Below, one piece after another: positions 1-64,000 of a stretch of 64,000 nucleotides of DNA (positions are counted from its first letter, which is position 1; the number at the start of each line of letters is the position of its first letter). The stretch is from Candidatus Bathyarchaeota archaeon (GTDB lineage: Archaea > Thermoproteota > Bathyarchaeia > 40CM-2-53-6). Under the pieces are notes generated by a model, which did not search any database, was not told where the DNA came from, and saw nothing but the letters and a program-made list of their open reading frames with translations. The translations under genes were made by a program, and so were the position numbers. Location of the stretch: NCBI GenBank assembly GCA_963753065.1, contig CAVWAQ010000001.1, forward strand, positions 195,736 to 259,735. The letters run 5' to 3'.

Positions 1-1
1 G

Positions 2-1069
2 AATGGGACCAAGGTGCTCGCGACAGGTATGGAAGTCACAGTGGACGCGAAGAGGGGAGTCGTATACGAGGGGATCATGCAGGAAGCCATGGCTCCTCAA
101 GTCCAGCAAGTCGCGGCCTCAGGCTCGACCGGATTCTCTGAGGCACCGGTAACTGGAACGAAGGTCCTCGTCAACCTCGGTGAACCGGACCTTGCGGAGA
201 AAGTAGCTCAACTCCCAGCCGACGGGGTCGGTCTTCTACGCATGGAATTCATCGTCAACGACCACATAGGAAAGCATCCGATGTGGCTGATTGAAAACAA
301 GCATCCGGAGGAGTTCGTTGACAAACTCGCGGAAGGGCTCGCGACATTCTGCAGAGCCTTCCATCCAAGACCTGTTGTGCTCAGGTTCAGCGACTTCAAG
401 ACGAACGAGTACGCCAAACTGCAAGGCGGAGAGAAATACGAAGGCGGAATAAAGGAAGCGAATCCGCTGCTCGGATTCAGAGGAGCAAGCCGCTACACCG
501 ATCCAAAGTACGAGCCAGCGTTCAGGCTTGAGATCGCGGCCGTCAAGAAAGTCAGAAACGAAATGGCCCTGAAGAATCTGTGGTGCATGATCCCATTCAA
601 CAGAACGGTCGATGAGTTCGTGAAGATCCGTGAACTACTTCAACGCGAAGGCCTCAAACAAGACGACGACTTCAAACTCTGGATCATGGCAGAAATCCCC
701 AGCAACATAATTCTAGCTGACGAATTCTGCAAAGCAGGAGCAGACGGCTTCTCGATCGGCAGCAACGACCTCACCATGCTCATACTAGGCGCAGACAGAG
801 ACAACGAGATACTGGCACCATTGTTCGATGAGAGGAACCTTGCAGTAAAGCGTGCGATAAAGAGTCTGATAGAGACAGCTCACCAGTACGGCAAGACAGT
901 CAGCATCTGCGGACAAGCTCCAAGCGTATACCCAGAGTTCACAAGATTCCTAGTCGAATCCGGTATCGATAGCGTATCCGTTAACCCCGACGCCGTCGTA
1001 CAAACTAGGAAACTCATAGCACAAGTTGAGCAAAGGATCATCCTCGAAAAGCTCACGCGGCAACACTGA
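2..1069 (+). CDS. ppsA: phosphoenolpyruvate synthase (pyruvate, water dikinase), C-terminal PEP-utilising domain; 5' end lies outside the window
   Basis: The frame is open to the window edge. Motifs GLLRMEFIV, FSIGSNDLTMLILGADRDN and SICGQAPS are typical of the PEP-utiliser TIM-barrel domain. Confidence 0.85.
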   Translation, partial: NGTKVLATGMEVTVDAKRGVVYEGIMQEAMAPQVQQVAASGSTGFSEAPVTGTKVLVNLGEPDLAEKVAQLPADGVGLLRMEFIVNDHIGKHPMWLIENKHPEEFVDKLAEGLATFCRAFHPRPVVLRFSDFKTNEYAKLQGGEKYEGGIKEANPLLGFRGASRYTDPKYEPAFRLEIAAVKKVRNEMALKNLWCMIPFNRTVDEFVKIRELLQREGLKQDDDFKLWIMAEIPSNIILADEFCKAGADGFSIGSNDLTMLILGADRDNEILAPLFDERNLAVKRAIKSLIETAHQYGKTVSICGQAPSVYPEFTRFLVESGIDSVSVNPDAVVQTRKLIAQVEQRIILEKLTRQH

Positions 1070-1205
1070 AGACAACTGCTGAAACGGAACCGTAGAGTCA
1101 CGCCGGGCGAAGAGGGACCCCCTATCGGGGGGCCGGCAAACGGAAAACACACAATAGATATCCACTTAACTGGCTAACTCTCGCAGGATCCGTCGAGGCT
1201 CGTGA

Positions 1206-1625
1206 CTAGTCGTCAGGAATCTCGCGTGTCTCGGACTCTGAATTTGGCCCAGTTGGTTCCAGCGCATTCATGAGGTGTTCGAGGAAACGATCGAGAACGT
1301 TTCTGATATCCTGCTTCGAAACTGAGCCAACGATGCGCTCAACCTCGGTTCCTCCCTGCAGAAACAAGAGCGTCGGGATTCCCATGACCCCGAACCGTTC
1401 GGTCGTGGCAGGGTTCTCGTCGGTGTTCAGCTTTCCAAAAATGACTCTGTCCGCGTATTCTTCCGCAAGCTCCTCGATGACGGGCTCCATAGCCATGCAG
1501 GGACCACACCATGGCGCCCAAAAATCCACCATCATCAGATCGTATCGTTCAACGGCTAGATCGAACCCATCATCAGCAAGAGTCATCGGCTGTGCAACGT
1601 GATCATCATCTGACTCCATGTGCAA
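1206..1625 (-). CDS. trxA: thioredoxin
   Basis: Has the WCGPC active site (DFWAPWCGPCMAMEPV) and a thioredoxin-fold length. The true start may be an internal Met. Confidence 0.85.
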   Translation of the reverse strand: MHMESDDDHVAQPMTLADDGFDLAVERYDLMMVDFWAPWCGPCMAMEPVIEELAEEYADRVIFGKLNTDENPATTERFGVMGIPTLLFLQGGTEVERIVGSVSKQDIRNVLDRFLEHLMNALEPTGPNSESETREIPDD

Positions 1626-1862
1626 TACCTCTGCGATTGGAGCGTACCGTTCGTTGCGCCAGAATAAAAGAAGATCGTCACGGCATCAATCCTTGTCGAG
1701 TTATCGCTTGGTCGAATTATTCAATGTCGGTCAAGTCATATGATAATGAGCGAGGCTCGGCGATCGCTGCTCAATCTCACTCTCCACCAAAGCCTCTCGT
1801 GAAGTTGACAGTTTCGGCCGTGAGAGGGAGCGATCATTTGCACACTGGTTGCACAACACCTT

Positions 1863-2288
1863 ATGCCGTCGCGAAGCTTAACAGTAGCTATGCCGATCAA
1901 GTACTTCCCCGCCTCCGATGTAAAGCACTTGACAGACCGATTAATTCAGGAACTGAACTTCGCCCACATCCCAAGCGAGAGAGTAATCTGCATGAGGAGT
2001 GTTGGGTCAAAATCACGAGGCACCATCGCTAGGGTGCACTCATTCCCGAGAGTCTGGCAGCGGGGCCTTGGCATGAAGGCCCATTATGCAATTGAGGTCA
2101 TCTCTGAACACTTTGACGATCTCTCGACGACAGAACAGGAGAAAGTTGTGATCCACGAGTTGCTTCATATACCGAAGAGTTTCGGCGGCGGATTCCGCCA
2201 CCATAAGGATTGGGTTACGAGGCGTAGAGTCGATCGGCTTCATGCTGCCCTAGTTGCGGATCGTCTGAGGGGCCCAAGCAACGGTTAA
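1863..2288 (+). CDS. putative zinc metallopeptidase (HExxH, archaeal COG4900-like)
   Basis: Carries VIHELLHIPKSFGGGFRHH, an HExxH motif with a downstream His. The start is uncertain. Confidence 0.55.
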   Translation: MPSRSLTVAMPIKYFPASDVKHLTDRLIQELNFAHIPSERVICMRSVGSKSRGTIARVHSFPRVWQRGLGMKAHYAIEVISEHFDDLSTTEQEKVVIHELLHIPKSFGGGFRHHKDWVTRRRVDRLHAALVADRLRGPSNG

Positions 2289-2324
2289 TTCGAGGACACC
2301 TCGTGCGCTAGTCCTCGTAATGCC

Positions 2325-3365
2325 ATGTACGATCTCGAAGAGGCTCGCCTAATCGACGAGATCAAGAAGCGATCACCTCGTCGTGTCCTGCTGCAGTTAC
2401 CGGAGGGACTGAAGCCCCGAGCGGCAAGACTTGCCGAGAAACTCCAGACTGCAACCGGAGCAGAAGTGCTCGTCTCCGGAGATCCATGCTACGGTGCGTG
2501 CGATCTCGCATTGCACCAGATGAAGGAGCTACGCGCAGATCTCTTGATCCACGTAGGCCACGCGGAGATTCCAGACGAATACGTTCACGATGACATAATC
2601 TACGTCGAAGCAAGATCAGATGAGAAGATCGAGAAACCACTCGCCGAGGCCTTGAAACTCCTGAAGGATGAGAAGAACATCGGTTTGGCTGCTTCTGTGC
2701 AGCATTTGCATCTGCTCAAGCTGGCAAAGGAATCACTCGAGCAGGCCGGAAAGACCGTTTGGATAGGGAAAGCGTCAGGACGGCTGAGACACGATGGCCA
2801 GATTCTCGGATGCGACTACGGAAGCGTACTGGCAATCGCGAACAAGGTTGAAGCGTTCGTAGTGATCGCAGCGGGCGACTTCCACGCTCTCGGAGTCTCA
2901 TTATCCACAGGTAAGAGGACGATAGTGGCTGATCCATACCAGCAGACAGCGCGTGATACCACACGTCTTGTCGACAAGATACTGCGGCAGAGATATGCCA
3001 CAATTCTGAAGTTCAAGGAAGCAAAGAGAATCGGTATCGTCGTTGGACTGAAAAGTGGCCAGATGAGTCTGGCGCTCGCAAGAAGATTGAAGACCCTCTT
3101 GGAGCAGAGTGGCAAGAACTGTACACTGATCGCTTCCTCTGAACTGATTCCAGAATCAATAGAGTCGTTCACAGATCTGGATGGGGTCGTGGAGACCGCG
3201 TGCCCGAGAGTTGCGATCGACGACCGAAGTCGCTATCACAAGCCTGTGGTGAATCCGGAAGAGGCGCTAATCGCGGTCGGCAAGAAAAGCTGGGAAGAGT
3301 ACGGCAAGCATACCGAAGAAACATGGGATCGAACGTCTCCTTCAACGAATGAGGCCGCATCCTAG
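2325..3365 (+). CDS. dph2: diphthamide synthesis protein Dph2 (2-(3-amino-3-carboxypropyl)histidine synthase)
   Basis: LLQLPEGLK, GDPCYGACD and the three-domain length match archaeal Dph2. Confidence 0.85.
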   Translation: MYDLEEARLIDEIKKRSPRRVLLQLPEGLKPRAARLAEKLQTATGAEVLVSGDPCYGACDLALHQMKELRADLLIHVGHAEIPDEYVHDDIIYVEARSDEKIEKPLAEALKLLKDEKNIGLAASVQHLHLLKLAKESLEQAGKTVWIGKASGRLRHDGQILGCDYGSVLAIANKVEAFVVIAAGDFHALGVSLSTGKRTIVADPYQQTARDTTRLVDKILRQRYATILKFKEAKRIGIVVGLKSGQMSLALARRLKTLLEQSGKNCTLIASSELIPESIESFTDLDGVVETACPRVAIDDRSRYHKPVVNPEEALIAVGKKSWEEYGKHTEETWDRTSPSTNEAAS

Positions 3366-3930
3366 CCCTCGCATTCGGCTGGAGCAGTACACGACCCCCG
3401 CGGCCATCGCGGCTGACATCCTCTTCCTTGCGGCCTTCGTATACCAAGATATTGTAGGCAAGACCGTGGTTGACCTCGGAGCAGGTACCGGCAGACTTGC
3501 CATAGGCGCCGCCACCCTCGGCGCCCATCAGGTTACGGCAATAGACATCGATCCGGGAGCAATTGAAGTTGCCCGAGAGAACGCGGAGACGGCAATGGCT
3601 GACATAGACTGGATAGTCGGGGATCTGGAGGCGATCCACGGTGAATTCGACACTGTCATAATGAATCCACCTTTTGGAACAAAGCAGAGGCACATTGACA
3701 AGGTCTTCCTGGGAAAAGCCATCCAGCTTGGGGATGTGGTCTATTCCTTGCACAAGTCAGCTACGCGGGAGCACATCTCGCGTTACTTGAGGCAACACGG
3801 ATGCAAGGTACGTGCCATCCACGAATACACGCTAGACATCCCAATGATGTTCGAGCATCATAGGAAGCGGAAGCATCCTGTCAAGGTTGACTGCTATCGA
3901 GTGGAGACAAAGGCAAGCCCCAATAGCTAG
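3349..3930 (+). CDS. METTL5-like N6-adenine RNA methyltransferase (COG2263)
   Basis: Has the SAM motif VVDLGAGTGRLAIGA and the catalytic NPPFG motif. It overlaps the dph2 stop. Confidence 0.7.
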   Translation: MRPHPSPRIRLEQYTTPAAIAADILFLAAFVYQDIVGKTVVDLGAGTGRLAIGAATLGAHQVTAIDIDPGAIEVARENAETAMADIDWIVGDLEAIHGEFDTVIMNPPFGTKQRHIDKVFLGKAIQLGDVVYSLHKSATREHISRYLRQHGCKVRAIHEYTLDIPMMFEHHRKRKHPVKVDCYRVETKASPNS

Positions 3931-4018
3931 ACCTTCTGGGGATTGTCCCTGCTTATATACGGCCGTTCTTATTATGGAACAAAGCTTCAGTTGAGCTAAC
4001 CTCTCCATCCAAAGACCC

Positions 4019-4648
4019 ATGAGAACAAGCAAGGTTCAATCAGAAATGCCTGCAAGAGATTTTCGTAAGCCACAATTTGTCGTTCCCGGAGAGGACCTAT
4101 GCGTTGCCGAGGAGTTCTCACCAGGTCCCGGCACATACGAGAGTGGCGGCGTAGTCTATTCTCACCTTACTGGTGAAAGGGTGGCGGATCTCAAGGAGAG
4201 AAAAGTGAGCGTTGTTGCGAAGGGCAGGATTCCGGTAATGCCGACGGATGGCTCAACGATAATCGGCGAAGTCTCAAACGGCCATGACAAGTCCGCTATC
4301 ATCAGCATATACAAGGTTGACTCGGAAACCCTCGGCAGACCGTTCACAGGCATCCTTCATATTTCCTCGTCAAGTCCAAGGTACGAGCGGAGCATGGAAG
4401 ATGTCTGTAAGACAGGTGACATGATTAGAGCCAAGGTCTTCAACGATAAGAACAGGATTCCAGAGCTGACAACGGCCGGCAGAGGGCTTGGTGTAATCCG
4501 AGCATATTGTTCAAGATGCGGCGGATTGCTTGTCGTGACAAACCGCAGGCTACAATGTCGTGAGTGCGGCAACGTGGAGCATAGGCGCTTGGCCGATGAC
4601 TACGTAGGAAACGAGGTAGGTACTGTTGAATCTCAAAGTTCTAGCTAG
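4019..4648 (+). CDS. csl4: exosome complex RNA-binding protein Csl4
   Basis: S1-like core plus a C-terminal zinc ribbon (CSRCGGLL...CRECG). The dph2/methylase/rpoL context is typical. Confidence 0.8.
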   Translation: MRTSKVQSEMPARDFRKPQFVVPGEDLCVAEEFSPGPGTYESGGVVYSHLTGERVADLKERKVSVVAKGRIPVMPTDGSTIIGEVSNGHDKSAIISIYKVDSETLGRPFTGILHISSSSPRYERSMEDVCKTGDMIRAKVFNDKNRIPELTTAGRGLGVIRAYCSRCGGLLVVTNRRLQCRECGNVEHRRLADDYVGNEVGTVESQSSS

Positions 4649-4910
4649 ATCGAAGAACGAGTTGAAGCTCGAGCTTCAAGGGGAAGGGCACACTTTCTGC
4701 AATCTGCTACAGTGGATACTGCTTCAGGACAAGGGCGTTGACATGGCAGGATACGACGTTCCACACCCTCTGCTCCCGAACGCAATTCTGTACATACGGA
4801 CAAAACGAGAGTCATCTCCCGAGAAGGCACTGACGCGAGCCTTGGCAAAGGTAGGCGAGATGAGCAACGAGTTCATGGAAAAACTCGACAAAGCCGCCGT
4901 TCCAAGCTGA
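4626..4910 (+). CDS. rpoL: DNA-directed RNA polymerase subunit L (Rpo11)
   Basis: ELKLELQGEGHTFCNLLQWIL...DVPHPLL is the typical RpoL/Rpb11 signature. Confidence 0.85.
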   Translation: MNLKVLARSKNELKLELQGEGHTFCNLLQWILLQDKGVDMAGYDVPHPLLPNAILYIRTKRESSPEKALTRALAKVGEMSNEFMEKLDKAAVPS

Positions 4911-4926
4911 TCCGAACAGATCGCAG

Positions 4927-5292
4927 CTGAAGCTTATTCTCACGGATTCGAAACTGGCCAAACTAGGCGACGCATACGTAAACTTCGTCTTCTCACTCGG
5001 CAGATCAAAAGCTCTTGAAGAGCCACAGGGCATCAAAGTCAGCGATAGAATTCTCGCGGAAGCTCTCAGAAAATCTGGACTGAGGCAAGACCTACCGCAT
5101 CGTACGACTCGTCAGGACTGCGCGAACGCGGTTGAGGCTCTCCTCGTGTACGGCTACCTGAATAAGCTGGTTTCGCTAGAGGAAACGGTCGAGCAAATAG
5201 CAGCTGCACCAGATTCCCCCGTCGATGTCTTCGTTCAGCTGATCAAGGCGGTTGCGGAGAAGATCGAAGACGGGAAGTCCGATCCCGAATGA
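4927..5292 (+). CDS. archaeal RNase III-like small protein (candidate); no canonical start codon in the open frame
   Basis: An open frame from 4864 to 5292 fills the gap between rpoL and the DUF99 gene. It translates to LILTDSKLAKLGDAYVNFVFSL...EALLVYGYL, with an LGDAY motif like the RNase III signature. It is missing from the ORF track because there is no ATG/GTG/TTG; CTG 4927 or ATT 4936 are possible starts. Confidence 0.45.
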   Translation: MKLILTDSKLAKLGDAYVNFVFSLGRSKALEEPQGIKVSDRILAEALRKSGLRQDLPHRTTRQDCANAVEALLVYGYLNKLVSLEETVEQIAAAPDSPVDVFVQLIKAVAEKIEDGKSDPE

Positions 5293-5855
5293 TCAAGAAA
5301 GAGGTTCGTGTTCTCGGAATAGCTTCCACTTCGCCCCATCAGAGAGATGGCGCTTCGACTCATGTTGTTGGTGTTGTGTACAGGGGAAACCGTTGGCTTG
5401 AGGGCGTCATGCGAACGGTCATACCACGGGAACAATCGAACTTGACTACCGAGACAGCCAGGATGGTAACCAGATCCCCACACTTACCTCAACTCAGAGT
5501 CATCGTCCTGGACGAATTGATCACCCGGTCCGGAAGCTACATTGACATCAAGGCCCTCAGCAAGAAGACGAGACTTCCAACAGTGGCTGTTCTTCGAAGG
5601 GAGATCCCGACCAAACGTCTTTCGAAGAATCGCGCAAGAAATCAACGGGCACTCGAAACGCTTGCCGGTCTACCCTGCAGAAAGTGGAAGGCCGCGGGCA
5701 AGACATACTTCGTCTACTCAGCAGGCATGGGCGGGGTCGACCTCGATGAGCTTCTCGAAGTCTGTGCCTCAAGGGAAGGTCTCCCAGAGGCGGCTAGGGT
5801 TGCGAGGATTACGGCTTCTTCGCTTCAGAAGTTCCTAGCCGGACACGTGCCCTAA
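5289..5855 (+). CDS. DUF99 / UPF0215 family protein (EndoV-like fold)
   Basis: N-terminus KKEVRVLGIASTS...VVGVVYRG resembles the archaeal DUF99 family. The ATG overlaps the preceding stop (ATGA). Confidence 0.6.
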   Translation: MIKKEVRVLGIASTSPHQRDGASTHVVGVVYRGNRWLEGVMRTVIPREQSNLTTETARMVTRSPHLPQLRVIVLDELITRSGSYIDIKALSKKTRLPTVAVLRREIPTKRLSKNRARNQRALETLAGLPCRKWKAAGKTYFVYSAGMGGVDLDELLEVCASREGLPEAARVARITASSLQKFLAGHVP

Positions 5856-5913
5856 GGAAATGATCTGACTTTGCTCGTATCCACGGCTTCCTCTGAATGT
5901 TTTAATAGAGACA

Positions 5914-6267
5914 GTGAGTCTCTCGGTGGCGGATCGGCGAAAATTGAGATTCTGTCCAAAGTGCGGATCGAGGCTCGTACCCGTCAAGAAGGCCAAGTCG
6001 ATTGTGCTGAGCTGCCCTGGTTGCGAATACGAGACTAGGAAACCCGAAAGGAGCATCCAACCGGTCAAACCCGAGAAGGAGAATATCATCGTCATCGGCA
6101 GAGAAGAGCAGAAGATCAGGACTCTGCCCAAGATGAAGGTCGAATGTCCCAAGTGCGGCCACATGGAGGCCTTCTACTGGCTAGTGCAAACCCGCGGCGC
6201 CGACGAGTCATCCACTCAATTCTTCAGATGCGCAAGCTGCGGAACCACCTGGCGAGAGACTTCGTAG
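5914..6267 (+). CDS. tfs: transcription factor S (TFS / RpoM-like)
   Basis: N-terminal CPKCG zinc ribbon plus a TFIIS-type C-terminal ribbon: CPKCGHMEAFYWLVQTRGADESSTQFFRCASCGTTWRE. Confidence 0.85.
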   Translation: MSLSVADRRKLRFCPKCGSRLVPVKKAKSIVLSCPGCEYETRKPERSIQPVKPEKENIIVIGREEQKIRTLPKMKVECPKCGHMEAFYWLVQTRGADESSTQFFRCASCGTTWRETS

Positions 6268-6454
6268 AACCGTGAGCCTACAGCCAGCGATAGCTAGGCG
6301 ATCCAAACCAGCGGATGCAGGGACAAGAGTAAGAGTACTACATGTTCAGTCATGGTCACCGGCCGAATCGCCGTTTTCCGCTTTTCCGTGAAGGTCTATT
6401 TGTGAGATCAGCGAGCAAAGTAAGCGTCTAACTCAACAGGAAGGGCAAGGATTC

Positions 6455-6901
6455 ATGAACCTGGAAGAGGAAGCGAAACTGAACTTCAACTCTGGCTACA
6501 ATTGCGCCGAATCAGTCACACTAGTCGTGAGCAAGCAACTAGGTCGGATGAAGCCGAGCTCCATGTCTTGCGTTCCACGAATAGCCACGGGTTTTGGGGG
6601 TGGTGTCGCACGAAATGGCGACATCTGTGGAGCCCTGGCAGGAGGCATAATGGCAATCAGTTTGGCCTTGGGACGCGACAAGCCGTACGAAAGTCGAGAT
6701 CCGTGCTATGATGCCGCCGACCGTTTCTACAACGAGTTCGTGAAGGCTTTTGGCTCAAGTAAGTGTCGCGAACTCACGGGACTCGACCTGAAGAACCCTG
6801 AACAGAGAGAAACCTACCAGAACAGGATTCACGTGGAGCGCTGCAACCCCATCGTGGCTTGGTCCGCAAAGAGGGCCTACGAGATTATCCAGAAGCCGTG
6901 A
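6455..6901 (+). CDS. C_GCAxxG_C_C family protein
   Basis: YNCAESV and DICGALAGG motifs at the family's characteristic spacing. Confidence 0.7.
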   Translation: MNLEEEAKLNFNSGYNCAESVTLVVSKQLGRMKPSSMSCVPRIATGFGGGVARNGDICGALAGGIMAISLALGRDKPYESRDPCYDAADRFYNEFVKAFGSSKCRELTGLDLKNPEQRETYQNRIHVERCNPIVAWSAKRAYEIIQKP

Positions 6902-6993
6902 GGGTCAGAACGCCCCCTCGGCTTAATAACCCAACAGAAACCGAGTGTTAAACATAAATCACTACGAGCGCACGTTAGGGCAGGGATCGCATA

Positions 6994-7749
6994 GTGTTCA
7001 AAGCATCCGTGAGTGACGCAAAACTCTGGAAGAACCTCTTGGCTGCTATATCGACTCTGATTGAGGAAGCAGATTTCAACGCGACGCCGGATGGTATCAA
7101 GCTTCGGTCGATGGACCCATCTCATGTCGCGATGGTTGATTTTGAATGGCAGAAGACGGCGTTCGAAGAGTACACGTGCCAAGAGCCGACAAAGATCCGC
7201 GTGAACATTGCATCGATGTTGAAACTGCTGAGACGCGTCGGAAGTGATGAAATCCTTGAGATGCTCTATGACGAGAAGACGCGCAAGCTGAACTTGACTC
7301 TCAAGGGGAAGATGATGCGCAAGTTCACAATACCCACGCTCGATCCTGCACAGGAAGAGGTGCCGACCCCCAAGATCACGTTCAATTCCAAAATCAAGTT
7401 GACCACGTCAACTTTCAGGGACATCATCGAAGACGTGCAAGCCGTCAGCGACAATGTCAGACTCGAAACTACGCCTGAGAAACTGATCGCCGCAGCCACA
7501 ACTGAGCTCAGCAGCGCCGTCATCGAGCTTGAGAAGACAAGCGAGATGCTCATTGAACTCGACGTGAAGGAGCCCTCTAAGGCAACGTTCAATCTGAATT
7601 ATCTCTCGGAGATAACAAAGGCGGGCGCCTCTGCTGCGGAGATCGTGACGGTTGAGTTCTCCAGCAATATGCCGATCAGACTAGAGTTCGATATCCCCCA
7701 ACAAGGTCGGCTCTCGTACTATCTGGCTCCAAGGATTGAGGCTGAATAG
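6994..7749 (+). CDS. pcn: DNA polymerase sliding clamp PCNA
   Basis: 251 aa with a GTG start. LIEEADFNATPDGIKLRSMDPSHVAMVDF is typical of archaeal PCNA. Confidence 0.9.
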   Translation: MFKASVSDAKLWKNLLAAISTLIEEADFNATPDGIKLRSMDPSHVAMVDFEWQKTAFEEYTCQEPTKIRVNIASMLKLLRRVGSDEILEMLYDEKTRKLNLTLKGKMMRKFTIPTLDPAQEEVPTPKITFNSKIKLTTSTFRDIIEDVQAVSDNVRLETTPEKLIAAATTELSSAVIELEKTSEMLIELDVKEPSKATFNLNYLSEITKAGASAAEIVTVEFSSNMPIRLEFDIPQQGRLSYYLAPRIEAE

Positions 7750-7778
7750 GGTAGGAGCCTCTTTCGCATCCCAGCAGA

Positions 7779-7928
7779 CTAGACCTGGGACTTTCCGCAC
7801 TTCTCGCAGAAGGCGTCTTTCTGAGAGATCACGGCGCCACAGAACTTGCACTTGTGCAACTGTAGGAAACTCTGGAGAATCTTGTCAACTCTATCCGCCG
7901 AACCCAACAGATCGCTTCCCATCGGCAT
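7779..7928 (-). CDS. small zinc-ribbon protein (hypothetical)
   Basis: C-terminal CKFCGAVISQKDAFCEKCG (CxxC-x9-CxxC). The start was taken at the internal Met of the 62-aa ORF. There is no other support. Confidence 0.3.
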   Translation of the reverse strand: MPMGSDLLGSADRVDKILQSFLQLHKCKFCGAVISQKDAFCEKCGKSQV

Positions 7929-8098
7929 TTGCTGGTCAGCTCCCTTTCCCGTACTGCTACATAACACGCGGAATAGTGTCTATAAGCTCGCTGGGCGACT
8001 AGGATGGCCAGCTTGGCGACCGCGACTATCCGAGAGAGTAAAGAAATGGAGAATTCATCCACTCTAGACCCTCCAAGCATAACTACAAGCCCAGTGAT

Positions 8099-9217
8099 GT
8101 GCAGGGGCGCTGCGGGACCGGCTGGTGCCATTGCTTGACGGCGGTCTTGACGAAGCTGGATCATGCGAAGTATCCGTTTACAAATGAGGCGGCAGAATAC
8201 GTCAAGAGCCTGAACATTGACATCAACGATCTCACCGGCGAGGAATTCTCTGTTGTGCTGGATTTAGCCGAGAAGAGAATCATCGGTGCATTGACAGCCG
8301 GGAGGATCGATTCTGAGCCTCAAGGTGAGCCCGAAATACTGGCGTACCCGACGGCGTTGATGTTCATGGCTCTAGCTGGCGACGAGAGAGCTCGAAGGAG
8401 ATACGCCTTGGGCGAGTCAAAGCGAGCCTACGAGCTGCTCAGGCAAGAGTCGCCAGAGTTGCTGATACAGATCGCCGAGCACACGTTTGGCTGGAATGCT
8501 AGAATCGCCAACAGGGAGATTGGCGAAGCCCTCTACGAATTCGGTCTTTCTTATCCTGATTATCTGAGAAATGCTGTGAAGATACGGGATCCCGACTGGA
8601 AGCTCACGAACAGAGTATTGGAACAGGGATACGTGTACTGCGACAAAGGTGAGTTTGCGAGACTCTTGAAGGAGGAAGTTGAAGCCCGAGTCTTGTCACG
8701 AATCACGGGTCAATATGGGTCTGTGCCAGAAGCTATCACCCCGAGAGTTGAGAGAATCCGGAAACTGGTGGTCGCTAGGGCGCAGATGTATGGTGTAGAG
8801 GAGACTCCCAAGGTGGTATTGGCTGCTGCGATGCCTCCATGCATGAAGGCTTTGCTCTCAAATCTCTCGACTGGGAAACACATTCCTCACATAGGAAGAT
8901 TTGCTATGACCTCATTCCTGAGCAACATCGGAGTTACAGACGAGGAGATCATCAGAATGTTTCGCTCTCAAAGCGATTTCAGTGACAGGATAGCAAGATA
9001 TCAAGTCGAACACATTTCGGGAAGCAGAGGCGGCAAAAAGAAATATACTCCACCTAGCTGCAAGACGATGAAAACACACAGCATTTGCATCAACCCAGAC
9101 CAGTTATGCGCTACCATCGCCCATCCGCTGTCATACTACCGAAAGAAAGCAAGGATGATTGCAGCGACGGCAAGGAGACAAAGAACAATGCAAGCCCCGA
9201 AGCCCGCCTCCTCATAG
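8099..9217 (+). CDS. priL: DNA primase large subunit PriL
   Basis: Four Cys residues in the C-terminal domain (PPCMKAL ... PPSCKTMKTHSICINPDQLC) fit the PriL Fe-S domain. The likely true start is TTG 8147 (LTKLDHAKYPF). Confidence 0.8.
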   Translation: MQGRCGTGWCHCLTAVLTKLDHAKYPFTNEAAEYVKSLNIDINDLTGEEFSVVLDLAEKRIIGALTAGRIDSEPQGEPEILAYPTALMFMALAGDERARRRYALGESKRAYELLRQESPELLIQIAEHTFGWNARIANREIGEALYEFGLSYPDYLRNAVKIRDPDWKLTNRVLEQGYVYCDKGEFARLLKEEVEARVLSRITGQYGSVPEAITPRVERIRKLVVARAQMYGVEETPKVVLAAAMPPCMKALLSNLSTGKHIPHIGRFAMTSFLSNIGVTDEEIIRMFRSQSDFSDRIARYQVEHISGSRGGKKKYTPPSCKTMKTHSICINPDQLCATIAHPLSYYRKKARMIAATARRQRTMQAPKPASS

Positions 9218-9267
9218 AACCTCGGTGAAAGAATACACGTATTCCCATTCATGACTAGTGATAGCGT

Positions 9268-11706
9268 TTGAAACCGAATCGACTAAGCTCTGCCCTGCTA
9301 ATCCTGCTTCTACTGATTCCGATCATGTACTTCTTCACCCTTGATGACGAGGGCCATCTGAATTCCACCAAGGTGATTGATCCATTCCTTTTCCTCGGAA
9401 CGTATTCATTGAGCAGTACGAACGCGCGTCTAGTCAAAGCGATAATCACGTCACCTGGCCCCCTGACACATTCCCAACAACTGAGACTTGGTTCGCTGGG
9501 TCTGATCACGGGCTCAGTAGGTCGAACGACAACTATTGAACTGCCCTTGAATGCGGTCGAAGAAACTGCAGATCTTGATTTCGTCTCTGGGTTGTTCGCT
9601 CCGAGAAGCTTTCATCCCACGCTCGATTCGAGCGCATCCGAGATCGGTGCCACGTACGTGTGGCAGAACGTTACAGATGCGCACGGTAGATCAGTTGATG
9701 GGTCTGGCGTCCTGATCGGGGTGATCGACACTGGAGTCGATTTATCTCACCCGGATCTGAAGTTTCCGAACGGCACCTCTAAGGTTCTCTACTTGTGGGA
9801 TCAGACCCTGCAAGGGAAGCCGCCAGAAGGCTTCACCTATGGTGTCGAGTGTTCAAGAAACGAAATCAATAGCGAAAGATGTCCAGAAAAGGACACGTTT
9901 GGCCACGGGACACACGCAGCCTCAATCGCGGTAAGCTCCGGTATTGCATCAGGCAACTATCGTGGGATCGCCCCCGGCGCCTCCCTCGTAGTTGTGAAAA
10001 GCGGAGCGCCATTGTGTGGCGGTGATAGTTGGACATTTGATGAGAACGCCATCATCGACGGTCTGCAGTATCTTTTCGACAGAGCTCAGGCGCTCGGGAT
10101 GAGACTCGTGATTAGTCTGAGCTTTGGTGGGAACATCGGTAGCCACGATGATACGAGTCCCCTCGAGCTCGCCCTGGACGATCTCAGCGCAAAAGGGGTG
10201 GTCGTCACAGTGGCGGCTGGAAACGAAGCCGACAGCCAAGTGCACGTGGCAGGGTCCCTCAGCCCTGCGAATTCCTCGCGTGTCGGCTGGGGGCCAACCG
10301 GAGAAGCCCACAATGCAGTAGTTGACGTGTGGTATCCAACAGATAGAACCGTTTCAGCAACTCTTGTCACACCCTCAGGGGAGGCGGTTCCCGGACCCAC
10401 TAGGACTAATGGAACGAAGACGGCTGATGGTCTAGTTACGATCCTTTCGGCGAATGCAACTGGGGGAAAGGAAATCATGGTCTCAGTCTCGGCCAACGAC
10501 ACACTGCAGACCTCAGGGTGGAATATGATCCTCAACGCGATGGATGACGGTCCTGGCCTGAAATGGGACGCTTGGGTGGACAGCGACAGTTGCTCCGATC
10601 CGGCTGCATCTTTCATGAGCGGCGACGGCTACAAGATCGACTCAAGCGGCACGGTTACAGTCCCCGGCACGGCGAGTGGCGTCATCACGGTCGGTGCTTA
10701 CGTCAGCAAGAACTCCTGGGTAAACCATTTGGGAAAGAATGTCTCCGTGACATCCTACACTGTCGGCGAGATTGCAGATTTCAGCTCGCGGGGTCCAACG
10801 AGAGATGGACGGACAAAACCTGACGTGTCCGCGCCTGGACTGTTCATCGCTGCAGCCCGCTCATCAGATGTTCCCCAAAGCGAGAGCGACCCTGACCAAT
10901 ATCATCGAGTACTCGCAGGAACGAGTATGGCGGCTCCTCATGTCGCCGGAGTGGTTGCGTTGATGCTTCAGTACAGACCTGAGTTGACGCCACAAGAAGT
11001 CAGATCCCTTCTGGTTGAGGGAGCGAATCTTGATGACTTCACAGGTTTCATCGATGCATCTGCAGGGTCTAATGAGTGGGGCTGGGGAAAGGCGGACGCG
11101 CGAACCGCAACCTCGTTCTTCAGAGTATCCTCGATAGTAGAATCACTTCCTCCGACATTCGCTGTTGACTTGGCTGTCGACGGACAACCTCGCGGACTCC
11201 TTCAAGGCGGGAAGGTCCAGAGTCGACGCTTCCCTGTAGGCAGCGAACACTCGTTCCAAGTGGCCGGTGAGACGTTCACGGCGAATACGACGCGCTACGT
11301 ACTTGCCCCATATGGAGAGACCTTCTCTGCTAACGGCGCCTTCAAGCCAACGGCGCAGGTTCAGTATCTACTCACGCTAGAGTCACCGCTCGGCCAGATC
11401 GAGGGTGGGGGATGGTATGACGCAGGCAGCTACGCCAACTTCACGGTCAGCCCCACGGAGATCTCGAAAGGCTTTGCCCAGCTTCTCGGCGTGGCTTTCT
11501 TCTTTGACCACTGGATTGACGAGCATGGAAACAGAGTAGCCTCAGGTTCTCTGCGAATGGATTCATCTCACGCACTCAGAGCCTCTTGGGGCGCTCGTCT
11601 TGCAGACTGGCGACCTGTTCTCCTACTGGTCGTCTTGATCGTCGCCGTAGTGCTCGCCCTTGAATCAAGACGGAGGAGACTGCGAAAAGGGCGGGGTCTC
11701 GAATGA
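9268..11706 (+). CDS. membrane-anchored subtilisin-like serine protease (peptidase S8)
   Basis: Catalytic triad motifs VIDTGVD, HGTHAAS and GTSMAAPHVAG. It has an N-terminal hydrophobic signal/anchor and a C-terminal TM segment followed by RRRRLRK. Confidence 0.85.
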   Translation: MKPNRLSSALLILLLLIPIMYFFTLDDEGHLNSTKVIDPFLFLGTYSLSSTNARLVKAIITSPGPLTHSQQLRLGSLGLITGSVGRTTTIELPLNAVEETADLDFVSGLFAPRSFHPTLDSSASEIGATYVWQNVTDAHGRSVDGSGVLIGVIDTGVDLSHPDLKFPNGTSKVLYLWDQTLQGKPPEGFTYGVECSRNEINSERCPEKDTFGHGTHAASIAVSSGIASGNYRGIAPGASLVVVKSGAPLCGGDSWTFDENAIIDGLQYLFDRAQALGMRLVISLSFGGNIGSHDDTSPLELALDDLSAKGVVVTVAAGNEADSQVHVAGSLSPANSSRVGWGPTGEAHNAVVDVWYPTDRTVSATLVTPSGEAVPGPTRTNGTKTADGLVTILSANATGGKEIMVSVSANDTLQTSGWNMILNAMDDGPGLKWDAWVDSDSCSDPAASFMSGDGYKIDSSGTVTVPGTASGVITVGAYVSKNSWVNHLGKNVSVTSYTVGEIADFSSRGPTRDGRTKPDVSAPGLFIAAARSSDVPQSESDPDQYHRVLAGTSMAAPHVAGVVALMLQYRPELTPQEVRSLLVEGANLDDFTGFIDASAGSNEWGWGKADARTATSFFRVSSIVESLPPTFAVDLAVDGQPRGLLQGGKVQSRRFPVGSEHSFQVAGETFTANTTRYVLAPYGETFSANGAFKPTAQVQYLLTLESPLGQIEGGGWYDAGSYANFTVSPTEISKGFAQLLGVAFFFDHWIDEHGNRVASGSLRMDSSHALRASWGARLADWRPVLLLVVLIVAVVLALESRRRRLRKGRGLE

Positions 11707-11774
11707 AGATCAGTTCATGCTTGGGTTAGTAGTGGCCGACAAGACAAGAATACATTTGTCCTCGTGTTGGTAGT

Positions 11775-13061
11775 GTGCGCACAAGCGGGGGCGGATGCGA
11801 GACGGCCTTGGCCAGCGCTCAGGATAGAGAGCGAATCAACTTCATCAAGCAAGCCTTCTTGCAGTACTACGGCAGACAGGGCAGCAGGATCGCTCTGCCT
11901 CCGGATTTTCGGTCGAGGGAGTTCGCGTTTCTCGCATTCGGCGAGAAATTCATGACCCGGCACAAAGCAATCGGATCACATGAAGAACTAGTGAACAACA
12001 TACGAATGCTCGCGCCGTCGGACGTCTACTATTCCACAGCCTACTACGCGAAGCCTGCAGAAGCGATGGAGCGTAAGGGTTGGCTCGGGTCCGATCTGGT
12101 CTTCGACGTTGATGCCGATCACATCGAAACCCCATGCAAAGCAAAGCACGACATGTGGCGTTGTAGTGGCTGCGGGCTTTCGAAGCAGGGAAAGCCTCCA
12201 ATTCAGTGTCCAAACTGTGGCAAAGCGAAGTTTGAAGAGCGTACATGGCTCTGTGATGAATGCCTCAAAGCGGCAAAGAATGAAGTCGTCAAACTGATTG
12301 ATTTCCTAGCAAATGACTTTGGAGTACCCGAAGAGGACATGCACGCATTCTTCTCCGGCCACAGAGGCTACCATCTCCACGTCAGAACGGAACAGGTTCG
12401 CAAGCTGGACGAGTCACAGAGAAAGGAAATAGTCGACTATGTGCTGGGTTTGGGACTGGACGTCTTCTTCCAGGGACTATACAAAAAGCCCAAGGATGTT
12501 ATTGTGGGGCCGCAACGAAATGATCCGGGATGGCGGGGGCGTTTCGCTCGGGAAACCTATCGACTCATCATGAAAGGAACTGAGGAAGAGCTTGTGGCTC
12601 TCGGTTTCTCACCTCGTCGGGCACGATTGATCATCAAGGAAAGACCAGAGAGGGAAGAGCGTTGGGAGAAAGAGATACTGTGGAGCGAGTTTGAAGACAG
12701 GTTCCACGTGAATGACGTGACTTGGCGTGCTATGTTTGAGCGGGCCATTTCGAAGGGTGCACTGCCCGCAGAAATCGACACCGTTGTAACAACAGACATC
12801 CACAGACTAATTCGCCTGCCCGAGACACTTAATGGAAAGACAGGCCTTCGGGCTATGGCCGTTTCAAACTTGGATACCTTTGACCCATTTGCTGATCCAA
12901 TAGCTTTTGAGGGAGAAGAGACAGTTCGAGTCACCGAGGCTCCAGCTTTCAGAATGGGGAACGCAAACTACGGACCGTACGTCAAGCAGGATGTGACGCT
13001 ACCGGCCGCTGCTGCTATGCTCCTACTCTGCAAAGGGGTGGGTGGTCCCATACAGAAATGA
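11775..13061 (+). CDS. priS: DNA primase small (catalytic) subunit PriS
   Basis: Catalytic DLVFDVDADH motif, zinc knuckle CSGCG...CPNCG, and FSGHRGYHLHV. Confidence 0.85.
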   Translation: MRTSGGGCETALASAQDRERINFIKQAFLQYYGRQGSRIALPPDFRSREFAFLAFGEKFMTRHKAIGSHEELVNNIRMLAPSDVYYSTAYYAKPAEAMERKGWLGSDLVFDVDADHIETPCKAKHDMWRCSGCGLSKQGKPPIQCPNCGKAKFEERTWLCDECLKAAKNEVVKLIDFLANDFGVPEEDMHAFFSGHRGYHLHVRTEQVRKLDESQRKEIVDYVLGLGLDVFFQGLYKKPKDVIVGPQRNDPGWRGRFARETYRLIMKGTEEELVALGFSPRRARLIIKERPEREERWEKEILWSEFEDRFHVNDVTWRAMFERAISKGALPAEIDTVVTTDIHRLIRLPETLNGKTGLRAMAVSNLDTFDPFADPIAFEGEETVRVTEAPAFRMGNANYGPYVKQDVTLPAAAAMLLLCKGVGGPIQK

Positions 13062-13651
13062 ACCGTGACGAACTCTACCGAATCTGGAAGGCCGAGAAAA
13101 GCGAGAAGACCCTTCAAAGACTCCCGGCGTCATTCTATGCTGAAGTCAGGAAGTTACTAAGCGACTGCAAAGGGTCTTCAGCGTCAACCGGTCAAGACCG
13201 AGCTGAAAAAGCCATCACTGAAAAGGAGTTCAAGATACTACAGCGGCTGAGCACAGAGATTGCCAAGGCACGCATGAAGAAGATTATCGACGCCGCTCTA
13301 TCCGGACAGACCGTCGGAACTGAAATGGTTGCCCAGGAAGAAGCGGAGTTCGCAAAGATAGTTTCAACTCATATAGGAGACTACTATCGTTTCGTCGACG
13401 AACTGGTACTAGGTGGTTTTTCCGCTGAAGAAAGAGCACCGAGCAAGCCGGTTGAAGCTAGGTTGGAAGTCGTGCGTTTCCTCTCGGACTTCCCGGCGAT
13501 AATCGGCGTAGATCTGAAAACTTATGGCCCCTTCAAATCTGAAGACATCGCCACGGTGCCAGCGGAGAATGCTTCTGCGCTTATCAATCAAGGAGTCGTC
13601 AAACAGGTTCGGTTCTCCGAAGGGATAACCTCAGCTCCGGCATCTGAGTGA
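13058..13651 (+). CDS. GINS subunit, Gins51/Gins15-like (candidate)
   Basis: The ATGA overlaps the priS stop. N-terminus LQRLPASFYAEVRKLL fits the GINS A-domain pattern, and a priS-gins15 linkage is known in archaea. Confidence 0.55.
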   Translation: MNRDELYRIWKAEKSEKTLQRLPASFYAEVRKLLSDCKGSSASTGQDRAEKAITEKEFKILQRLSTEIAKARMKKIIDAALSGQTVGTEMVAQEEAEFAKIVSTHIGDYYRFVDELVLGGFSAEERAPSKPVEARLEVVRFLSDFPAIIGVDLKTYGPFKSEDIATVPAENASALINQGVVKQVRFSEGITSAPASE

Positions 13652-13691
13652 TATTGCATCGCAGCTGCGGCTTGCTGACGGATCCGCATGT

Positions 13692-14129
13692 CTAGCGTCT
13701 GGGCTTCTCTTTCTTGCCCATCAGCAGGGCATCGAGAGATACGCCGTTGACAGCATAGACCTTGAATCGGATTCCTGGGATGTCTCCCATACTCTTGCCT
13801 TCGGCGCCGCCGATGCCTTCGATATGGACCTCATCGTGTTCATCGATGAAGTTCAGGGCTCCATCGCCGGGGAGGAAAGCCGTGATGACTTTTCCGTTCT
13901 TTATCAGTTGAACCCGGACGCATTTGCGTACTGCGCTGTTTGGCTGGCGGCATTCTACGCCAACTTTCTCGAGGACTATTCCTCGGCCTTGTGGGGCTCC
14001 TTGAAGTGCGTCTGCTTTGTAGTCGAGGCCCAGCATGCGACGTTTGTAGGGTGGATAGTGCCATCTGAATCGCTTGTGCCTGCGTTTCGCCTTACGAGCA
14101 GCCAGTAGGCCCCGCGATGATTTGCCCAT
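13692..14129 (-). CDS. rps12: 30S ribosomal protein uS12
   Basis: [40 protein letters not shown] is the highly conserved uS12 core. Confidence 0.95.
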
Positions 14130-14241
14130 TGTGACATCCGTTTCCTGAAACTCCTCGTGCTAGACTTTAACCCGGCTTATATGTTGTACGCAATTCGCAT
14201 CACAAATACGGAAGGCTTGAAAGCAATACGCCACGAACATA

Positions 14242-15339
14242 GTGTCTGGGTCATCTATGCGAAGAAGCATCCTCGACAACAGGGCCGCGGCAGCGAAGAT
14301 CGATCGAGAGAACATGCTCGGAGTTCTTGAAGAAACTCCAGAAGCCTACGAGCAAGCATACGATACCGCATTGGCTTCTGAGGCTCTTCCGCAGATTCTC
14401 CCGGCACCTCCCCCGTACTTGGCGCTGGTGGGTATGGGTGGTTCAGCGATAGCAGCCGACATACTGAAAGAGTGGCTCTCCGAAGCTGAGACATCGATTG
14501 AAGTCATAAGAGGCCCGAAGCTTCCGGGGTCAATCCGCGCGAATACATGCGTCTTGGTTGCCAGCTACTCAGGTCGGACAACAGAAGCTCTGAAAGCCCT
14601 GAGGGAGGCTCAAAGACGCAATGCCCAGATCTCATGCATCACCTCAGGAGGCGACCTTCTTCAGATCTGCCGGGAAGACGACATTCCTCACATACAGGTC
14701 AGAGCTGGACTGCAACCACGCGAGGCATTGCCTCATCTGCTCTGCGCTTCTCTCGTCACGCTCGAGAGGTGGGCAGTCTGCGATCATCGAACCATCCAGG
14801 CTGAGTTGAAGACTGCCAAAGGACAACTGGAAGAGCTGAGGGAGAGGATTGGATTCGAGAGACCTCAGGCTAGAAACCCTGCAAAGCAGCTGGCCGTTCG
14901 ACTTGACGGAACAATTCCGTTCATCTACACGCCTCAATATCTGGCCGCAGCCGGGAGGAGATTCAAGAATCAACTCAACGAGAACGCGAAGGTGCTCGCG
15001 AAGTTCGAAGTTCTTCCCGAAATGCTCCATAACGAAGTCCAGGGATGGCACATGCTCAAAGAGGGCTTCGCTGATTCCGTATCGTTCGTGTTCCTAAGAG
15101 GGTGCGAAGACGAAGAGGAAGCCGCACAATTGGGGAGACTGAAGCGTCTGATCCGTCAACGAGGAGGAAAGGGAATACACGAGATCTCTCTAAAGTCTCC
15201 GACACTTCCATCCGCTGTTCTCACGATGATCTACTATTGCGACTATGTTTCCTTCTATCTCGCAATGGTACGGGGAATCGACCCTACTCCAGTCAGGACG
15301 ATCCAGTCACTGAAACGTCTGACACAACCTTCGACCTAG
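14242..15339 (+). CDS. bifunctional phosphoglucose/phosphomannose isomerase (SIS domain, crenarchaeal PGI/PMI type)
   Basis: GMGGSAIAADIL and ASYSGRTTEAL SIS motifs. Length and C-terminal pattern match the PGI/PMI family. Confidence 0.7.
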   Translation: MSGSSMRRSILDNRAAAAKIDRENMLGVLEETPEAYEQAYDTALASEALPQILPAPPPYLALVGMGGSAIAADILKEWLSEAETSIEVIRGPKLPGSIRANTCVLVASYSGRTTEALKALREAQRRNAQISCITSGGDLLQICREDDIPHIQVRAGLQPREALPHLLCASLVTLERWAVCDHRTIQAELKTAKGQLEELRERIGFERPQARNPAKQLAVRLDGTIPFIYTPQYLAAAGRRFKNQLNENAKVLAKFEVLPEMLHNEVQGWHMLKEGFADSVSFVFLRGCEDEEEAAQLGRLKRLIRQRGGKGIHEISLKSPTLPSAVLTMIYYCDYVSFYLAMVRGIDPTPVRTIQSLKRLTQPST

Positions 15340-15440
15340 GGATACCCTAGGGTCTCTGGCGGCCAGCAATGCAAAAGCCTACTAGCAAGTGTCGAGCCTC
15401 ATGGATTTCGAAACGTGGCTGTCAAGGAGGAATGGAGTAG

Positions 15441-15902
15441 TTGTCGTTTGAGGAGCGCGCAAAATCAATTGGAGTCAAGATCCCACAAGCTGCTACGCCC
15501 GTAGGTGCTTACCTACTTGCGGTTCATGGCGGGACGCTACTTTTCACAGCTGGTCAAGGGCCCATGAAGGACGGGGTTCCTGTATTCAAGGGCAAAGTCG
15601 GCCGAGATGTCACAGTTGAGGACGCGTATGAGGCTGCGAAACTGGCTGCGTTGAATTGTTTGGCGGCAGCGAAATCGGTTCTGGGTACGCTGGACAGAAT
15701 TGAACGTGTTGTGAAGGTAAACGGCTACGTCAACAGTGCTCCAGGTTTCACAGACCAAGCGAAAGTCATGAATGGTGCTTCCGATCTTCTCGCACAGATC
15801 TTTGGAGAGAAAGGACGTCACGCTAGAACATCCGTTGGCGTCAGCGAGCTTCCTCTGAACATTGCTGTGGAAGTGGACCTCGTTATAGCTTGCGCTCCCT
15901 GA
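15441..15902 (+). CDS. RidA / YjgF / UK114 family protein
   Basis: 153 aa with a TTG start. LLFTAGQGP ... ARTSVGVSELPLNIAVEVD is typical of the RidA family. Confidence 0.8.
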   Translation: MSFEERAKSIGVKIPQAATPVGAYLLAVHGGTLLFTAGQGPMKDGVPVFKGKVGRDVTVEDAYEAAKLAALNCLAAAKSVLGTLDRIERVVKVNGYVNSAPGFTDQAKVMNGASDLLAQIFGEKGRHARTSVGVSELPLNIAVEVDLVIACAP

Positions 15903-15933
15903 TCGTCAGCTCCTTTCGTCGAGCGTGAAAAAG

Positions 15934-17028
15934 TCACTCCGGCGGGAGAGGAGGCTGCCGTGCTCCGCAGTTGGGGCAGAAGACCGCGAGGATGATCAAC
16001 GGTGCTCCACAGTTCACACAGTATCTGGTCCCTCGCGCAGGTTGACGAGGTGGAGACGGACCTCCCGAAATCTGAGAAGCAGGAGGAATGGTCGGCCCCA
16101 CGGGACTAGGGCCCTGTGGACCGCGCGTCCTATCCGCGTAGATAACGAAGAGCAATACTGTGAAGAAAGCCGAGAGCAACGCGGAGATCACGTAGTACAC
16201 AATATTGTTGGCCCGGAACATCAATCCCAGCAGGCGTCCGCCATTCGTGTAGATGTCCGGTCTGGTCAGTTCCGAATACGAGAAACTCGGCCAGACGAAT
16301 GATGCAATCCAAGCTGTGACCATCGAAGCGACTCCGGAGATGACAATGTAGCCTATCATCGTAGCCAAGTTCTTCCTCACGAAGGCGAAACTCGACCTGA
16401 TCGATTTCACTATTCCAAGATCGTCCATCACGAGGGCCTGCATCCACGGCAGAAGAAAGACGAAGAGAACGAGTTCGACCAGTCCAACCACTAGTACGAT
16501 CCCGAGCAATCCAAAGATGATTGGGGCAAGTAAGCTGACGATGGAAGTGGGGGTGAGCTCTTCCGGAGGAGTCAGCTGCCCAATATTGAGGGTGAGAACG
16601 CTCGTCACTACAGCCACTATTCCGACAGCCACTGGAACAGCAAGTATGACTCCGACTAGTATTCGGCCGCCGAGGATCCGCAGGAAATACTTCTTGGCCC
16701 CTACCCATAGGTCAGCGAGTTCCGTTCGTCCGTCGACAACCACGCGCTTGTTCATATATGCCCACCCGGCAGTGACGAACGTATCGAAGAGGAAGATCCC
16801 GATCAAGAGGAGGAGCATTCCTCCAACTGCCGTTTGAATGAGCCCCCAAGTGTCCCCGGTTAGACCGTATGCCACTATGAGCGGGAGTAGCAAGAACGCC
16901 ATCACAGTCATGATGACAAGGGGTAAAACAACCTGAATCAAGATCGGCGGCACGATCAGCATCCAGTTCTTCCTTATTCGTGCTGCGGATTGCCTGATCA
17001 GGGTTCTTAGATCCATCTGCCTCGCCAC
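15934..17028 (-). CDS. polytopic membrane protein with a C-terminal zinc ribbon
   Basis: Multiple hydrophobic helices followed by a Pro-rich linker and YCVNCGAPL...FCPNCGA. Confidence 0.5.
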   Translation of the reverse strand: MARQMDLRTLIRQSAARIRKNWMLIVPPILIQVVLPLVIMTVMAFLLLPLIVAYGLTGDTWGLIQTAVGGMLLLLIGIFLFDTFVTAGWAYMNKRVVVDGRTELADLWVGAKKYFLRILGGRILVGVILAVPVAVGIVAVVTSVLTLNIGQLTPPEELTPTSIVSLLAPIIFGLLGIVLVVGLVELVLFVFLLPWMQALVMDDLGIVKSIRSSFAFVRKNLATMIGYIVISGVASMVTAWIASFVWPSFSYSELTRPDIYTNGGRLLGLMFRANNIVYYVISALLSAFFTVLLFVIYADRTRGPQGPSPVGPTIPPASQISGGPSPPRQPARGTRYCVNCGAPLIILAVFCPNCGARQPPLPPE

Positions 17029-17096
17029 AACAATTGGTCTGCTCTAGCTTCGACAGTGAATTCGGGATTTAAGTGCGGCGTTCAGGGGTTCGCCGT

Positions 17097-17543
17097 TCAG
17101 GGTTTCATGCCTTGCCTATAGTCTCCGGCATCATGATCAAAAGGTATCTTGCGACCTTCGCAGAATGCTGCAAGATTCTCGATGAGTCCCTTCCAATAGA
17201 ACGTAACGGAGTCACGCTCTTCTGCGCTCTCGTGTGCGTCGACGTGGTCAAGAACGAGTAGTGTCGCCTTGCCTCCGGCTTTCTCCACGAAGCTCCAAAC
17301 GCCAAATCCGGGGACGATGTCGCTGTATCGATGCACTATCGTGTGATTTCGCACCAGCGCCACTATCTCGGCGCTTGGGTAGTTGTCGCCGGTAAGTTTC
17401 CCTCCCACGGAGAACTTGTCGATGCGGCATCGTGGATCGTACCAGACCTTCAGCGCTCTTGTTTGTTGAAAAGCTCTGTAAACACGGGCCACGGGAGCTT
17501 TGATTCTCTTCTCAATGTGAACTGTTCCTGCCAACTTTTCCAA
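17097..17543 (-). CDS. SRPBCC / AHSA1-like domain protein
   Basis: 148 aa. VHIEKRIKAPVARVYRAFQQTRALKVWY resembles the Aha1/SRPBCC fold family. Confidence 0.6.
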   Translation of the reverse strand: MEKLAGTVHIEKRIKAPVARVYRAFQQTRALKVWYDPRCRIDKFSVGGKLTGDNYPSAEIVALVRNHTIVHRYSDIVPGFGVWSFVEKAGGKATLLVLDHVDAHESAEERDSVTFYWKGLIENLAAFCEGRKIPFDHDAGDYRQGMKP

Positions 17544-17728
17544 TACCTCGGGTCCTCATTGAGCTCGTCGGGAACTCAATCTTCCGCTTTACAAGCAAGA
17601 ATGGAAATGTGCCTCGACGCTCTCCAAAAGTATGACGAACGGTTGGTTACAGCTGTTTTCTTCAAGAGACGATAACCTATGTCATGCTTAAATACGCCTC
17701 GACGGGGTTCCCTTGATCGATTACAGCG

Positions 17729-18106
17729 TTGTTGCTGCCTGATGAGATCGCTTCAAAGTCCGTGATTCCAGCGATCCGAGCAATGGTTGTCCGTAGGCTT
17801 GTGGATGAGCATGGGATGACTCAACTGCAGGCTGCTCGGCTATTGGGAATCACTCAACCAGCTGTGAGCAAGTATATGCACAACAAGCGGGGAGTCGCGA
17901 TCAAACTGGAAGGAGTCGCTCGTGTGGACGAGGCTGCGAATAGGATTGCCGCCATGCTCGTGTCAGGAAAGGCAGGGCAGGTGCAGGTAATGGGCAAACT
18001 CAACGAAGTGTCAATGCAGGTCAGAAAGAGCAGGCTCATGTGTGATCTTCATAGACGCCTCGAACCAGGCTTGAACCTGGGCAGTTGCCGGATATGCGAA
18101 GCGTAG
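17729..18106 (+). CDS. HTH transcriptional regulator (XRE-like HTH with a Cys-containing C-terminal part)
   Basis: MTQLQAARLLGITQPAVSKYM is a helix-turn-helix. The C-terminus carries CDLH...CRIC. Confidence 0.6.
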   Translation: MLLPDEIASKSVIPAIRAMVVRRLVDEHGMTQLQAARLLGITQPAVSKYMHNKRGVAIKLEGVARVDEAANRIAAMLVSGKAGQVQVMGKLNEVSMQVRKSRLMCDLHRRLEPGLNLGSCRICEA

Positions 18107-18158
18107 CCGACCTCCAGCGCGTAAGCCAGCGATGAGTTGTATGGTAAGGTGACCGAGC

Positions 18159-18716
18159 ATGAGCACAGACGCCGCAAAGGAATCACAGTCGTCGTCTGCT
18201 CCTGAGGAGACGAGTCAGTCTCCGGGTATCTGGGTTGGGAGCCTTAGAGACCTGGTAGAGCGGGTGGTGGGTTCTGCTCCGCTCAAGTACTTGGTCAACT
18301 GGAGTCGTCTCTACTCGCTTTGGCCGGTTCACCTGACGACGGCATGCTGTTCAGCTGAATTCGGTGCTATGATGGGTCCAAGATATGATCCAGAAAGATA
18401 CGGCATGCAAGCTGCAGTTGGATCGATGCGTCAAAGCGACCTGCTGATAATCGAAGGAACTGTAACTAAGAAGATGTTGAAGCGGATCAAAGTCATTTGG
18501 GAGCAGATGCCCAACCCGAAATATGCGATCGCAATGGGTGACTGTGCTTGCTCAGGCGGTCTCTTCCACGATTCCTACAGCATAATAAATGATATTGAGA
18601 AGGCAATACCGATTGACGTCTACGTCCCTGGATGTCCTCCAAGGCCTGAGGCGCTTCTGAACGGCATCATCAAGCTAAGAGAGAAGATCCGAAGGGAGGA
18701 GGTCTATCCGAAGTGA
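18159..18716 (+). CDS. nuoB: NADH-quinone oxidoreductase subunit B-like
   Basis: N2-cluster cysteines TACCSAEF, MGDCACSGG and PGCPPRPEAL. Confidence 0.9.
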   Translation: MSTDAAKESQSSSAPEETSQSPGIWVGSLRDLVERVVGSAPLKYLVNWSRLYSLWPVHLTTACCSAEFGAMMGPRYDPERYGMQAAVGSMRQSDLLIIEGTVTKKMLKRIKVIWEQMPNPKYAIAMGDCACSGGLFHDSYSIINDIEKAIPIDVYVPGCPPRPEALLNGIIKLREKIRREEVYPK

Positions 18717-19198
18717 GCGCGACACCCTCGACTCCGGAGCAGGGTATCGCCGTCGCCATCAAGGAGCAGCTAGGGAATGCGGTAGAGAACGTGGCTGCGC
18801 TTGGCAAGGGCCGAATATCAATTATCGCTCGCAAGGAAGTCGCAAGAGATGTCGCTGTATGGTTGCAACAGTTCGGGTTCGATCATACGCTCGCAGTGTC
18901 TGGTGTTGATCATCCTTGGGAGAACCATCTCGACGTCGTATACTTCCTCTCGTCCTACTCACATGACAACCTCAAACACCTAGTCGTTCTACTCAAGATT
19001 CACCTTGAGCGAGAGAACCCTTCGTTGCCCTCGCTGACACCGATTTGGGAAAGCGCCAATCTGTTCGAGCGTGAGACGTATGAGATGTTCGGAGTGAATT
19101 TCGAAGGTCACCCGAATCTTCAGAAGCTGTTGTTGCAGGACAACTGGGATGGTCCGCCTCCGTTGAAGAAGGATCTGAAAATTCCGGAGCTGGCCTGA
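18713..19198 (+). CDS. nuoC: NADH-quinone oxidoreductase subunit C-like
   Basis: ERETYEMFGVNFEGHPNL..LLL is the NuoC signature. It overlaps the nuoB stop. Confidence 0.85.
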   Translation: MSATPSTPEQGIAVAIKEQLGNAVENVAALGKGRISIIARKEVARDVAVWLQQFGFDHTLAVSGVDHPWENHLDVVYFLSSYSHDNLKHLVVLLKIHLERENPSLPSLTPIWESANLFERETYEMFGVNFEGHPNLQKLLLQDNWDGPPPLKKDLKIPELA

Positions 19199-19199
19199 C

Positions 19200-20282
19200 T
19201 TGTCTATACTCGACCTCAATGTTGGACCCCAACATCCTGGCTCCGGCCACATGAGGATCAAGCTCAAGACCGATGGGGACATCATAGTCGAGGCAACTCC
19301 GGATATCGGTTACGTTCATAGAGGATGCGAGAAGATCGCGGAGTCCCGCAATATAATCAAGAACATCCCGATGCTGGAACGACCTAACATTGCAGATTCT
19401 TCACACCTCAACTGGTCCTACATCGCGCCTATTGAGGAACTCCAGAGAGTCGAGGTTCCTGAACGGGGCCTGCACATACGGACAATGCTTTGTGAGATCA
19501 ACAGGATAGCAAGCCATCTCTATGGAATGGCAATCATGGGCGGAATCTTCTCGGGCCACACTACGATGTACATGTTCGGTTTCGGGGACCGGGAACTGCT
19601 TCTCGACTTGCACGAGATGCTCACGGGAGCGAGGATGACTTTCTCGTTCTTCGTGCCGGGAGGGGTGAGGCGGGATCTTCCAAGGGGCTTCGTAAGGAAA
19701 CTTGCCCAGACACTGGACTATATTGAACGACATCTCGGTGCGATCGACCGTGTATTTGTGAGTAATCCGCTCTTTCTGGAACGCGCAAGAGGCGTCGGCG
19801 TCTTAAGCAAAGATGATGCGATCAAGCTTGGTGTTGTCGGCCCCGTTCTTAGAGCGTCAGGCGTGGCTTGCGATGTAAGGAGAGACGCCCCTTATGGTGT
19901 CTATGATCGAGTGGACTTTGAGATTCCCTCGTTCAAAGAGGGCGATAGCTTATCGCGGTGGCTTGTGAGATTCGAAGAAATGAAGCAGAGCATCTCGATC
20001 CTTAGACAACTGATGCGAGACATCCCGAAAGGACCTATTGCAAGAAAAAGCCCTCTAGTTGTTCCGAGAGGAGAAGCTATCGGCAGAGTCGAATCTTCGC
20101 GCGGAGAGATAAACCACTACGTCGTCGGCGACGGGGGCGACAAGCCATTCAGAGTCAAGATGAGCACGGGCTCATTCAAGAACCTCGCAGCATTGCCGTT
20201 CCTTCTGAAAGGAGTTCGCATAGGTGATATGCCGATAATCTACGGGAGCCTAGACTATTGGCCTGTGGAAGCGGACAGGTAA
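19200..20282 (+). CDS. nuoD: NADH-quinone oxidoreductase subunit D-like (no NiFe ligands)
   Basis: NVGPQHPGSGHMRI and GYVHRGCEKIAE match NuoD. The C-terminus SLDYWPVEADR lacks DPCxxC. Confidence 0.9.
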   Translation: MSILDLNVGPQHPGSGHMRIKLKTDGDIIVEATPDIGYVHRGCEKIAESRNIIKNIPMLERPNIADSSHLNWSYIAPIEELQRVEVPERGLHIRTMLCEINRIASHLYGMAIMGGIFSGHTTMYMFGFGDRELLLDLHEMLTGARMTFSFFVPGGVRRDLPRGFVRKLAQTLDYIERHLGAIDRVFVSNPLFLERARGVGVLSKDDAIKLGVVGPVLRASGVACDVRRDAPYGVYDRVDFEIPSFKEGDSLSRWLVRFEEMKQSISILRQLMRDIPKGPIARKSPLVVPRGEAIGRVESSRGEINHYVVGDGGDKPFRVKMSTGSFKNLAALPFLLKGVRIGDMPIIYGSLDYWPVEADR

Positions 20283-20285
20283 GAG

Positions 20286-20759
20286 ATGACGCCAGTGTCA
20301 GCAGCTGAGGCCTTCTGGGAAGGCGTGAAACACATCTTCAAGAGAACGTTCACGCTGAAGCATCCTTACCAGAGGCATGAAATCCCGGACGGGTACAGGG
20401 GAAGACACCTGCTATACATGGATCGATGCACGGGATGTGGAATCTGCGCGTGGATCTGCCCCGAGAAATGCATCACGATGGTCCCCGTGGCGCAGGAGAA
20501 GACGTATCCGCAAAACCCTCAGAATAGATTCCCCCAGTACTGGTACATCCGCTGCTGCTTCTGCCACTTCTGCACGGACTACTGTCCAACTGGAGCTCTG
20601 GACTACACGAAGGACTATGATCTGGCTGAGTATGAAAAGGAGTTGATAATCTGGAGCCCCGAGAGGTTATCAAAGGTTCCTGCTGCATACGAGGAATACC
20701 GCACGAAGTTTCACGGCTGGACTGGTGTCGATCATGTGCCCTTGAGCAATGAGTCGTGA
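20286..20759 (+). CDS. nuoI: NADH-quinone oxidoreductase subunit I-like (2x[4Fe-4S] ferredoxin)
   Basis: CTGCGICAWICP and CCFCHFCTDYCP cluster motifs. Confidence 0.8.
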   Translation: MTPVSAAEAFWEGVKHIFKRTFTLKHPYQRHEIPDGYRGRHLLYMDRCTGCGICAWICPEKCITMVPVAQEKTYPQNPQNRFPQYWYIRCCFCHFCTDYCPTGALDYTKDYDLAEYEKELIIWSPERLSKVPAAYEEYRTKFHGWTGVDHVPLSNES

Positions 20760-21025
20760 AATGCTGAATGAGTGAGAGACAAGATGCCATCGCTCGGAAG
20801 ATGGATCGGCGGAAGAAGTCTCGGAGGCGAACTCGCGGGCCCTATCGAAAGTCATCGAGCGCCGGAATGAGTGCCATCGAGTCATGACGTTGACCTGTTG
20901 AAGCGGATAGGTTTGGTGAGGAGGATCTGGGAGGCCTGTGAGCCGATGGCGAAACGTAGAAGTATGACGTATGTTATGATAACCGGCAGGTCAACGTGCG
21001 CCTCCGCTGAGCAGAGGGGAACAGA

Positions 21026-22255
21026 ATGACACTGAATGTGACCAAGATACGAGCAGATTTCCCAATTCTAAAGAGGAAGATAGGAGGCAAACCGCTCCTC
21101 TATTTGGACAACGCTGCAACTTCGCAGAAGCCCAAGGCAGTTATCGACGCAATAGACCGATACTATCACGAATACAATGCAAACGTTCACCGTGGGATCC
21201 ACCGACTGAGCGAAGAAGCGACGGTCGCCTTCGAGCAGTCGAGAGAGGAATTCGCCCGCTTCATTGGCGCAAAGGCCGCCAAAGAAATCATCTTCGTACG
21301 AAATGCAACCGAGGCTCTGAACCTAGTGGCACTTACTTGGGCAAGAGCGAACCTCAAATCAGGAGATCGCATTCTCCTCACTGAAATGGAGCATCACAGC
21401 AACATCGTCCCGTGGCAGATGTTGGCCAAAGAGAAAGGTCTCAGGATCGACTACGTTGAGATCCGCGACGACGGAATACTCAACTTGGAGAACTTCGAAC
21501 AACTAATCAAGGAAAGCCCCAAAGTCCTCAGCCTCGCTCACGTTTCAAATGCGTTGGGCACAATTAACCCCGTCAGGCAGATGGCACGGGAAGCTCACAA
21601 AGTAGGCGCTACCGTCATAGTCGACGCAGCACAATCGGTTCCACACATGCCGGTCGACGTTGCTGATCTCGAATGCGATTTCTTGGCCGTATCAGGTCAC
21701 AAGATGCTTGCCCCTACAGGAATAGGAATGCTCTACGGGAGACAAGATCTTCTCGACCACATGGAACCGCTAATGGGCGGCGGAGAAATGATAAAAGAAG
21801 TTCATCTCCAAGACGCCCGATGGAATGACCTCCCATGGAAATTCGAAGCTGGAACTCCCAACATCGAAGGCGTCATAGGACTAGGAGCTGCAGTCAATTA
21901 CCTCACGAAACTGGGAATGCAGAACGTGAGGGAACATGAGAAAGATATCACAAGATACGCAATCGAGCGACTGGCAGGCGTGAAAGGTCTGGTCCTGTAT
22001 GGCACAAGGGAAATCGAGAAACGCGGAGCAGTAATCTCATTCAACCTTGGCGATATCCACGCGCACGACTTAGCCACAGTACTCGACACTCAGGGCATAG
22101 CGATAAGATCCGGACAGCACTGCGCCCAGCCACTGATGGAACGACTGAAAGTACCAGCCACATCTAGGGCTAGCTTCTACATCTACAACACGAGACGGGA
22201 AGTTGACATTCTCGTCAGCGCTCTCGAAAAGGCTCGGAAGATGTTCAAGATATGA
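21026..22255 (+). CDS. sufS: cysteine desulfurase SufS (class V aminotransferase)
   Basis: LDNAATSQKP, SGHKMLAPTGIG (PLP Lys) and RSGQHCAQPL (catalytic Cys loop). Confidence 0.9.
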   Translation: MTLNVTKIRADFPILKRKIGGKPLLYLDNAATSQKPKAVIDAIDRYYHEYNANVHRGIHRLSEEATVAFEQSREEFARFIGAKAAKEIIFVRNATEALNLVALTWARANLKSGDRILLTEMEHHSNIVPWQMLAKEKGLRIDYVEIRDDGILNLENFEQLIKESPKVLSLAHVSNALGTINPVRQMAREAHKVGATVIVDAAQSVPHMPVDVADLECDFLAVSGHKMLAPTGIGMLYGRQDLLDHMEPLMGGGEMIKEVHLQDARWNDLPWKFEAGTPNIEGVIGLGAAVNYLTKLGMQNVREHEKDITRYAIERLAGVKGLVLYGTREIEKRGAVISFNLGDIHAHDLATVLDTQGIAIRSGQHCAQPLMERLKVPATSRASFYIYNTRREVDILVSALEKARKMFKI

Positions 22256-22656
22256 CCACAGACATCTACAAGGAGACGATTCTGGACCACTACAGACATC
22301 CCAGAAACTACGGAGACTTGCCAAACGCAAACGCGCACGCCAAGGACGCCAACAATCTGTGCGGCGACGTAATCGAGATGCAAGTCAGAGTCAACGCTGG
22401 CATAATTGAGGATGTCCGCTTTAGGGGAGAAGGATGTGCCATAAGCATGGCAACAGCCTCAATGCTCACGGAATTCTCCAAGAGGAAGCGAGTCTCAGAA
22501 GTCAAGAAACTCGGGAAAGATGACCTCATCAGACTTCTCGGAGCAGACCCCGGACCAGCTCGAATCGAATGCGCACTCCTCGCACTGAGCGTCCTGAAGG
22601 CAGCAGTGAATGCACAGCAAAATACCAAGTTTCCCGAAGAAAAAGAGCAGGAATAG
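22252..22656 (+). CDS. sufU: SufU / IscU-like Fe-S scaffold protein
   Basis: ILDHYRHPRNYG, NLCGDVIEM and GEGCAISMATASM. It overlaps the sufS stop. Confidence 0.85.
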   Translation: MTTDIYKETILDHYRHPRNYGDLPNANAHAKDANNLCGDVIEMQVRVNAGIIEDVRFRGEGCAISMATASMLTEFSKRKRVSEVKKLGKDDLIRLLGADPGPARIECALLALSVLKAAVNAQQNTKFPEEKEQE

Positions 22657-22854
22657 TGAACCGTGGTCCACAGCGTCCGGCACCTGCCCTAGGTTCAGTG
22701 AATTCGGAGAAGGCTTCGGTGAGCCTTTCTCATGGTTCAGGGGCCTCAATCGTGATGTTGCATTGGAAATTCACGACAAAATCGCATAACGCTTATTAGC
22801 GCGTCGTCTTTGGTAAGGGGGAGTTTCGTTAGGGTTCCTAATTTTCGGGGCCTA

Positions 22855-23178
22855 ATGAGCGTTTGGATATCGGAGAGAGAGGATCGCTTGAAGGATGAGG
22901 AGAATAAGAAGGCCATAGACGTTTTCAAACATCAGCTTGTGCCGAAGCATGAGGTTGTGCCAAGGCGCGAGGCCGAGGAGTTGCTGGAGCGTCTGCATAT
23001 CAAGCCACATCAACTGCCTTACTTGAGGGCTGATGACCCAGTTGCCAAACAGATAGGTGCAAAACCATGGGACGTGGTAAGGGTCACTCGTCAAAGTCCC
23101 ACTGCCGGAGAAGTCGTAGTCTACAGGTACGTTATCGAGAGTTCAGCAGGAGGAGGCAAGGCTGATCAGTCAAGTTGA
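22855..23178 (+). CDS. rpoH: DNA-directed RNA polymerase subunit H (Rpo5)
   Basis: [10 protein letters not shown]...[38 protein letters not shown]. The start was taken at ATG 22855. Confidence 0.85.
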
Positions 23179-23185
23179 ACCCCAG

Positions 23186-26100
23186 ATGTGGGGACTGATT
23201 AAGGAGTTCTTCCGCGAAAAGGGTCTTGTCAGACAGCACATCGACTCGTACAATGAATACATTGAGTCCGGATTGCAGTCGATCATCGACGAAGTTGGCT
23301 CGATCCCAATAGAGATCGAAGAGTACCCGTTGAAGATCAAGCTCGGGAAGATTGAGATCGGAACGCCGAGGGTAACCGAGGTCGACGGGTCCGAAAGACC
23401 CATCTACCCTACGGAAGCACGTGTGCGCAACCTCACATACGCTGCGCCACTGCATCTTGAGATGACGCCGGTAATCGGCGAGCGGGAAGGTCAGACAGAG
23501 ATTGTCTACATCGGTGATTTCCCTGTCATGCTCCGCTCGAAGATATGCCCCCTCTCGAGGCTGACTCCTGATGAGATGATCAGCATCGGAGAGGATCCTA
23601 TCGATCCAGGCGGATACTTCATCGTCAACGGCGCGGAACGCGTTGTAGTCGCACTTGAGGATCTTGCGGCGAACAAGATACTTGTGGACATGGAGAAGAC
23701 CGGAGTTAACCCAGTCTACAAGGCGAAGATCTTCTCGACGACCTTGGGCTTCCGGGCACGTACCGAAGTCACACTGAAGGGGGACGGGGCGGCCTACGTC
23801 ATGGTTCCAGGAGTGCCTGCAGAGATCCCGTTAGTTGTTCTGATGAAGGCCCTTGGGGTTCAGGAAGACCTGAAGATTGCACAGCTGATTTCTGATGATG
23901 AGATTATCCAGAACCAGTTGGAAGGTTCATTCGAAAAATCCCCAGGCATCCTGTCCGTGAGAGATGCACTCCTCTACGTTGGAAACCGTCTGGCGCCTGG
24001 ACAGGTGGAAGATTACCGTGCGAAGAAGGCTGAAACGGTTATTGACCGGAACTTTCTCCCCCACATTGGACGGACACCTGCCGAAAGGAAAGAGAAGGCG
24101 TATTTCCTAGCAGAGATCACCACAAGGATCATCGAGCTGAAACTGGGCAGACGTGCCCCAGACGACAAGGACCACTACTCGAACAAGCGACTCAAACTAG
24201 CCGGTGCCTTGATGGCGGATCTCTTCAGAATCTCGTTCCGAAATCTCATCCGCGACTTGAAGTACCAACTGGAACGTATCACGATCAGAAGACATCAGGA
24301 ACTCTCGATCACCAACGCGATTCGACCAGGCATAATTACTGAGCGGATCCAACACGCCGTCTCTACTGGCAATTGGGTCCGAGGAAGGGTTGGGGTTACA
24401 CAGCTTCTCGATCGAACAAACTACTCCTCCACATTGAGTCATTTGCGGCGACTTCAGTCCCCGTTGAGCAGAAGCCAGCCCAACTTGGAGGCACGAGACC
24501 TGCACGCGACACACTGGGGGAGACTTTGTCCTAACGAGACCCCTGAGGGATCAAACTGTGGTCTCGTGAAGAACTTGGCGTTGTCTTCCACCCTGTCGAT
24601 CGGGGTCGATTCGAGGGAGTTCGTACTTAGACTACGGAGAATGGGAGTCAATCCGATCGAAGAAATGGAAGGCAAGGCTGCAGCTTCCGGCGCCAAGGTC
24701 ATAGTTGACGGTCTAGTCGCAGGTGTCGCAAATGCGCCAAAAGAACTCGTGCAAGAGCTCATACGTATGCGTCGTGCCGGCGAAATCAGCTCCGAAGTAA
24801 ACGCCGTATTCTTCTCTCCAGAAAGAGAGAGCGCTCGAGGATATGTCTACGTCAATTGCGACGGGGGAAGGGTCCGAAGGCCCCTCATCATAGTCGAAGA
24901 CGGTGTTCCCAAACTAACCCGTGAGCATGTCGAAGCCATTCACAGAGGAGAAATGCGATGGGAGGAACTCGTCGAGAAAGGAATCATCGAATACATAGAC
25001 TCGGATGAGGAGGAAAGTGCTCTTGTGGCGCTCGACCTCTCAAAGATCTCCAAAGACACTACACATCTTGAGCTTGCATCCTACACGATGCTGGGCATAT
25101 GTGCCTCAGTCATTCCATATTCTGAGCATAACCAGTCGCCTAGGAACGCCTACGAGTCAGCGATGGCGAAACAGGCGCTGGGAGTTTCCTGCACCAATTT
25201 CTCTAACCGAGTGGATTCGCGGTCGCATCTTCTGCACTATCCACAAATGCCTCTTGTCAGAACGAAACCAATGGAAATCATCAACTACGATGACAGGCCC
25301 GCGGGTCAGAACTGCGTGCTGGCGGTGCTTTCGTTCCAAGGATACAACATGGAAGATGCCATTGTCTTCAACCGTTCATCGGTGGACAGAGGATTCGGGC
25401 GCTCCACCTTCTTCCGGATCTACGAGGGCGAATGTAGACAATACCTCGGAGGGCTCCGCGACAAATTCGAGATTCCTGAGCCAGGGACCAGAGGATACAG
25501 AGGCGACAGATACTATCGCCTTCTTGAAGAAGACGGAATCATTTCGGCCGAGGCAGATGTGAGCGGCAACACAGTACTTGTAGGCAGAACGAGTCCGCCT
25601 AGGTTCTTGGAGGAGTATCGCGAGTTTGAAGTCAAGGGCCCCACGAAACGTGATTCATCGGTAGGAATGCGTCCTTCAGAGGTCGGCGTAGTCGACACCA
25701 TCTTCGTGACAGAATCGATTGAGGGCAGCAAGCTCGTCAAGGTGAAAGTCAGAGACACACGTGTTCCCGAACTTGGGGACAAGTTCGCGTCAAGGCACGG
25801 ACAGAAAGGAGTCATCGGGCTACTAGTTCCACAGCAAGACATGCCTTTCACGCAGGACGGCGTCGTTCCCGACGTCATCATAAACCCCCACGCCTTCCCG
25901 TCCCGCATGACGATCGGACAATTCGTCGAATCATTGGCTGGTAAGGTCGCATCGCTGAGAGGAGAACCAGTAGACGGAACCCCATTCAGTAACGAGCGTC
26001 CAGAGCAACTCCGCGACGCGTTGTTGAAGCTTGGATTCGCGCACAGCGGAAGCGAAGTATTCTACAACGGTATCGACGGAAAGAGGTTCATGGCCGACGT

Positions 26101-26512
26101 ATACGTGGGAGTCGTGTACTATCAGAAGCTTCACCACATGGTTGCGGACAAGATGCATGCACGGGCCCGCGGCCAAGTGCAGATGTTAACGCGTCAGCCC
26201 ACGGAAGGAAGAGCTCGCGGTGGAGGTCTAAGGTTCGGCGAGATGGAACGCGACTGCTTGATCGGGCACGGAGCCTCCGCGTTGCTGAGAGATCGGCTCT
26301 TGGAGGAATCTGACAAGTACACGGTCATGGTCTGTGAAGTATGCGGCCTATTGGCCTATCATGATATCAAGCAGAACAAGTACGTGTGCCGGATCTGCGG
26401 CGAAAAGGCAGTAATCTCCCCGGTAGCGCTGTCGTACGCGTTCAAGCTACTGCTCCAAGAACTGATGGCTCTCGGGATAGCTGCCAGACTCAACATTTCG
26501 GAGCGTGCATAA
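23186..26512 (+). CDS. rpoB: DNA-directed RNA polymerase subunit B (unsplit, 1108 aa)
   Basis: Full-length Rpo2 with GDKFASRHGQKGV, GEMERDCLIGHGA and a C-terminal zinc ribbon CEVCG...CRICG. Confidence 0.95.
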   Translation: MWGLIKEFFREKGLVRQHIDSYNEYIESGLQSIIDEVGSIPIEIEEYPLKIKLGKIEIGTPRVTEVDGSERPIYPTEARVRNLTYAAPLHLEMTPVIGEREGQTEIVYIGDFPVMLRSKICPLSRLTPDEMISIGEDPIDPGGYFIVNGAERVVVALEDLAANKILVDMEKTGVNPVYKAKIFSTTLGFRARTEVTLKGDGAAYVMVPGVPAEIPLVVLMKALGVQEDLKIAQLISDDEIIQNQLEGSFEKSPGILSVRDALLYVGNRLAPGQVEDYRAKKAETVIDRNFLPHIGRTPAERKEKAYFLAEITTRIIELKLGRRAPDDKDHYSNKRLKLAGALMADLFRISFRNLIRDLKYQLERITIRRHQELSITNAIRPGIITERIQHAVSTGNWVRGRVGVTQLLDRTNYSSTLSHLRRLQSPLSRSQPNLEARDLHATHWGRLCPNETPEGSNCGLVKNLALSSTLSIGVDSREFVLRLRRMGVNPIEEMEGKAAASGAKVIVDGLVAGVANAPKELVQELIRMRRAGEISSEVNAVFFSPERESARGYVYVNCDGGRVRRPLIIVEDGVPKLTREHVEAIHRGEMRWEELVEKGIIEYIDSDEEESALVALDLSKISKDTTHLELASYTMLGICASVIPYSEHNQSPRNAYESAMAKQALGVSCTNFSNRVDSRSHLLHYPQMPLVRTKPMEIINYDDRPAGQNCVLAVLSFQGYNMEDAIVFNRSSVDRGFGRSTFFRIYEGECRQYLGGLRDKFEIPEPGTRGYRGDRYYRLLEEDGIISAEADVSGNTVLVGRTSPPRFLEEYREFEVKGPTKRDSSVGMRPSEVGVVDTIFVTESIEGSKLVKVKVRDTRVPELGDKFASRHGQKGVIGLLVPQQDMPFTQDGVVPDVIINPHAFPSRMTIGQFVESLAGKVASLRGEPVDGTPFSNERPEQLRDALLKLGFAHSGSEVFYNGIDGKRFMADVYVGVVYYQKLHHMVADKMHARARGQVQMLTRQPTEGRARGGGLRFGEMERDCLIGHGASALLRDRLLEESDKYTVMVCEVCGLLAYHDIKQNKYVCRICGEKAVISPVALSYAFKLLLQELMALGIAARLNISERA

Positions 26513-26513
26513 G

Positions 26514-29500
26514 ATGGCGATGGTTGAAGAAGCAACCAAAATTATCGGCAGCATCAGATTCTCGCTTCTCTCCCCGAGCGAGATACGTCGGCTCTCAGCA
26601 GTTGACGTCCAGACAGCGGACACGTATGATGAAGACGGCGTTCCCATTGTCTCAGGCCTAATGGACGGAAGATTGGGAACACTTGAGCCCAGGCAGAAGT
26701 GCAAGACATGCGGAAACACCGCAGTGAGTTGTCCAGGCCATTCCGGACACATTGAACTCGCTGAGCCTGCCATTCATGTCGCCTTCGCGAAACTCATACA
26801 CAAGCTTCTATCCGTCACCTGCCGGAACTGCGGCAGGGTACTCATGTCAAACGAGAAGATCGAGAACTACAAGGCAAAAATAGCGGAGGAAAAGAAACGC
26901 CTCAACGAGGTGCCCACGGCTTTCTTTGACGCGATCATGAAGGAAGCAAAGAAAGTTCAAGAATGCCCACACTGCGGAACACGACAACACACGATAGAGC
27001 ATCAGAAGCCCACCACGTTCATAGACGAGACCGGAGCTAGGCTCACACCCAGCGCAATCAGAGAGATGCTTGAACGCATTCCTGATGACGATCTTCGCAT
27101 CGTCGGAATGGACCCGACAGCTGCGAGACCTGAATGGATGGTACTTCAAGTTCTGCCTGTCCCACCTGTGACGGTACGTCCATCCATTACACTCGAATCT
27201 GGTATACGATCAGAAGACGATCTGACGCACAAACTCGTTGACATAATCCGAATCAACCAGAAATTGCGTGAGGCGCTCGAATCCGGCGTTCCGGTTAACA
27301 TCATCCAAGAACTGCACGATCTACTACAGTATCATGTGACAACATACTTCGACAATGAAGTCTCCGGCCTCCCACCGGCCCGTCATCGCTCCGGAAGGGC
27401 ACTGAGAACAATCAGCCAACGTCTGAAAGGCAAGGAAGGTAGGTTCCGAGGCAACCTGTCAGGAAAGCGAGTGGACTTCTCAGCAAGGACTGTGATCTCT
27501 CCTGACCCTAACTTGGACATCAGCGAAGTTGGTGTGCCCGTTGACATTGCGGCGCGATTGACGATTCCTGAACGTGTTACGCAATGGAATATTGACGAGA
27601 TGCGGGGGCTCATCCGGAATGGTCCCGACCAGTATCCGGGTGCCCTCTACATTGTGCGCCCCGACCAGAGACGGGTAAGACTGGAGTTTGTGACGGAACG
27701 GGATAGTCTTGCAGATGCAATCGAGGCAGGGTTCGTTGTCGAACGGCACATCAGAGACGGAGACATTGTGCTCTTCAACAGGCAACCCTCGCTTCACAGA
27801 ATGTCAATCATGGCTCACACGGTCAGAGTCCTTCCATACAAAACGTTCAGACTGAATCCGTGTGTTTGCCCACCATACAACGCAGACTTCGACGGTGACG
27901 AAATGAACCTGCATGTCCCGCAAAGTGAGGAGGCACGAACTGAAGCGAGACTGCTAATGCAGGTTCAAGATCAGATACTTTCTCCTCGCTACGGAGGGCC
28001 GATCATAGGCGCCAAGACAGATCTTCTCAGCGCAGCATACCTTCTTACACGCAAGTCCACGACCCTCGCTAAGGATGAAGTTTGCAGACTCCTCACGGCT
28101 GCCGGATACACGGGCGAACTTCCCGAGCCAGCGACGAAGCGTCCAGTTGAACTCTGGACCGGGAAACAGATCTTCAGCCTCTTCATACCCAAAGGCTTCA
28201 ACTTCGCCACGAGATCCAGCATGGTGACAAAAGATGACAAGGAACATGTCACAATACGCAACGGCATACTTGAGGAAGGAGTCATTGACAAGAACTCGAT
28301 AGGCGCCGAACGCTCAGAGACTCTCTTTCACCGGATTGTGAAAGATAATGGGTCTGAAACAGGACGCGAGTTCCTCAATCACATTGCGAAGCTACTTGAC
28401 CGTTTCGTCCTGATGAAAGGTTTCTCATACTCAATCAGAGAGCTTGACATACCGTCCAGCGTTAGGGAAAGGATTGACAAAGTCATACGAAAAGCCGAGG
28501 AACGTGTCTATGCACTTATCGATAGCTACAACCAAGGAACCCTCGGACGGCTTCCAGGTCAATCGCTCGCTGAATCACTTGAGATCCGCATAATGGATGA
28601 ACTATCCAAAGCCCGTGACGTGGCTGGCGAGTACGCGGACGCCAACTTGGACGACAAGAACAGTGGCGTGATCATGACGAGAACTGGCGCGAGAGGCTCA
28701 TCGCTGAACATTGCACAAATGATAGCGTCCGTAGGACAGCAATCGATTAGAGGCCAAAGAATTCGCAGGGGATACAGAGACCGAGTACTATCTTTCTTCA
28801 GGCCTGGAGACGCAGGCCCTGAAGCAAGAGGGTTCGTCTACGCCTCATATAGGGATGGTCTGAATCCGATCGAGTTCTTCTTCCATGCGATGGGTGGACG
28901 TGAAGGACTGGTGGACACGGCAGTCAGAACACAACAGAGTGGATACATGCAGAGAAGACTGATCAATGCGCTCGAACATCTCAGAGTAGAGTACGACTCA
29001 ACTGTACGGGACTCTCGCGGAGACATTATCCAGTTCAGATATGGCGAAGATGGTGTTGACACGGCAAAGAGCGACCACGGCAAGGCGGTGAACTCTGAAC
29101 GCCTAATCGAACGGGTAAGGCTTACCGCAGAGAAGGGTGCGAAGGCGACCAACAAATACGTTGACACCAAGATCCGAGAAGTGCTGGATCGTCTTTGCCC
29201 TCTCTTGGCGGATGAGTTGAAGCGGAACTTGCTGAAGGCCAAGATGTCACGGCGAGGTGTTGATGAAGTTGTTCGCCAATCGGTCGAGAACTACGGCAGG
29301 TCACTGATTGAGCCAGGTGAGGCTGCTGGGATCGTTTCAGCTCAATCCATCGGCGAACCTGGGACGCAGATGACGCTGAGGACCTTTCACTTTGCCGGCG
29401 TTAGAGAGCAGAACGTCACACTGGGGCTTCCAAGGCTGATTGAGATCGTTGACGCGAGAAAGATCCCATCCACGCCGACAATGACGGTATTCTTGGACGA

Positions 29501-30299
29501 GAAGTACAGAAATAGTAAGGAGAAGGCCGAGGAAGTCGCCACCCTACTAACGCACACCACACTCGGAGACATAGCTTCCAGTATCGAGTCTGACATAACT
29601 AGGATGAGAATCGTCGTCAAGCTTGACGCTGCAGCCATGCGGGAGAAGTCCGTCACGCTGAAAGACATCAAGGCAGCAATTCAGGTACCTCGAGGAGAGG
29701 CAAAGGTAGAGAAAGACGAGATCGAAATCAGTACCGAAGAGATGGACATTCCACAGTTCAGACGGTTGGAATCTCGCGTCGCTGGAATGCATGTGAAAGG
29801 AATCCCGGCGGTGAGACGTGCTCTCGTAATGGAGGAGAATCACGAATGGATCATCAGAACCGAAGGATCAAACCTTGAACTTGCACTGACGACACAAGGA
29901 GTCGATCCAGCCAGAACGATATCCAACAATATGCATGAAGTGGCAGCCGTGCTTGGAATCGAGGCCGCGCGCAACGTAATAATCAAGGAAGCGAAGGCTG
30001 TCCTTGAAGAACAAGGTCTTGATGTCGACATAAGACACGTAATGCTCGTAGCCGACGCGATGACCGCGTCAGGTGAGGTCCTTCAGGTAGGCAGACATGG
30101 CGTTAGCGGCGAGAAAGCCAGCACTCTCGCGAAGGCAGCCTTCGAGATCACGATCCCAACGATCGTCGATGCAGCCGTACGTGGAACCAAAGATCACCTG
30201 CGCGGAGTTGCGGAGAACGTAATAGTCGGGCAGCAAGTGCCAATGGGCACTGGCTTGATCGAAGTCTTCATGTCGATGTCTGAGAAGAGGGAGAAATGA
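26514..30299 (+). CDS. rpoA: DNA-directed RNA polymerase subunit A, with A' and A'' parts in one continuous frame
   Basis: [12 protein letters not shown] (the A' active site) and [21 protein letters not shown] (A'' hallmark) lie in the same uninterrupted ORF. ATG 26514 or GTG 26505 could be the start. Confidence 0.9.
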   Translation: [1261 protein letters not shown]

Positions 30300-30598
30300 T
30301 GGATCTGAACAAGCAGATCAGCATGGTCGTCAAAACCGGCAAGATTGAGTTAGGCTGCAGCAAAGCGACGGATGCGGCGAAGACAGGGAAGGCGCGTCTG
30401 ATCGTCATTGCCTCGAACTGTCCGGAACCACACAGGTCGAGCATCGTCTACAATGCGAAAGTCTCAGAGGTTCCCGTCTACGTTTACTCCGGTACAAGCA
30501 TGGACTTGGGTGCCGCATGCGAAAAGCCATTTCTAGTTGCTGCTCTCACAGTGAAGGAACCTGGCGACTCTGAAATCCTAAAGTTGGCTGAAGCCTGA
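30296..30598 (+). CDS. rpl30e: 50S ribosomal protein eL30
   Basis: 100 aa; GKARLIVIASNCP...VPVYVYSGTSMDLGAACEKPF. Confidence 0.9.
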   Translation: MMDLNKQISMVVKTGKIELGCSKATDAAKTGKARLIVIASNCPEPHRSSIVYNAKVSEVPVYVYSGTSMDLGAACEKPFLVAALTVKEPGDSEILKLAEA

Positions 30599-30600
30599 AG

Positions 30601-31038
30601 ATGTCCGCTACGAAGATCCGTCTGGGCAGCGATGAGATGCGCTACATTGCTCTATTCGAGAGTATAACGGGCGCAACGGCGAATGACTGCTTGATCGACT
30701 CCCTAGGCGACCGGATCATCTTCATTGCCAAACCAGGGCAGATGGGGTTAGCGATAGGGAAGGCGGGCAAGAACATCAACACTCTCCGAAGAATGACCGG
30801 CAAGCCAGTCGAGGTTGTCGAGGCATCTGAAAGCGTGGAGGGCTTGATCAAGAACTCTCTCGCCCCTGCAAAGATCAAGGAGATCAGGGTCACTGAACGC
30901 CCCGACAAGAAGATCGTCGTCGTCGAAGTTGATCCAAGGGACAAGGCCCTAGCGATCGGGAAGAACGGCAGGACGATAGACAAGACCCGCATGCTAGCTA
31001 AGAGATACTTCCAAATCGATCATGTACAGATCGCGTAG
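30601..31038 (+). CDS. nusA: archaeal NusA-like transcription termination factor (2 KH domains)
   Basis: Two GxxGxNI motifs: IGKAGKNINTLR and IGKNGRTIDKTR. It sits in the canonical position after rpl30e. Confidence 0.9.
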   Translation: MSATKIRLGSDEMRYIALFESITGATANDCLIDSLGDRIIFIAKPGQMGLAIGKAGKNINTLRRMTGKPVEVVEASESVEGLIKNSLAPAKIKEIRVTERPDKKIVVVEVDPRDKALAIGKNGRTIDKTRMLAKRYFQIDHVQIA

Positions 31039-31125
31039 GAATACGCAACGCGGTGCATGATCAATCAGTCAGGAAAAGAGGCAAGTCCATCGCGGAAATC
31101 GAGACACAATCATGAACGAGCGCAA

Positions 31126-31806
31126 TCATGAATAGAATAGCAAGAACACGATGCTTGTGATCGTGATCGCCACGATCAGCCCTGCCACCGCTTGGTTCGG
31201 TGTGTGTGCGCACAATTTCAATCTTGCCCACACCATGAGAACGGAAAGCGAATAGAGAGGGGCAACCCATATGCCGAACACAAGGACCAGCGCGGTGGTG
31301 GGTCCCGCTATCCCAGCGGTATGAGCGCTTATCTTCCAGCCGAGTGTTATCAGGCACATAGCCAGACCCACACAGAGGTACGCAACTGCCATCACAAACA
31401 TGAGTTTGTTATTGAGGACAAGAAAAGTCGCAATCCCCATGGCATAGCCGATCAACCCAAGAGCGTACAGCGGTACACGTTTCGTGGGATCCGAGACATC
31501 CAGATCCGTTCTACCGGTCATTTTGCTATACAGCACCGGTACGAATGGTGCTAGGCACAATGTGACGATGCCGACAAACGCTGACGACAACGGATTCATC
31601 AGCGGTCCTAATCCGACCGGGGAGAACCAAGAGAACACGATCGAAATGATGGCCGCGACACCGAATGGTGTGAATATTCCTGAGAATATCTCGGCCGCCC
31701 TAGTTTCCCAGCTCACTCGCAGTCTCACCATTGTCTCATGCCGATCAGGGAATTTGTGTAACCCATTCAGAGATCGATGGCAAGTGCTGGTTGCATGATG
31801 TCTCAA
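31126..31806 (-). CDS. integral membrane protein, divergent PAP2-like phosphatase (candidate)
   Basis: About 6 TM helices. KISAHTAG and ARLKLCAHTPNQAVAG loosely resemble PAP2 motifs C2/C3 (PSGH / SRxxxxxHxxxD). Confidence 0.35.
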   Translation of the reverse strand: MRHHATSTCHRSLNGLHKFPDRHETMVRLRVSWETRAAEIFSGIFTPFGVAAIISIVFSWFSPVGLGPLMNPLSSAFVGIVTLCLAPFVPVLYSKMTGRTDLDVSDPTKRVPLYALGLIGYAMGIATFLVLNNKLMFVMAVAYLCVGLAMCLITLGWKISAHTAGIAGPTTALVLVFGIWVAPLYSLSVLMVWARLKLCAHTPNQAVAGLIVAITITSIVFLLFYS

Positions 31807-32903
31807 AGACCCAACTGGTGCCTCACGGAGGCGACGGTCTTCGAGTCCGGCATCTCGGCTGATGCGCCGGTGATTATGACGTGATCCAGTCTTCCTCCTC
31901 GTGCGACTGGAAAGTGCACGAAAGGAACATAGTACTGCGTCAACTCCTCGATGTGAAACGTGTTGCTCAGGATCTGTTTGGATTCCTCTGGCATTTTCAC
32001 GAGCTTGTCTCGCAGTCTTTGCACGACTGTCTCCTTAGTCTCCCTCGAGGCTGCGATTCTTGATAGCGTTCCTTCAACATTGAGATCAGCGATGTCGAAT
32101 ATACGACGACTCTTCCATCTGCTGGGTAGTACCTCGTCAAGCATGTCGCCTTCTCGCCCATCTGAAGTCACGTACATCTCGGCTCGTCCATGTCTCAGCG
32201 CGAGTTCGGTCACATCCTTGAGATTGAAGTATCTTTTTTCACCCATGAAAAGCCTGGAGAATCGTTTCAGTGTGCGTCTCAACGTGTCCGGAACATCCTC
32301 GCTTTCTTGTTCTTCTATCATGAGGTCACGTGTCTCTCCATCAACCTCGACTGCGACAACGTCCTTGTCTACTCGAATGCTGTAGTTTGCGTTCCTTAGA
32401 TAGAAGCATTCATGATAACCCTTCAGGTGCCATAATGGAAAATAGACTATGGTAGGGGGCCCGGCGAGCTTGGACATCGCAGATACGGGTCTGAACAAGT
32501 CTGCTAGGCGTTGAAGGATCCCCGGTTTGATTGCTTTCCTAGCAAGCCTATCAAGAGGTTGTGGTATGACCCTCACGCCAGTCTCGACAATCCTCGATGG
32601 ATCCCATCCATTTCCTTGACGAGGACCTGGCATCTCTTTGGCTAGCTCGTCGAGTGTGCGTAGTTTCTCAAGCTTGGAAGCTATCTGAGCTCGCATGTCT
32701 TCGCGTTCAGTCAAACGATTTGTCCGCCCTTCGTTGAATCTCGGACCCGGTATCTCAGTTGCTGTCAGATCAGATATGAGACCCAAAGATAAGTCTGCCA
32801 CAGAGCGACCCATCTGAAGCTCGCCTGGCACGTTTTGATACCGAGCTTGAGACACAACAATACACATCACGGCTAGGCATGCAGAAATAGCTGAAAAGAT
32901 CAA
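31803..32903 (-). CDS. hypothetical protein with an N-terminal membrane anchor
   Basis: 366-aa ORF whose 4-nt overlap with the downstream membrane protein suggests an operon. No recognisable motif. Confidence 0.4.
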   Translation of the reverse strand: MIFSAISACLAVMCIVVSQARYQNVPGELQMGRSVADLSLGLISDLTATEIPGPRFNEGRTNRLTEREDMRAQIASKLEKLRTLDELAKEMPGPRQGNGWDPSRIVETGVRVIPQPLDRLARKAIKPGILQRLADLFRPVSAMSKLAGPPTIVYFPLWHLKGYHECFYLRNANYSIRVDKDVVAVEVDGETRDLMIEEQESEDVPDTLRRTLKRFSRLFMGEKRYFNLKDVTELALRHGRAEMYVTSDGREGDMLDEVLPSRWKSRRIFDIADLNVEGTLSRIAASRETKETVVQRLRDKLVKMPEESKQILSNTFHIEELTQYYVPFVHFPVARGGRLDHVIITGASAEMPDSKTVASVRHQLGL

Positions 32904-32926
32904 CCAGACTGGCGATGTGAGCGATA

Positions 32927-33640
32927 ATGGGTGAGATCGAACCTCGACTGGTTTTCATTCACGGTGCTGGAGGAACACACAAGGTCTGGCGGTATCAAAC
33001 ATCCGCGTTTCCAGGGAGTGTAGCGCTCGATCTACCTGGCCACCCGAGAGGCATTGGGTACAACACGATCTCGGAATATGCGGAGTTCGTGACCAAAGCG
33101 ATCATGGAACTAGGGCTCACATCAGTAATACTAGTGGGTCACTCGATGGGTGGCGCCATCACGATCGAGATCGCCCTTGCCCGTCCGCCGTTTCTCGCCG
33201 GAATAGTGCTCGTCGGTTCCGGGGCACGGCTACGAGTGACTTCCATCATAAAGGATGAAGTGACCCGCGACTATGCACATGCTGCAGAAGTAATCGCTCA
33301 GTGGGCGTACTCTTCGAAGAGTGATGTGAAGCTGAGAAAGGCGTCGGTTCAGGAGTTGCTTGAAGTCCCGGCTGAAGTCACCTACGGTGACTTTCAGGCC
33401 TGTGACCATTTCGATAAGATGAACGAAATCAGTCGTATCGATCTGCCCACTTTGTTGGTGTGTGGTGAAGATGACGCGCTCACGCCGATCAAATACTCGC
33501 AGTTCTTGAAGGAGAGAATTCGAAATGCTCGAATCGCCATTATTCCCGGTGCAGGCCACTCGGTTATGCTGGAGAAACCAAGGGAGTTGAACAACGCGCT
33601 ACGGTCATTTCTGGCGGAGACTCGCCTCTCCCATATGTGA
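32927..33640 (+). CDS. alpha/beta hydrolase
   Basis: HG oxyanion motif (VFIHGAGG), nucleophile elbow GHSMGG, and C-terminal PGAGHSVMLE. Confidence 0.75.
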   Translation: MGEIEPRLVFIHGAGGTHKVWRYQTSAFPGSVALDLPGHPRGIGYNTISEYAEFVTKAIMELGLTSVILVGHSMGGAITIEIALARPPFLAGIVLVGSGARLRVTSIIKDEVTRDYAHAAEVIAQWAYSSKSDVKLRKASVQELLEVPAEVTYGDFQACDHFDKMNEISRIDLPTLLVCGEDDALTPIKYSQFLKERIRNARIAIIPGAGHSVMLEKPRELNNALRSFLAETRLSHM

Positions 33641-33767
33641 GAACTGGTCCAGTCGTCGCCGCATTAGCATAGGGTAGCAATTAGTGAGGCTACTTGCGCG
33701 AAATGGCTTGTCCGAGAAAGAAGCTTCGACTTGATTCCACGGACCATGTGGTCGAATGTTCAGATAG

Positions 33768-34418
33768 CTAGGGCGCTTTGAATGTCCAGTCATCTGTCTC
33801 GGATAGTATCGCCCTTAGGATTGCGGTTGCTCTTCTGTGGCCGATTGCTAGGAAAGCCTTGCCTAGATGTTTGCACATTAGTTTGGATCGCATATTGTTC
33901 TTCCAGTCATCACAGTCGTGTGTGATTGTTTTGTTCTTGAGATCAATCCTGACTATGTATTGCTTCACGTTTCCGGAAATGAGCTCTTGTTCTAGGCCGG
34001 ACAACGAGACCAAATCGTCAGGGATTGATTTCGCTCGTTCAAGACGAGCGTTTCCGAGAAATCGTTGCAGAAGCCCCTCTAGGTCAAGTTTGCTGAGCTC
34101 GTTTCTGGAGATCTGCTTGGGCAGCTTTCGTCTGTCAATTCTAGGGGACGCCGCTGCGGATCTGTCAGGCGAAGTACCGAATCGTTTCAGAGCTTCGTCG
34201 ATACGCGAATCTATGAAGAGCCGTTCATCTTCAGTGTATTTACTCCGGTTGCGTGGTTCGTCGAAATATCTTCTTGCAAGCTTCGCTCTGACCGGCTTGT
34301 CTAGAGGATACATGTAGTTCTCAGGATCTGCGTACAGTTCAGGATCGGTAGGATAGTTCGGGGGCGGCGCAAGTCTCCCGAAGGATTTCCTATCAGGCAT
34401 TTTCCCGGGCATTTCCAA
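33768..34418 (-). CDS. SWIM-type zinc-finger protein (hypothetical)
   Basis: C-terminal THDCDDWKNNMRSKLMCKHLGKAFLAI resembles the SWIM CxCxnCxH motif, with HxC replacing the first pair. Confidence 0.45.
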   Translation of the reverse strand: MEMPGKMPDRKSFGRLAPPPNYPTDPELYADPENYMYPLDKPVRAKLARRYFDEPRNRSKYTEDERLFIDSRIDEALKRFGTSPDRSAAASPRIDRRKLPKQISRNELSKLDLEGLLQRFLGNARLERAKSIPDDLVSLSGLEQELISGNVKQYIVRIDLKNKTITHDCDDWKNNMRSKLMCKHLGKAFLAIGHRRATAILRAILSETDDWTFKAP

Positions 34419-34440
34419 GCCTCTGGTCGGATTGCCTTGC

Positions 34441-35607
34441 TCAAGGGTGCTTGACGTAGGTTGGTTCCGCAGTGTCCTTTGCGTAAACCTGACGGCTCGA
34501 GAGTCTCCCGGTCAGCTTCGTGCCACTGATGCTTGCTGTGATTGCCGTGAAGAGTGCACTCAGGTTCTCGCCTGTTCGTGCGCTTATGGCAACGATCTCC
34601 GTTCCAATGAATCCTTCGCGAATCACGTCAAGAGCGCGTTCGAGTTGTCTAGATTCAATCAAGTCGATCTTGTTGGCGCAAACTATGATATCCCCGTCTG
34701 TGCCAATTTCTCTCAGGATCTTGTTCATGGATGAACAACGACGGCTGATGGTGTGAGCCTCCTCACTTGCGTCTACGAATAGCAGGATCACATCAGAGTG
34801 TGCAATTTCACCAAATGTGGCAGTGAATGCTTTCACGATTGTAGGGTGCATGTCTTCTATGAATCCGATTGAGTCTATCAGCAAGAATTCTGAATCACGT
34901 GATGCTTCGGCTCGCACCTTTCTTGCGAATGTGGACAGAGTTGTAAACGGTCCAAGTCCCACATTCTTGGTCTCGGAGGCCAACCGATTGAATAAGGTCG
35001 TCTTCCCAGCTTGCGTGTATCCTGCAAGTGCAACTATGGGGAACCCCAGCTCTCGACGTCTTCCTCTGATGATCTCTTTCTTGTGATCCAGATCTCTAAG
35101 CTGTGATTCCAGACGACTTATTCTGTTGCGTGCCGCGCGAGTATACTCTTGGAAAGGGTAGTCGCCCGGCCCCATCCAGCCAACTTGCTCGCCCATTATT
35201 CCTCTCAGTTTGATGAACTCGCGACCCCAAGACAACGTGTACTTCAACTTGGCAAGCTTGATCTGAAGTTTGGCCTCCTTGGTCATCGCGCGTTTGTCAA
35301 AGACCTCTAGAATGAGCAGGTTCCTGTCTATGACTCGTACTTCGCCTCCTAGGCGCTGCTGGATCTTGAAAACCTGACTGCTTGGCAGCGTGTTTGCGAA
35401 TATTACAATCTCAACTTCGCGCGAATCGACGATTTCCTTCAGTTCTTCAACCTTGCCTGGGCCTATGAAGTAGGAGTGGTGGTCGCTGTTTCGTTTCTGA
35501 ATGATGACTTCGACGACATCGTATCCTATGTTTTCCGCCATCGCTTTTGCTTCTTCAGCCCGCGGAGGTAGTGATGGCAACTTGCACTCCACCACTACAG
35601 CACGCAC
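34441..35607 (-). CDS. hflX: GTPase HflX
   Basis: HflX N-domain, G1 motif GYTQAGKTTLFNRL, G3 DSIGF and G4 NKID. Confidence 0.9.
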   Translation of the reverse strand: MRAVVVECKLPSLPPRAEEAKAMAENIGYDVVEVIIQKRNSDHHSYFIGPGKVEELKEIVDSREVEIVIFANTLPSSQVFKIQQRLGGEVRVIDRNLLILEVFDKRAMTKEAKLQIKLAKLKYTLSWGREFIKLRGIMGEQVGWMGPGDYPFQEYTRAARNRISRLESQLRDLDHKKEIIRGRRRELGFPIVALAGYTQAGKTTLFNRLASETKNVGLGPFTTLSTFARKVRAEASRDSEFLLIDSIGFIEDMHPTIVKAFTATFGEIAHSDVILLFVDASEEAHTISRRCSSMNKILREIGTDGDIIVCANKIDLIESRQLERALDVIREGFIGTEIVAISARTGENLSALFTAITASISGTKLTGRLSSRQVYAKDTAEPTYVKHP

Positions 35608-35723
35608 GAGTCATCTCGCCTCGAGGTTTTCCCGAAGATTCAATCTTGGGCGGTGTGCTATTTAGGGATGCCATGACTTTCCGCAATGACCAGTGAAGTT
35701 GAGGTCAGAATCGATGTCAGCTT

Positions 35724-36032
35724 CTAGTCGTAGTATCTTATTTCGAAGTCATCGAATTCCCCTTTCCATTCCTGTCGTCTCAAGTCCACATCAACCACGT
35801 ACGCGTTCGGAGGACCACGCCGACAGAAATCGACGATCATCTTTACGTTGATTTCTTCTCCCTCGAAGATCGCTTCCACGCGGCCGTCAGGAAGGTTGCG
35901 AACCCAACCTGTAAGGCTCAGCTGCTTCGCCTTCGATGCCGTCTCCGCGCGGTAGAAGACGCCCTGAACTTTGCCCGTAACGATCACATGCGCCCTGATC
36001 TTCACAGATTCCAACCTTCGCCGGAGATTCAA
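35724..36032 (-). CDS. acyP: acylphosphatase
   Basis: VTGKVQGVFYR...GWVRNLPDGRVE is the acylphosphatase signature. The start may be the GTG giving VKIRAHV. Confidence 0.85.
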   Translation of the reverse strand: MNLRRRLESVKIRAHVIVTGKVQGVFYRAETASKAKQLSLTGWVRNLPDGRVEAIFEGEEINVKMIVDFCRRGPPNAYVVDVDLRRQEWKGEFDDFEIRYYD

Positions 36033-36114
36033 TTGCCCGATAACGCCCTAGTTTGCATACAACATTTTCGGAGCAGATCGACTTTACCCAAAGGCTAAAA
36101 CCCGCCGAGAGAAC

Positions 36115-37713
36115 ATGGTCAATCTGGAGAATCGTCAGATGCAGTCGCCATTAGGCGCCCAATACGTCCATGAGGAGCATCCCAGACTTGCGAAGGGAGA
36201 TGTCCTGCTGAGGGCAGATAAGGTCGTGAAGGGATTCCCAGGGGTATGGGAGAATCTGATACTCGACGAAGTTGACTTCGATGTGAAATCCGGAGAAATC
36301 CATGTAGTACTGGGGGAGAACGGTGCAGGGAAGACGGTCCTGGCTAACGTTCTCTCCGGATTCTACTCTGCATCGCGCGGACGGATCTACATCCGAGGAA
36401 AGCCTGTTACGATAAACTCCCCAGAAGATGCGCTTAGACTCGGCGTAGCAATGGTCCACCAAGAGTTTACGCTTGTGCGACCTCTCACAGTCGCGGAAAA
36501 CGTTGCTCTCGGCCTGAAGAAGAACAGTTTCTCCTTTCCAATACGTGAGGTAGAACGGAAACTGAACGAGCTGTCTGTGAAGTACAATCTGAAAGTCGAT
36601 TCCAAGGCGAGAGTTGCGGATCTTTCAGTTGGGGAACAGCAACGCGCCGAGATACTCAAAGTCCTCTATCACGATCCTGACGTAATCATACTAGACGAGC
36701 CCACCTCGGTACTAGCACCCACGGAATCTCAGCAGTTGTTTTCGATCCTTCGCGGACTCGCAGATGAGGGGAAAGGCGTCATTCTCATCACGCACAAGAT
36801 GGAGGATGTGATGCGTAACAGCGATCGGGTGACAGTTCTCAAGCTGGGCAAGCTGTCGGGGACCAAGAACACCTCTGAAACGAATGAACAGGAACTTGTC
36901 AGAATGATGATAGGTCCCGAGGTGCCGGTTCTGCCAAGGGTTCGGCCGTCCTCCAAAGGCCAAGTCGCGCTTGACATCAGCGAACTGCGGGTTCTGGGTG
37001 GGGAAGGAGAACCCGCCGTCAGAGGCGCCTCCCTCACTGTACACGAGGGTGAGATCTTGGGTATTGCGGGCGTTGCGGGGAACGGCCAAACTGAGCTGGT
37101 AGAAGCAATAACCGGCCTACGCAACGCGGTCGGCGGGAAGATAGTAATCCTAGGTCAAGACATGACCAACCACTCGCCGAAAGAAATCGCAATGCTCGGA
37201 GTCAGCAACATTCCAGAGGAACGAAGGAGGACAGGAACCGCCGAGGGACTCCCCCTCATGGAGAACCTTATGATGAAAGATTATCGCCAATCTCCATTCT
37301 CAAAAGCCGGATTCCTCAATATCCCGGTGATCAAGGAACACTGTAGGAAGCTGGTGTCCGAGTTTGAGATCCTGACTCCTGATCTTGAGAAGACTGAGGC
37401 AAGGATACTCTCGGGCGGAAACATCCAGAGAATGATCCTCGCAAGGGAGTTATGGAAAGAACCGCGCCTAGTGGTCGCATCGCATCCAACATACGGACTT
37501 GACCTCAGAGCCATCGAACACACACACCGGCTCCTGCTGAAATTGAGAGAGAAAGGCTCCGCGATCCTGCTGGTCTCAGAAGATCTGGACGAGATCATGG
37601 CGCTCAGCGACCGAATCGCAGTCATGTTCAATGGGAAGATAGTCGGAATCAAAGAATCCGGAGAGACGAACATGCAGGAAATCGGTCTCATGATGGCAGG
37701 GGCAACAAACTAG
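36115..37713 (+). CDS. ABC transporter ATP-binding protein, duplicated ATPase (BMP/sugar-nucleoside type)
   Basis: Walker A GENGAGKT, signature LSVGEQQR, Walker B IILDEPT, and a second degenerate cassette (LSGGNIQR). Confidence 0.9.
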   Translation: MVNLENRQMQSPLGAQYVHEEHPRLAKGDVLLRADKVVKGFPGVWENLILDEVDFDVKSGEIHVVLGENGAGKTVLANVLSGFYSASRGRIYIRGKPVTINSPEDALRLGVAMVHQEFTLVRPLTVAENVALGLKKNSFSFPIREVERKLNELSVKYNLKVDSKARVADLSVGEQQRAEILKVLYHDPDVIILDEPTSVLAPTESQQLFSILRGLADEGKGVILITHKMEDVMRNSDRVTVLKLGKLSGTKNTSETNEQELVRMMIGPEVPVLPRVRPSSKGQVALDISELRVLGGEGEPAVRGASLTVHEGEILGIAGVAGNGQTELVEAITGLRNAVGGKIVILGQDMTNHSPKEIAMLGVSNIPEERRRTGTAEGLPLMENLMMKDYRQSPFSKAGFLNIPVIKEHCRKLVSEFEILTPDLEKTEARILSGGNIQRMILARELWKEPRLVVASHPTYGLDLRAIEHTHRLLLKLREKGSAILLVSEDLDEIMALSDRIAVMFNGKIVGIKESGETNMQEIGLMMAGATN

Positions 37714-37811
37714 GTTAGTTAGGTAACTTCATCTCAGGTTCATCTTAAATATCACTTGCTCGGACACCCGGCATGGTAGGCCTTCTGCCTATCAAGGTCA
37801 TGTGAGAAAAA

Positions 37812-39146
37812 ATGAGAAAAACTTCTAGCATGTTACGACATATGTCTAGCAAATCAGCAATTACAAGAATACAAGCAATCATAATCGTTGTGGTCGTCGT
37901 GTTAGCTGCTGCAGGCGCCGCCGCCTACTACTTCACGATGCCTCAATTTGGGTGCCCCAGTGGTTCTCGTTGCATTGCCATCGTATCCGACACGGGCGGA
38001 CGCGGGGACCTTTCGTTCAACGACATGGCATTCAAGGGCGGAGAAGCGGCACAAACGGACTTCGGAGTCAAGATGCTGGCACTAATCAGCAGAACAGAGG
38101 CCGACTACATTCCCAACCTCGAAACTGCAGCAAAGGATCCTGGGGTGATACTTATCGTTGGTGTCGGCTATTTGTTGGCTGATGCGATAAACGCTACTGC
38201 AAGAAAATACCCGGACAAGAACTTTGTTATCATCGACTCCGCTGTCCCAGGTCTTCCCAATCTGATGAGCATACTTTTCGAGGAGCACAAGTCAAGCGCA
38301 ATCATTGGCGCGATTGCAGCGTTGACTGCTGCTGCGTTCGGCTATCATCGCATTGGTGTTGTCCTCGGTATTGAGATCCCAGTGCTTTGGAAGTTCGAGA
38401 TCGGCTACAAGTGGGGAGCTGACTGGGCACTGAAGTGGTATCAGAACAAGTTCGGCAAGAGTGCACCGGTCATCGGAGATACTCCGGTGAAAGAGAGAGT
38501 CCTATACACCTACACAGGCAGCTTCAGTGATGTCACGAAGGGGTATGAAGCCGCAAAGCCGATGTTCGTTCGTGATGCGGCCCATGACGCCGGGGTTGTC
38601 TATAACGTGGCGGGCCTGACCGGCTTGGGCATCAACCAAGCCGTTCAGGAGATAGCTGCTGCTAACAACTTGACAATGGGCCCCCCCTTCATGATGGGGG
38701 TCGATTCTGACCAAGATTGGATCAATCCAGGCTTCATCCTCGCCAGCGCAATGAAACGTGTTGACACAGGAGTCCACTTTGCTACTCAGCTAGTTACACA
38801 GGGCACCTTCCGACAGGTTGTAGCATCCACTGGCGGAGTAGTCACTCTGGGAATTGGAACCACCGTAAACGGTGTCCCGGTTCAAGGAGTATCCGTGAGC
38901 ACTTTGGCCGATTTGGATGAATTCATTCAAATGGGAGTCAACGCCGAGAAACTAACAGGAAAGACAGTGCTTACAATGCCTGCCGACCAGATCAAGGCCA
39001 AAGTTGCGGCTATGAGAAACTCTGTGCCGAGCTGGGTGTGGGATGGAGCGAACGAGCTGCAAAACGAGATCAACCAAAACCCCAACCTCGTACCGCTCGC
39101 TATGACGAAGGACGCAGTGGACCAATGGAGAGCCACCTTAGGATAG
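37812..39146 (+). CDS. BMP-family (basic membrane protein / PnrA-like) substrate-binding protein
   Basis: N-terminal TM/signal anchor, then SDTGGRGDLSFNDMAFKG and a periplasmic-binding fold pattern typical of nucleoside-binding BMP proteins. Confidence 0.8.
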   Translation: MRKTSSMLRHMSSKSAITRIQAIIIVVVVVLAAAGAAAYYFTMPQFGCPSGSRCIAIVSDTGGRGDLSFNDMAFKGGEAAQTDFGVKMLALISRTEADYIPNLETAAKDPGVILIVGVGYLLADAINATARKYPDKNFVIIDSAVPGLPNLMSILFEEHKSSAIIGAIAALTAAAFGYHRIGVVLGIEIPVLWKFEIGYKWGADWALKWYQNKFGKSAPVIGDTPVKERVLYTYTGSFSDVTKGYEAAKPMFVRDAAHDAGVVYNVAGLTGLGINQAVQEIAAANNLTMGPPFMMGVDSDQDWINPGFILASAMKRVDTGVHFATQLVTQGTFRQVVASTGGVVTLGIGTTVNGVPVQGVSVSTLADLDEFIQMGVNAEKLTGKTVLTMPADQIKAKVAAMRNSVPSWVWDGANELQNEINQNPNLVPLAMTKDAVDQWRATLG

Positions 39147-39164
39147 TGGCGCTCCAGTCCTCCC

Positions 39165-39173
39165 TTTTTTTTT
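39165..39173 (+). terminator. oligo-T tract (T9) just after the BMP binding-protein gene
   Basis: TCCC-TTTTTTTTT starts 19 nt after the stop codon. Archaeal RNAP terminates at oligo-T, so this is a possible intra-operon attenuator ahead of the permease genes. Confidence 0.4.
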
Positions 39174-39245
39174 GAGAGAACCTTCAAAGTCAGGGCCGAG
39201 ACGTTTGATCCAACTTGTGACGAGTAAGTAGTACCGGGTAACAAG

Positions 39246-40286
39246 ATGAGCGAGCGCTTGGCTGCAACATTTCGCAAGACTGGCGAGTCCGGAATCGCCG
39301 TGGTGATAGGGCTTGTTGCAGGAGCTTTCCTCATGCTGGTTTTCGGCTATAACCCTATCCGAGCATACCTAGCCCTGTTTCTCGGCGCTTTTGGAAGCAT
39401 TTCAGGCATCTTGGAAACTCTTGCGTTCGCGACCCCTCTCATGGTGACCGCTGTCACCTTCGCGGTCGGAGTGAGAGCTTCTCTCTTCAACATAGGAGCA
39501 GAGGGACAAATGTATCTTGGGGCAATCGGGGCTGTAATCGTTGGCGGTACATTGACACTACCGGCAGGGCTGCATCCGATAGCTGCGACAATCTTCGCCA
39601 TGTGTCTTGGAGCTCTATGGGCTTTGCCAGCAGCCATTCTCAAGATTTGGAGAGGAGTTCACGAGGTTGTGTCCACAATCATGCTGAATTATATCGCTTT
39701 CTGGTTGGTGACTTGGCTGGTGACCTACCAATTCGGGGAACCCGGAAGAGCAGAAAGAGCAACACCAGCACTACCGACAGCACGTTACCCCGTAATTGGG
39801 GAAACATTGACTTCCGTGATTTTTGTGGTTGTAATCTTCTGCATCGCGGTCGCCGTGCTTCTTTGGCGGACTGGAATAGGTTTTGAGCTTAGACTCGTAG
39901 GAGACAACCCTGAAGCAGCGAAGTACGCAGGGGCAAGCAGGAGCCGAGCCATCCTTGTGAGCTTTCTGGTTGGCGGCATGGCCGCTGGCCTAGCAGGTGC
40001 AAGTCAGGTTGTCGGACGGCCTCCATCTTGGACTCTCTATGCAACTCTCGGTAATCTTGTGAATCTGGGCTTCGACGGCATTGGCGTGGCCTTAATTGGA
40101 AGAAACCACCCTGTCGGCGGAATCTTTGCGGCAATATTCTACGGGGGGCTCCAGCACGGTGGCAGGTACATGGAGTATAATGCAGGGGTCCCATCGGAAT
40201 TAGTCAGCGCAATTAACGGAGTAATCGTGATGACCCTCGCGATACCCGAGATAGTCACGATCATAAGGAGACATCGCGAGTCTTGA
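39246..40286 (+). CDS. ABC transporter permease (BMP/ribose-type)
   Basis: Polytopic protein. FNIGAEGQMYLGA and LVGDNPEAAKYAG are typical of this permease family. Confidence 0.85.
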   Translation: MSERLAATFRKTGESGIAVVIGLVAGAFLMLVFGYNPIRAYLALFLGAFGSISGILETLAFATPLMVTAVTFAVGVRASLFNIGAEGQMYLGAIGAVIVGGTLTLPAGLHPIAATIFAMCLGALWALPAAILKIWRGVHEVVSTIMLNYIAFWLVTWLVTYQFGEPGRAERATPALPTARYPVIGETLTSVIFVVVIFCIAVAVLLWRTGIGFELRLVGDNPEAAKYAGASRSRAILVSFLVGGMAAGLAGASQVVGRPPSWTLYATLGNLVNLGFDGIGVALIGRNHPVGGIFAAIFYGGLQHGGRYMEYNAGVPSELVSAINGVIVMTLAIPEIVTIIRRHRES

Positions 40287-41269
40287 TGGCATCTCGGAGA
40301 ATTCAAGTGTACCTTGTCGGAATCGCGTTGACTTTGACTTTGCTCTACGTGGTTTCCCTGGCCGGATTCAGCGTTCTTAGCTTGATCGAGACGGGGCTGT
40401 TGGCTATGACGCCTCTAGCGTTGGCTGCGGTGGGCGAGTGTCTCAACGAGCAAGCGGGCACTATCAACGTGGGGATGGAAGGCATTTTTCTGATCACTGC
40501 TATCCTAGGCGTCTATTGGGCGGAGGTATTCAGGAGTGGGCTTTATGGCATCTTGCTTGGTTCCGCGACTGGCGCCTTGATAAGTCTTGTATTTGCACTG
40601 ATGTCTGTCTACGGCAAGGCAAACCAGGTCATAGCCGGAATGGGACTAAACATACTGGCCCTCGGGCTGGGTCCATTCTTGCTAATGGCGATCTGGTCAT
40701 TTCCTGGCATCCATGTGTTCCCCCACGGGTTGGTCCTTCAGTCAATACAGCTGGGTGTGGGAAACGCGCATTTGGCCATCAGTCCCGTGACGATCGCTGC
40801 GATATTGATTGCCATTCTTGCGTATCTGCTCCTAAACAGAACCCTGTTAGGAATCAGAATAAGGGCTGCAGGTGAGAACCCCATAGCAGTCGATGTAGCT
40901 GGAGTCAGCGTCGGTCGCATCAGGATACTGATGTGTGTTCTGGGTGGGGCGCTTGCGGGGTTGGGAGGAGCCTTCATGTCACTGGGTTGGTTCGGTGTTG
41001 TGGTTAAGGAGATCTCCGCGGGAAGAGGTTTCATAGCCCTGGCAGCTGTGGTCTTCGCAGGTTTAGACCCCCTGCTGGCGCTGGCCGGCTCATTCATATT
41101 CGGTTTCTCAGAGGGTGTTGCCTTCACTGTTGCAATCTCTCCAAGCGTAAGGCAAGTCGTCTATTTTGTGCATATGATCCCATACGTTGTCACGTTGCTG
41201 ATCCTCGCCGCTGCAATTGGCGGAAAGAAGTTCCCACGCGCGCTGGGCAAACCATATGTGAGAGAGTAG
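40283..41269 (+). CDS. ABC transporter permease (second subunit)
   Basis: Polytopic protein with INVGMEGIFL and RAAGENPIAVDVAG. It overlaps the preceding stop. Confidence 0.85.
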   Translation: MMASRRIQVYLVGIALTLTLLYVVSLAGFSVLSLIETGLLAMTPLALAAVGECLNEQAGTINVGMEGIFLITAILGVYWAEVFRSGLYGILLGSATGALISLVFALMSVYGKANQVIAGMGLNILALGLGPFLLMAIWSFPGIHVFPHGLVLQSIQLGVGNAHLAISPVTIAAILIAILAYLLLNRTLLGIRIRAAGENPIAVDVAGVSVGRIRILMCVLGGALAGLGGAFMSLGWFGVVVKEISAGRGFIALAAVVFAGLDPLLALAGSFIFGFSEGVAFTVAISPSVRQVVYFVHMIPYVVTLLILAAAIGGKKFPRALGKPYVRE

Positions 41270-41330
41270 TCGAATCGACCAACTACCAGACTGCAGTTGA
41301 AGCCGACGCCCGAGTATGCTGACGCACTGA

Positions 41331-43616
41331 TCAAGAGAGCGAGTATACGGTTCTCTTCTCTATCGTCCGCTTCTTGCCCTCAGGCCACATCCCAAGAGGG
41401 ATGTACGTAGCCGATGATCGCCCGTAATGCGTGACATTATCTGATGCGCATGAATTGCAGGTCGTGAGCAGTCCCTTCATGACTCGATTACAGTTCTTGC
41501 AGAACGAGTACACTCCCGAGTACGCAATGAACCGGAGACCATTAGCAGCCGCTTCGCGCGTCAGGGACAGTAGTGTATCCGCAGTCACCTTGGAGTCCAC
41601 AGTAATCAAGGTCAAATGGCCGCCGGGGGTTAGGGTCTGCAGCATTCCTTCTATCGAGAGTCTTTCACCGAATGGGATCTTTGAAGTCAGAGGCACACCC
41701 GGTAGGTCGGTATAGAACGGGTAGTTTCTGCCGCCTTGGGCGGAGACAGTGCTCTTGCCGTAGTGCTCCACGTCAAGCTCGGCTAGTCTTGATGTGGCAT
41801 CATCTCCAGGCCTTTCCGATAGCACAACGCGCATTCCGAGGTTCTCAGAGGCGGCCTCGGTTTGTTTCTTCAGCTCCTGGAGGACCTTCTCAGCGAAAGC
41901 TAGCGAGTCCTTCTTCAACTCGCTTCCAGTGTGTGCGAGGCAAGCCTCATTCAGTCCGAGAATCGCCACCGCATAGGTAGCCGTCTTCTCACGAAGGTAT
42001 GGTGTGCCTTGCCCGGATCCAAGCAGCAACGGGAGTGTGGCTTGTTTCAGCCTATCGACCATGAATCTCCGCTTGATCTTGAAAGCTTCGAGCGTCAGGG
42101 CAAGTATGTCGGTCATTGACTTGAACAGCCTATCATCGTCTCTCCGCGCCTCATAGGCAAGTCGTGGCAGGTTGAGAAAGATCGTTGCCATACAACCTGT
42201 CCTATAGCAATCTGCCTCCCATTGCTTCCCCCAATCATCTGTAAGCCTCAGCCCCGTGGCCGTGTAACAGTCTCGCGAATTGTCTGGAAGTAACGCCATG
42301 TATGGTAGCATCCGAGATGCAGCAAGCTCATGAGTCTTGAGAACGCGAGATCGAATCTCCTCCTTTCCTTCGGCTGAGTCCCGAATCTTGAAGATCAGCC
42401 TCGGACTCACCAACGGATTGATCAATGCCTCTTGCGAGGTCACTTCGAGCAGGGCATCAAGAACCATGCCTGCTTCTTTATGATAATCAGCATAGACGCC
42501 CACAGTTCGACCTTCTGGTCCTATCGCCTCGACGTTCTCTAGGAACTCAGGTACTGCATATTCGAGGCCAAGAGATAGTCCGGGTTGAGGGGCGCCTAAT
42601 GGCAGGTCCTGTCCTACGGATGAAAGAAAGAGTGCCACTGATTCTTTGACCGAGTCTTCTGGTGTGTGCTCGACGTAGGGCGATAGGAAGACGTTGAATA
42701 GGTCGAAGCATTGTTCCCCTGATATCTCGGCGATTCCGAGACGGTAGACGTTCTGAATCATTGCCAAAGCTGCGTTGAAGCTTTGCGGCGGTCTGAGACC
42801 GACAAGTCCGTTCTTCAGGAAGTATCGGAGATCATGTTGTATCTCGCTTGGTTTTAGCGGCCAACTCTCAAGGTCGGATATGTGGATCTGGCCCGAGATG
42901 TGTGCGTCCGCTATCTCGCGCGGCAAGCACTCCAGAAGCACGTACTCCCCTAAGACAGAAGCTCCGGCGGTTCTCTGAACGTAGTCGGTTGCCAGTCCGA
43001 GTTCGCCCGTGGAGCGGAGAAGCTGGGTTACATCGTACACCGGCATCCCGACGCGTGTCAGTTTGTGTCTGTACTCTTCGAGTTTCTTCTCGATCAGGAT
43101 GGCGTTCACGAATTCCCGGATCAGAGCCGCGGTCAAGTAAGAAGTCCTGAGCTTAATCAGACGATCTTCCGCTTCTGCTGCTATCTCATCTGCAAGCTCC
43201 TGAGGGACTCCAGCTTCAACAACCAGCGACTTGGATATCTTGCTTCTGTGGAAGTCCTCTATCGCGAGCCGTGAGGTTCTGACGAATAGTCTACCGCGCT
43301 TCACACTGACATATTCTTCGAGGTCTCGTGCGAAATGCACTACCATCTCGCCTAGTTCGGTTATCTCATACTTCTTCGTACGCTTGTCCGAACTGATCAA
43401 ACCAGCTTCGGCAAGGCTTCGGAGGTGGTACACGAACTTTCCAGCGTCACGTACAGGATCCAACTTCAGAGATGACATGATCTCTGTGTACGGCAACGCG
43501 CCTTTCGTAGAGAGAAGGCGAAGTACTTGCATACGCAGCGGAGCGGACGCTGCATCGAACACGGCGGCTCCTAGCTTCTCAACGGAACGGAGCATGACGC
43601 AGACAGTGTGCACCAA
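41331..43616 (-). CDS. wHTH + ATP-cone + class III ribonucleotide reductase (NrdD)-like protein with substituted radical residues
   Basis: N-terminal ArsR-like wHTH, then an ATP-cone-like segment, then the NrdD body (HISGQIHISDLE, ATIFLNLPRLA, FYTDLPG, CKNC..CNSC). The expected MGCR reads TGLR and RxxGY reads RSSATY. The start may be ATG 43595. Confidence 0.7.
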   Translation of the reverse strand: MVHTVCVMLRSVEKLGAAVFDAASAPLRMQVLRLLSTKGALPYTEIMSSLKLDPVRDAGKFVYHLRSLAEAGLISSDKRTKKYEITELGEMVVHFARDLEEYVSVKRGRLFVRTSRLAIEDFHRSKISKSLVVEAGVPQELADEIAAEAEDRLIKLRTSYLTAALIREFVNAILIEKKLEEYRHKLTRVGMPVYDVTQLLRSTGELGLATDYVQRTAGASVLGEYVLLECLPREIADAHISGQIHISDLESWPLKPSEIQHDLRYFLKNGLVGLRPPQSFNAALAMIQNVYRLGIAEISGEQCFDLFNVFLSPYVEHTPEDSVKESVALFLSSVGQDLPLGAPQPGLSLGLEYAVPEFLENVEAIGPEGRTVGVYADYHKEAGMVLDALLEVTSQEALINPLVSPRLIFKIRDSAEGKEEIRSRVLKTHELAASRMLPYMALLPDNSRDCYTATGLRLTDDWGKQWEADCYRTGCMATIFLNLPRLAYEARRDDDRLFKSMTDILALTLEAFKIKRRFMVDRLKQATLPLLLGSGQGTPYLREKTATYAVAILGLNEACLAHTGSELKKDSLAFAEKVLQELKKQTEAASENLGMRVVLSERPGDDATSRLAELDVEHYGKSTVSAQGGRNYPFYTDLPGVPLTSKIPFGERLSIEGMLQTLTPGGHLTLITVDSKVTADTLLSLTREAAANGLRFIAYSGVYSFCKNCNRVMKGLLTTCNSCASDNVTHYGRSSATYIPLGMWPEGKKRTIEKRTVYSLS

Positions 43617-43619
43617 TAG

Positions 43620-43628
43620 TTTAAAAAA
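43620..43628 (-). promoter_or_regulatory. TATA-box-like element upstream of the NrdD-like gene (shared divergent intergenic region)
   Basis: TTTTTTAAA on the minus strand lies about 30 nt upstream of ATG 43595, consistent with a leaderless or short-leader archaeal promoter. Confidence 0.35.
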
Positions 43629-43786
43629 CTGTAGTAATCAGCCGGGGCGTTCTCGCAGTCATCGAAGATCGTAGGGAAATACTTGGGACCTGATGATTGC
43701 GGACATTATCTTGTCTCGTCGAAGCCTACAGGAGCCCAGCGAGTGCCTTTATGTCGTGGATTTCGACGGGTATGAGGTGTGGAAGA

Positions 43787-44620
43787 ATGAGCGAGAGACT
43801 AGTTTCCGCTGTCCAACCTGAATCTGTTGAAGGGGTCCAATACCATGTCTCAGCGAAGCGAGGGCAAATAGGTCGCTACGTCTTTTTGCCTGGTGACCCG
43901 GATCGTGTGCCGAAGATAGCCAAGTTCTGGGATTCTGCCCACGAAGTGTCTTCGCACAGAGAGTACAGAATATGGTCTGGAATGATTGACGGAACGATGG
44001 TGTCTGCGTGCTCTACCGGTATCGGTTGCCCAGCTGCAGCCATCGCAGTTGAGGAGCTAAGTAGGATTGGCGCAAACACATTCATTCGAGTCGGTTCGTG
44101 CGGCTCGTTAGTGCCAGACCTCGATTGCGGAGACCTTGCCATTTCCACGGCTGCTGTTCGTCTCGACGGTACCAGCAAGCAGTACGTCACGGCTGAGTAT
44201 CCCGCTGCAGCGAGCTACGATGTCGTCCTCGCCCTGATTGAAGCTGCCGAGAAACTGGGAAAGAAGTATCGCACAGGGTACACCGCGTCGACTGACAGCT
44301 TCTATGTTGGCCAAGGCCGTCACGGCGTTGAAGGTTATCTGCCTCCAGACGCCGAGAAACTCGTTGAGAGACTTCAACAACAGCACGTAATCACAATGGA
44401 AATGGAAGCTTCCACAATCTTCACGCTCACAGGAATCTATGGATTCCGCAGTGGCTGCGTGCTTGCAGTGTACGCTAACAGGGCCACTAACAAATTCGAA
44501 GTCAGAGGGGAAGAGGACGCATGCAAAGTTGCTGTGGAAGCTGTTCGTATCCTGATCAAATGGGACTCGGATCGGCAGAGAGCCGGGAGAAGACACTGGT
44601 CACCAGGTCTCAGCTACTGA
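43787..44620 (+). CDS. nucleoside phosphorylase (PNP/UDP family, uridine phosphorylase-like)
   Basis: YVFLPGDPDRV, STGIGCPAAAIAVEEL, RVGSCGSL and EMEAS motifs. The start was taken at MSERLV. Confidence 0.8.
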   Translation: MSERLVSAVQPESVEGVQYHVSAKRGQIGRYVFLPGDPDRVPKIAKFWDSAHEVSSHREYRIWSGMIDGTMVSACSTGIGCPAAAIAVEELSRIGANTFIRVGSCGSLVPDLDCGDLAISTAAVRLDGTSKQYVTAEYPAAASYDVVLALIEAAEKLGKKYRTGYTASTDSFYVGQGRHGVEGYLPPDAEKLVERLQQQHVITMEMEASTIFTLTGIYGFRSGCVLAVYANRATNKFEVRGEEDACKVAVEAVRILIKWDSDRQRAGRRHWSPGLSY

Positions 44621-44644
44621 TGTGCGACTCGCTTTGACGACGTT

Positions 44645-45308
44645 CTATTCTCTCCGGTACGAGTCCGGCCATATGATCTGTCTCAACTGGTAGAGGCTCC
44701 TGAGCCTGTAATCTGGTTCAACCTTGAGCTCGGACTGTGCCGCAACCGGTTGTAGCACAAGAGCGGTTTGTGCGCCTGCTGCTCGACCCGCTTCGACATC
44801 GTACCTGCTGTCTCCAACGTAGATGCTTTCCTTCGGGGCTACTCCGAGCTTCTTGATTGCGGTCGTGACGAGCGCTGGGTCTGGCTTGCCTTGTTCAACT
44901 TCGTTGATTCCAACTATTGCGTCGAGCAGCGCGTCCATTCCGAAATACTTGACTATCTTCATTATTCTGTCGGTTCGTGTTCGATGAGGCGACTGCTGAC
45001 CTCACTCCCCGGACTTTCATGATTCGGAGCATCCCCAAGGCTCCGTATCGTGGTTTCACCTCTAGGCGCCATGTATTCTCAAAGAGCTGACCCTTCAGCT
45101 CGACAAGTTTCCCGTATGGTCTGCTCGCCATGGTTTGAGATTAGTTGTCTGGCGATATCAACAGTCCTCAAACCAAGCCTGTCGATCACTTCTTGGTCCC
45201 GAAATTCCAAACCAAGCGTCTTTAGCGCGCCTCGCCACGATTGCAGGTGAACCCAATTCGAATCGATCAATGTTCCATCAAGGTCAAAAATGACGGCTTT
45301 GATGACAT
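44645..45308 (-). pseudogene. HAD-superfamily hydrolase (phosphatase) disrupted by several frameshifts
   Basis: HAD motif I (VIFDLDGTL) follows a stop with the ATG one nt out of frame. The middle part (EVKPRYGA...VRSAVASSN) and the C-terminal part (GKPDP...YVGDSRYDVEAG) lie in three different frames. Confidence 0.7.
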
Positions 45309-45445
45309 GTCATCCTGCTCACGTCACACACGCTTCCGTATGGCTCTAGAGGGCACGACGCAAGCCAATGGGATATCGTCATATCTCAGTAGAGCATCGA
45401 GCGAGCAAAGAACTTAAAGACTCATTTGCTCGCTTTCGCCGTGGT

Positions 45446-45614
45446 GCTCCGGTGGTGTAGCCCGGTTAGCGCTGAGGCCGAGAGCATAGCGGCCTTATCC
45501 GTTGGCGAGTCAGCGGAGGCCACTCGAGCCGTTGATCGCGGGAGATCGTTCGCAGACGGTCCGCGAATTCGAAAACGAGGAGGCCCCTCGTCGCGAGTCC
45601 CGCCCGGAGCACCA
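45446..45614 (+). tRNA. tRNA-Glu(UUC) gene interrupted by four short introns; CCA encoded
   Basis: Acceptor stem GCTCCGG/CCGGAGC, then A, then CCA. Removing 45469-45482, 45497-45523, 45543-45567 and 45574-45597 gives a 76-nt cloverleaf. It has a GTGT D-arm with GG, anticodon arm GCGGC-CTTTCGA-GCCGT and T arm GCGGG-TTCGAAT-CCCGC. Confidence 0.65.
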
Positions 45615-45659
45615 ACAAACCTCAAAGCGACCGGCAGTCAAACAGCCTGCAGAACGGAG

Positions 45660-46343
45660 ATGGGGTCAGTGAGACTTGAGGAACTGGACCTGACAGAGTG
45701 CATTAAGATCGAGGATCCAGATGCGCTCATCATAGTCGATATGCAGAACGATTTCATGCCATCCGGTGCTCTTGCTGTCAGGGGCGGGAACGAGATAGTT
45801 GCTCCCACAAATCGTCTTGCCGAAGTGTTCCATTCTAAGGACAGGCTCGTTGTTATGACGCAGGATTGGCATCCTCCGAACCATCTTTCGTTCGCCAGCA
45901 CCCACGGCATGAAACCATACGCTCTTTACGAGTCCAATGGGATAGGCCCGGTCCTGTGGCCCGATCACTGTATTCAGGGAACGAGAGGAGCGGATTTCCA
46001 TCCCCAAATTCAAGCCAGACTGGCAAAAGCCATTATCCGGAAGGGATACCATGTGGCGGTGGACAGCTACTCAACATTCATTGAGAATGACAAGAAAACG
46101 CACACTGGTCTCTCAGGATATCTGAATGCGCTTGGAAAGAAGCGTATCTTCCTGTGTGGACTTGCGTTGGACTACTGTGTCTATCACTCAGCCGTGGATG
46201 GCCGGGATTTGGGGTTCGACGTAGTTGTACCCATAGACCTCACAAAAGCTATCGACTCGCCGCCAGGTCGATTGTCTGACACGTTGGAAATCATGGCCGA
46301 GAGACAAGTCGAATTCGTCAGGTCGACTGGCATCGTGACTTGA
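45660..46343 (+). CDS. pncA: nicotinamidase / pyrazinamidase (isochorismatase family)
   Basis: ALIIVDMQNDFMPSGALAV, TQDWHPPNH and the FLCGLALDYCV catalytic Cys. The upstream part of the 305-aa ORF overlaps the tRNA and is not coding. Confidence 0.85.
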   Translation: MGSVRLEELDLTECIKIEDPDALIIVDMQNDFMPSGALAVRGGNEIVAPTNRLAEVFHSKDRLVVMTQDWHPPNHLSFASTHGMKPYALYESNGIGPVLWPDHCIQGTRGADFHPQIQARLAKAIIRKGYHVAVDSYSTFIENDKKTHTGLSGYLNALGKKRIFLCGLALDYCVYHSAVDGRDLGFDVVVPIDLTKAIDSPPGRLSDTLEIMAERQVEFVRSTGIVT

Positions 46344-46456
46344 GACTCGTTGGATATCGTGCGAGTGAGTTGTTTCAAGCATTGTGCCAATGCTTCGAGC
46401 ATGTCGGCGTTAGAGAGCGTCAGGTTTCCGTGTGTGCGTGCGCTGCCCGAGGAACC

Positions 46457-46466
46457 AATAAATAAG
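46457..46466 (+). promoter_or_regulatory. TATA-box-like element for the eL42 operon
   Basis: AATAAATAAG lies about 35-40 nt upstream of ATG 46499. Confidence 0.3.
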
Positions 46467-46498
46467 ACGCGGGGTTGGGTTAGGGCCGCGTGACTTCC

Positions 46499-46777
46499 AT
46501 GAAGTTTCCGAAGGCGATTTCAACCTATTGTCCGAAATGCAAGAGTCACACAGAGCATGGCGTATCGGTCTACAAGAAGGGCAAAGAGCGTACGCTCTCA
46601 GCTGGTGCTAGGCGTCACGAGCGAGAGAAACACGGCTATGGCGGTCAGAAGTGGCCTGAACTGAAACGGACAGCCAAGACTACGAAGAAGCAAGTACTCC
46701 GCCTCACATGCAGGAAATGCAACCAAACAGTCTTCAGACTCGGGATACGCCTTCGCAAACTCGAAGTCGGAGCGTGA
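46499..46777 (+). CDS. rpl44e: 50S ribosomal protein eL42 (L44e)
   Basis: MKFPKAISTYCPKCKSHTEH...GYGGQ..P....AKTTKK..LRLTC.KC. Confidence 0.9.
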   Translation: MKFPKAISTYCPKCKSHTEHGVSVYKKGKERTLSAGARRHEREKHGYGGQKWPELKRTAKTTKKQVLRLTCRKCNQTVFRLGIRLRKLEVGA

Positions 46778-46785
46778 AATCGAGC

Positions 46786-46980
46786 ATGGTCAGGAAAGAA
46801 CCTATTCCTAAGCCCCGCAGCAACTTTCTCAAAGTGAAATGCACAAAATGCGGCAACGAGCAGGTGGTGTTTGACCGAGCTGCTGTGCAGGTGAAGTGCA
46901 ATGTGTGCGAAGACGTGCTCCTTGAGACACAAGGGGGAAAGGCGAAGATCAAAGGCGAGGTCACGCAAGTCCTCGGCTGA
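46786..46980 (+). CDS. rps27e: 30S ribosomal protein eS27
   Basis: SNFLKVKCTKCGNEQVVFDRAAVQVKCNVCEDVL is the zinc-ribbon eS27 core. The start is ATG 46786, inside the longer ORF call. Confidence 0.9.
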   Translation: MVRKEPIPKPRSNFLKVKCTKCGNEQVVFDRAAVQVKCNVCEDVLLETQGGKAKIKGEVTQVLG

Positions 46981-47006
46981 CCTCTCCGCAGCAGGAGTCA
47001 AGTATC

Positions 47007-47786
47007 ATGTCTGCTCCCAGTTACCCTGATGTCGGTGATCTCGCGATTGCCACTGTAAAGCGAGTCGTCGACTACGGTGCTTACGTGAGGCTGGATGAGT
47101 ACGAAGGGATTGAGGGGCTCGTTCACATCTCTGAGATCTCGACCACTTGGGTCAAACATATTCGCGAGCATGTTCGTGAGGGACAGAAGCTTGTCCTCAA
47201 GGTCCTACGTGTAGATCGCGAACGTGCCCAAGTTGACCTGTCACTTCGCCGGGTCACGGGCCGGGAAAAGACAGACAAGATGCTTGAATGGAAGAGGAGC
47301 AAGAAAGCAGATTCAATCATCAAGGGCGCAGGTGAACGTCTGAAGGCTGACGCTGAGACAACCGAAAAGATGCGTCTTCTCATGTACGAGAAGTTGGAGA
47401 ACCCCTACGAGACATTTCAGGAGTCCGTAGAGGAGGGCGATGGAGTCTTCGCAAAGCTGGGCATAGCGCCAGAATGGGCAGCCGCGCTTGCTGAAGTGGC
47501 GAAAAGCAAGGTCAAACTGGAGAAGGCGTCACTGACAGCGACGGTCGAGCTCACCTGCAGGGCGCCGGAAGGAATGGAAGCCATCCGAACCGCGCTGTCC
47601 AACGCAAAGAAAGTCAAGAAGCCCAGGGGAGCGACGGTCCGAATCTACGCGATCGGTGCACCGAAATACAGGATCGAGGCGACTACGCGAGAGTACTCCG
47701 AGGCAGAAGCGCTGCTCAATTCGGCAGTTGATGAGGCCACAAACACGTTGAAGAGCGCCGGTGGCGAAGGACGCAGAGTCAGTTGA
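47007..47786 (+). CDS. eif2a: translation initiation factor aIF2 alpha subunit
   Basis: N-terminal S1 domain (GLVHISEISTTWVKHIREHVREGQKLVLKVLRVD) and a length of 259 aa. Confidence 0.9.
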   Translation: MSAPSYPDVGDLAIATVKRVVDYGAYVRLDEYEGIEGLVHISEISTTWVKHIREHVREGQKLVLKVLRVDRERAQVDLSLRRVTGREKTDKMLEWKRSKKADSIIKGAGERLKADAETTEKMRLLMYEKLENPYETFQESVEEGDGVFAKLGIAPEWAAALAEVAKSKVKLEKASLTATVELTCRAPEGMEAIRTALSNAKKVKKPRGATVRIYAIGAPKYRIEATTREYSEAEALLNSAVDEATNTLKSAGGEGRRVS

Positions 47787-47947
47787 AGTGGCAGATACGC
47801 AGATGCGTGAGATGCAGTCGCTACACCCTCAAGGAGAAATGCCCTGACTGTGACGGAGAGACTGTTGTCGCCCACCCGCCCAAGTTCTCTCCGACAGACA
47901 AGTATGCGAGGTTACGACAGCCCGCGGACGCTGGGCTAGGCACGTAA
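47783..47947 (+). CDS. nop10: H/ACA RNP protein Nop10
   Basis: 54 codons, below the ORF-track cutoff, with TTG overlapping the aIF2alpha stop. KWQIRRCVRCSRYTLKEKCPDCDGETVVAHPPKFSPTDKYARLR matches the Nop10 zinc ribbon plus PxFSPxDxY. Confidence 0.8.
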   Translation: MKWQIRRCVRCSRYTLKEKCPDCDGETVVAHPPKFSPTDKYARLRQPADAGLGT

Positions 47948-47969
47948 CGATCCCACTTAGATCGGTATG

Positions 47970-49661
47970 CTAAGGCTTCACGTACACTATGACTGTGTCG
48001 CTAGTCGCAGGTCCGTAGTTGCCAGAGCCCGAATAGGTTGCTTCCACGTAGTACGTTCCCGCGGTAACCGGGTGCCAAGCCAGTTCGAATGTGCCGTTCT
48101 TGGGTTCGACTGGTGCGATTGTGCTCCAAGTCTTATCATTCAGACTGTATTGCCCTGTCAGCGTGCCGTTCGAGAGCTTCTGGGACAGTCTCATTGAGAT
48201 CGTTACATTCTGTCCTAACGTCATATTGTAAGTCGAGAGCGATATCGTCAACGTGACCGGTATAGTCTGAACGAATACCTGCACAGAGTTGCTCGCGGCT
48301 GGTTCCGTCTCTCCTCTTACCCCCTGCCAGTGTGCGCTCAAGGTATGATTGCCGGCGCTTGGCGTCCAGTCATAGCTGAACTTGCCGTCTGACACGGGAA
48401 CATATGCGACGAGCTGCATTCCTGATGTTGCGTTCATAAGGTCTGCGAGAGCTATCGTGCCGTTCTCGTATGGGTTGCCTTCGCTGTCCGTGACGGTTCC
48501 CTTGATGCTCACGCTCTCTCCGAAGTTCACTCTATTCTTGTCAACGTTGAGGGTTATGACCGTTGTCTTAGGGTACAGCACCTTGTAAACTAGGACGAAG
48601 TTGTTCGATGATGTGAACACGTTGTCAAAATAGTCCGAGGTTGCTTGAGAGATCTTGACACCTGTGTTCATCATGAATCCCAAGACTGAGTTGTCGTTGA
48701 GGTTCTGCCCAGACGAGATTGTGTCGTTGGAGATGATCTTGTTGCCACTCTCCAATAGGCGATAGTAGGTGACTGTAGTACTGGAACCACCCGTGGAAGT
48801 AGTAGTAGCAGACCTTTTCTCCTGAAAGAGAATCGTTTGGCCGCCGTAGCTGGTTTGATTGGCGATCTGCACCATCCAATACCATTTCCCATCCTCGCCA
48901 GCGCCGAGGAAGCTTGGGCTGCTTGAGCTTTGCGTACGTGCGTATGTCACAAACACTACAACATAGTCCACATTGTAATTCTGCATCATCGGAACTGCAG
49001 TCGTTTCATTTCTCATGAACATTTGTGCGATCATTGCGATCTGTGTTGTGTTCTGTGTTCCGTTGTCGGCCAAGGTCTTGCGGTCGGCGAGCGCTTGAAT
49101 CCAGTAGCCATAGTCCCACCAGGCCATTACCACGGACGATTGAGGCGTGTTATCGTGAAGCCACGCAAGGGCTTCAAGCCAGTCTTGGTAATTGGTTCCC
49201 GCGCTAGGCACCACTGGTATACTTGATGTTGCGATAGTTGCTGGCGCATACGCTGCTGTAACTGCCTTCGAGAAAGCCGGTACGATTGCGATTATTAGGA
49301 TGAGAAGGATTGCGAGGCCAAATTCTCTGCCGATCTTGACGAGCCCTGGTATCCTCCGCTTCGGGAATATCACGGCCTGACGGAGTATGTCAACGGCGGG
49401 TTTGGCCATCTCGACAGTAGCGATCGCCGCAAGAATGCAAAAGGTCGGTGCCAGTATTAGGGTCAGTCGAACGAGAGATCCGGCGAAGTAGAGCGATGTT
49501 AAAGCGGCGATTGTGATGAAGATATCTGTATTGCGAAGCCTTCGAAGAACGAAGAAGAATCCGAAGAGGCCGAGGAACGTGAGCGCATTGTATTCGTAGA
49601 AGAAGGATGCCCATGTGGCGGACTGCGTGCTCGGCCACGCTCTCAACGATCGGCATGTCAA
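47970..49661 (-). CDS. aglB: oligosaccharyltransferase AglB/STT3, C-terminal fragment (catalytic WWDYG part plus Ig-like repeats)
   Basis: TWASFFYEY..., MAWWDYGYWI (WWDYG motif). It continues the upstream fragment after a 1-nt frameshift near 49626. Confidence 0.8.
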   Translation of the reverse strand: MTCRSLRAWPSTQSATWASFFYEYNALTFLGLFGFFFVLRRLRNTDIFITIAALTSLYFAGSLVRLTLILAPTFCILAAIATVEMAKPAVDILRQAVIFPKRRIPGLVKIGREFGLAILLILIIAIVPAFSKAVTAAYAPATIATSSIPVVPSAGTNYQDWLEALAWLHDNTPQSSVVMAWWDYGYWIQALADRKTLADNGTQNTTQIAMIAQMFMRNETTAVPMMQNYNVDYVVVFVTYARTQSSSSPSFLGAGEDGKWYWMVQIANQTSYGGQTILFQEKRSATTTSTGGSSTTVTYYRLLESGNKIISNDTISSGQNLNDNSVLGFMMNTGVKISQATSDYFDNVFTSSNNFVLVYKVLYPKTTVITLNVDKNRVNFGESVSIKGTVTDSEGNPYENGTIALADLMNATSGMQLVAYVPVSDGKFSYDWTPSAGNHTLSAHWQGVRGETEPAASNSVQVFVQTIPVTLTISLSTYNMTLGQNVTISMRLSQKLSNGTLTGQYSLNDKTWSTIAPVEPKNGTFELAWHPVTAGTYYVEATYSGSGNYGPATSDTVIVYVKP

Positions 49662-50739
49662 GCTTGGCGAAGGGGTTAACGGTTGATAGGAATTTGCCGC
49701 TTGGTAGCACCATTATCTTCAGCGTGACAAGAGCATATGTCAGCCCGACAAGGACTACTGATACGCCAATGAGCGCGTAGGCACGGTGCCTCCAAGTGGG
49801 GAGCATACCGCCGGCTTCGCGCGCAAGCAGAAGAATAAGGACGCCCGGAATGACCAAGAAGTCTAGGCCTAGCAGCGATCCGAATCCCATCTTCGGGATC
49901 GCAAGCGGTGCGAGGAATAAGAAGGCGCCGTACGTCACTGAGTAGGAAAGCAGGAGCTGACGCGTGTACCTGCCAGCCACAACAAGAGCTGCGACGTACA
50001 GCACTATCAGGTCCATGGGGTAGTAGGAAGCTGCCCATGCTGCAGTCAAATAGAACAGCAATAGGCCCGCAAGCACTGAATACCCGATCGTTCCTCTCAT
50101 GCCTCGCCCTTTCTGATTCGCGCGAAGGAAGAAGAGGAAGATCAGAACCATCAGCAGTATCCCAAGAGGCTCATGACGCAGAAAGCCCAGCGTAGTACGA
50201 CTGATGTTGCTTGGATTAAGCGCCATGAACAATGCAGCCAACAGGCCTGCGCCACGTCCCCATAGGTCCTTCCCGAGGAAGTAGGAGGCTAGTGACGTAA
50301 GGGCGCCCGCAACGACGGGAAACAACACCGCAACTTCGAACACAGTGGTGTTTACCCCAATCGCTCGTAGAAACTCGTAGACGGCTGCCACGGTGAACGC
50401 GACGCCATACAGGTTACCATACTCCATGGTCATTCCCCAAGGGTACCAGCTCAGCGTGTCGTGCCAGCTGAACCATGCAAGGAAGCCGTTCTTCACAATG
50501 TACTCGGACATTCGCCACTGGAGATACGGATCAAACTCTGACAAGTAGAAGCCGAATCGGAGGGGCAGAAGACGAACTGCCAACGCCACTACAAACATGA
50601 GCGACAGGACGAGGACCTCCAGAAGGCGTCCTCGTGAGATCGTGGAAGCCCCCTTGCGAATCGCACGCATTCTGCTTGCCAAGACCTCTCTGCCGACATA
50701 TGGCCCAAGAGCGGATTGTAGTCGTTTGAAACGTGGCAA
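49390..50739 (-). CDS. aglB: oligosaccharyltransferase AglB/STT3, N-terminal membrane fragment
   Basis: 13-TM-type region with YLSEFDPYLQWR (first DxD-like loop). Homology ends at ...PIVESVAEH, and the tail after that is out-of-frame sequence. Confidence 0.8.
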   Translation of the reverse strand: MPRFKRLQSALGPYVGREVLASRMRAIRKGASTISRGRLLEVLVLSLMFVVALAVRLLPLRFGFYLSEFDPYLQWRMSEYIVKNGFLAWFSWHDTLSWYPWGMTMEYGNLYGVAFTVAAVYEFLRAIGVNTTVFEVAVLFPVVAGALTSLASYFLGKDLWGRGAGLLAALFMALNPSNISRTTLGFLRHEPLGILLMVLIFLFFLRANQKGRGMRGTIGYSVLAGLLLFYLTAAWAASYYPMDLIVLYVAALVVAGRYTRQLLLSYSVTYGAFLFLAPLAIPKMGFGSLLGLDFLVIPGVLILLLAREAGGMLPTWRHRAYALIGVSVVLVGLTYALVTLKIMVLPSGKFLSTVNPFAKLDMPIVESVAEHAVRHMGILLLRIQCAHVPRPLRILLRSSKASQYRYLHHNRRFNIALLRRISRSTDPNTGTDLLHSCGDRYCRDGQTRR

Positions 50740-50869
50740 ACTATTGCACCTTTGCTTTTTTGCGCCTACTGTGCGTACGAAGCACCATTGTCAAACAGGG
50801 CGAGCAGTTAAAGTTTGCCCGAATATTAAGGCAACTCAGCCGTGCTACGTCTGATCTGGTACGCTCGCA

Positions 50870-51622
50870 CTATTTCATTCGGCTGAATGCGATCGACCCG
50901 ATCCCCATCATCACGACTGCGAACCCTAGTAGCACGCCAAAGTCCATAATCACTGGAAAAGTTGACATTCCAAGCATCACCCCTCGCATCCCATCAACGG
51001 CATAGGTGACTGGATTCAAAGTCGTGAAAGCGCGAAGCCAAGATGGTAGGTTGTCTATCGGGAAAAGAGCGCCGCTCAGAAAGAAGAGCGGAAAGACGAG
51101 GAAGCTAACGATCAGGTTGAAACCCTCGGGGCTTTCCATGAAGGACCCTATTATCAGCCCAATGCTCACGACTGCCGCAGCGAGGACAAGCATGAAGATC
51201 ATCGTTTGTACGACCATTTGAACGCTGTAGGAGATCCCCAGGATCACGCCGAAAGCGAGCATTAAACTACCTTGAATCAACGCATCTGTGCAGCCGCCCA
51301 GAGTCTTCCCTGCGAAGATCGTCAGACGCGAAAGTGGAGCAACGAGCACTTCCTTGAAGAAATCGATCTTCTTGTCCCATACGATGTAGAGGCCGAAGAA
51401 TATTGAGGAGAAAAGGATCGTCATCGTCAGTATGCCCGGGAAGATGAATACCTGATAGTTTGTGCCTCCTAGGGACACGCTGGATCCCAATCCTCCTCCA
51501 AAGACGACTATCCACAGTAGTGGCGTGAAAAGAGATGATACAATTCTTGACTTCTCTCGAAGGAAAACTTTGAACTCACGATACCATAGAGCATATAGCC
51601 CATCGAGCTCTGTCATCTTCAA
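50870..51622 (-). CDS. ABC-2 type transporter permease
   Basis: 250 aa with 6 TM helices, an ABC-2 pattern, and an overlap with the ATPase gene stop. Confidence 0.8.
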   Translation of the reverse strand: MKMTELDGLYALWYREFKVFLREKSRIVSSLFTPLLWIVVFGGGLGSSVSLGGTNYQVFIFPGILTMTILFSSIFFGLYIVWDKKIDFFKEVLVAPLSRLTIFAGKTLGGCTDALIQGSLMLAFGVILGISYSVQMVVQTMIFMLVLAAAVVSIGLIIGSFMESPEGFNLIVSFLVFPLFFLSGALFPIDNLPSWLRAFTTLNPVTYAVDGMRGVMLGMSTFPVIMDFGVLLGFAVVMMGIGSIAFSRMK

Positions 51623-52623
51623 CTGGACCTCGCTCTCGCGACACGCTCGAAGAAGCCGCCCTCTGCGTCAGCTTCTCTGATTTCGTGGCCAGTGTAGTGC
51701 AGGAAGACATCGTTCAACGTGGGGGTTCTCAGTTCTACTGACTCGACGTTTCCTACCAATCCAAGTATCTCTTGTAGATGTGCGCTCGAGTTCTTCAGGG
51801 TCAGCATGACGAAGCCATCTGTCTGTTCAACCTTGATGACATATGGGAGCTCTTTGATCGAGCTGAGTTTTGGGTTCTTGATTCTGAGTCGTACGATATC
51901 GCCGCCTATGATTTGCTTCAACTGGTCAGGGGTGTCAAGTGCTACTATCTTGCCGTCGTCAATGATCGCAACTCTATCGCAGAGGCGCTCGGCCTCATCC
52001 ATGTAGTGGGTCGTGAGGATGACGGTGACACCTTCTTGATCGGCAAGTCTTCGTATGTATTCCCAAATGTGCTCACGGGTCTGAGGATCTAGCCCGAGTG
52101 TAGGTTCGTCTAGGAAAAGTATCTTTGGTCTGTGCATGAGGCCACGGGCCAGCTCGAGTCGTCTTCTCATTCCTCCCGAATAGGTCTTGACTCGACTGTC
52201 CGCTCTGTCCTCGAGATCAACCAGCTTTAGCACTTCACGAATGCGTTGCTTTCGAATGTTCTTCTTGACGCCGTACATAAGCGCGTGAAGGTAGAGATTC
52301 TCTTTGCCGGTGAGGATGTCGTCACTGCTGGGATCCTGAAAGACGATTCCTATCGACCTTCGAACCGCATCGGATTCCTTTACTATGTCATGTTTGTTGA
52401 CCTTAGCTGTCCCTTCCGTCGGTTTGAGTAGCGTTGCAAGCATCGAGAGGGTAGTGGTCTTGCCCGCGCCGTTGGGTCCGAGGAGGCCGAATATTTCCCC
52501 TTCACGAATGGACAGTTTGATGTGATCGACGGCCATAAGATTGCCGAATTTCTTCGCTAGGCCGGAGGTTTCGATCACAACTTCGCCAAATGATCGATTG
52601 GCTGCTACGCCGAACTCGTTCAT
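51619..52623 (-). CDS. ABC transporter ATP-binding protein (DrrA / ABC-2 exporter type)
   Basis: Walker A GPNGAGKTT, signature YSGGMRRRLELA, Walker B ILFLDEPT. Confidence 0.9.
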   Translation of the reverse strand: MNEFGVAANRSFGEVVIETSGLAKKFGNLMAVDHIKLSIREGEIFGLLGPNGAGKTTTLSMLATLLKPTEGTAKVNKHDIVKESDAVRRSIGIVFQDPSSDDILTGKENLYLHALMYGVKKNIRKQRIREVLKLVDLEDRADSRVKTYSGGMRRRLELARGLMHRPKILFLDEPTLGLDPQTREHIWEYIRRLADQEGVTVILTTHYMDEAERLCDRVAIIDDGKIVALDTPDQLKQIIGGDIVRLRIKNPKLSSIKELPYVIKVEQTDGFVMLTLKNSSAHLQEILGLVGNVESVELRTPTLNDVFLHYTGHEIREADAEGGFFERVARARSS

Positions 52624-52755
52624 GAATAGTCACTAAAAACTGTTTTCGCGAGTATCATGGGGCGATCCTCTTAAGCGTTCCTTGATACAAAACGAAAGCT
52701 CGGATTCCTTCGGCGACAGCTTCCGAAACGATATGTCTCGTCTTGTCCGTGTTTA

Positions 52756-53402
52756 TCAAATAGGCAAGCAACGGAGCTCCGAAACTGCTTGTTTCAGTTT
52801 CTTGTGCTGGGGAGGCTTCTCATGAGAAATCGAGGCAACGTTCCGGTCAATGACCTGCCCGAGAATCTCAGGGAAGATGTTCGAGAGGAATCGCTTTCGG
52901 AAAGGATGGACCCTGCTGTTGAGGAGTTCGGTGAGAACGTAGTAATTCGTGTTGAACTCCTCCAAATTGTGATTTCTGAACTTGTAGGTTGGAAGGTTTC
53001 TTGCCGGAAGCCCCTTAGGCCTATCCCATGCTTCGACAGCTCCGAAGTGTCCTCTGGCACGTGTTCTCTCCAGAAGCGAATCCCTACTTGTCACAACGAC
53101 GATCAGCAGACTGTCAACATTGGGAACTTTCGTTCTCATCAAGTAGGAGCGTGTTAGGTTGGTCGGAGCCGTCGTGTCAATTATGATGTTATTGTCGTCT
53201 CAGAAGTCCATCCCGTATGATTGTCAGCATCGGGTACAGCAGTTCCTCGTCACGGGAAGGTATCGGTTCATTGAAGAACATTTTGCGCAGGTCGTCACCG
53301 CTGATTATTCAGGAAGTTCGAGCTGTCCTGAACTAGTCTTTTGGCTAGGAGCGTATTGCCTGAGCTGGGGTAGCCTGTTAGTACTAGGTTGCAAAGCGGC
53401 AA
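52756..53402 (-). pseudogene. P-loop kinase-like gene (AAA_33 / polynucleotide-kinase-like) with two frameshifts and a degenerate Walker A
   Basis: Three consecutive frames read LVLTGYPSSGNTLLAKRL, then IISGDDLRKMFFNEP...IIRDGLL, then DDNNIIIDTTAPTNLTRSYL...LLIVVVTSRDSLLERTRARG. Extra bases lie near 53309 and 53200, and the Walker A Lys is Asn. Confidence 0.5.
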
Positions 53403-53436
53403 AGCGGAACTTCAGTGAAATCCTCCGTTCCTCTCG

Positions 53437-54459
53437 TCAGATGGAGAAGTCTTTCGCAAGAGTGATTGTTTCTTCGTCTACTCCCTTCATCTTGCCAAGG
53501 ATCTCCGACAAAGGTACTCTGGTGAGCACGTTATTGCGCAGACATACCATCCTACCGAACTCTCCGTCCTTCACAGCCTGCATAGCAGCAACTCCAAGGC
53601 GGGTCGCAAGTATTCGGTCGTAGGCGAATGGCGCGCCGCCTCTCACTACATGACCCAACACGACTGCCCGCGTTTCGATTCCAGTGCGCTTCTCAATCTC
53701 CTTTGCTAGGAGTTCTCCGATTCCTCCGAGGCGGGCATGACCGAACTCGTCTACTTTAGTTGAATCGCCAGAGGGGGATCCTTTCAGGATACACCCCTCT
53801 CCGACTACCACGACTGAAGCAGTCGCTCCTGATTCGTGTCTCTTCTTGAGGAAGTATGAGATTTCCGTCAGGTCGAACGGTACCTCAGGTACGAGGATGA
53901 GGTTTGCGCCACTTGCCACTCCTGCATACGCAGCAATCCATCCTGCATGTCGCCCCATTACCTCAACGACCATTATTCGGTCATGCGATTCACCGGTTGT
54001 CTGAATACGGTCTATCGCATCCACGGTAACGTTGACGGCCGTGTCAAACCCAAATGTGACATCTGTGCCTACTATGTCGTTGTCGATAGTTTTTGGAACT
54101 GCGACGACTCTCAATCCCATCTCTGCGAGCCTTGCGGCAACGCTGAGTGTATCTTCGCCTCCCACGGCGATTATGGCGTCTAGGCCGATCTTCTTGGCAT
54201 TTGCGAGTACTGTCTGGGCACCTTCCTTGCGGCTAAAGGGGTTGGTCCTCGTGGTGTGAAGGATGGTTCCGCCGACTTTGATGATCTCTGAGACGTCGCT
54301 CCATCTGAGCGGTTTCGTGGAAACATCCAACAGTCCTGCCCAGCCGTGTTTGATTCCGATCACTTCGTACCCATACTGTTCGCCCTTTCTCACGACGGCT
54401 CTTGTGACTGCGTTTAGCCCCGCGCAGTCGCCGCCGCCATTCAGGATTCCAATCTTCAA
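53437..54459 (-). CDS. pfp: 6-phosphofructokinase, PfkA family, with a PPi-type residue signature
   Basis: GILNGGGDCAGLNAV, GGEDT and PKTIDNDI. Asp and Lys occupy the positions that are Gly/Gly in ATP-dependent PfkA. Confidence 0.8.
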   Translation of the reverse strand: MKIGILNGGGDCAGLNAVTRAVVRKGEQYGYEVIGIKHGWAGLLDVSTKPLRWSDVSEIIKVGGTILHTTRTNPFSRKEGAQTVLANAKKIGLDAIIAVGGEDTLSVAARLAEMGLRVVAVPKTIDNDIVGTDVTFGFDTAVNVTVDAIDRIQTTGESHDRIMVVEVMGRHAGWIAAYAGVASGANLILVPEVPFDLTEISYFLKKRHESGATASVVVVGEGCILKGSPSGDSTKVDEFGHARLGGIGELLAKEIEKRTGIETRAVVLGHVVRGGAPFAYDRILATRLGVAAMQAVKDGEFGRMVCLRNNVLTRVPLSEILGKMKGVDEETITLAKDFSI

Positions 54460-55223
54460 TTCTGAAGTGCCTTTTCAACAGAGAGATTCTCAATCACGAG
54501 TCTCTGCAAGAGACGGGCCATCTTGAGCGGGTCTGAGCTCTGCCAAACGTTGCGACCTACCGCAAGGCCGGTGGCACCAGCATCCAGCGCCCCTCTGACC
54601 TGTTTCAGAAAGTCCGCTTCAGTGGGCGCCTTCGGTCCACCTGACATGAAGACCTTAGCTTTTCCCGCGGACTTGACCGCCCATTTAAACGACTCAACAT
54701 CGCCCGTGTACTTGATCTTGACCGCGTCAGCTCCTACCTCAAGTCCGATCCTCGCTGCATAAGCAACAATCTCAGGAGCCGTGTCATTCTTCACGGCCTC
54801 TCCGCGCGGATAGATCCACGCGATCGCGGCCATTCTCAGTGCGTGAGCTTGTTCCTGAATCCTACCAAATTCCTCTAGCATGATGCTCTCATGAGTGCTC
54901 CCTGCATAGATCGTGTACCCAACAGCTTTCGCGCCGAGCTCCGAAGCACGCTTGACACTACAGATCTGTCGTGCCACCGGCTCTCCCTTCACAAGATTCG
55001 TTTTCCCGTTGACTTTGAGAATCAGCGGCACCCGGCGTTCGTAGTACTTCTCAGCCAACCCCTTCTGGAACACTACTCCGTTGAACCGACCAGCGGCGGC
55101 GAGCTTCATTATGAAACTCGGATCAACATTACGCTCGTCAAAGTCAGTTGGACCATGTTCAAGTCCTTGATCATAGGCTAGGAGGACTCCTCTGCCTTCG
55201 CGCAAGAATACTTCCATACTCAT
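54456..55223 (-). CDS. fba: class I fructose-bisphosphate aldolase (archaeal DhnA/FbaB type)
   Basis: LAYDQGLEHGP, LILKVNG and ADAVKIKY (Schiff-base Lys region). It overlaps the pfk start. Confidence 0.75.
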   Translation of the reverse strand: MSMEVFLREGRGVLLAYDQGLEHGPTDFDERNVDPSFIMKLAAAGRFNGVVFQKGLAEKYYERRVPLILKVNGKTNLVKGEPVARQICSVKRASELGAKAVGYTIYAGSTHESIMLEEFGRIQEQAHALRMAAIAWIYPRGEAVKNDTAPEIVAYAARIGLEVGADAVKIKYTGDVESFKWAVKSAGKAKVFMSGGPKAPTEADFLKQVRGALDAGATGLAVGRNVWQSSDPLKMARLLQRLVIENLSVEKALQN

Positions 55224-55432
55224 TGTTTACACTACACCCTAAGGAATGAATCGAGTCTCCCACAGTTTGGGGAGTCAAGGAAATAAGAATTTGGAACCGT
55301 CGCCCTTCCAGGCGAAATACTCTCTCTCGGGCCAATGCTCGTCCACAAAACAAGGAGTTCACTCAAGAATTGTTGATTTCGGCAAATCTTAACTAAGATG
55401 CTGTACGACTTCTCGTCTCGGGAGGCCCTGAA

Positions 55433-56083
55433 GTGTCGAAGGAAGAAATCCTTGAAGGTCTGAAAGAAGCCGTCGTCAAATTCGACATAGACAATATCAG
55501 GACCTTGGCTGAGAACGCGCTCAGTCAGGGCGTAAGTGCCTATGATGGTGTCATCAACGGCATGGCCAAGGGCATGGACGTTGTCGGCCAGAAATACCAA
55601 CTCGGCGAGTTCTTTCTTCCTGAGCTGGTGATGGCAGGTGAGACGTTCAAGGAAGGCATGAAGGTATTCGGCGCACACCTGAAACCATCTGAAATAGGGG
55701 CTCAAGGCCGTGTCGTCATAGGAACCGTCGAGGGCGACCTACACGACATTGGAAAGAACATAGTCGCAAGTCTGGTTGAGGCATCAGGATTTGAGGTTCA
55801 CGACTTGGGGGTCGATGTTACCGCCGACCGTTTCTTGGCGAAAACAAGAGAGGTCTCTGCCGACATGGTTGCAATGTCTGCGCTGCTTTCCACTACATTT
55901 CCACACATGAGAGAAGTAGTGGACGTAGTTCGGAAAGCTCAGCTTCACTCTAAGATAATAGTTGGCGGGGCGCCTCTGAATGCGGAGACAGCAAAGTCGT
56001 TGGGCGCAGACGGCTATGGTAGAGACGCGGTTGAAGGAGCGAATATCTGCAAACAGTGGGCGGCAGCAAAGAAGCGCAAGTGA
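55433..56083 (+). CDS. cobalamin (corrinoid)-binding protein, methyltransferase-cognate type
   Basis: N-terminal helical cap plus a B12-binding Rossmann domain with DxHxxG (GDLHDIGKNIV) and SALLSTT. Confidence 0.8.
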   Translation: MSKEEILEGLKEAVVKFDIDNIRTLAENALSQGVSAYDGVINGMAKGMDVVGQKYQLGEFFLPELVMAGETFKEGMKVFGAHLKPSEIGAQGRVVIGTVEGDLHDIGKNIVASLVEASGFEVHDLGVDVTADRFLAKTREVSADMVAMSALLSTTFPHMREVVDVVRKAQLHSKIIVGGAPLNAETAKSLGADGYGRDAVEGANICKQWAAAKKRK

Positions 56084-56385
56084 CCACTTTGGGTGCCATC
56101 GATCGAAGGCTGAAAGGACGAGTCATTGCAATTGAGAAGACTGGCGAGACAGCAACAAGAGAAGGGGAGACTTGGGAGAAGTGCGTCTTTACACTTGAGG
56201 TCACGCGTTTCTCAAAGCGTGCTCCTAATGAGATCGTTCCGGACGACCTCAAGGGCAAGAAGATCAAGCTAGTTAGGCATTGTCTCTACGATTGGCATTA
56301 CAGATCGGGCGTCGAGAAGACACTCAGCGCAGAAGAGACTGACCACCTACTGCGGGGGGAGCCTTCTTCGACGGTCTTTTGGTAG
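56056..56385 (+). CDS. hypothetical protein
   Basis: 109-aa ORF overlapping the end of the corrinoid gene, with no recognisable motif. The start may be GTG near 56081. Confidence 0.3.
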   Translation: MGGSKEAQVTTLGAIDRRLKGRVIAIEKTGETATREGETWEKCVFTLEVTRFSKRAPNEIVPDDLKGKKIKLVRHCLYDWHYRSGVEKTLSAEETDHLLRGEPSSTVFW

Positions 56386-56475
56386 TTGAAGGATAACTTT
56401 CACGAACCTCTCCATCCCCTTTCGTCTACCTATTCGTTTATTCTCGAAACTTGATTGTGCTTAATTCGATTACAC

Positions 56476-64000: not shown

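Follow-up and report, generated by a model that had tools for sequence, protein, structure and literature searches.

A winged helix and ATP-cone fused to a non-catalytic class III ribonucleotide reductase body: a candidate nucleotide-sensing transcription factor of Bathyarchaeia and Nitrososphaeria

A gene in the window, that is, in the whole stretch of 64,000 nucleotides analysed here, is likely to be a non-catalytic descendant of archaeal class III ribonucleotide reductase (RNR), which now acts as a nucleotide-sensing transcription factor. Its product, in the following referred to as the dead-NrdD protein, combines an ArsR/SmtB-type winged helix-turn-helix (wHTH), an ATP-cone and an NrdD-like body in which the radical residues are replaced. 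The compared sequences show directly how its domains are arranged, that the radical residues are lost, that the family is conserved and under selection throughout, which genes it is syntenic with and that it has a promoter element.

Gene model and N-terminal domains

The first-pass annotation had assigned the gene to an ORF of 761 aa at positions 41331..43616 of the minus strand. This ORF is present, with a TTG start and a TGA stop at 41331-41333, and all peptide strings quoted in the annotation occur in its translation. Homologs of the protein begin with MLRS..., which corresponds to aa 8 of the 761-aa ORF, and since both the homolog N-termini and the promoter geometry point there, translation probably starts at M8 (ATG 43593-43595) and not at the TTG. 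At the other end, BLASTP against an intact Bathyarchaeial NrdD aligns the C-terminus to the end of real NrdDs, so that no frameshift conceals the true C-terminus, a concern that had been raised with the original ORF call. The proposed three-part architecture of wHTH, ATP-cone and class III RNR body was confirmed by Pfam profile matches. The features of the gene, all located on the minus strand, are:

43619..43635, minus strand: 17-nt promoter element ACTACAGTTTTTTAAAC, with a TATA-like T6AAA and an ACTACA box just upstream of it
41331..43595, minus strand: coding sequence of the wHTH, ATP-cone and dead-NrdD protein, from the probable start M8 to the TGA stop (the mechanical ORF reaches the TTG at 43616)
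43317..43565, minus strand: ArsR/SmtB-type wHTH (aa 18-100), matched by DUF7347, HTH_20 and HTH_5
43047..43286, minus strand: ATP-cone (aa 111-190), matched by PF03477, the most conserved segment of the protein
41517..42971, minus strand: NrdD-like ten-stranded barrel core (aa 216-700), non-catalytic, by PF13597 and Foldseek
42867..42890, minus strand: QIHISDLE, a degraded HxHD motif, by alignments
42843..42845, minus strand: E258, aligned with the second active-site Cys (T4 C79), by profile alignment and BLASTP
42243..42269, minus strand: former Cys-radical finger loop CYTATGLRL (aa 450-458), by profile alignments with T4 1h78 and with 9d3x
41448..41501, minus strand: Cys4 zinc ribbon (C706, C709, C720 and C723), invariant in 78/78 orthologs
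41334..41435, minus strand: remnant of the glycyl-radical domain (aa 728-761), with A736 (41409-41411) in the place of the radical Gly

The N-terminus indeed scores as the ArsR-type winged helix that it had been taken for: the Pfam model DUF7347 matches it with 31.9-35 bits (gathering score 27.6). HTH_20, HTH_5 and NF033788 match weakly, HTH_5 with 14-18 bits (cut-off 22) and NF033788 with 25.9 bits (cut-off 55). The nearest solved structures in a PDB profile search are ArsR (6j05), NmtR and HlyU, the domain also aligns to CzrA, and its AF2 model shows a helix-helix-helix-wing topology with a pLDDT of 85-91. The recognition helix is located around DAGKFVYHLRSL, a region which is invariant or nearly so in an alignment of 92 sequences, and the mean pairwise identity of the wHTH across the family is 0.68. 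The N-terminal module is found almost solely fused to NrdD-like bodies (619 representative clusters), and among the best 150 of these clusters, most are 580-800 aa long. Sequence-specific DNA binding by the wHTH is a prediction, for which the conserved gene-specific promoter element described below is indirect evidence.

An ATP-cone-like segment had been postulated to follow the wHTH, and this assignment is borne out by PF03477, which scores 28.8 bits against the isolated N-terminus (21.5 bits against the full-length protein; gathering score 25.8) and matches 22 of 22 diverse family members with a best E value of 2.4e-11. The cone has a mean pairwise identity of 0.75 across the family and is 42% identical (33/79) to that of the intact NrdD encoded next to the dead-NrdD gene in locus L002. 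The canonical K-R dyad (VxKRDG) is not recognisable in the window protein, where the region reads FVRTSR; since the intact neighbouring NrdD of L002 likewise reads VRTSR, this motif may be a lineage trait.

Loss of radical chemistry in the NrdD-like body

The claim of a near-complete class III RNR body holds: Pfam NRDD (PF13597) matches aa 220-758 with E=7.5e-70, corresponding to model positions 19-562 of 562. A structural check using the AF2 model and Foldseek also recovers the NrdD fold, with the NrdDs of P. copri, S. thermophilus, T. maritima and T4 as top matches of the core (E values down to 5e-28, TM 0.6-0.76). The protein reaches 259.7 bits with the equivalog model TIGR02487, below its cut-off of 326.35; the intact NrdD paralog in L002 scores 552.6 bits. 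The core keeps the nucleotide-pocket motifs H245, H261-D262, NLPR (482-485), RPGD (602-605), YTD (635-637) and GGH (665-667), the last three of which are invariant among orthologs, and the C-terminal zinc ribbon was correctly recognised, its four Cys residues being invariant.

The first-pass annotation had further stated that the thiyl-radical Cys is replaced and that the Gly of the glycyl-radical motif is changed to Ala, and both statements stand. In HMM and profile registers, L456 (42249-42251) occupies the position of the thiyl-radical Cys, opposite T4 C290 (PMGCRSF versus SATGLRL), and this column contains L in 52, C in 9, P in 6 and other residues in 11 of 78 orthologs. In the profile comparison, A736 falls opposite the radical Gly in the NrdDs of T. 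maritima and P. copri (RIVGY and RITGY versus RSSAT), and BLASTP against intact Bathyarchaeial NrdD yields the same G-to-A substitution; the column varies among the 78 orthologs, with A in 27, G in 18, Y in 17 and S in 12. Both substituted positions are located at hairpin tips in the AF2 model (450-458 and 728-740). E258 is found opposite the second active-site Cys of intact Bathyarchaeial NrdD in BLASTP, at a column with E in 56, I in 8, V in 7 and other residues in 7 of the orthologs. HxHD, the motif for the substrate triphosphate, and the NxN flap have both been described (PMC11226230). In the dead-NrdD protein, HxHD reads HISD, with H245 retained and the second His changed to S247, and the NxN flap is absent: the region aligned to NAN of the intact paralog reads GEL, is variable and has a low pLDDT. 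As both elements are degraded, the former active site may have lost nucleotide binding altogether. On the evidence of these alignments, the loss of the radical residues from the NrdD-like body is confirmed.

It is very improbable that the protein is nevertheless a still-working RNR or another glycyl-radical enzyme, which carries an extra wHTH and acts as a bifunctional enzyme and autoregulator, perhaps via C450, C470 or C475. Such an enzyme would fit the full-length NrdD fold, the intact zinc ribbon and the several pocket motifs kept, BLASTP puts C450 opposite the catalytic Cys of intact NrdD, and some members of the deepest soil clade have Cys and Gly at the catalytic columns. However, Gly is missing from the radical column of the window protein and from the positions beside it (RSSATY), so that storage of a glycyl radical is impossible, the C450 column varies (S in 27, T in 16, C in 12, others), and HMM and profile registers both give L456. 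The second Cys column contains Cys in 0 of 78 orthologs, conservation in the catalytic loops is among the lowest of the protein, the TIGR02487 score is under the cut-off and the homologs of ammonia oxidisers lack the entire glycyl-radical tail. Among the scanned window ORFs of at least 180 aa, there is also no gene for an activase or another radical-SAM/NrdG-like protein.

Family distribution and selection

Database searches returned 960 homologs with the full protein as query and 3951 with a Nitrososphaeria member as query, and 93 species-level genome matches were obtained; the ORFs are intact and about 750 aa long. The fusion of wHTH and NrdD is present across Bathyarchaeia and ammonia-oxidising Nitrososphaeria, with homologs in the ammonia oxidisers Ca. 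Nitrosocosmicus, Nitrosopumilus and Ca. Nitrosocaldus. The homologs of Nitrososphaeria are more degenerate; they stop just after the zinc ribbon, which is kept, and have neither the GCR motif nor the glycyl-radical tail. Ammonia-oxidising Nitrososphaeria are aerobes, and for this reason an oxygen-sensitive glycyl-radical enzyme is implausible in these organisms. A survey of homologs for the fusion and the substitutions, which had been proposed earlier, revealed a conserved family, with L in 52 and A in 27 of the 78 orthologs at the two catalytic columns.

The dN/dS ratio is 0.10 overall, 0.01 for wHTH and cone and 0.08-0.15 for the core, and the mean identity is 0.38 in the finger loop and 0.40 in the glycyl-radical tail. 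Constraint has moved: purifying selection is strong and centred on wHTH and cone, the most conserved parts of the protein, and the loops once used for catalysis rank among those that vary most. Apparent frameshifts in other window genes (HAD hydrolase, AglB and PolB) could suggest a pseudogene in decay or an artefact of assembly, but the 761-codon ORF is unbroken and colinear with hundreds of homologs, its dN/dS is about 0.1 and its promoter is conserved. We consider this explanation to have a negligible probability, and the pseudogene reading was rejected as refuted by conservation.

Many members of the family are labelled 'anaerobic ribonucleoside-triphosphate reductase' in GenBank, RefSeq and IMG, and the automatic annotation of JGI sometimes reads 'anaerobic ribonucleoside-triphosphate reductase/predicted transcriptional regulator'. 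A literature search found no work on a family composed of wHTH, ATP-cone and dead NrdD. The earlier statement that no such family has been described agrees with this result; however, the family has left some record, in that the wHTH is contained in Pfam as DUF7347 and the JGI label mentions a transcriptional regulator. The enzyme label is a systematic annotation error, which can falsely imply anaerobic dNTP synthesis when metabolism is reconstructed, including in aerobic ammonia oxidisers.

Genomic neighbourhood

An intact NrdD is encoded directly downstream of the dead-NrdD gene and on the same strand in six fetched Bathyarchaeial loci, two of which represent the same place, and a class I/II-type RNR is found directly downstream in L080, L087, L088 and L089. 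The gene pyrB is located within 3.5 kb of the dead-NrdD gene in 54 of 85 scanned loci and pyrI in 40 of 85; in L091, pyrB precedes the dead-NrdD gene by 48 nt. In most cases pyrB and the dead-NrdD gene are convergent, which is linkage and not evidence for co-transcription. Neither an RNR nor a pyrB neighbour is present in L086 (Conexivisphaera) and L090. The clade of the window has lost the RNR/pyrB neighbourhood, and the dead-NrdD gene is instead flanked by:

43787..44620, plus strand: uridine phosphorylase, divergent (TIGR01718, 287.9 bits; cut-off 280.3)
36115..41269, plus strand: nucleoside-type ABC transporter operon, convergent (Pfam ABC_tran, Bmp and twice BPD_transp_2)

The start of the uridine phosphorylase gene is uncertain, the mechanical ORF beginning at 43697, and its divergent arrangement with the dead-NrdD gene is kept in 7 close relatives. 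The operon codes for an ATPase, a Bmp/PnrA-like binding protein and two permeases, and its convergent arrangement is kept in the clade of the window (7 loci). The HAD hydrolase gene near the dead-NrdD gene is spread over three frames in the window and is intact in the close relative L006; AglB and PolB in the window also seem split.

The neighbourhood bears on the nature of the signal. The dead-NrdD protein could be a transcription factor in which the NrdD body is a mere dimerisation scaffold and a non-nucleotide signal is sensed, either redox or metal via the zinc ribbon or Cys residues, or oxygen. In its favour, metal or redox sensing is typical of the ArsR/SmtB relatives of the wHTH, no set of Cys residues other than the Cys4 ribbon is absolutely conserved and the K-R dyad of the cone is atypical. 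This reading is nonetheless improbable in our view: the ATP-cone, whose conservation is the highest in the protein (0.75), has a dN/dS of about 0.01 together with the wHTH, the RPGD, YTD and GGH pocket motifs are invariant, and all conserved neighbours are nucleotide-metabolism genes.

A gene-specific promoter element

In most Bathyarchaeial orthologs, a gene-specific 17-nt element with the consensus ACTMYANTTTTTTAAAC overlaps the TATA box; in the window, ACTACAGTTTTTTAAAC ends 23 nt upstream of ATG 43595. When promoters were anchored on the T-run, 62 promoters of orthologs yielded the element, located 10-73 nt and in most cases 31-63 nt ahead of the start, and it is conserved over orthologs of 40-96% protein identity. 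The full 17-nt consensus is matched exactly in 34 of 85 loci, with one exact match per locus and every time at the dead-NrdD gene, and metagenomes contain at least 48 further self sites. Within the 64-kb window, it is the sole match with no more than two mismatches (expected 0.02), and the other promoters of the window differ from it. In L002, L024 and L080, the RNR promoters contain related ACTACA/AGTACA and T-rich boxes; the likeness is weak (PWM 11-15 versus about 30). The strong element was seen at the dead-NrdD promoter only, and pyrB, pyrI, udp and the transporter gave no match to it. From its position and conservation, ACTACAGTTTTTTAAAC is a candidate core promoter and autoregulatory operator, or it could be just an unusually conserved core promoter. 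The promoter geometry suggests that the dead-NrdD mRNA is leaderless.

A conserved element for which no second DNA target was found would also suit a protein that is neither catalytic nor transcriptional, such as one that assists RNR or pyrimidine enzymes as a scaffold or allosteric partner, or a nucleotide buffer or chaperone, whose wHTH serves for protein contacts or non-specific nucleoid binding. The tight synteny with RNR and pyrBI fits physical partnership equally well, and since NrdD cores dimerise, a heterodimer with real NrdD is conceivable in loci having both. However, the partner RNR is of class III in some lineages and of class I/II type in others, so that a conserved heterodimer is unlikely. 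The wHTH is moreover of the DNA-binding ArsR/SmtB type, with DAGKFVYHLRSL near-invariant and a dN/dS of about 0.01, and the gene-specific conserved element is placed exactly on the promoter. Overall, we regard a partner or scaffold role as unlikely.

Proposed function and significance

The proposal of the first-pass annotation that an enzyme was repurposed as a regulator is supported by the conserved fusion, its occurrence in ammonia oxidisers, the synteny and the promoter element. That the protein binds DNA, which ligand it senses, whether it represses or activates and which genes form its regulon are matters of inference. In the proposed mechanism, the transcription factor would dimerise through the NrdD core, as NrdDs do. 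The ATP-cone would read the nucleotide pool as ATP versus dATP, and the retained pockets of the dead core, i.e. the former substrate site and the specificity site, would probably read this pool too. Depending on this signal, the ArsR-type winged helix at the N-terminus would bind to DNA or dissociate from it. A likely target would be its own promoter, via the ACTACA-T6-AAAC element over the TATA box; further likely targets would be genes for deoxynucleotide and pyrimidine supply, namely the adjacent RNR and perhaps pyrBI in relatives, whereas in the clade of the window the uridine phosphorylase and the nucleoside transporter on either side of the gene may be targets.

It is tempting to extend this model to a master regulator that would govern the supply of DNA precursors throughout Bathyarchaeia and Nitrososphaeria. 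In it, three nucleotide sites (cone, specificity site and former active site) would read ATP/dATP and dNTP balance, and the wHTH would pass the output to the promoters of RNR, whatever its class in the organism, of genes for pyrimidine synthesis or salvage, and of the regulator gene; we consider the chances of this extended model to be evenly balanced. NrdR has been reported to be rare in archaea (PMC9110341), and the role of an RNR regulator is therefore otherwise unfilled. For the control of RNR expression in archaea, the dead-NrdD family is a concrete candidate, present in thousands of sequences of Bathyarchaeia and ammonia oxidisers. If the reading is correct, this would be the first RNR-derived transcription factor and an archaeal answer to bacterial NrdR, and the master regulator, if true, would span the globally abundant ammonia-oxidising archaea. 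The family would present an ancient radical enzyme turned sensor, with intermediates that are still visible, from relic Cys and Gly residues in the deep soil clade to loss of the radical domain in Nitrososphaeria. Its cultured hosts include Conexivisphaera calida, Nitrosocosmicus and other ammonia oxidisers, which makes biochemistry feasible.

Comparison with known systems

A transcriptional repressor with which the dead-NrdD protein can be compared in function is NrdR, which is specific for RNR in bacteria and for which nucleotide-dependent DNA binding has been described (PMC9110341). Like NrdR, the dead-NrdD protein has an ATP-cone and is tied genomically to RNR genes of different classes; its gene is probably autoregulated via a site overlapping the promoter, and nucleotide-dependent DNA binding is proposed. 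In contrast to NrdR, which has about 150 aa with a zinc ribbon in front of the ATP-cone and binds NrdR boxes, it would bind DNA with an N-terminal ArsR-type wHTH, is about 750 aa long because it includes a complete dead NrdD barrel, which NrdR lacks, and its zinc ribbon is the C-terminal one of NrdD. No NrdR-box-like palindrome was seen, and an NCBIfam profile search of the protein had no NrdR model among its matches. By this comparison, it is best read as a functional analogue of NrdR and not as a family member, since there is no homology to NrdR outside the cone.

The NrdDs of T4, T. maritima and P. copri share homology and fold over about 650 aa (cone, barrel and Cys4 ribbon), and the protein is 31% identical to intact Bathyarchaeial NrdD. 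It differs from NrdD in that the thiyl Cys, the second Cys and the radical Gly are replaced, HxHD is degraded and there is no NxN flap. It also carries an additional wHTH, does not reach the equivalog cut-off and has homologs in ammonia oxidisers. With the ArsR/SmtB metalloregulators, it shares a wHTH that aligns to ArsR, NmtR, HlyU and CzrA; unlike in these proteins, the wHTH scores under the family cut-offs and accounts for no more than the N-terminal 100 of 750 aa.

Ligand-sensing transcription factors in which a (w)HTH is joined to an enzyme fold without catalytic activity are represented by MocR/GabR (aminotransferase), NrtR (Nudix) and B. subtilis PurR (phosphoribosyltransferase). The literature search gave no record of a glycyl-radical RNR used as a sensor. 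As in MocR/GabR, NrtR and PurR, an N-terminal DNA-binding domain is combined with a pathway enzyme fold as metabolite sensor and encoded beside pathway genes; unlike in these regulators, the sensor would be a glycyl-radical RNR, accompanied by the ATP-cone as a second sensor module.

Domain architecture and fold of the window protein

The gene under study is an uninterrupted reading frame:

41331..43616, minus strand: wHTH/ATP-cone/NrdD open reading frame, 761 codons

The first-pass annotation had divided its product into an ArsR-like winged helix (wHTH), an ATP-cone and an almost complete class III ribonucleotide reductase (RNR) body. The last of these assignments is borne out by the Pfam domain NRDD, which spans residues 220-758 and positions 19-562 of the 562-position model (E=7.5e-70), and by an AlphaFold2 model built from 92 homologs (mean pLDDT 84.3, pTM 0.74). 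For this model, Foldseek ranks class III RNRs first, namely those from P. copri, S. thermophilus, T. maritima and phage T4, with E values as low as 5e-28 and TM scores of 0.6-0.76; other glycyl-radical enzymes rank far below. The winged helix is likewise recovered at the N-terminus, where DUF7347 scores 31.9 bits (gathering score 27.6), the Pfam models HTH_20, HTH_5 and HTH_45 also match, and a profile search against solved structures leads to ArsR, NmtR, HlyU and CzrA. The ATP-cone, located by Pfam at residues 112-182, is recovered too: its score exceeds the cut-off of 25.8 bits when the N-terminus is scanned alone (28.8 bits), but falls short of it in the full-length scan (21.5 bits). An ATP-cone match is found in 22/22 diverse family members (best E=2.4e-11). 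The true start of the protein is probably M8 (ATG 43593-43595), because nearly all homologs start there and a conserved TATA-containing element ends 23 nt upstream.

Loss of the catalytic residues

When the family profile is aligned to solved NrdDs, SATGLRL of the window protein lies opposite PMGCRSF of T4 and MGCRSF of 9d3x, a register in which L456 stands in for the thiyl-radical Cys (T4 C290). The same profile aligns GRSSAT with MRIVGY of T. maritima and QRITGY of P. copri, which places A736 in the column of the radical Gly. Both substitutions had been proposed in the first-pass annotation, and the profile registers agree with them. The second active-site Cys, T4 C79 (TNCCLVD), is aligned to E258 (KPSEIQHD). 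As a comparison, the intact NrdD encoded beside the homolog in locus L002 was used, which scores 552.6 bits on TIGR02487 and has the motifs SQCCRII, RITGYY and RPFCQGHD. It shares 31% identity with the window protein over 679 residues, with the ATP-cone lying within the alignment, and this independent alignment repeats E258 for Cys and A736 for Gly. In the AlphaFold2 model, residues 450-458 and 728-740 form hairpins with the L456 and A736 columns at their tips. Among orthologs, G455 is invariant and L456 the majority residue of the finger loop, and the Cys4 zinc ribbon is invariant.

Real NrdDs contact their substrate through an HxHD triphosphate motif and an NxN flap (PMC11226230). In the window protein, HxHD is degraded to H245-I-S247-D, and the NxN flap has no counterpart, as the stretch opposite NAN of the L002 paralog reads GEL and is variable and of low model confidence. 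Taken together, the window protein is almost certainly non-catalytic.

Two further candidate positions were discarded. C450, suggested as catalytic Cys by a BLASTP alignment with a shifted finger-loop register, is not conserved (S 27, T 16, C 12, others), and the HMM registers give L456. The T4 N311 column was considered as a fourth lost catalytic residue; however, intact Bathyarchaeial and T. maritima NrdDs also carry Ser there, and the column is variable in the family (C, S or N). The specificity-site stretch of P. copri NrdD (E290, N298, loop 2) fell outside the profile-search alignments to the window protein.

Distribution and naming of the family

The full protein has 960 homologs; among the best 120 of these, most combine DUF7347 and NRDD and are mostly ~750-810 aa long, and a few are shorter or contain NRDD only. 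With each species represented by one genome, 93 relatives were found, nearly all from Bathyarchaeia MAGs, with 40-95% identity. When the N-terminal module (residues 8-192) was used as query against 1.84 billion cluster representatives, it matched 619 of them with E ≤ 0.001 and 250 with E ≤ 1e-10. Since most of the best 150 of the 619 matches span 580-800 aa, the shorter ones resembling fragments, the module practically never occurs without an NrdD-like body attached. Distant members occur in Nitrososphaerales, Ca. Nitrosocaldus, Ca. Nitrosocosmicus, Nitrosopumilus and the cultured Conexivisphaera calida (WP_174447857.1), and a search with one Nitrososphaeria member alone brought up 3951 proteins (E ≤ 1e-20). 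The Nitrososphaeria members end just past the zinc ribbon, without a GCR motif, and their barrel is more eroded.

Ammonia oxidisers are aerobes, in which an oxygen-labile glycyl-radical reductase would make no sense, and the members found in them are thus independent evidence against a catalytic role of the family. That the protein is still a working enzyme, as its NrdD-like body might imply, is contradicted by these homologs, by the missing Gly and Cys residues and by the poor conservation of the catalytic loops.

Database names are inconsistent ('anaerobic ribonucleoside-triphosphate reductase', 'helix-turn-helix domain-containing protein', 'DUF7347 domain-containing protein'), and the Pfam entry for the family covers the wHTH alone, as a domain of unknown function. 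The first-pass annotation knew of no described family of this kind, and none was found in the literature on NrdD, RNR pseudoenzymes, DUF7347, anaerobic RNR of Thaumarchaeota and ammonia-oxidising archaea, or ATP-cone/HTH fusions. A full-text literature search that included RNR phylogeny and NrdR papers found no RNR-derived regulator.

Selection on the proposed regulator gene

Conservation is distributed unevenly along the fusion protein, hereafter called the regulator for its proposed role:

Mean pairwise identity by region over 75 distinct Bathyarchaeial orthologs
ATP-cone: 0.75
wHTH: 0.68
Barrel core: 0.34-0.51
Finger loop: 0.38
Glycyl-radical remnant: 0.40

Measured against the 95%-identical relative in locus L006, dN/dS is 0.10 overall, 0.01 for wHTH and cone, and 0.145 for the core. 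The regulator gene is therefore under strong purifying selection, with the wHTH and cone constrained about 10 times tighter than the dead barrel, which is still constrained itself. A sensor of some signal other than nucleotides is possible but disfavoured, as the ATP-cone is the most conserved segment. Invariant core motifs include H245, H261-D262, NLPR (482-485), RPGD (602-605), YTD (635-637) and GGH (665-667), of which RPGD is aligned to TPAE, the loop of P. copri NrdD for the substrate phosphate; these motifs would fit a retained nucleotide pocket.

In the deepest soil clade (L058-L076, Bathyarchaeota BA_x MAGs, 40-42% identity), some members have a Cys at the thiyl column (SSDGCMF) and a Gly at the radical column (AKYAGRL or AKLGGRL), and their sisters carry F, P or N in place of that Cys; the second Cys column reads V or I. 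The Cys and Gly are read as relics, and the clade looks like a snapshot of stepwise catalytic loss after fusion to the wHTH.

A pseudogene or an assembly artefact, either of which could be suspected from apparent frameshifts in other genes of the window, is excluded for the regulator gene by this conservation.

Other genes of the window

The window also encodes rpL44e, aIF2-alpha, RNA polymerase B and A', PCNA, primase and RadA. Together with the closest relatives, which carry Bathyarchaeia names, these genes identify the source as a Bathyarchaeial archaeon. A HAD-family hydrolase gene (44645-45270, minus strand) is interrupted and spread over three overlapping ORFs of 105, 78 and 63 aa that lie in different frames; L006 has one intact 235-aa HAD-family hydrolase gene at the same place (8266-8973), and the broken copy is either a recent pseudogene or the result of assembly indel errors. 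An AglB/STT3 oligosaccharyltransferase (47970-50739, minus strand) is apparently divided into two overlapping ORFs, which may reflect another frameshift:

49390-50739, minus strand: STT3 N-terminal part
47970-49661, minus strand: AglB core and Big_3_5 Ig-like domain

A family B DNA polymerase (58763-61053, plus strand) seemingly comprises two ORFs, 58763-60169 and 60148-61053; the first, which was the one scanned with Pfam, has partial DNA_pol_B and exonuclease domains. At 62468-63766 (plus strand), a formaldehyde-activating enzyme (Fae) domain is joined to an OMPdecase/HUMPS-type domain. ORFs of 226, 366 and 367 aa (31126-32903, minus strand; 57466-58569, plus strand) have no Pfam match at E up to 1e-5.

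Genomic neighbourhood of the proposed regulator

According to tblastn searches over the fetched loci, pyrB lies 0-3.5 kb downstream of the regulator, usually convergent, in 54 loci, and pyrI is present in 40. An intact NrdD follows the regulator directly on the same strand, at 0.2-0.3 kb, in six Bathyarchaeial loci (L002, L003, L024, L032, L041 and L054), of which L002 and L003 are one place from two assemblies. Other lineages have different arrangements:

Gene order at further loci
L080, deep Bathyarchaeial lineage: regulator followed by a class I/II-type RNR
L087, Ca. Nitrosocaldus: regulator, RNR with ATP-cone, small wHTH gene, pyrB, pyrI
L088, Nitrososphaerales: regulator, intein-containing RNR, pyrB
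L089, Nitrosocosmicus-like: regulator, RNR, pyrB
L091, very divergent 791-aa member: pyrB 48 nt upstream of the regulator

Neither an RNR nor pyrB lies beside the regulator in L086 (Conexivisphaera) and L090. In the window clade (73-96% identity), the regulator has moved to a new neighbourhood: it is divergent from a uridine phosphorylase gene (udp; TIGR01718 287.9 bits, cut-off 280.3) in the window and seven relatives, most of which also have a nucleoside-type ABC transporter (ATPase, Bmp/PnrA binding protein, two permeases) in convergent orientation to it, as does the window. No real RNR, NrdG or activase was found among the scanned window ORFs of 180 aa or more.

All recurrent neighbours are nucleotide-metabolism genes and the adjacent RNR is of either type, which argues for a regulatory rather than structural association of regulator and RNR. 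A non-transcriptional partner of RNR is hard to square with partners that belong to different RNR types and with a recognition helix that is invariant or nearly so.

Several smaller genes recur in these neighbourhoods. Around the regulator and pyrB, conserved genes are found in L001 (12281-13543 and 9329-9846), L004 and ~20 other loci; two of them (162 aa and ~250 aa), located between regulator and pyrB, have no Pfam or NCBIfam match. A small HEAT-repeat gene (~182 aa) is divergent from the regulator in ~20 Bathyarchaeial loci, and these three genes may belong to the same functional unit as the regulator. A small stand-alone wHTH gene (HTH_45, 90-135 aa) lies between RNR/regulator and pyrB/pyrI in two distant lineages (L087 14915-15187, L004 14690-15097) and could encode a second regulator of the same neighbourhood. 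The regulator-adjacent RNR of L088 (12270-15719) contains an intein (Intein_splicing and LAGLIDADG_3) and a TSCPD domain, and a tRNA-like stretch was seen by eye upstream of the C. calida ortholog (L086, ~9845-9920).

A conserved promoter element

The aligned upstream regions of orthologs share ACTMYANTTTTTTAAAC ahead of the start codon. By anchoring on the T-run, the element was recovered in 62 orthologous promoters (40% to 96% protein identity), 10-73 nt and mostly 31-63 nt from the start; an exact match to the full consensus is present in 34/85 loci. In the window it reads:

43619-43635, minus strand: promoter element ACTACAGTTTTTTAAAC, ending 23 nt before ATG 43595

Its geometry there suggests a leaderless transcript. 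Nothing else in the 64-kb window comes within 2 mismatches of the element (0.02 matches expected), and other window promoters look like ordinary CTTATATA or CTTAAATA boxes. No locus has more than one exact copy, and that copy is always at the regulator gene. When the loci (1.32 Mb) and the window were scanned with a PWM, high scores (24-33 bits) were confined to self sites, and no element was found at pyrB, pyrI, udp or the transporter. When metagenomes were scanned with an exact 18-mer variant, at least 48 of the 120 returned stretches lay upstream of a homolog; no new target gene emerged, and the remaining stretches were low-GC chance matches.

Weaker relatives of the box are found at the intact nrdD promoter of L002 and L024 (AGTACAC-TATTTTATACAGA) and at the RNR promoter of L080 (AACTACATTTTTTTCTACATTTTTGTAG), and a similar box is visible by eye at the nrdD promoter of L032. 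In the Nitrososphaeria loci, self and RNR promoters have no convincing words in common, and the Bathyarchaeial element is not conserved. The element could simply be an unusually conserved promoter; we read it as a core promoter overlapped by a candidate autoregulatory operator, and RNR promoters would probably be targeted as well. Placed over the TATA box, such an operator would suggest that the regulator represses rather than activates.

Two Nitrososphaeria loci have repeats of their own. The RNR promoter of L089 (9996-10128) contains three tandem ATCAATTTATTTG and, after them, a perfect 24-nt palindrome, TATATCAATGTATACATTGATATA; together they look like a putative operator array. In L088 (9957-10000), two copies of TAAACCCTAAAACA, 31 nt apart, lie just upstream of the regulator gene, and the shorter core AAACCCTAAAAC recurs a third time within pyrB at 16433.

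Proposed role and relation to known systems

The idea of a nucleotide-sensing regulator, put forward in the first-pass annotation, gains from the architecture, the selection on wHTH and cone, the linkage to nucleotide genes and the gene-specific promoter element; the binding of DNA and of nucleotides is what we infer from these. The window protein is probably a nucleotide-responsive transcription factor for nucleotide metabolism. It would dimerise through its NrdD core; its cone would take up ATP or dATP, and (d)NTPs would probably occupy the fossil pockets for specificity and substrate. Binding would change its conformation or oligomeric state, as is the case for NrdR and ATP-cone RNRs (PMC9110341, PMC11226230). 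The regulator might then bind or release operators in its own promoter and in those of dNTP and pyrimidine supply genes.

The family spans Bathyarchaeia and ammonia-oxidising archaea, bears on archaeal RNR regulation and exposes widespread misannotation. Its proposed working mode is that of NrdR; however, DNA-binding domain and architecture differ, so the regulator is not an NrdR. Although homologous to NrdD, it lacks five features that define the enzyme. MocR/GabR, NrtR and PurR are regulators with enzyme-derived sensors, and the regulator shares this general design. Probably, then, the family is an enzyme-derived, nucleotide-sensing type of transcription factor, for which RNR would be a new source.

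Follow-up and report, generated by a model that had tools for sequence, protein, structure and literature searches.

A Bathyarchaeia tRNA-Glu(UUC) gene interrupted by four predicted relaxed bulge-helix-bulge introns

A 169-nt segment in the genome of a peat-soil Bathyarchaeia MAG is, with a probability that we place at about 0.9, a genuine tRNA-Glu(UUC) gene that is under selection and carries four introns with relaxed bulge-helix-bulge (BHB) motifs. The segment occupies positions 45446-45614 on the plus strand of the stretch of DNA that was analyzed, which is 64 kb long, is hereafter called the window, and provides all coordinates given below. An earlier note, made from the sequence alone, had proposed that a tRNA-Glu(UUC) gene at this location requires the removal of four introns, and its coordinates and sequences for the gene and the four inserts matched exactly when the window was read again. 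The proposal itself is borne out by the ARAGORN call on the spliced product, by the conservation of the exons among orthologues, and by the pairing maintained in the helices that would define the splice sites.

Results

A complete tRNA-Glu(UUC) gene in five pieces

The predicted organization of the gene is as follows.

45446-45614, plus strand: complete tRNA-Glu(UUC) gene of 169 nt, comprising five exons and four introns, with the CCA encoded
45446-45468, plus strand: exon 1, positions 1-20b (acceptor 5' strand, D stem 5' strand and most of the D loop)
45469-45482, plus strand: intron 1, 14 nt, at 20b/21 in the D loop
45483-45496, plus strand: exon 2, positions 21-34 (D stem 3' strand, position 26, anticodon stem 5' strand, C32, U33 and U34)
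45497-45523, plus strand: intron 2, 27 nt, at 34/35, within the anticodon
45524-45542, plus strand: exon 3, positions 35-53 (U35, C36, G37, A38, anticodon stem 3' strand, variable loop and T stem 5' strand)
45543-45567, plus strand: intron 3, 25 nt, at 53/54
45568-45573, plus strand: exon 4, a 6-nt micro-exon (TTCGAA) supplying T-loop positions 54-59
45574-45597, plus strand: intron 4, 24 nt, at 59/60
45598-45614, plus strand: exon 5, positions 60-76 (U60, T stem 3' strand, acceptor 3' strand, A73 and CCA)

The ends of the gene are readily recognized. The acceptor strands GCTCCGG (45446-45452) and CCGGAGC (45604-45610) form a perfect 7-bp stem, and A73 and the encoded CCA (45611-45614) directly follow the 3' strand. 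Deletion in silico of the inserts of 14, 27, 25 and 24 nt yields the 79-nt GCTCCGGTGGTGTAGCCCGGTTAAGCATAGCGGCCTTTCGAGCCGTTGATCGCGGGTTCGAATCCCGCCCGGAGCACCA, which folds into a standard cloverleaf and regains the conserved loop nucleotides, as expected of a tRNA gene with BHB introns. This product has the anticodon loop CTTTCGA, with U33 present, and the T arm GCGGG-TTCGAAT-CCCGC, both of which the earlier note had read in the same way and which ARAGORN reproduced. The predicted exon-exon junctions are GGTTA/AGCAT, CCTT/TCGAG, GCGGG/TTCGAA and TTCGAA/TCCCGC, where the slash marks each point of joining.

Because four short introns split the gene into five pieces, standard tRNA finders miss it. 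The earlier note had suggested an ARAGORN run, in which the spliced 79-mer is called as a tRNA-Glu(ttc) cloverleaf and the unspliced locus gives no call, with or without intron mode. The unspliced locus likewise goes undetected by Rfam, both at the gathering score and at E<=1. These misses on the unspliced window show only that the standard tools fail. A crude filter for acceptor-stem and CCA signatures, applied to the intergenic gaps of the window, yielded no convincing candidate for other cryptic tRNAs.

The inserts conform to the BHB cleavage register

In archaeal BHB introns, the 5' cut falls 2 nt past a 4-nt exon strand, and the 3' cut falls 2 nt past the complementary strand within the intron. 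All four inserts occupy this symmetrical register, with 4/4, 4/4, 4/4 and 3/4 central-helix pairs at introns 1 through 4, respectively. When the inserts are placed at all other sites in the same sequence, 4/4 pairs are obtained in 3% of placements and at least 3/4 pairs in 17%, and thus the joint chance of the observed fit is about 5e-6.

The central helices are those that had been named before. Intron 1 contributes GCCG (45477-45480), which pairs with C17a-G18-G19-U20 (CGGT:GCCG, including one G-U pair), and intron 2 contributes GGCC (45518-45521), which pairs with G29-G30-C31-C32 (GGCC:GGCC). The CGCG strand of intron 3 (45562-45565) pairs with C48-G49-C50-G51 (CGCG:CGCG), an arrangement that is mutually exclusive with the T stem, and the CGCG strand of intron 4 (45592-45595) pairs with U54-U55-C56-G57, leaving one U55-C mismatch (TTCG:CGCG). 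Inner (h') helices are present in introns 2 (8 bp including two G-U pairs, 45498-45505 with 45510-45517), 3 (7 bp, 45544-45550 with 45555-45561) and 4 (6 bp, 45575-45580 with 45586-45591). The 7-, 7- and 6-bp inner helices noted earlier for these introns hold for introns 3 and 4, and that of intron 2 is one pair longer. Intron 1 has no inner helix, and its 5' cut would therefore lie in a hairpin loop (BHL-like).

What the inserts lack is the full hBHBh' motif in its strict form, wherein h and h' helices of at least 2 bp each close the 3-nt bulges. The exon-side h helix, as read from the sequence, is absent or a single pair for introns 1-3: a lone C17-G22 pair lies beside the motif of intron 1, and the first candidate pairs beside those of introns 2 and 3 are C28xC36 and U47xU55. 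In the absence of a convincing exon-side outer helix, introns 1-3 are classed as the relaxed HBh'/BHL type. The exon-side helix of intron 4 is the T stem, which becomes contiguous with the motif only once intron 3 has been removed. The earlier assertion that each insert obeys the BHB rule consequently stands for the 4-bp helices and the cut register, but not for the strict motif, because introns 1-3 have no exon-side helix. Moreover, all four positions (20b/21, 34/35, 53/54 and 59/60) are non-canonical, rather than three of them as had been stated.

Exons are invariant and intron helices are maintained

Orthologues were collected by scanning metagenomes with a D-arm pattern that allowed 0-30 nt in the D loop, which returned at least 120 contigs. 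The mature sequence was then placed on each contig by a spliced-alignment script, and at least 124 loci were scored. This procedure misplaces some junctions (one locus, L104, is ambiguous, and L119 and L138 were parsed by hand), and the 63-64 nt ‘introns’ assigned to L044 and L057 are probably two introns each. Among the matches listed, the gene family includes members with 0, 1, 2, 3 or 4 introns at the same and at other positions. Four-intron forms comprise at least 46 distinct sequences on at least 54 loci, and none of the matches listed from the 124 loci scored has five introns. The less-interrupted relatives are miscalled by the intron mode of ARAGORN as tRNA-Leu, tRNA-Gly, tRNA-Asp and others.

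We aligned 30 distinct sequences that share the architecture of the window gene, such that the 169 alignment columns correspond to window coordinates. Without the 26 exon columns that the search pattern had fixed, 0 of the 50 unconstrained exon columns vary versus 51 of the 90 intron columns (Fisher p=1e-13), although these sequences share descent and exon invariance is partly enforced by sampling, through both the pattern-fixed 26 nt and a score cut-off that tolerates few exon mismatches. The pattern fixes columns 10-23 in exon 1, leaving columns 1-9 free, and columns 38-49 in exon 2; exons 3 and 5 are free of this constraint, and every exon is invariant in all 30 orthologues. Even the 6-nt exon 4, which alone restores the T-loop consensus as read from the sequence, is unchanged between two flanking introns that both vary.

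Variation within the introns respects the proposed helices. Across the alignment, 95.2% of the cells in the named BHB structure are paired, compared with 34-46% in controls wherein the partners were slid by 1-3 columns, and the observed covariation score was reached by 0 of 500 shuffles. The central helices of introns 1-4 are paired in 100, 100, 100 and 78% of cases, respectively. Although 9 of the 14 columns of intron 1 vary, its central helix shows only one U-G to U-A change, and in other lineages its strand reads ACCG, ATCG or ACTG, each of which pairs with CGGT. The central helix of intron 2 carries a G-C to G-U change in two sequences, and that of intron 3 is invariant. For intron 4, 18 sequences have U-A and 12 have U-G at position 54, whereas position 55 is unpaired in 26 of the 30 (the U-C mismatch being conserved) and forms U-A in three and U-G in one; no change is seen in pairs 56 and 57.

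In seven pairs both partners change, and all seven lie within the inner helices of introns 2-4. In intron 2, G-C is replaced by A-U in two sequences and U-A by C-G in nine; three pairs of intron 3 (including A-U to G-C and U-A to C-G) and two pairs of intron 4 behave likewise. The contrast between exon and intron columns, together with these compensated pairs, is the pattern anticipated for a BHB-intron gene under selection.

Two further comparisons agree with the proposed structure. One contig (L072) carries an uninterrupted tRNA-Glu(UUC) gene that is identical at 75 of 76 positions to the predicted product of the window gene, differing only at position 57, and this gene scores 64 bits on Rfam RF00005, for which the gathering score is 29. 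Furthermore, four GTDB species representatives contain the four-intron locus (164-169 nt, 87-99% identity), and their eIF2alpha proteins are 83-98% identical to that of the window. When these four loci are aligned with the window, all substitutions and indels fall inside the predicted introns. The close relatives in GTDB are Candidatus Bathyarchaeia MAGs, several of which derive from SPRUCE peat.

A conserved promoter and leader precede the gene

The following features surround the tRNA gene.

45405-45420, plus strand: predicted BRE/TATA promoter, with a BRE-like purine-rich element GCAAAGAA (45405-45412) and a TATA-like element CTTAAAGA (45413-45420)
45442-45445, plus strand: 5' leader TGGT, complementary to the 3' end ACCA (45611-45614)
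45660-46343, plus strand: pncA/isochorismatase-family gene, 227 aa, starting at about 45660

The predicted promoter is located upstream, at 26-33 nt from the mature 5' end. Nearly all of the 19 loci compared that share the intron positions of the window gene (type A) keep the block GAGCAAAGA(A/G)CTTAAAGAC, and in these loci the sequence farther upstream of the block, as well as that 3' of the CCA, diverges freely. Such a conserved block is consistent with an archaeal BRE/TATA promoter whose leader is very short. A scan of the acceptor stem revealed that pairing extends to 45442/45614, and the leader GGT is identical in 19/19 type-A loci, with T as the fourth base in all but two. The leader TGGT would thereby extend the acceptor helix in the precursor.

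An open reading frame at 45426-46343 (305 aa, TTG start) spans the tRNA gene, but its 78-codon upstream extension is spurious, as the earlier note had argued: gene calls on near-identical contigs begin at about 45660 and produce proteins of 224-227 aa with PF00857. Contigs from NCBI, JGI, ENA and Logan encode an identical eIF2alpha protein 1.4 kb downstream. The conserved gene order is PNP, HAD, the tRNA locus, isochorismatase/pncA, L44e, S27e and eIF2alpha. The HAD gene in the window carries two frameshifts. Single-base indels separate the window from near-identical contigs, and one of them falls in intron 4, the hairpin loop of which varies by 1 nt in length among near-identical strains.

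Other readings of the locus

The locus could instead be a decaying or unexpressed pseudogene filled with insertions, with a working tRNA-Glu(UUC) gene residing elsewhere. Such an account might draw on the silence of every tool toward the unspliced locus and on the neighboring HAD gene, whose frameshifts in the window indicate that some local decay or assembly error exists. It is nevertheless very improbable given that not a single exon substitution separates lineages whose flanking proteins are up to about 17-30% divergent, whereas the introns and flanks vary freely. Furthermore, compensatory changes keep the intron helices, the promoter is conserved, and the insertions sit exactly in the BHB cleavage register, none of which would be expected of a pseudogene. 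The suggestion that the inserts are assembly or sequencing artefacts of one contig, for which the single-base indels relative to near-identical contigs (including that in the intron 4 loop) and the two HAD frameshifts might be cited, is already refuted by independent assemblies: NCBI, ENA, JGI and Logan contigs each yielded the four-intron architecture separately, and it is present in the four GTDB species representatives and in dozens of JGI metagenome contigs.

A somewhat less remote, but still improbable, reading is that the gene is real and the number of introns or their junctions differ, for example with removal at 28/29 to create a CUC anticodon, or with other junctions in the T arm. Exon 2 and the end of intron 2 each contain GGCC, so that the 27-nt deletion could formally be displaced by 6 nt. 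In addition, the MFE structure allows pairing between the CGCG strand of intron 3 and that of intron 4, and the central helix of intron 4 is mismatched. Against this, the proposed junctions alone coincide with the boundaries between invariant and variable columns, and they alone reproduce the natural intronless sequence of L072.

Several splice solutions were tried and rejected. The 28/29 deletion produces the loop CACUCGA, in which A33 replaces the universal U33, and has no in-register central helix. Shifted T-loop junctions give a loop of 8-9 nt or lose the helix, and the TTC consensus is not recovered when one large intron is assumed in the T arm.

A proposed splicing pathway

For a functional gene with four relaxed-BHB introns, the best-supported mechanism, given the motifs and the literature on TACK archaea, would be ordinary archaeal tRNA splicing by EndA and then RtcB. 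Transcription from the gene's own BRE/TATA promoter would yield a precursor of about 170 nt that contains all four introns. The 4-nt strand of each intron would pair with the exon just 5' of the splice site to form the central helix, introns 2-4 would add their own hairpins of 6-8 bp, and EndA would cut 2 nt 3' of each central-helix strand. An RtcB-type ligase would then join the exons to produce a standard tRNA whose CCA is encoded in the gene.

Because three of the motifs are without an exon-side helix, this pathway would require an EndA of broad specificity. Relaxed motifs need such endonucleases (PMC6379350), and the expectation of a broad-specificity splicing endonuclease has been stated for TACK archaea generally (PMC5829648). 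The enzyme of this organism is expected to be an (alpha-beta)2 form with an L1 loop, as in other TACK archaea; the epsilon2 type can also cut relaxed motifs. EndA was not found in the window or in syntenic contigs by Pfam analysis of 30 window ORFs or by tblastn against approximately 1.08 Mb of sequence, using as the query M. jannaschii EndA (verified against PDB 1a79); the sole tblastn matches adjoin single-intron tRNA-Glu(CUC) genes of another lineage. A ligase gene was likewise not found in the 64-kb window or in syntenic contigs.

The T arm would be processed stepwise, with one intron cut and its exons ligated before the other is cut, since simultaneous cutting of both introns would set the 6-nt exon 4 free. 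Taking out intron 3 before intron 4 would be most economical, given that the T-stem strand needed by intron 4 is tied up in the intron 3 central helix (C48-G51), and on these structural grounds we consider this order plausible. The earlier note had implied the same order. Its structural premise holds, in that the T stem becomes the outer helix of intron 4 only after intron 3 is gone, but folding energies give no signal: in ViennaRNA ensembles computed for all 15 splicing intermediates, the intron 4 motif forms at a cost of 7.4 kcal/mol when intron 3 is present and 7.3 kcal/mol when it is absent. According to the same software, the ensemble free energy is lower than that of every BHB conformation by 3-9 kcal/mol, and the MFE structure differs.

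Two architectures occur at the same locus

Syntenic loci of the same clade exhibit a second arrangement of introns. Type A, to which the window gene belongs, has introns at 20b/21, 34/35, 53/54 and 59/60, whereas type B (L011/L085 and L138) has them at 10/11, 20b/21, 37/38 and 59/60. A third form, B' (L111 and L130), has three introns, with the D-loop intron missing. In a neighbor-joining tree built from 642 aligned residues of four downstream proteins, B-type loci pair with A-type loci three times (L138 with L151 and L011 with L052, each at 100% bootstrap, and L130 with L087 at 98%). Pairwise comparison of A and B DNA reveals that homology resumes at or just after the tRNA 3' end, lying within the 3' exon in three of four pairs, and one pair also resumes homology approximately 270 nt upstream. 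The promoter and leader differ between the two types.

The simplest reading of these sequence comparisons suggests that a whole promoter-plus-gene cassette was replaced by recombination, with retained ancestral polymorphism as the alternative explanation for the A/B pattern. A broader proposal, which we put forward tentatively and with some doubt, is that two four-intron cassettes, each with its own promoter, may have been swapped at one locus in at least three sister pairs. In such a scenario these genes would have spread from population to population by recombination rather than by stepwise intron gain and loss, one breakpoint would lie in the conserved 3' exon, and the micro-exon (6 nt, or 3 nt in L119) would enforce an ordered series of cutting, ligation and cutting.

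Discussion

A ‘maximum of three’ introns per archaeal tRNA gene was stated in 2014 and again in 2021, by reviews as well as by the tRNAscan-SE 2.0 paper (PMC4033280, PMC8450103), and the earlier note had taken the present gene to exceed this limit. That limit is outdated. Supplementary Data 4 of Valentin-Alvarado et al., 2024 (PMC11291895) includes ‘intron 4’ columns, where Freyarchaeia Arg-TCT and Ile2-CAT are listed with four introns by tRNAscan-SE and R2DT, and Leu-GAG and Atabeyarchaeia-2 Trp-CCA are listed with four by R2DT. Since four-intron Asgard tRNA genes are already tabulated, the window gene ties the record and does not break it. Our literature phrase searches returned no report of a four-intron archaeal tRNA, and the record surfaced only in that supplementary table; the literature examined contained nothing on tRNA introns in Bathyarchaeia.

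The wetland-soil Asgard lineages (Atabeyarchaeia and Freyarchaeia), where 92-95% of tRNA genes are interrupted and over half are multi-intron, resemble the present case in habitat, in their intron-rich tRNA genes and in possessing four-intron examples (PMC11291895). They belong to another phylum, however, and other tRNAs are affected, with Asgard tRNA-Glu having 1-2 introns. Their four-intron genes were detected by tRNAscan-SE, whereas the window gene was missed by ARAGORN and Rfam, and the portions of the text consulted provide neither comparative or covariation support nor tRNA-numbered positions (PMC11291895).

Closer parallels in intron placement come from the Thermoproteales (Pyrobaculum, Thermofilum and Caldivirga; Sugahara et al., 2008), as described in two later papers (PMC4033280, PMC8450103). 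Their short BHB or relaxed introns reside at many non-canonical positions, among them the D loop, 53/54 and 59/60, adjacent introns occur such that one is removed before the motif of the next forms, and the host lineages are within TACK and have broad-specificity EndA. These hyperthermophiles are reported to carry up to three introns per gene, whereas the window gene has four and belongs to a mesophilic peat and sediment clade of Bathyarchaeia. The window gene further differs in having an anticodon intron (34/35) and an exon of 6 nt.

Nuclear tRNA genes of Cyanidioschyzon merolae similarly contain up to three ectopic BHB introns, located in the D arm, at 37/38 and in the T loop (PMC3728597). 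Their ordered removal was observed by RT-PCR, whereas the order for the window gene is one we infer; in addition, this organism is a eukaryote (a red alga), three introns is its maximum, and some of its genes are permuted. The split and tri-split tRNAs of Nanoarchaeum equitans and Caldivirga maquilingensis are assembled from pieces joined through BHB-like junctions at intron sites (PMC4033280). In contrast, the five pieces of the window gene are colinear within a single 169-nt unit with one promoter upstream, which is not the layout of a split or permuted gene, and thus no trans-splicing is needed.

The gene described here is predicted to be essential, and yet it is missed entirely by ARAGORN and Rfam. 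Because these tools miss or miscall members of the family, Bathyarchaeia MAGs seem to be without a tRNA-Glu(UUC), and such omissions distort the tRNA counts used in genome-quality standards as well as inferences about codon usage. Extreme tRNA fragmentation, with four introns, an intron in the anticodon and a 6-nt exon, is hereby extended to an abundant mesophilic lineage of sediment and peat outside the Thermoproteales and Asgard archaea, and would imply that a broad-specificity EndA acts on relaxed motifs at moderate temperature. If the proposed exchange of cassettes is true, the clade would furnish natural, closely related presence/absence material on the gain, loss and movement of BHB introns. 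A comparative series of 0-4 introns at approximately eight positions, with two architectures at one orthologous locus, is well suited to studying how BHB introns originate, move and disappear.

A second four-intron form of the tRNA-Glu gene at the same locus

The window's tRNA-Glu(UUC) gene (45446-45614, type A) has introns at 20b/21, 34/35, 53/54 and 59/60. Among the compared metagenome contigs, loci syntenic with this gene carry a second set of four introns, at 10/11, 20b/21, 37/38 and 59/60, which we call type B; type B' has three introns and is missing the one in the D-loop.

L011, 65-219: type B gene
L085, L138 and L106: type B genes
L111 and L130: type B' genes

In a tree of four flanking proteins, type B emerges as sister to type-A lineages on three separate occasions, with bootstrap values of 98-100%. 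The promoter and leader of type B are unlike those of type A, and when the two types are compared, DNA homology restarts at or just past the 3' end of the tRNA gene. Taken together, these observations suggest that the whole tRNA-Glu cassette has been replaced between type A and type B. In L138 and L011, 9 nt of the tRNA 5' end are directly repeated (GCTCCGGTG in L138, GCTCCGATG in L011) 7 nt upstream of the type-B 5' end, and this extra copy may represent a recombination or integration footprint.

Two type-B introns also resemble each other. In L011 and other type-B loci, the introns at 10/11 and 20b/21 form an identical central helix, in which exon CGGT pairs with intron GCCG, and this intron strand is followed by AG or AA. 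The exon contexts of the two sites (CCGGTGG and CCGGTTA) are alike as well. The duplication of an intron into a look-alike target would be expected to leave this pattern.

Further intron arrangements and pairing within the precursor

One gene of the family appears to combine 34/35 and 37/38 introns, separated by a 3-nt exon (TCG), with introns in the D-loop and T-loop; within its 37/38 intron, exon sequence recurs in degenerate form (TTGCTGATCGAGG).

L119, 285-465, minus strand: tRNA-Glu gene with D-loop, 34/35, 37/38 and T-loop introns

In seven other loci (L044, L057, L065, L079, L091, L093 and L136) our spliced-alignment script reported an apparent 34/35 intron of 63-64 nt. This insert is probably composed of a 22-nt 34/35 intron and a further intron at about 40/41, with TCGAGC as a short exon between them, which would give these genes three introns rather than the script's two.

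In the minimum free energy fold of the full type-A precursor from the window, the 3' strand of the 53/54 intron (CGCGA, 45562-45566) pairs with the 59/60 intron (TCGCG, 45591-45595). The C opposite U55 in the central helix of the latter intron is conserved in 26 of the 30 orthologues that share this architecture, where an A would pair.

Genomic surroundings

In a lineage other than that of the window, a 191-aa EndA homologue, which along its entire length shares 31-33% identity with M. jannaschii EndA, lies 60-1200 nt from a tRNA-Glu(CUC) gene carrying a single T-loop intron, a neighborhood present in at least six metagenome contigs (L055, L088, L092, L128, L133 and L156).

L055, 5547-6122, minus strand: EndA homologue

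Immediately upstream of the window's tRNA gene is a hydrolase gene that is split over three reading frames by two frameshifts, near 44973 and 45091-45113.

Window 44645-45309, minus strand: HAD-family hydrolase gene

Its orthologue in contig L001 (647-1312) is unbroken and encodes 221 aa; the window copy is either a pseudogene or the product of assembly indel errors.

The window also contains four intergenic gaps of 440-640 nt.

Window 1070-1510: intergenic gap
Window 4649-5288: intergenic gap
Window 35542-36114: intergenic gap
Window 56084-56712: intergenic gap

These gaps yielded no Rfam match at E<=1, no ATG-started ORF of at least 90 aa and, in a crude acceptor-stem scan, no convincing candidate. 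Since the four-intron tRNA-Glu gene itself escaped detection, they could hide further fragmented RNA genes.

Consequences for annotation

With its intron option, ARAGORN assigns tRNA-Glu genes bearing two or three introns to a wrong isotype (tRNA-Asp, Gly, Leu, Ala or Lys) and gives each of them a single odd intron (L043, L050, L053, L060, L067 and L070, among others). Automated annotation of these lineages will contain wrong isotypes as well as gaps.
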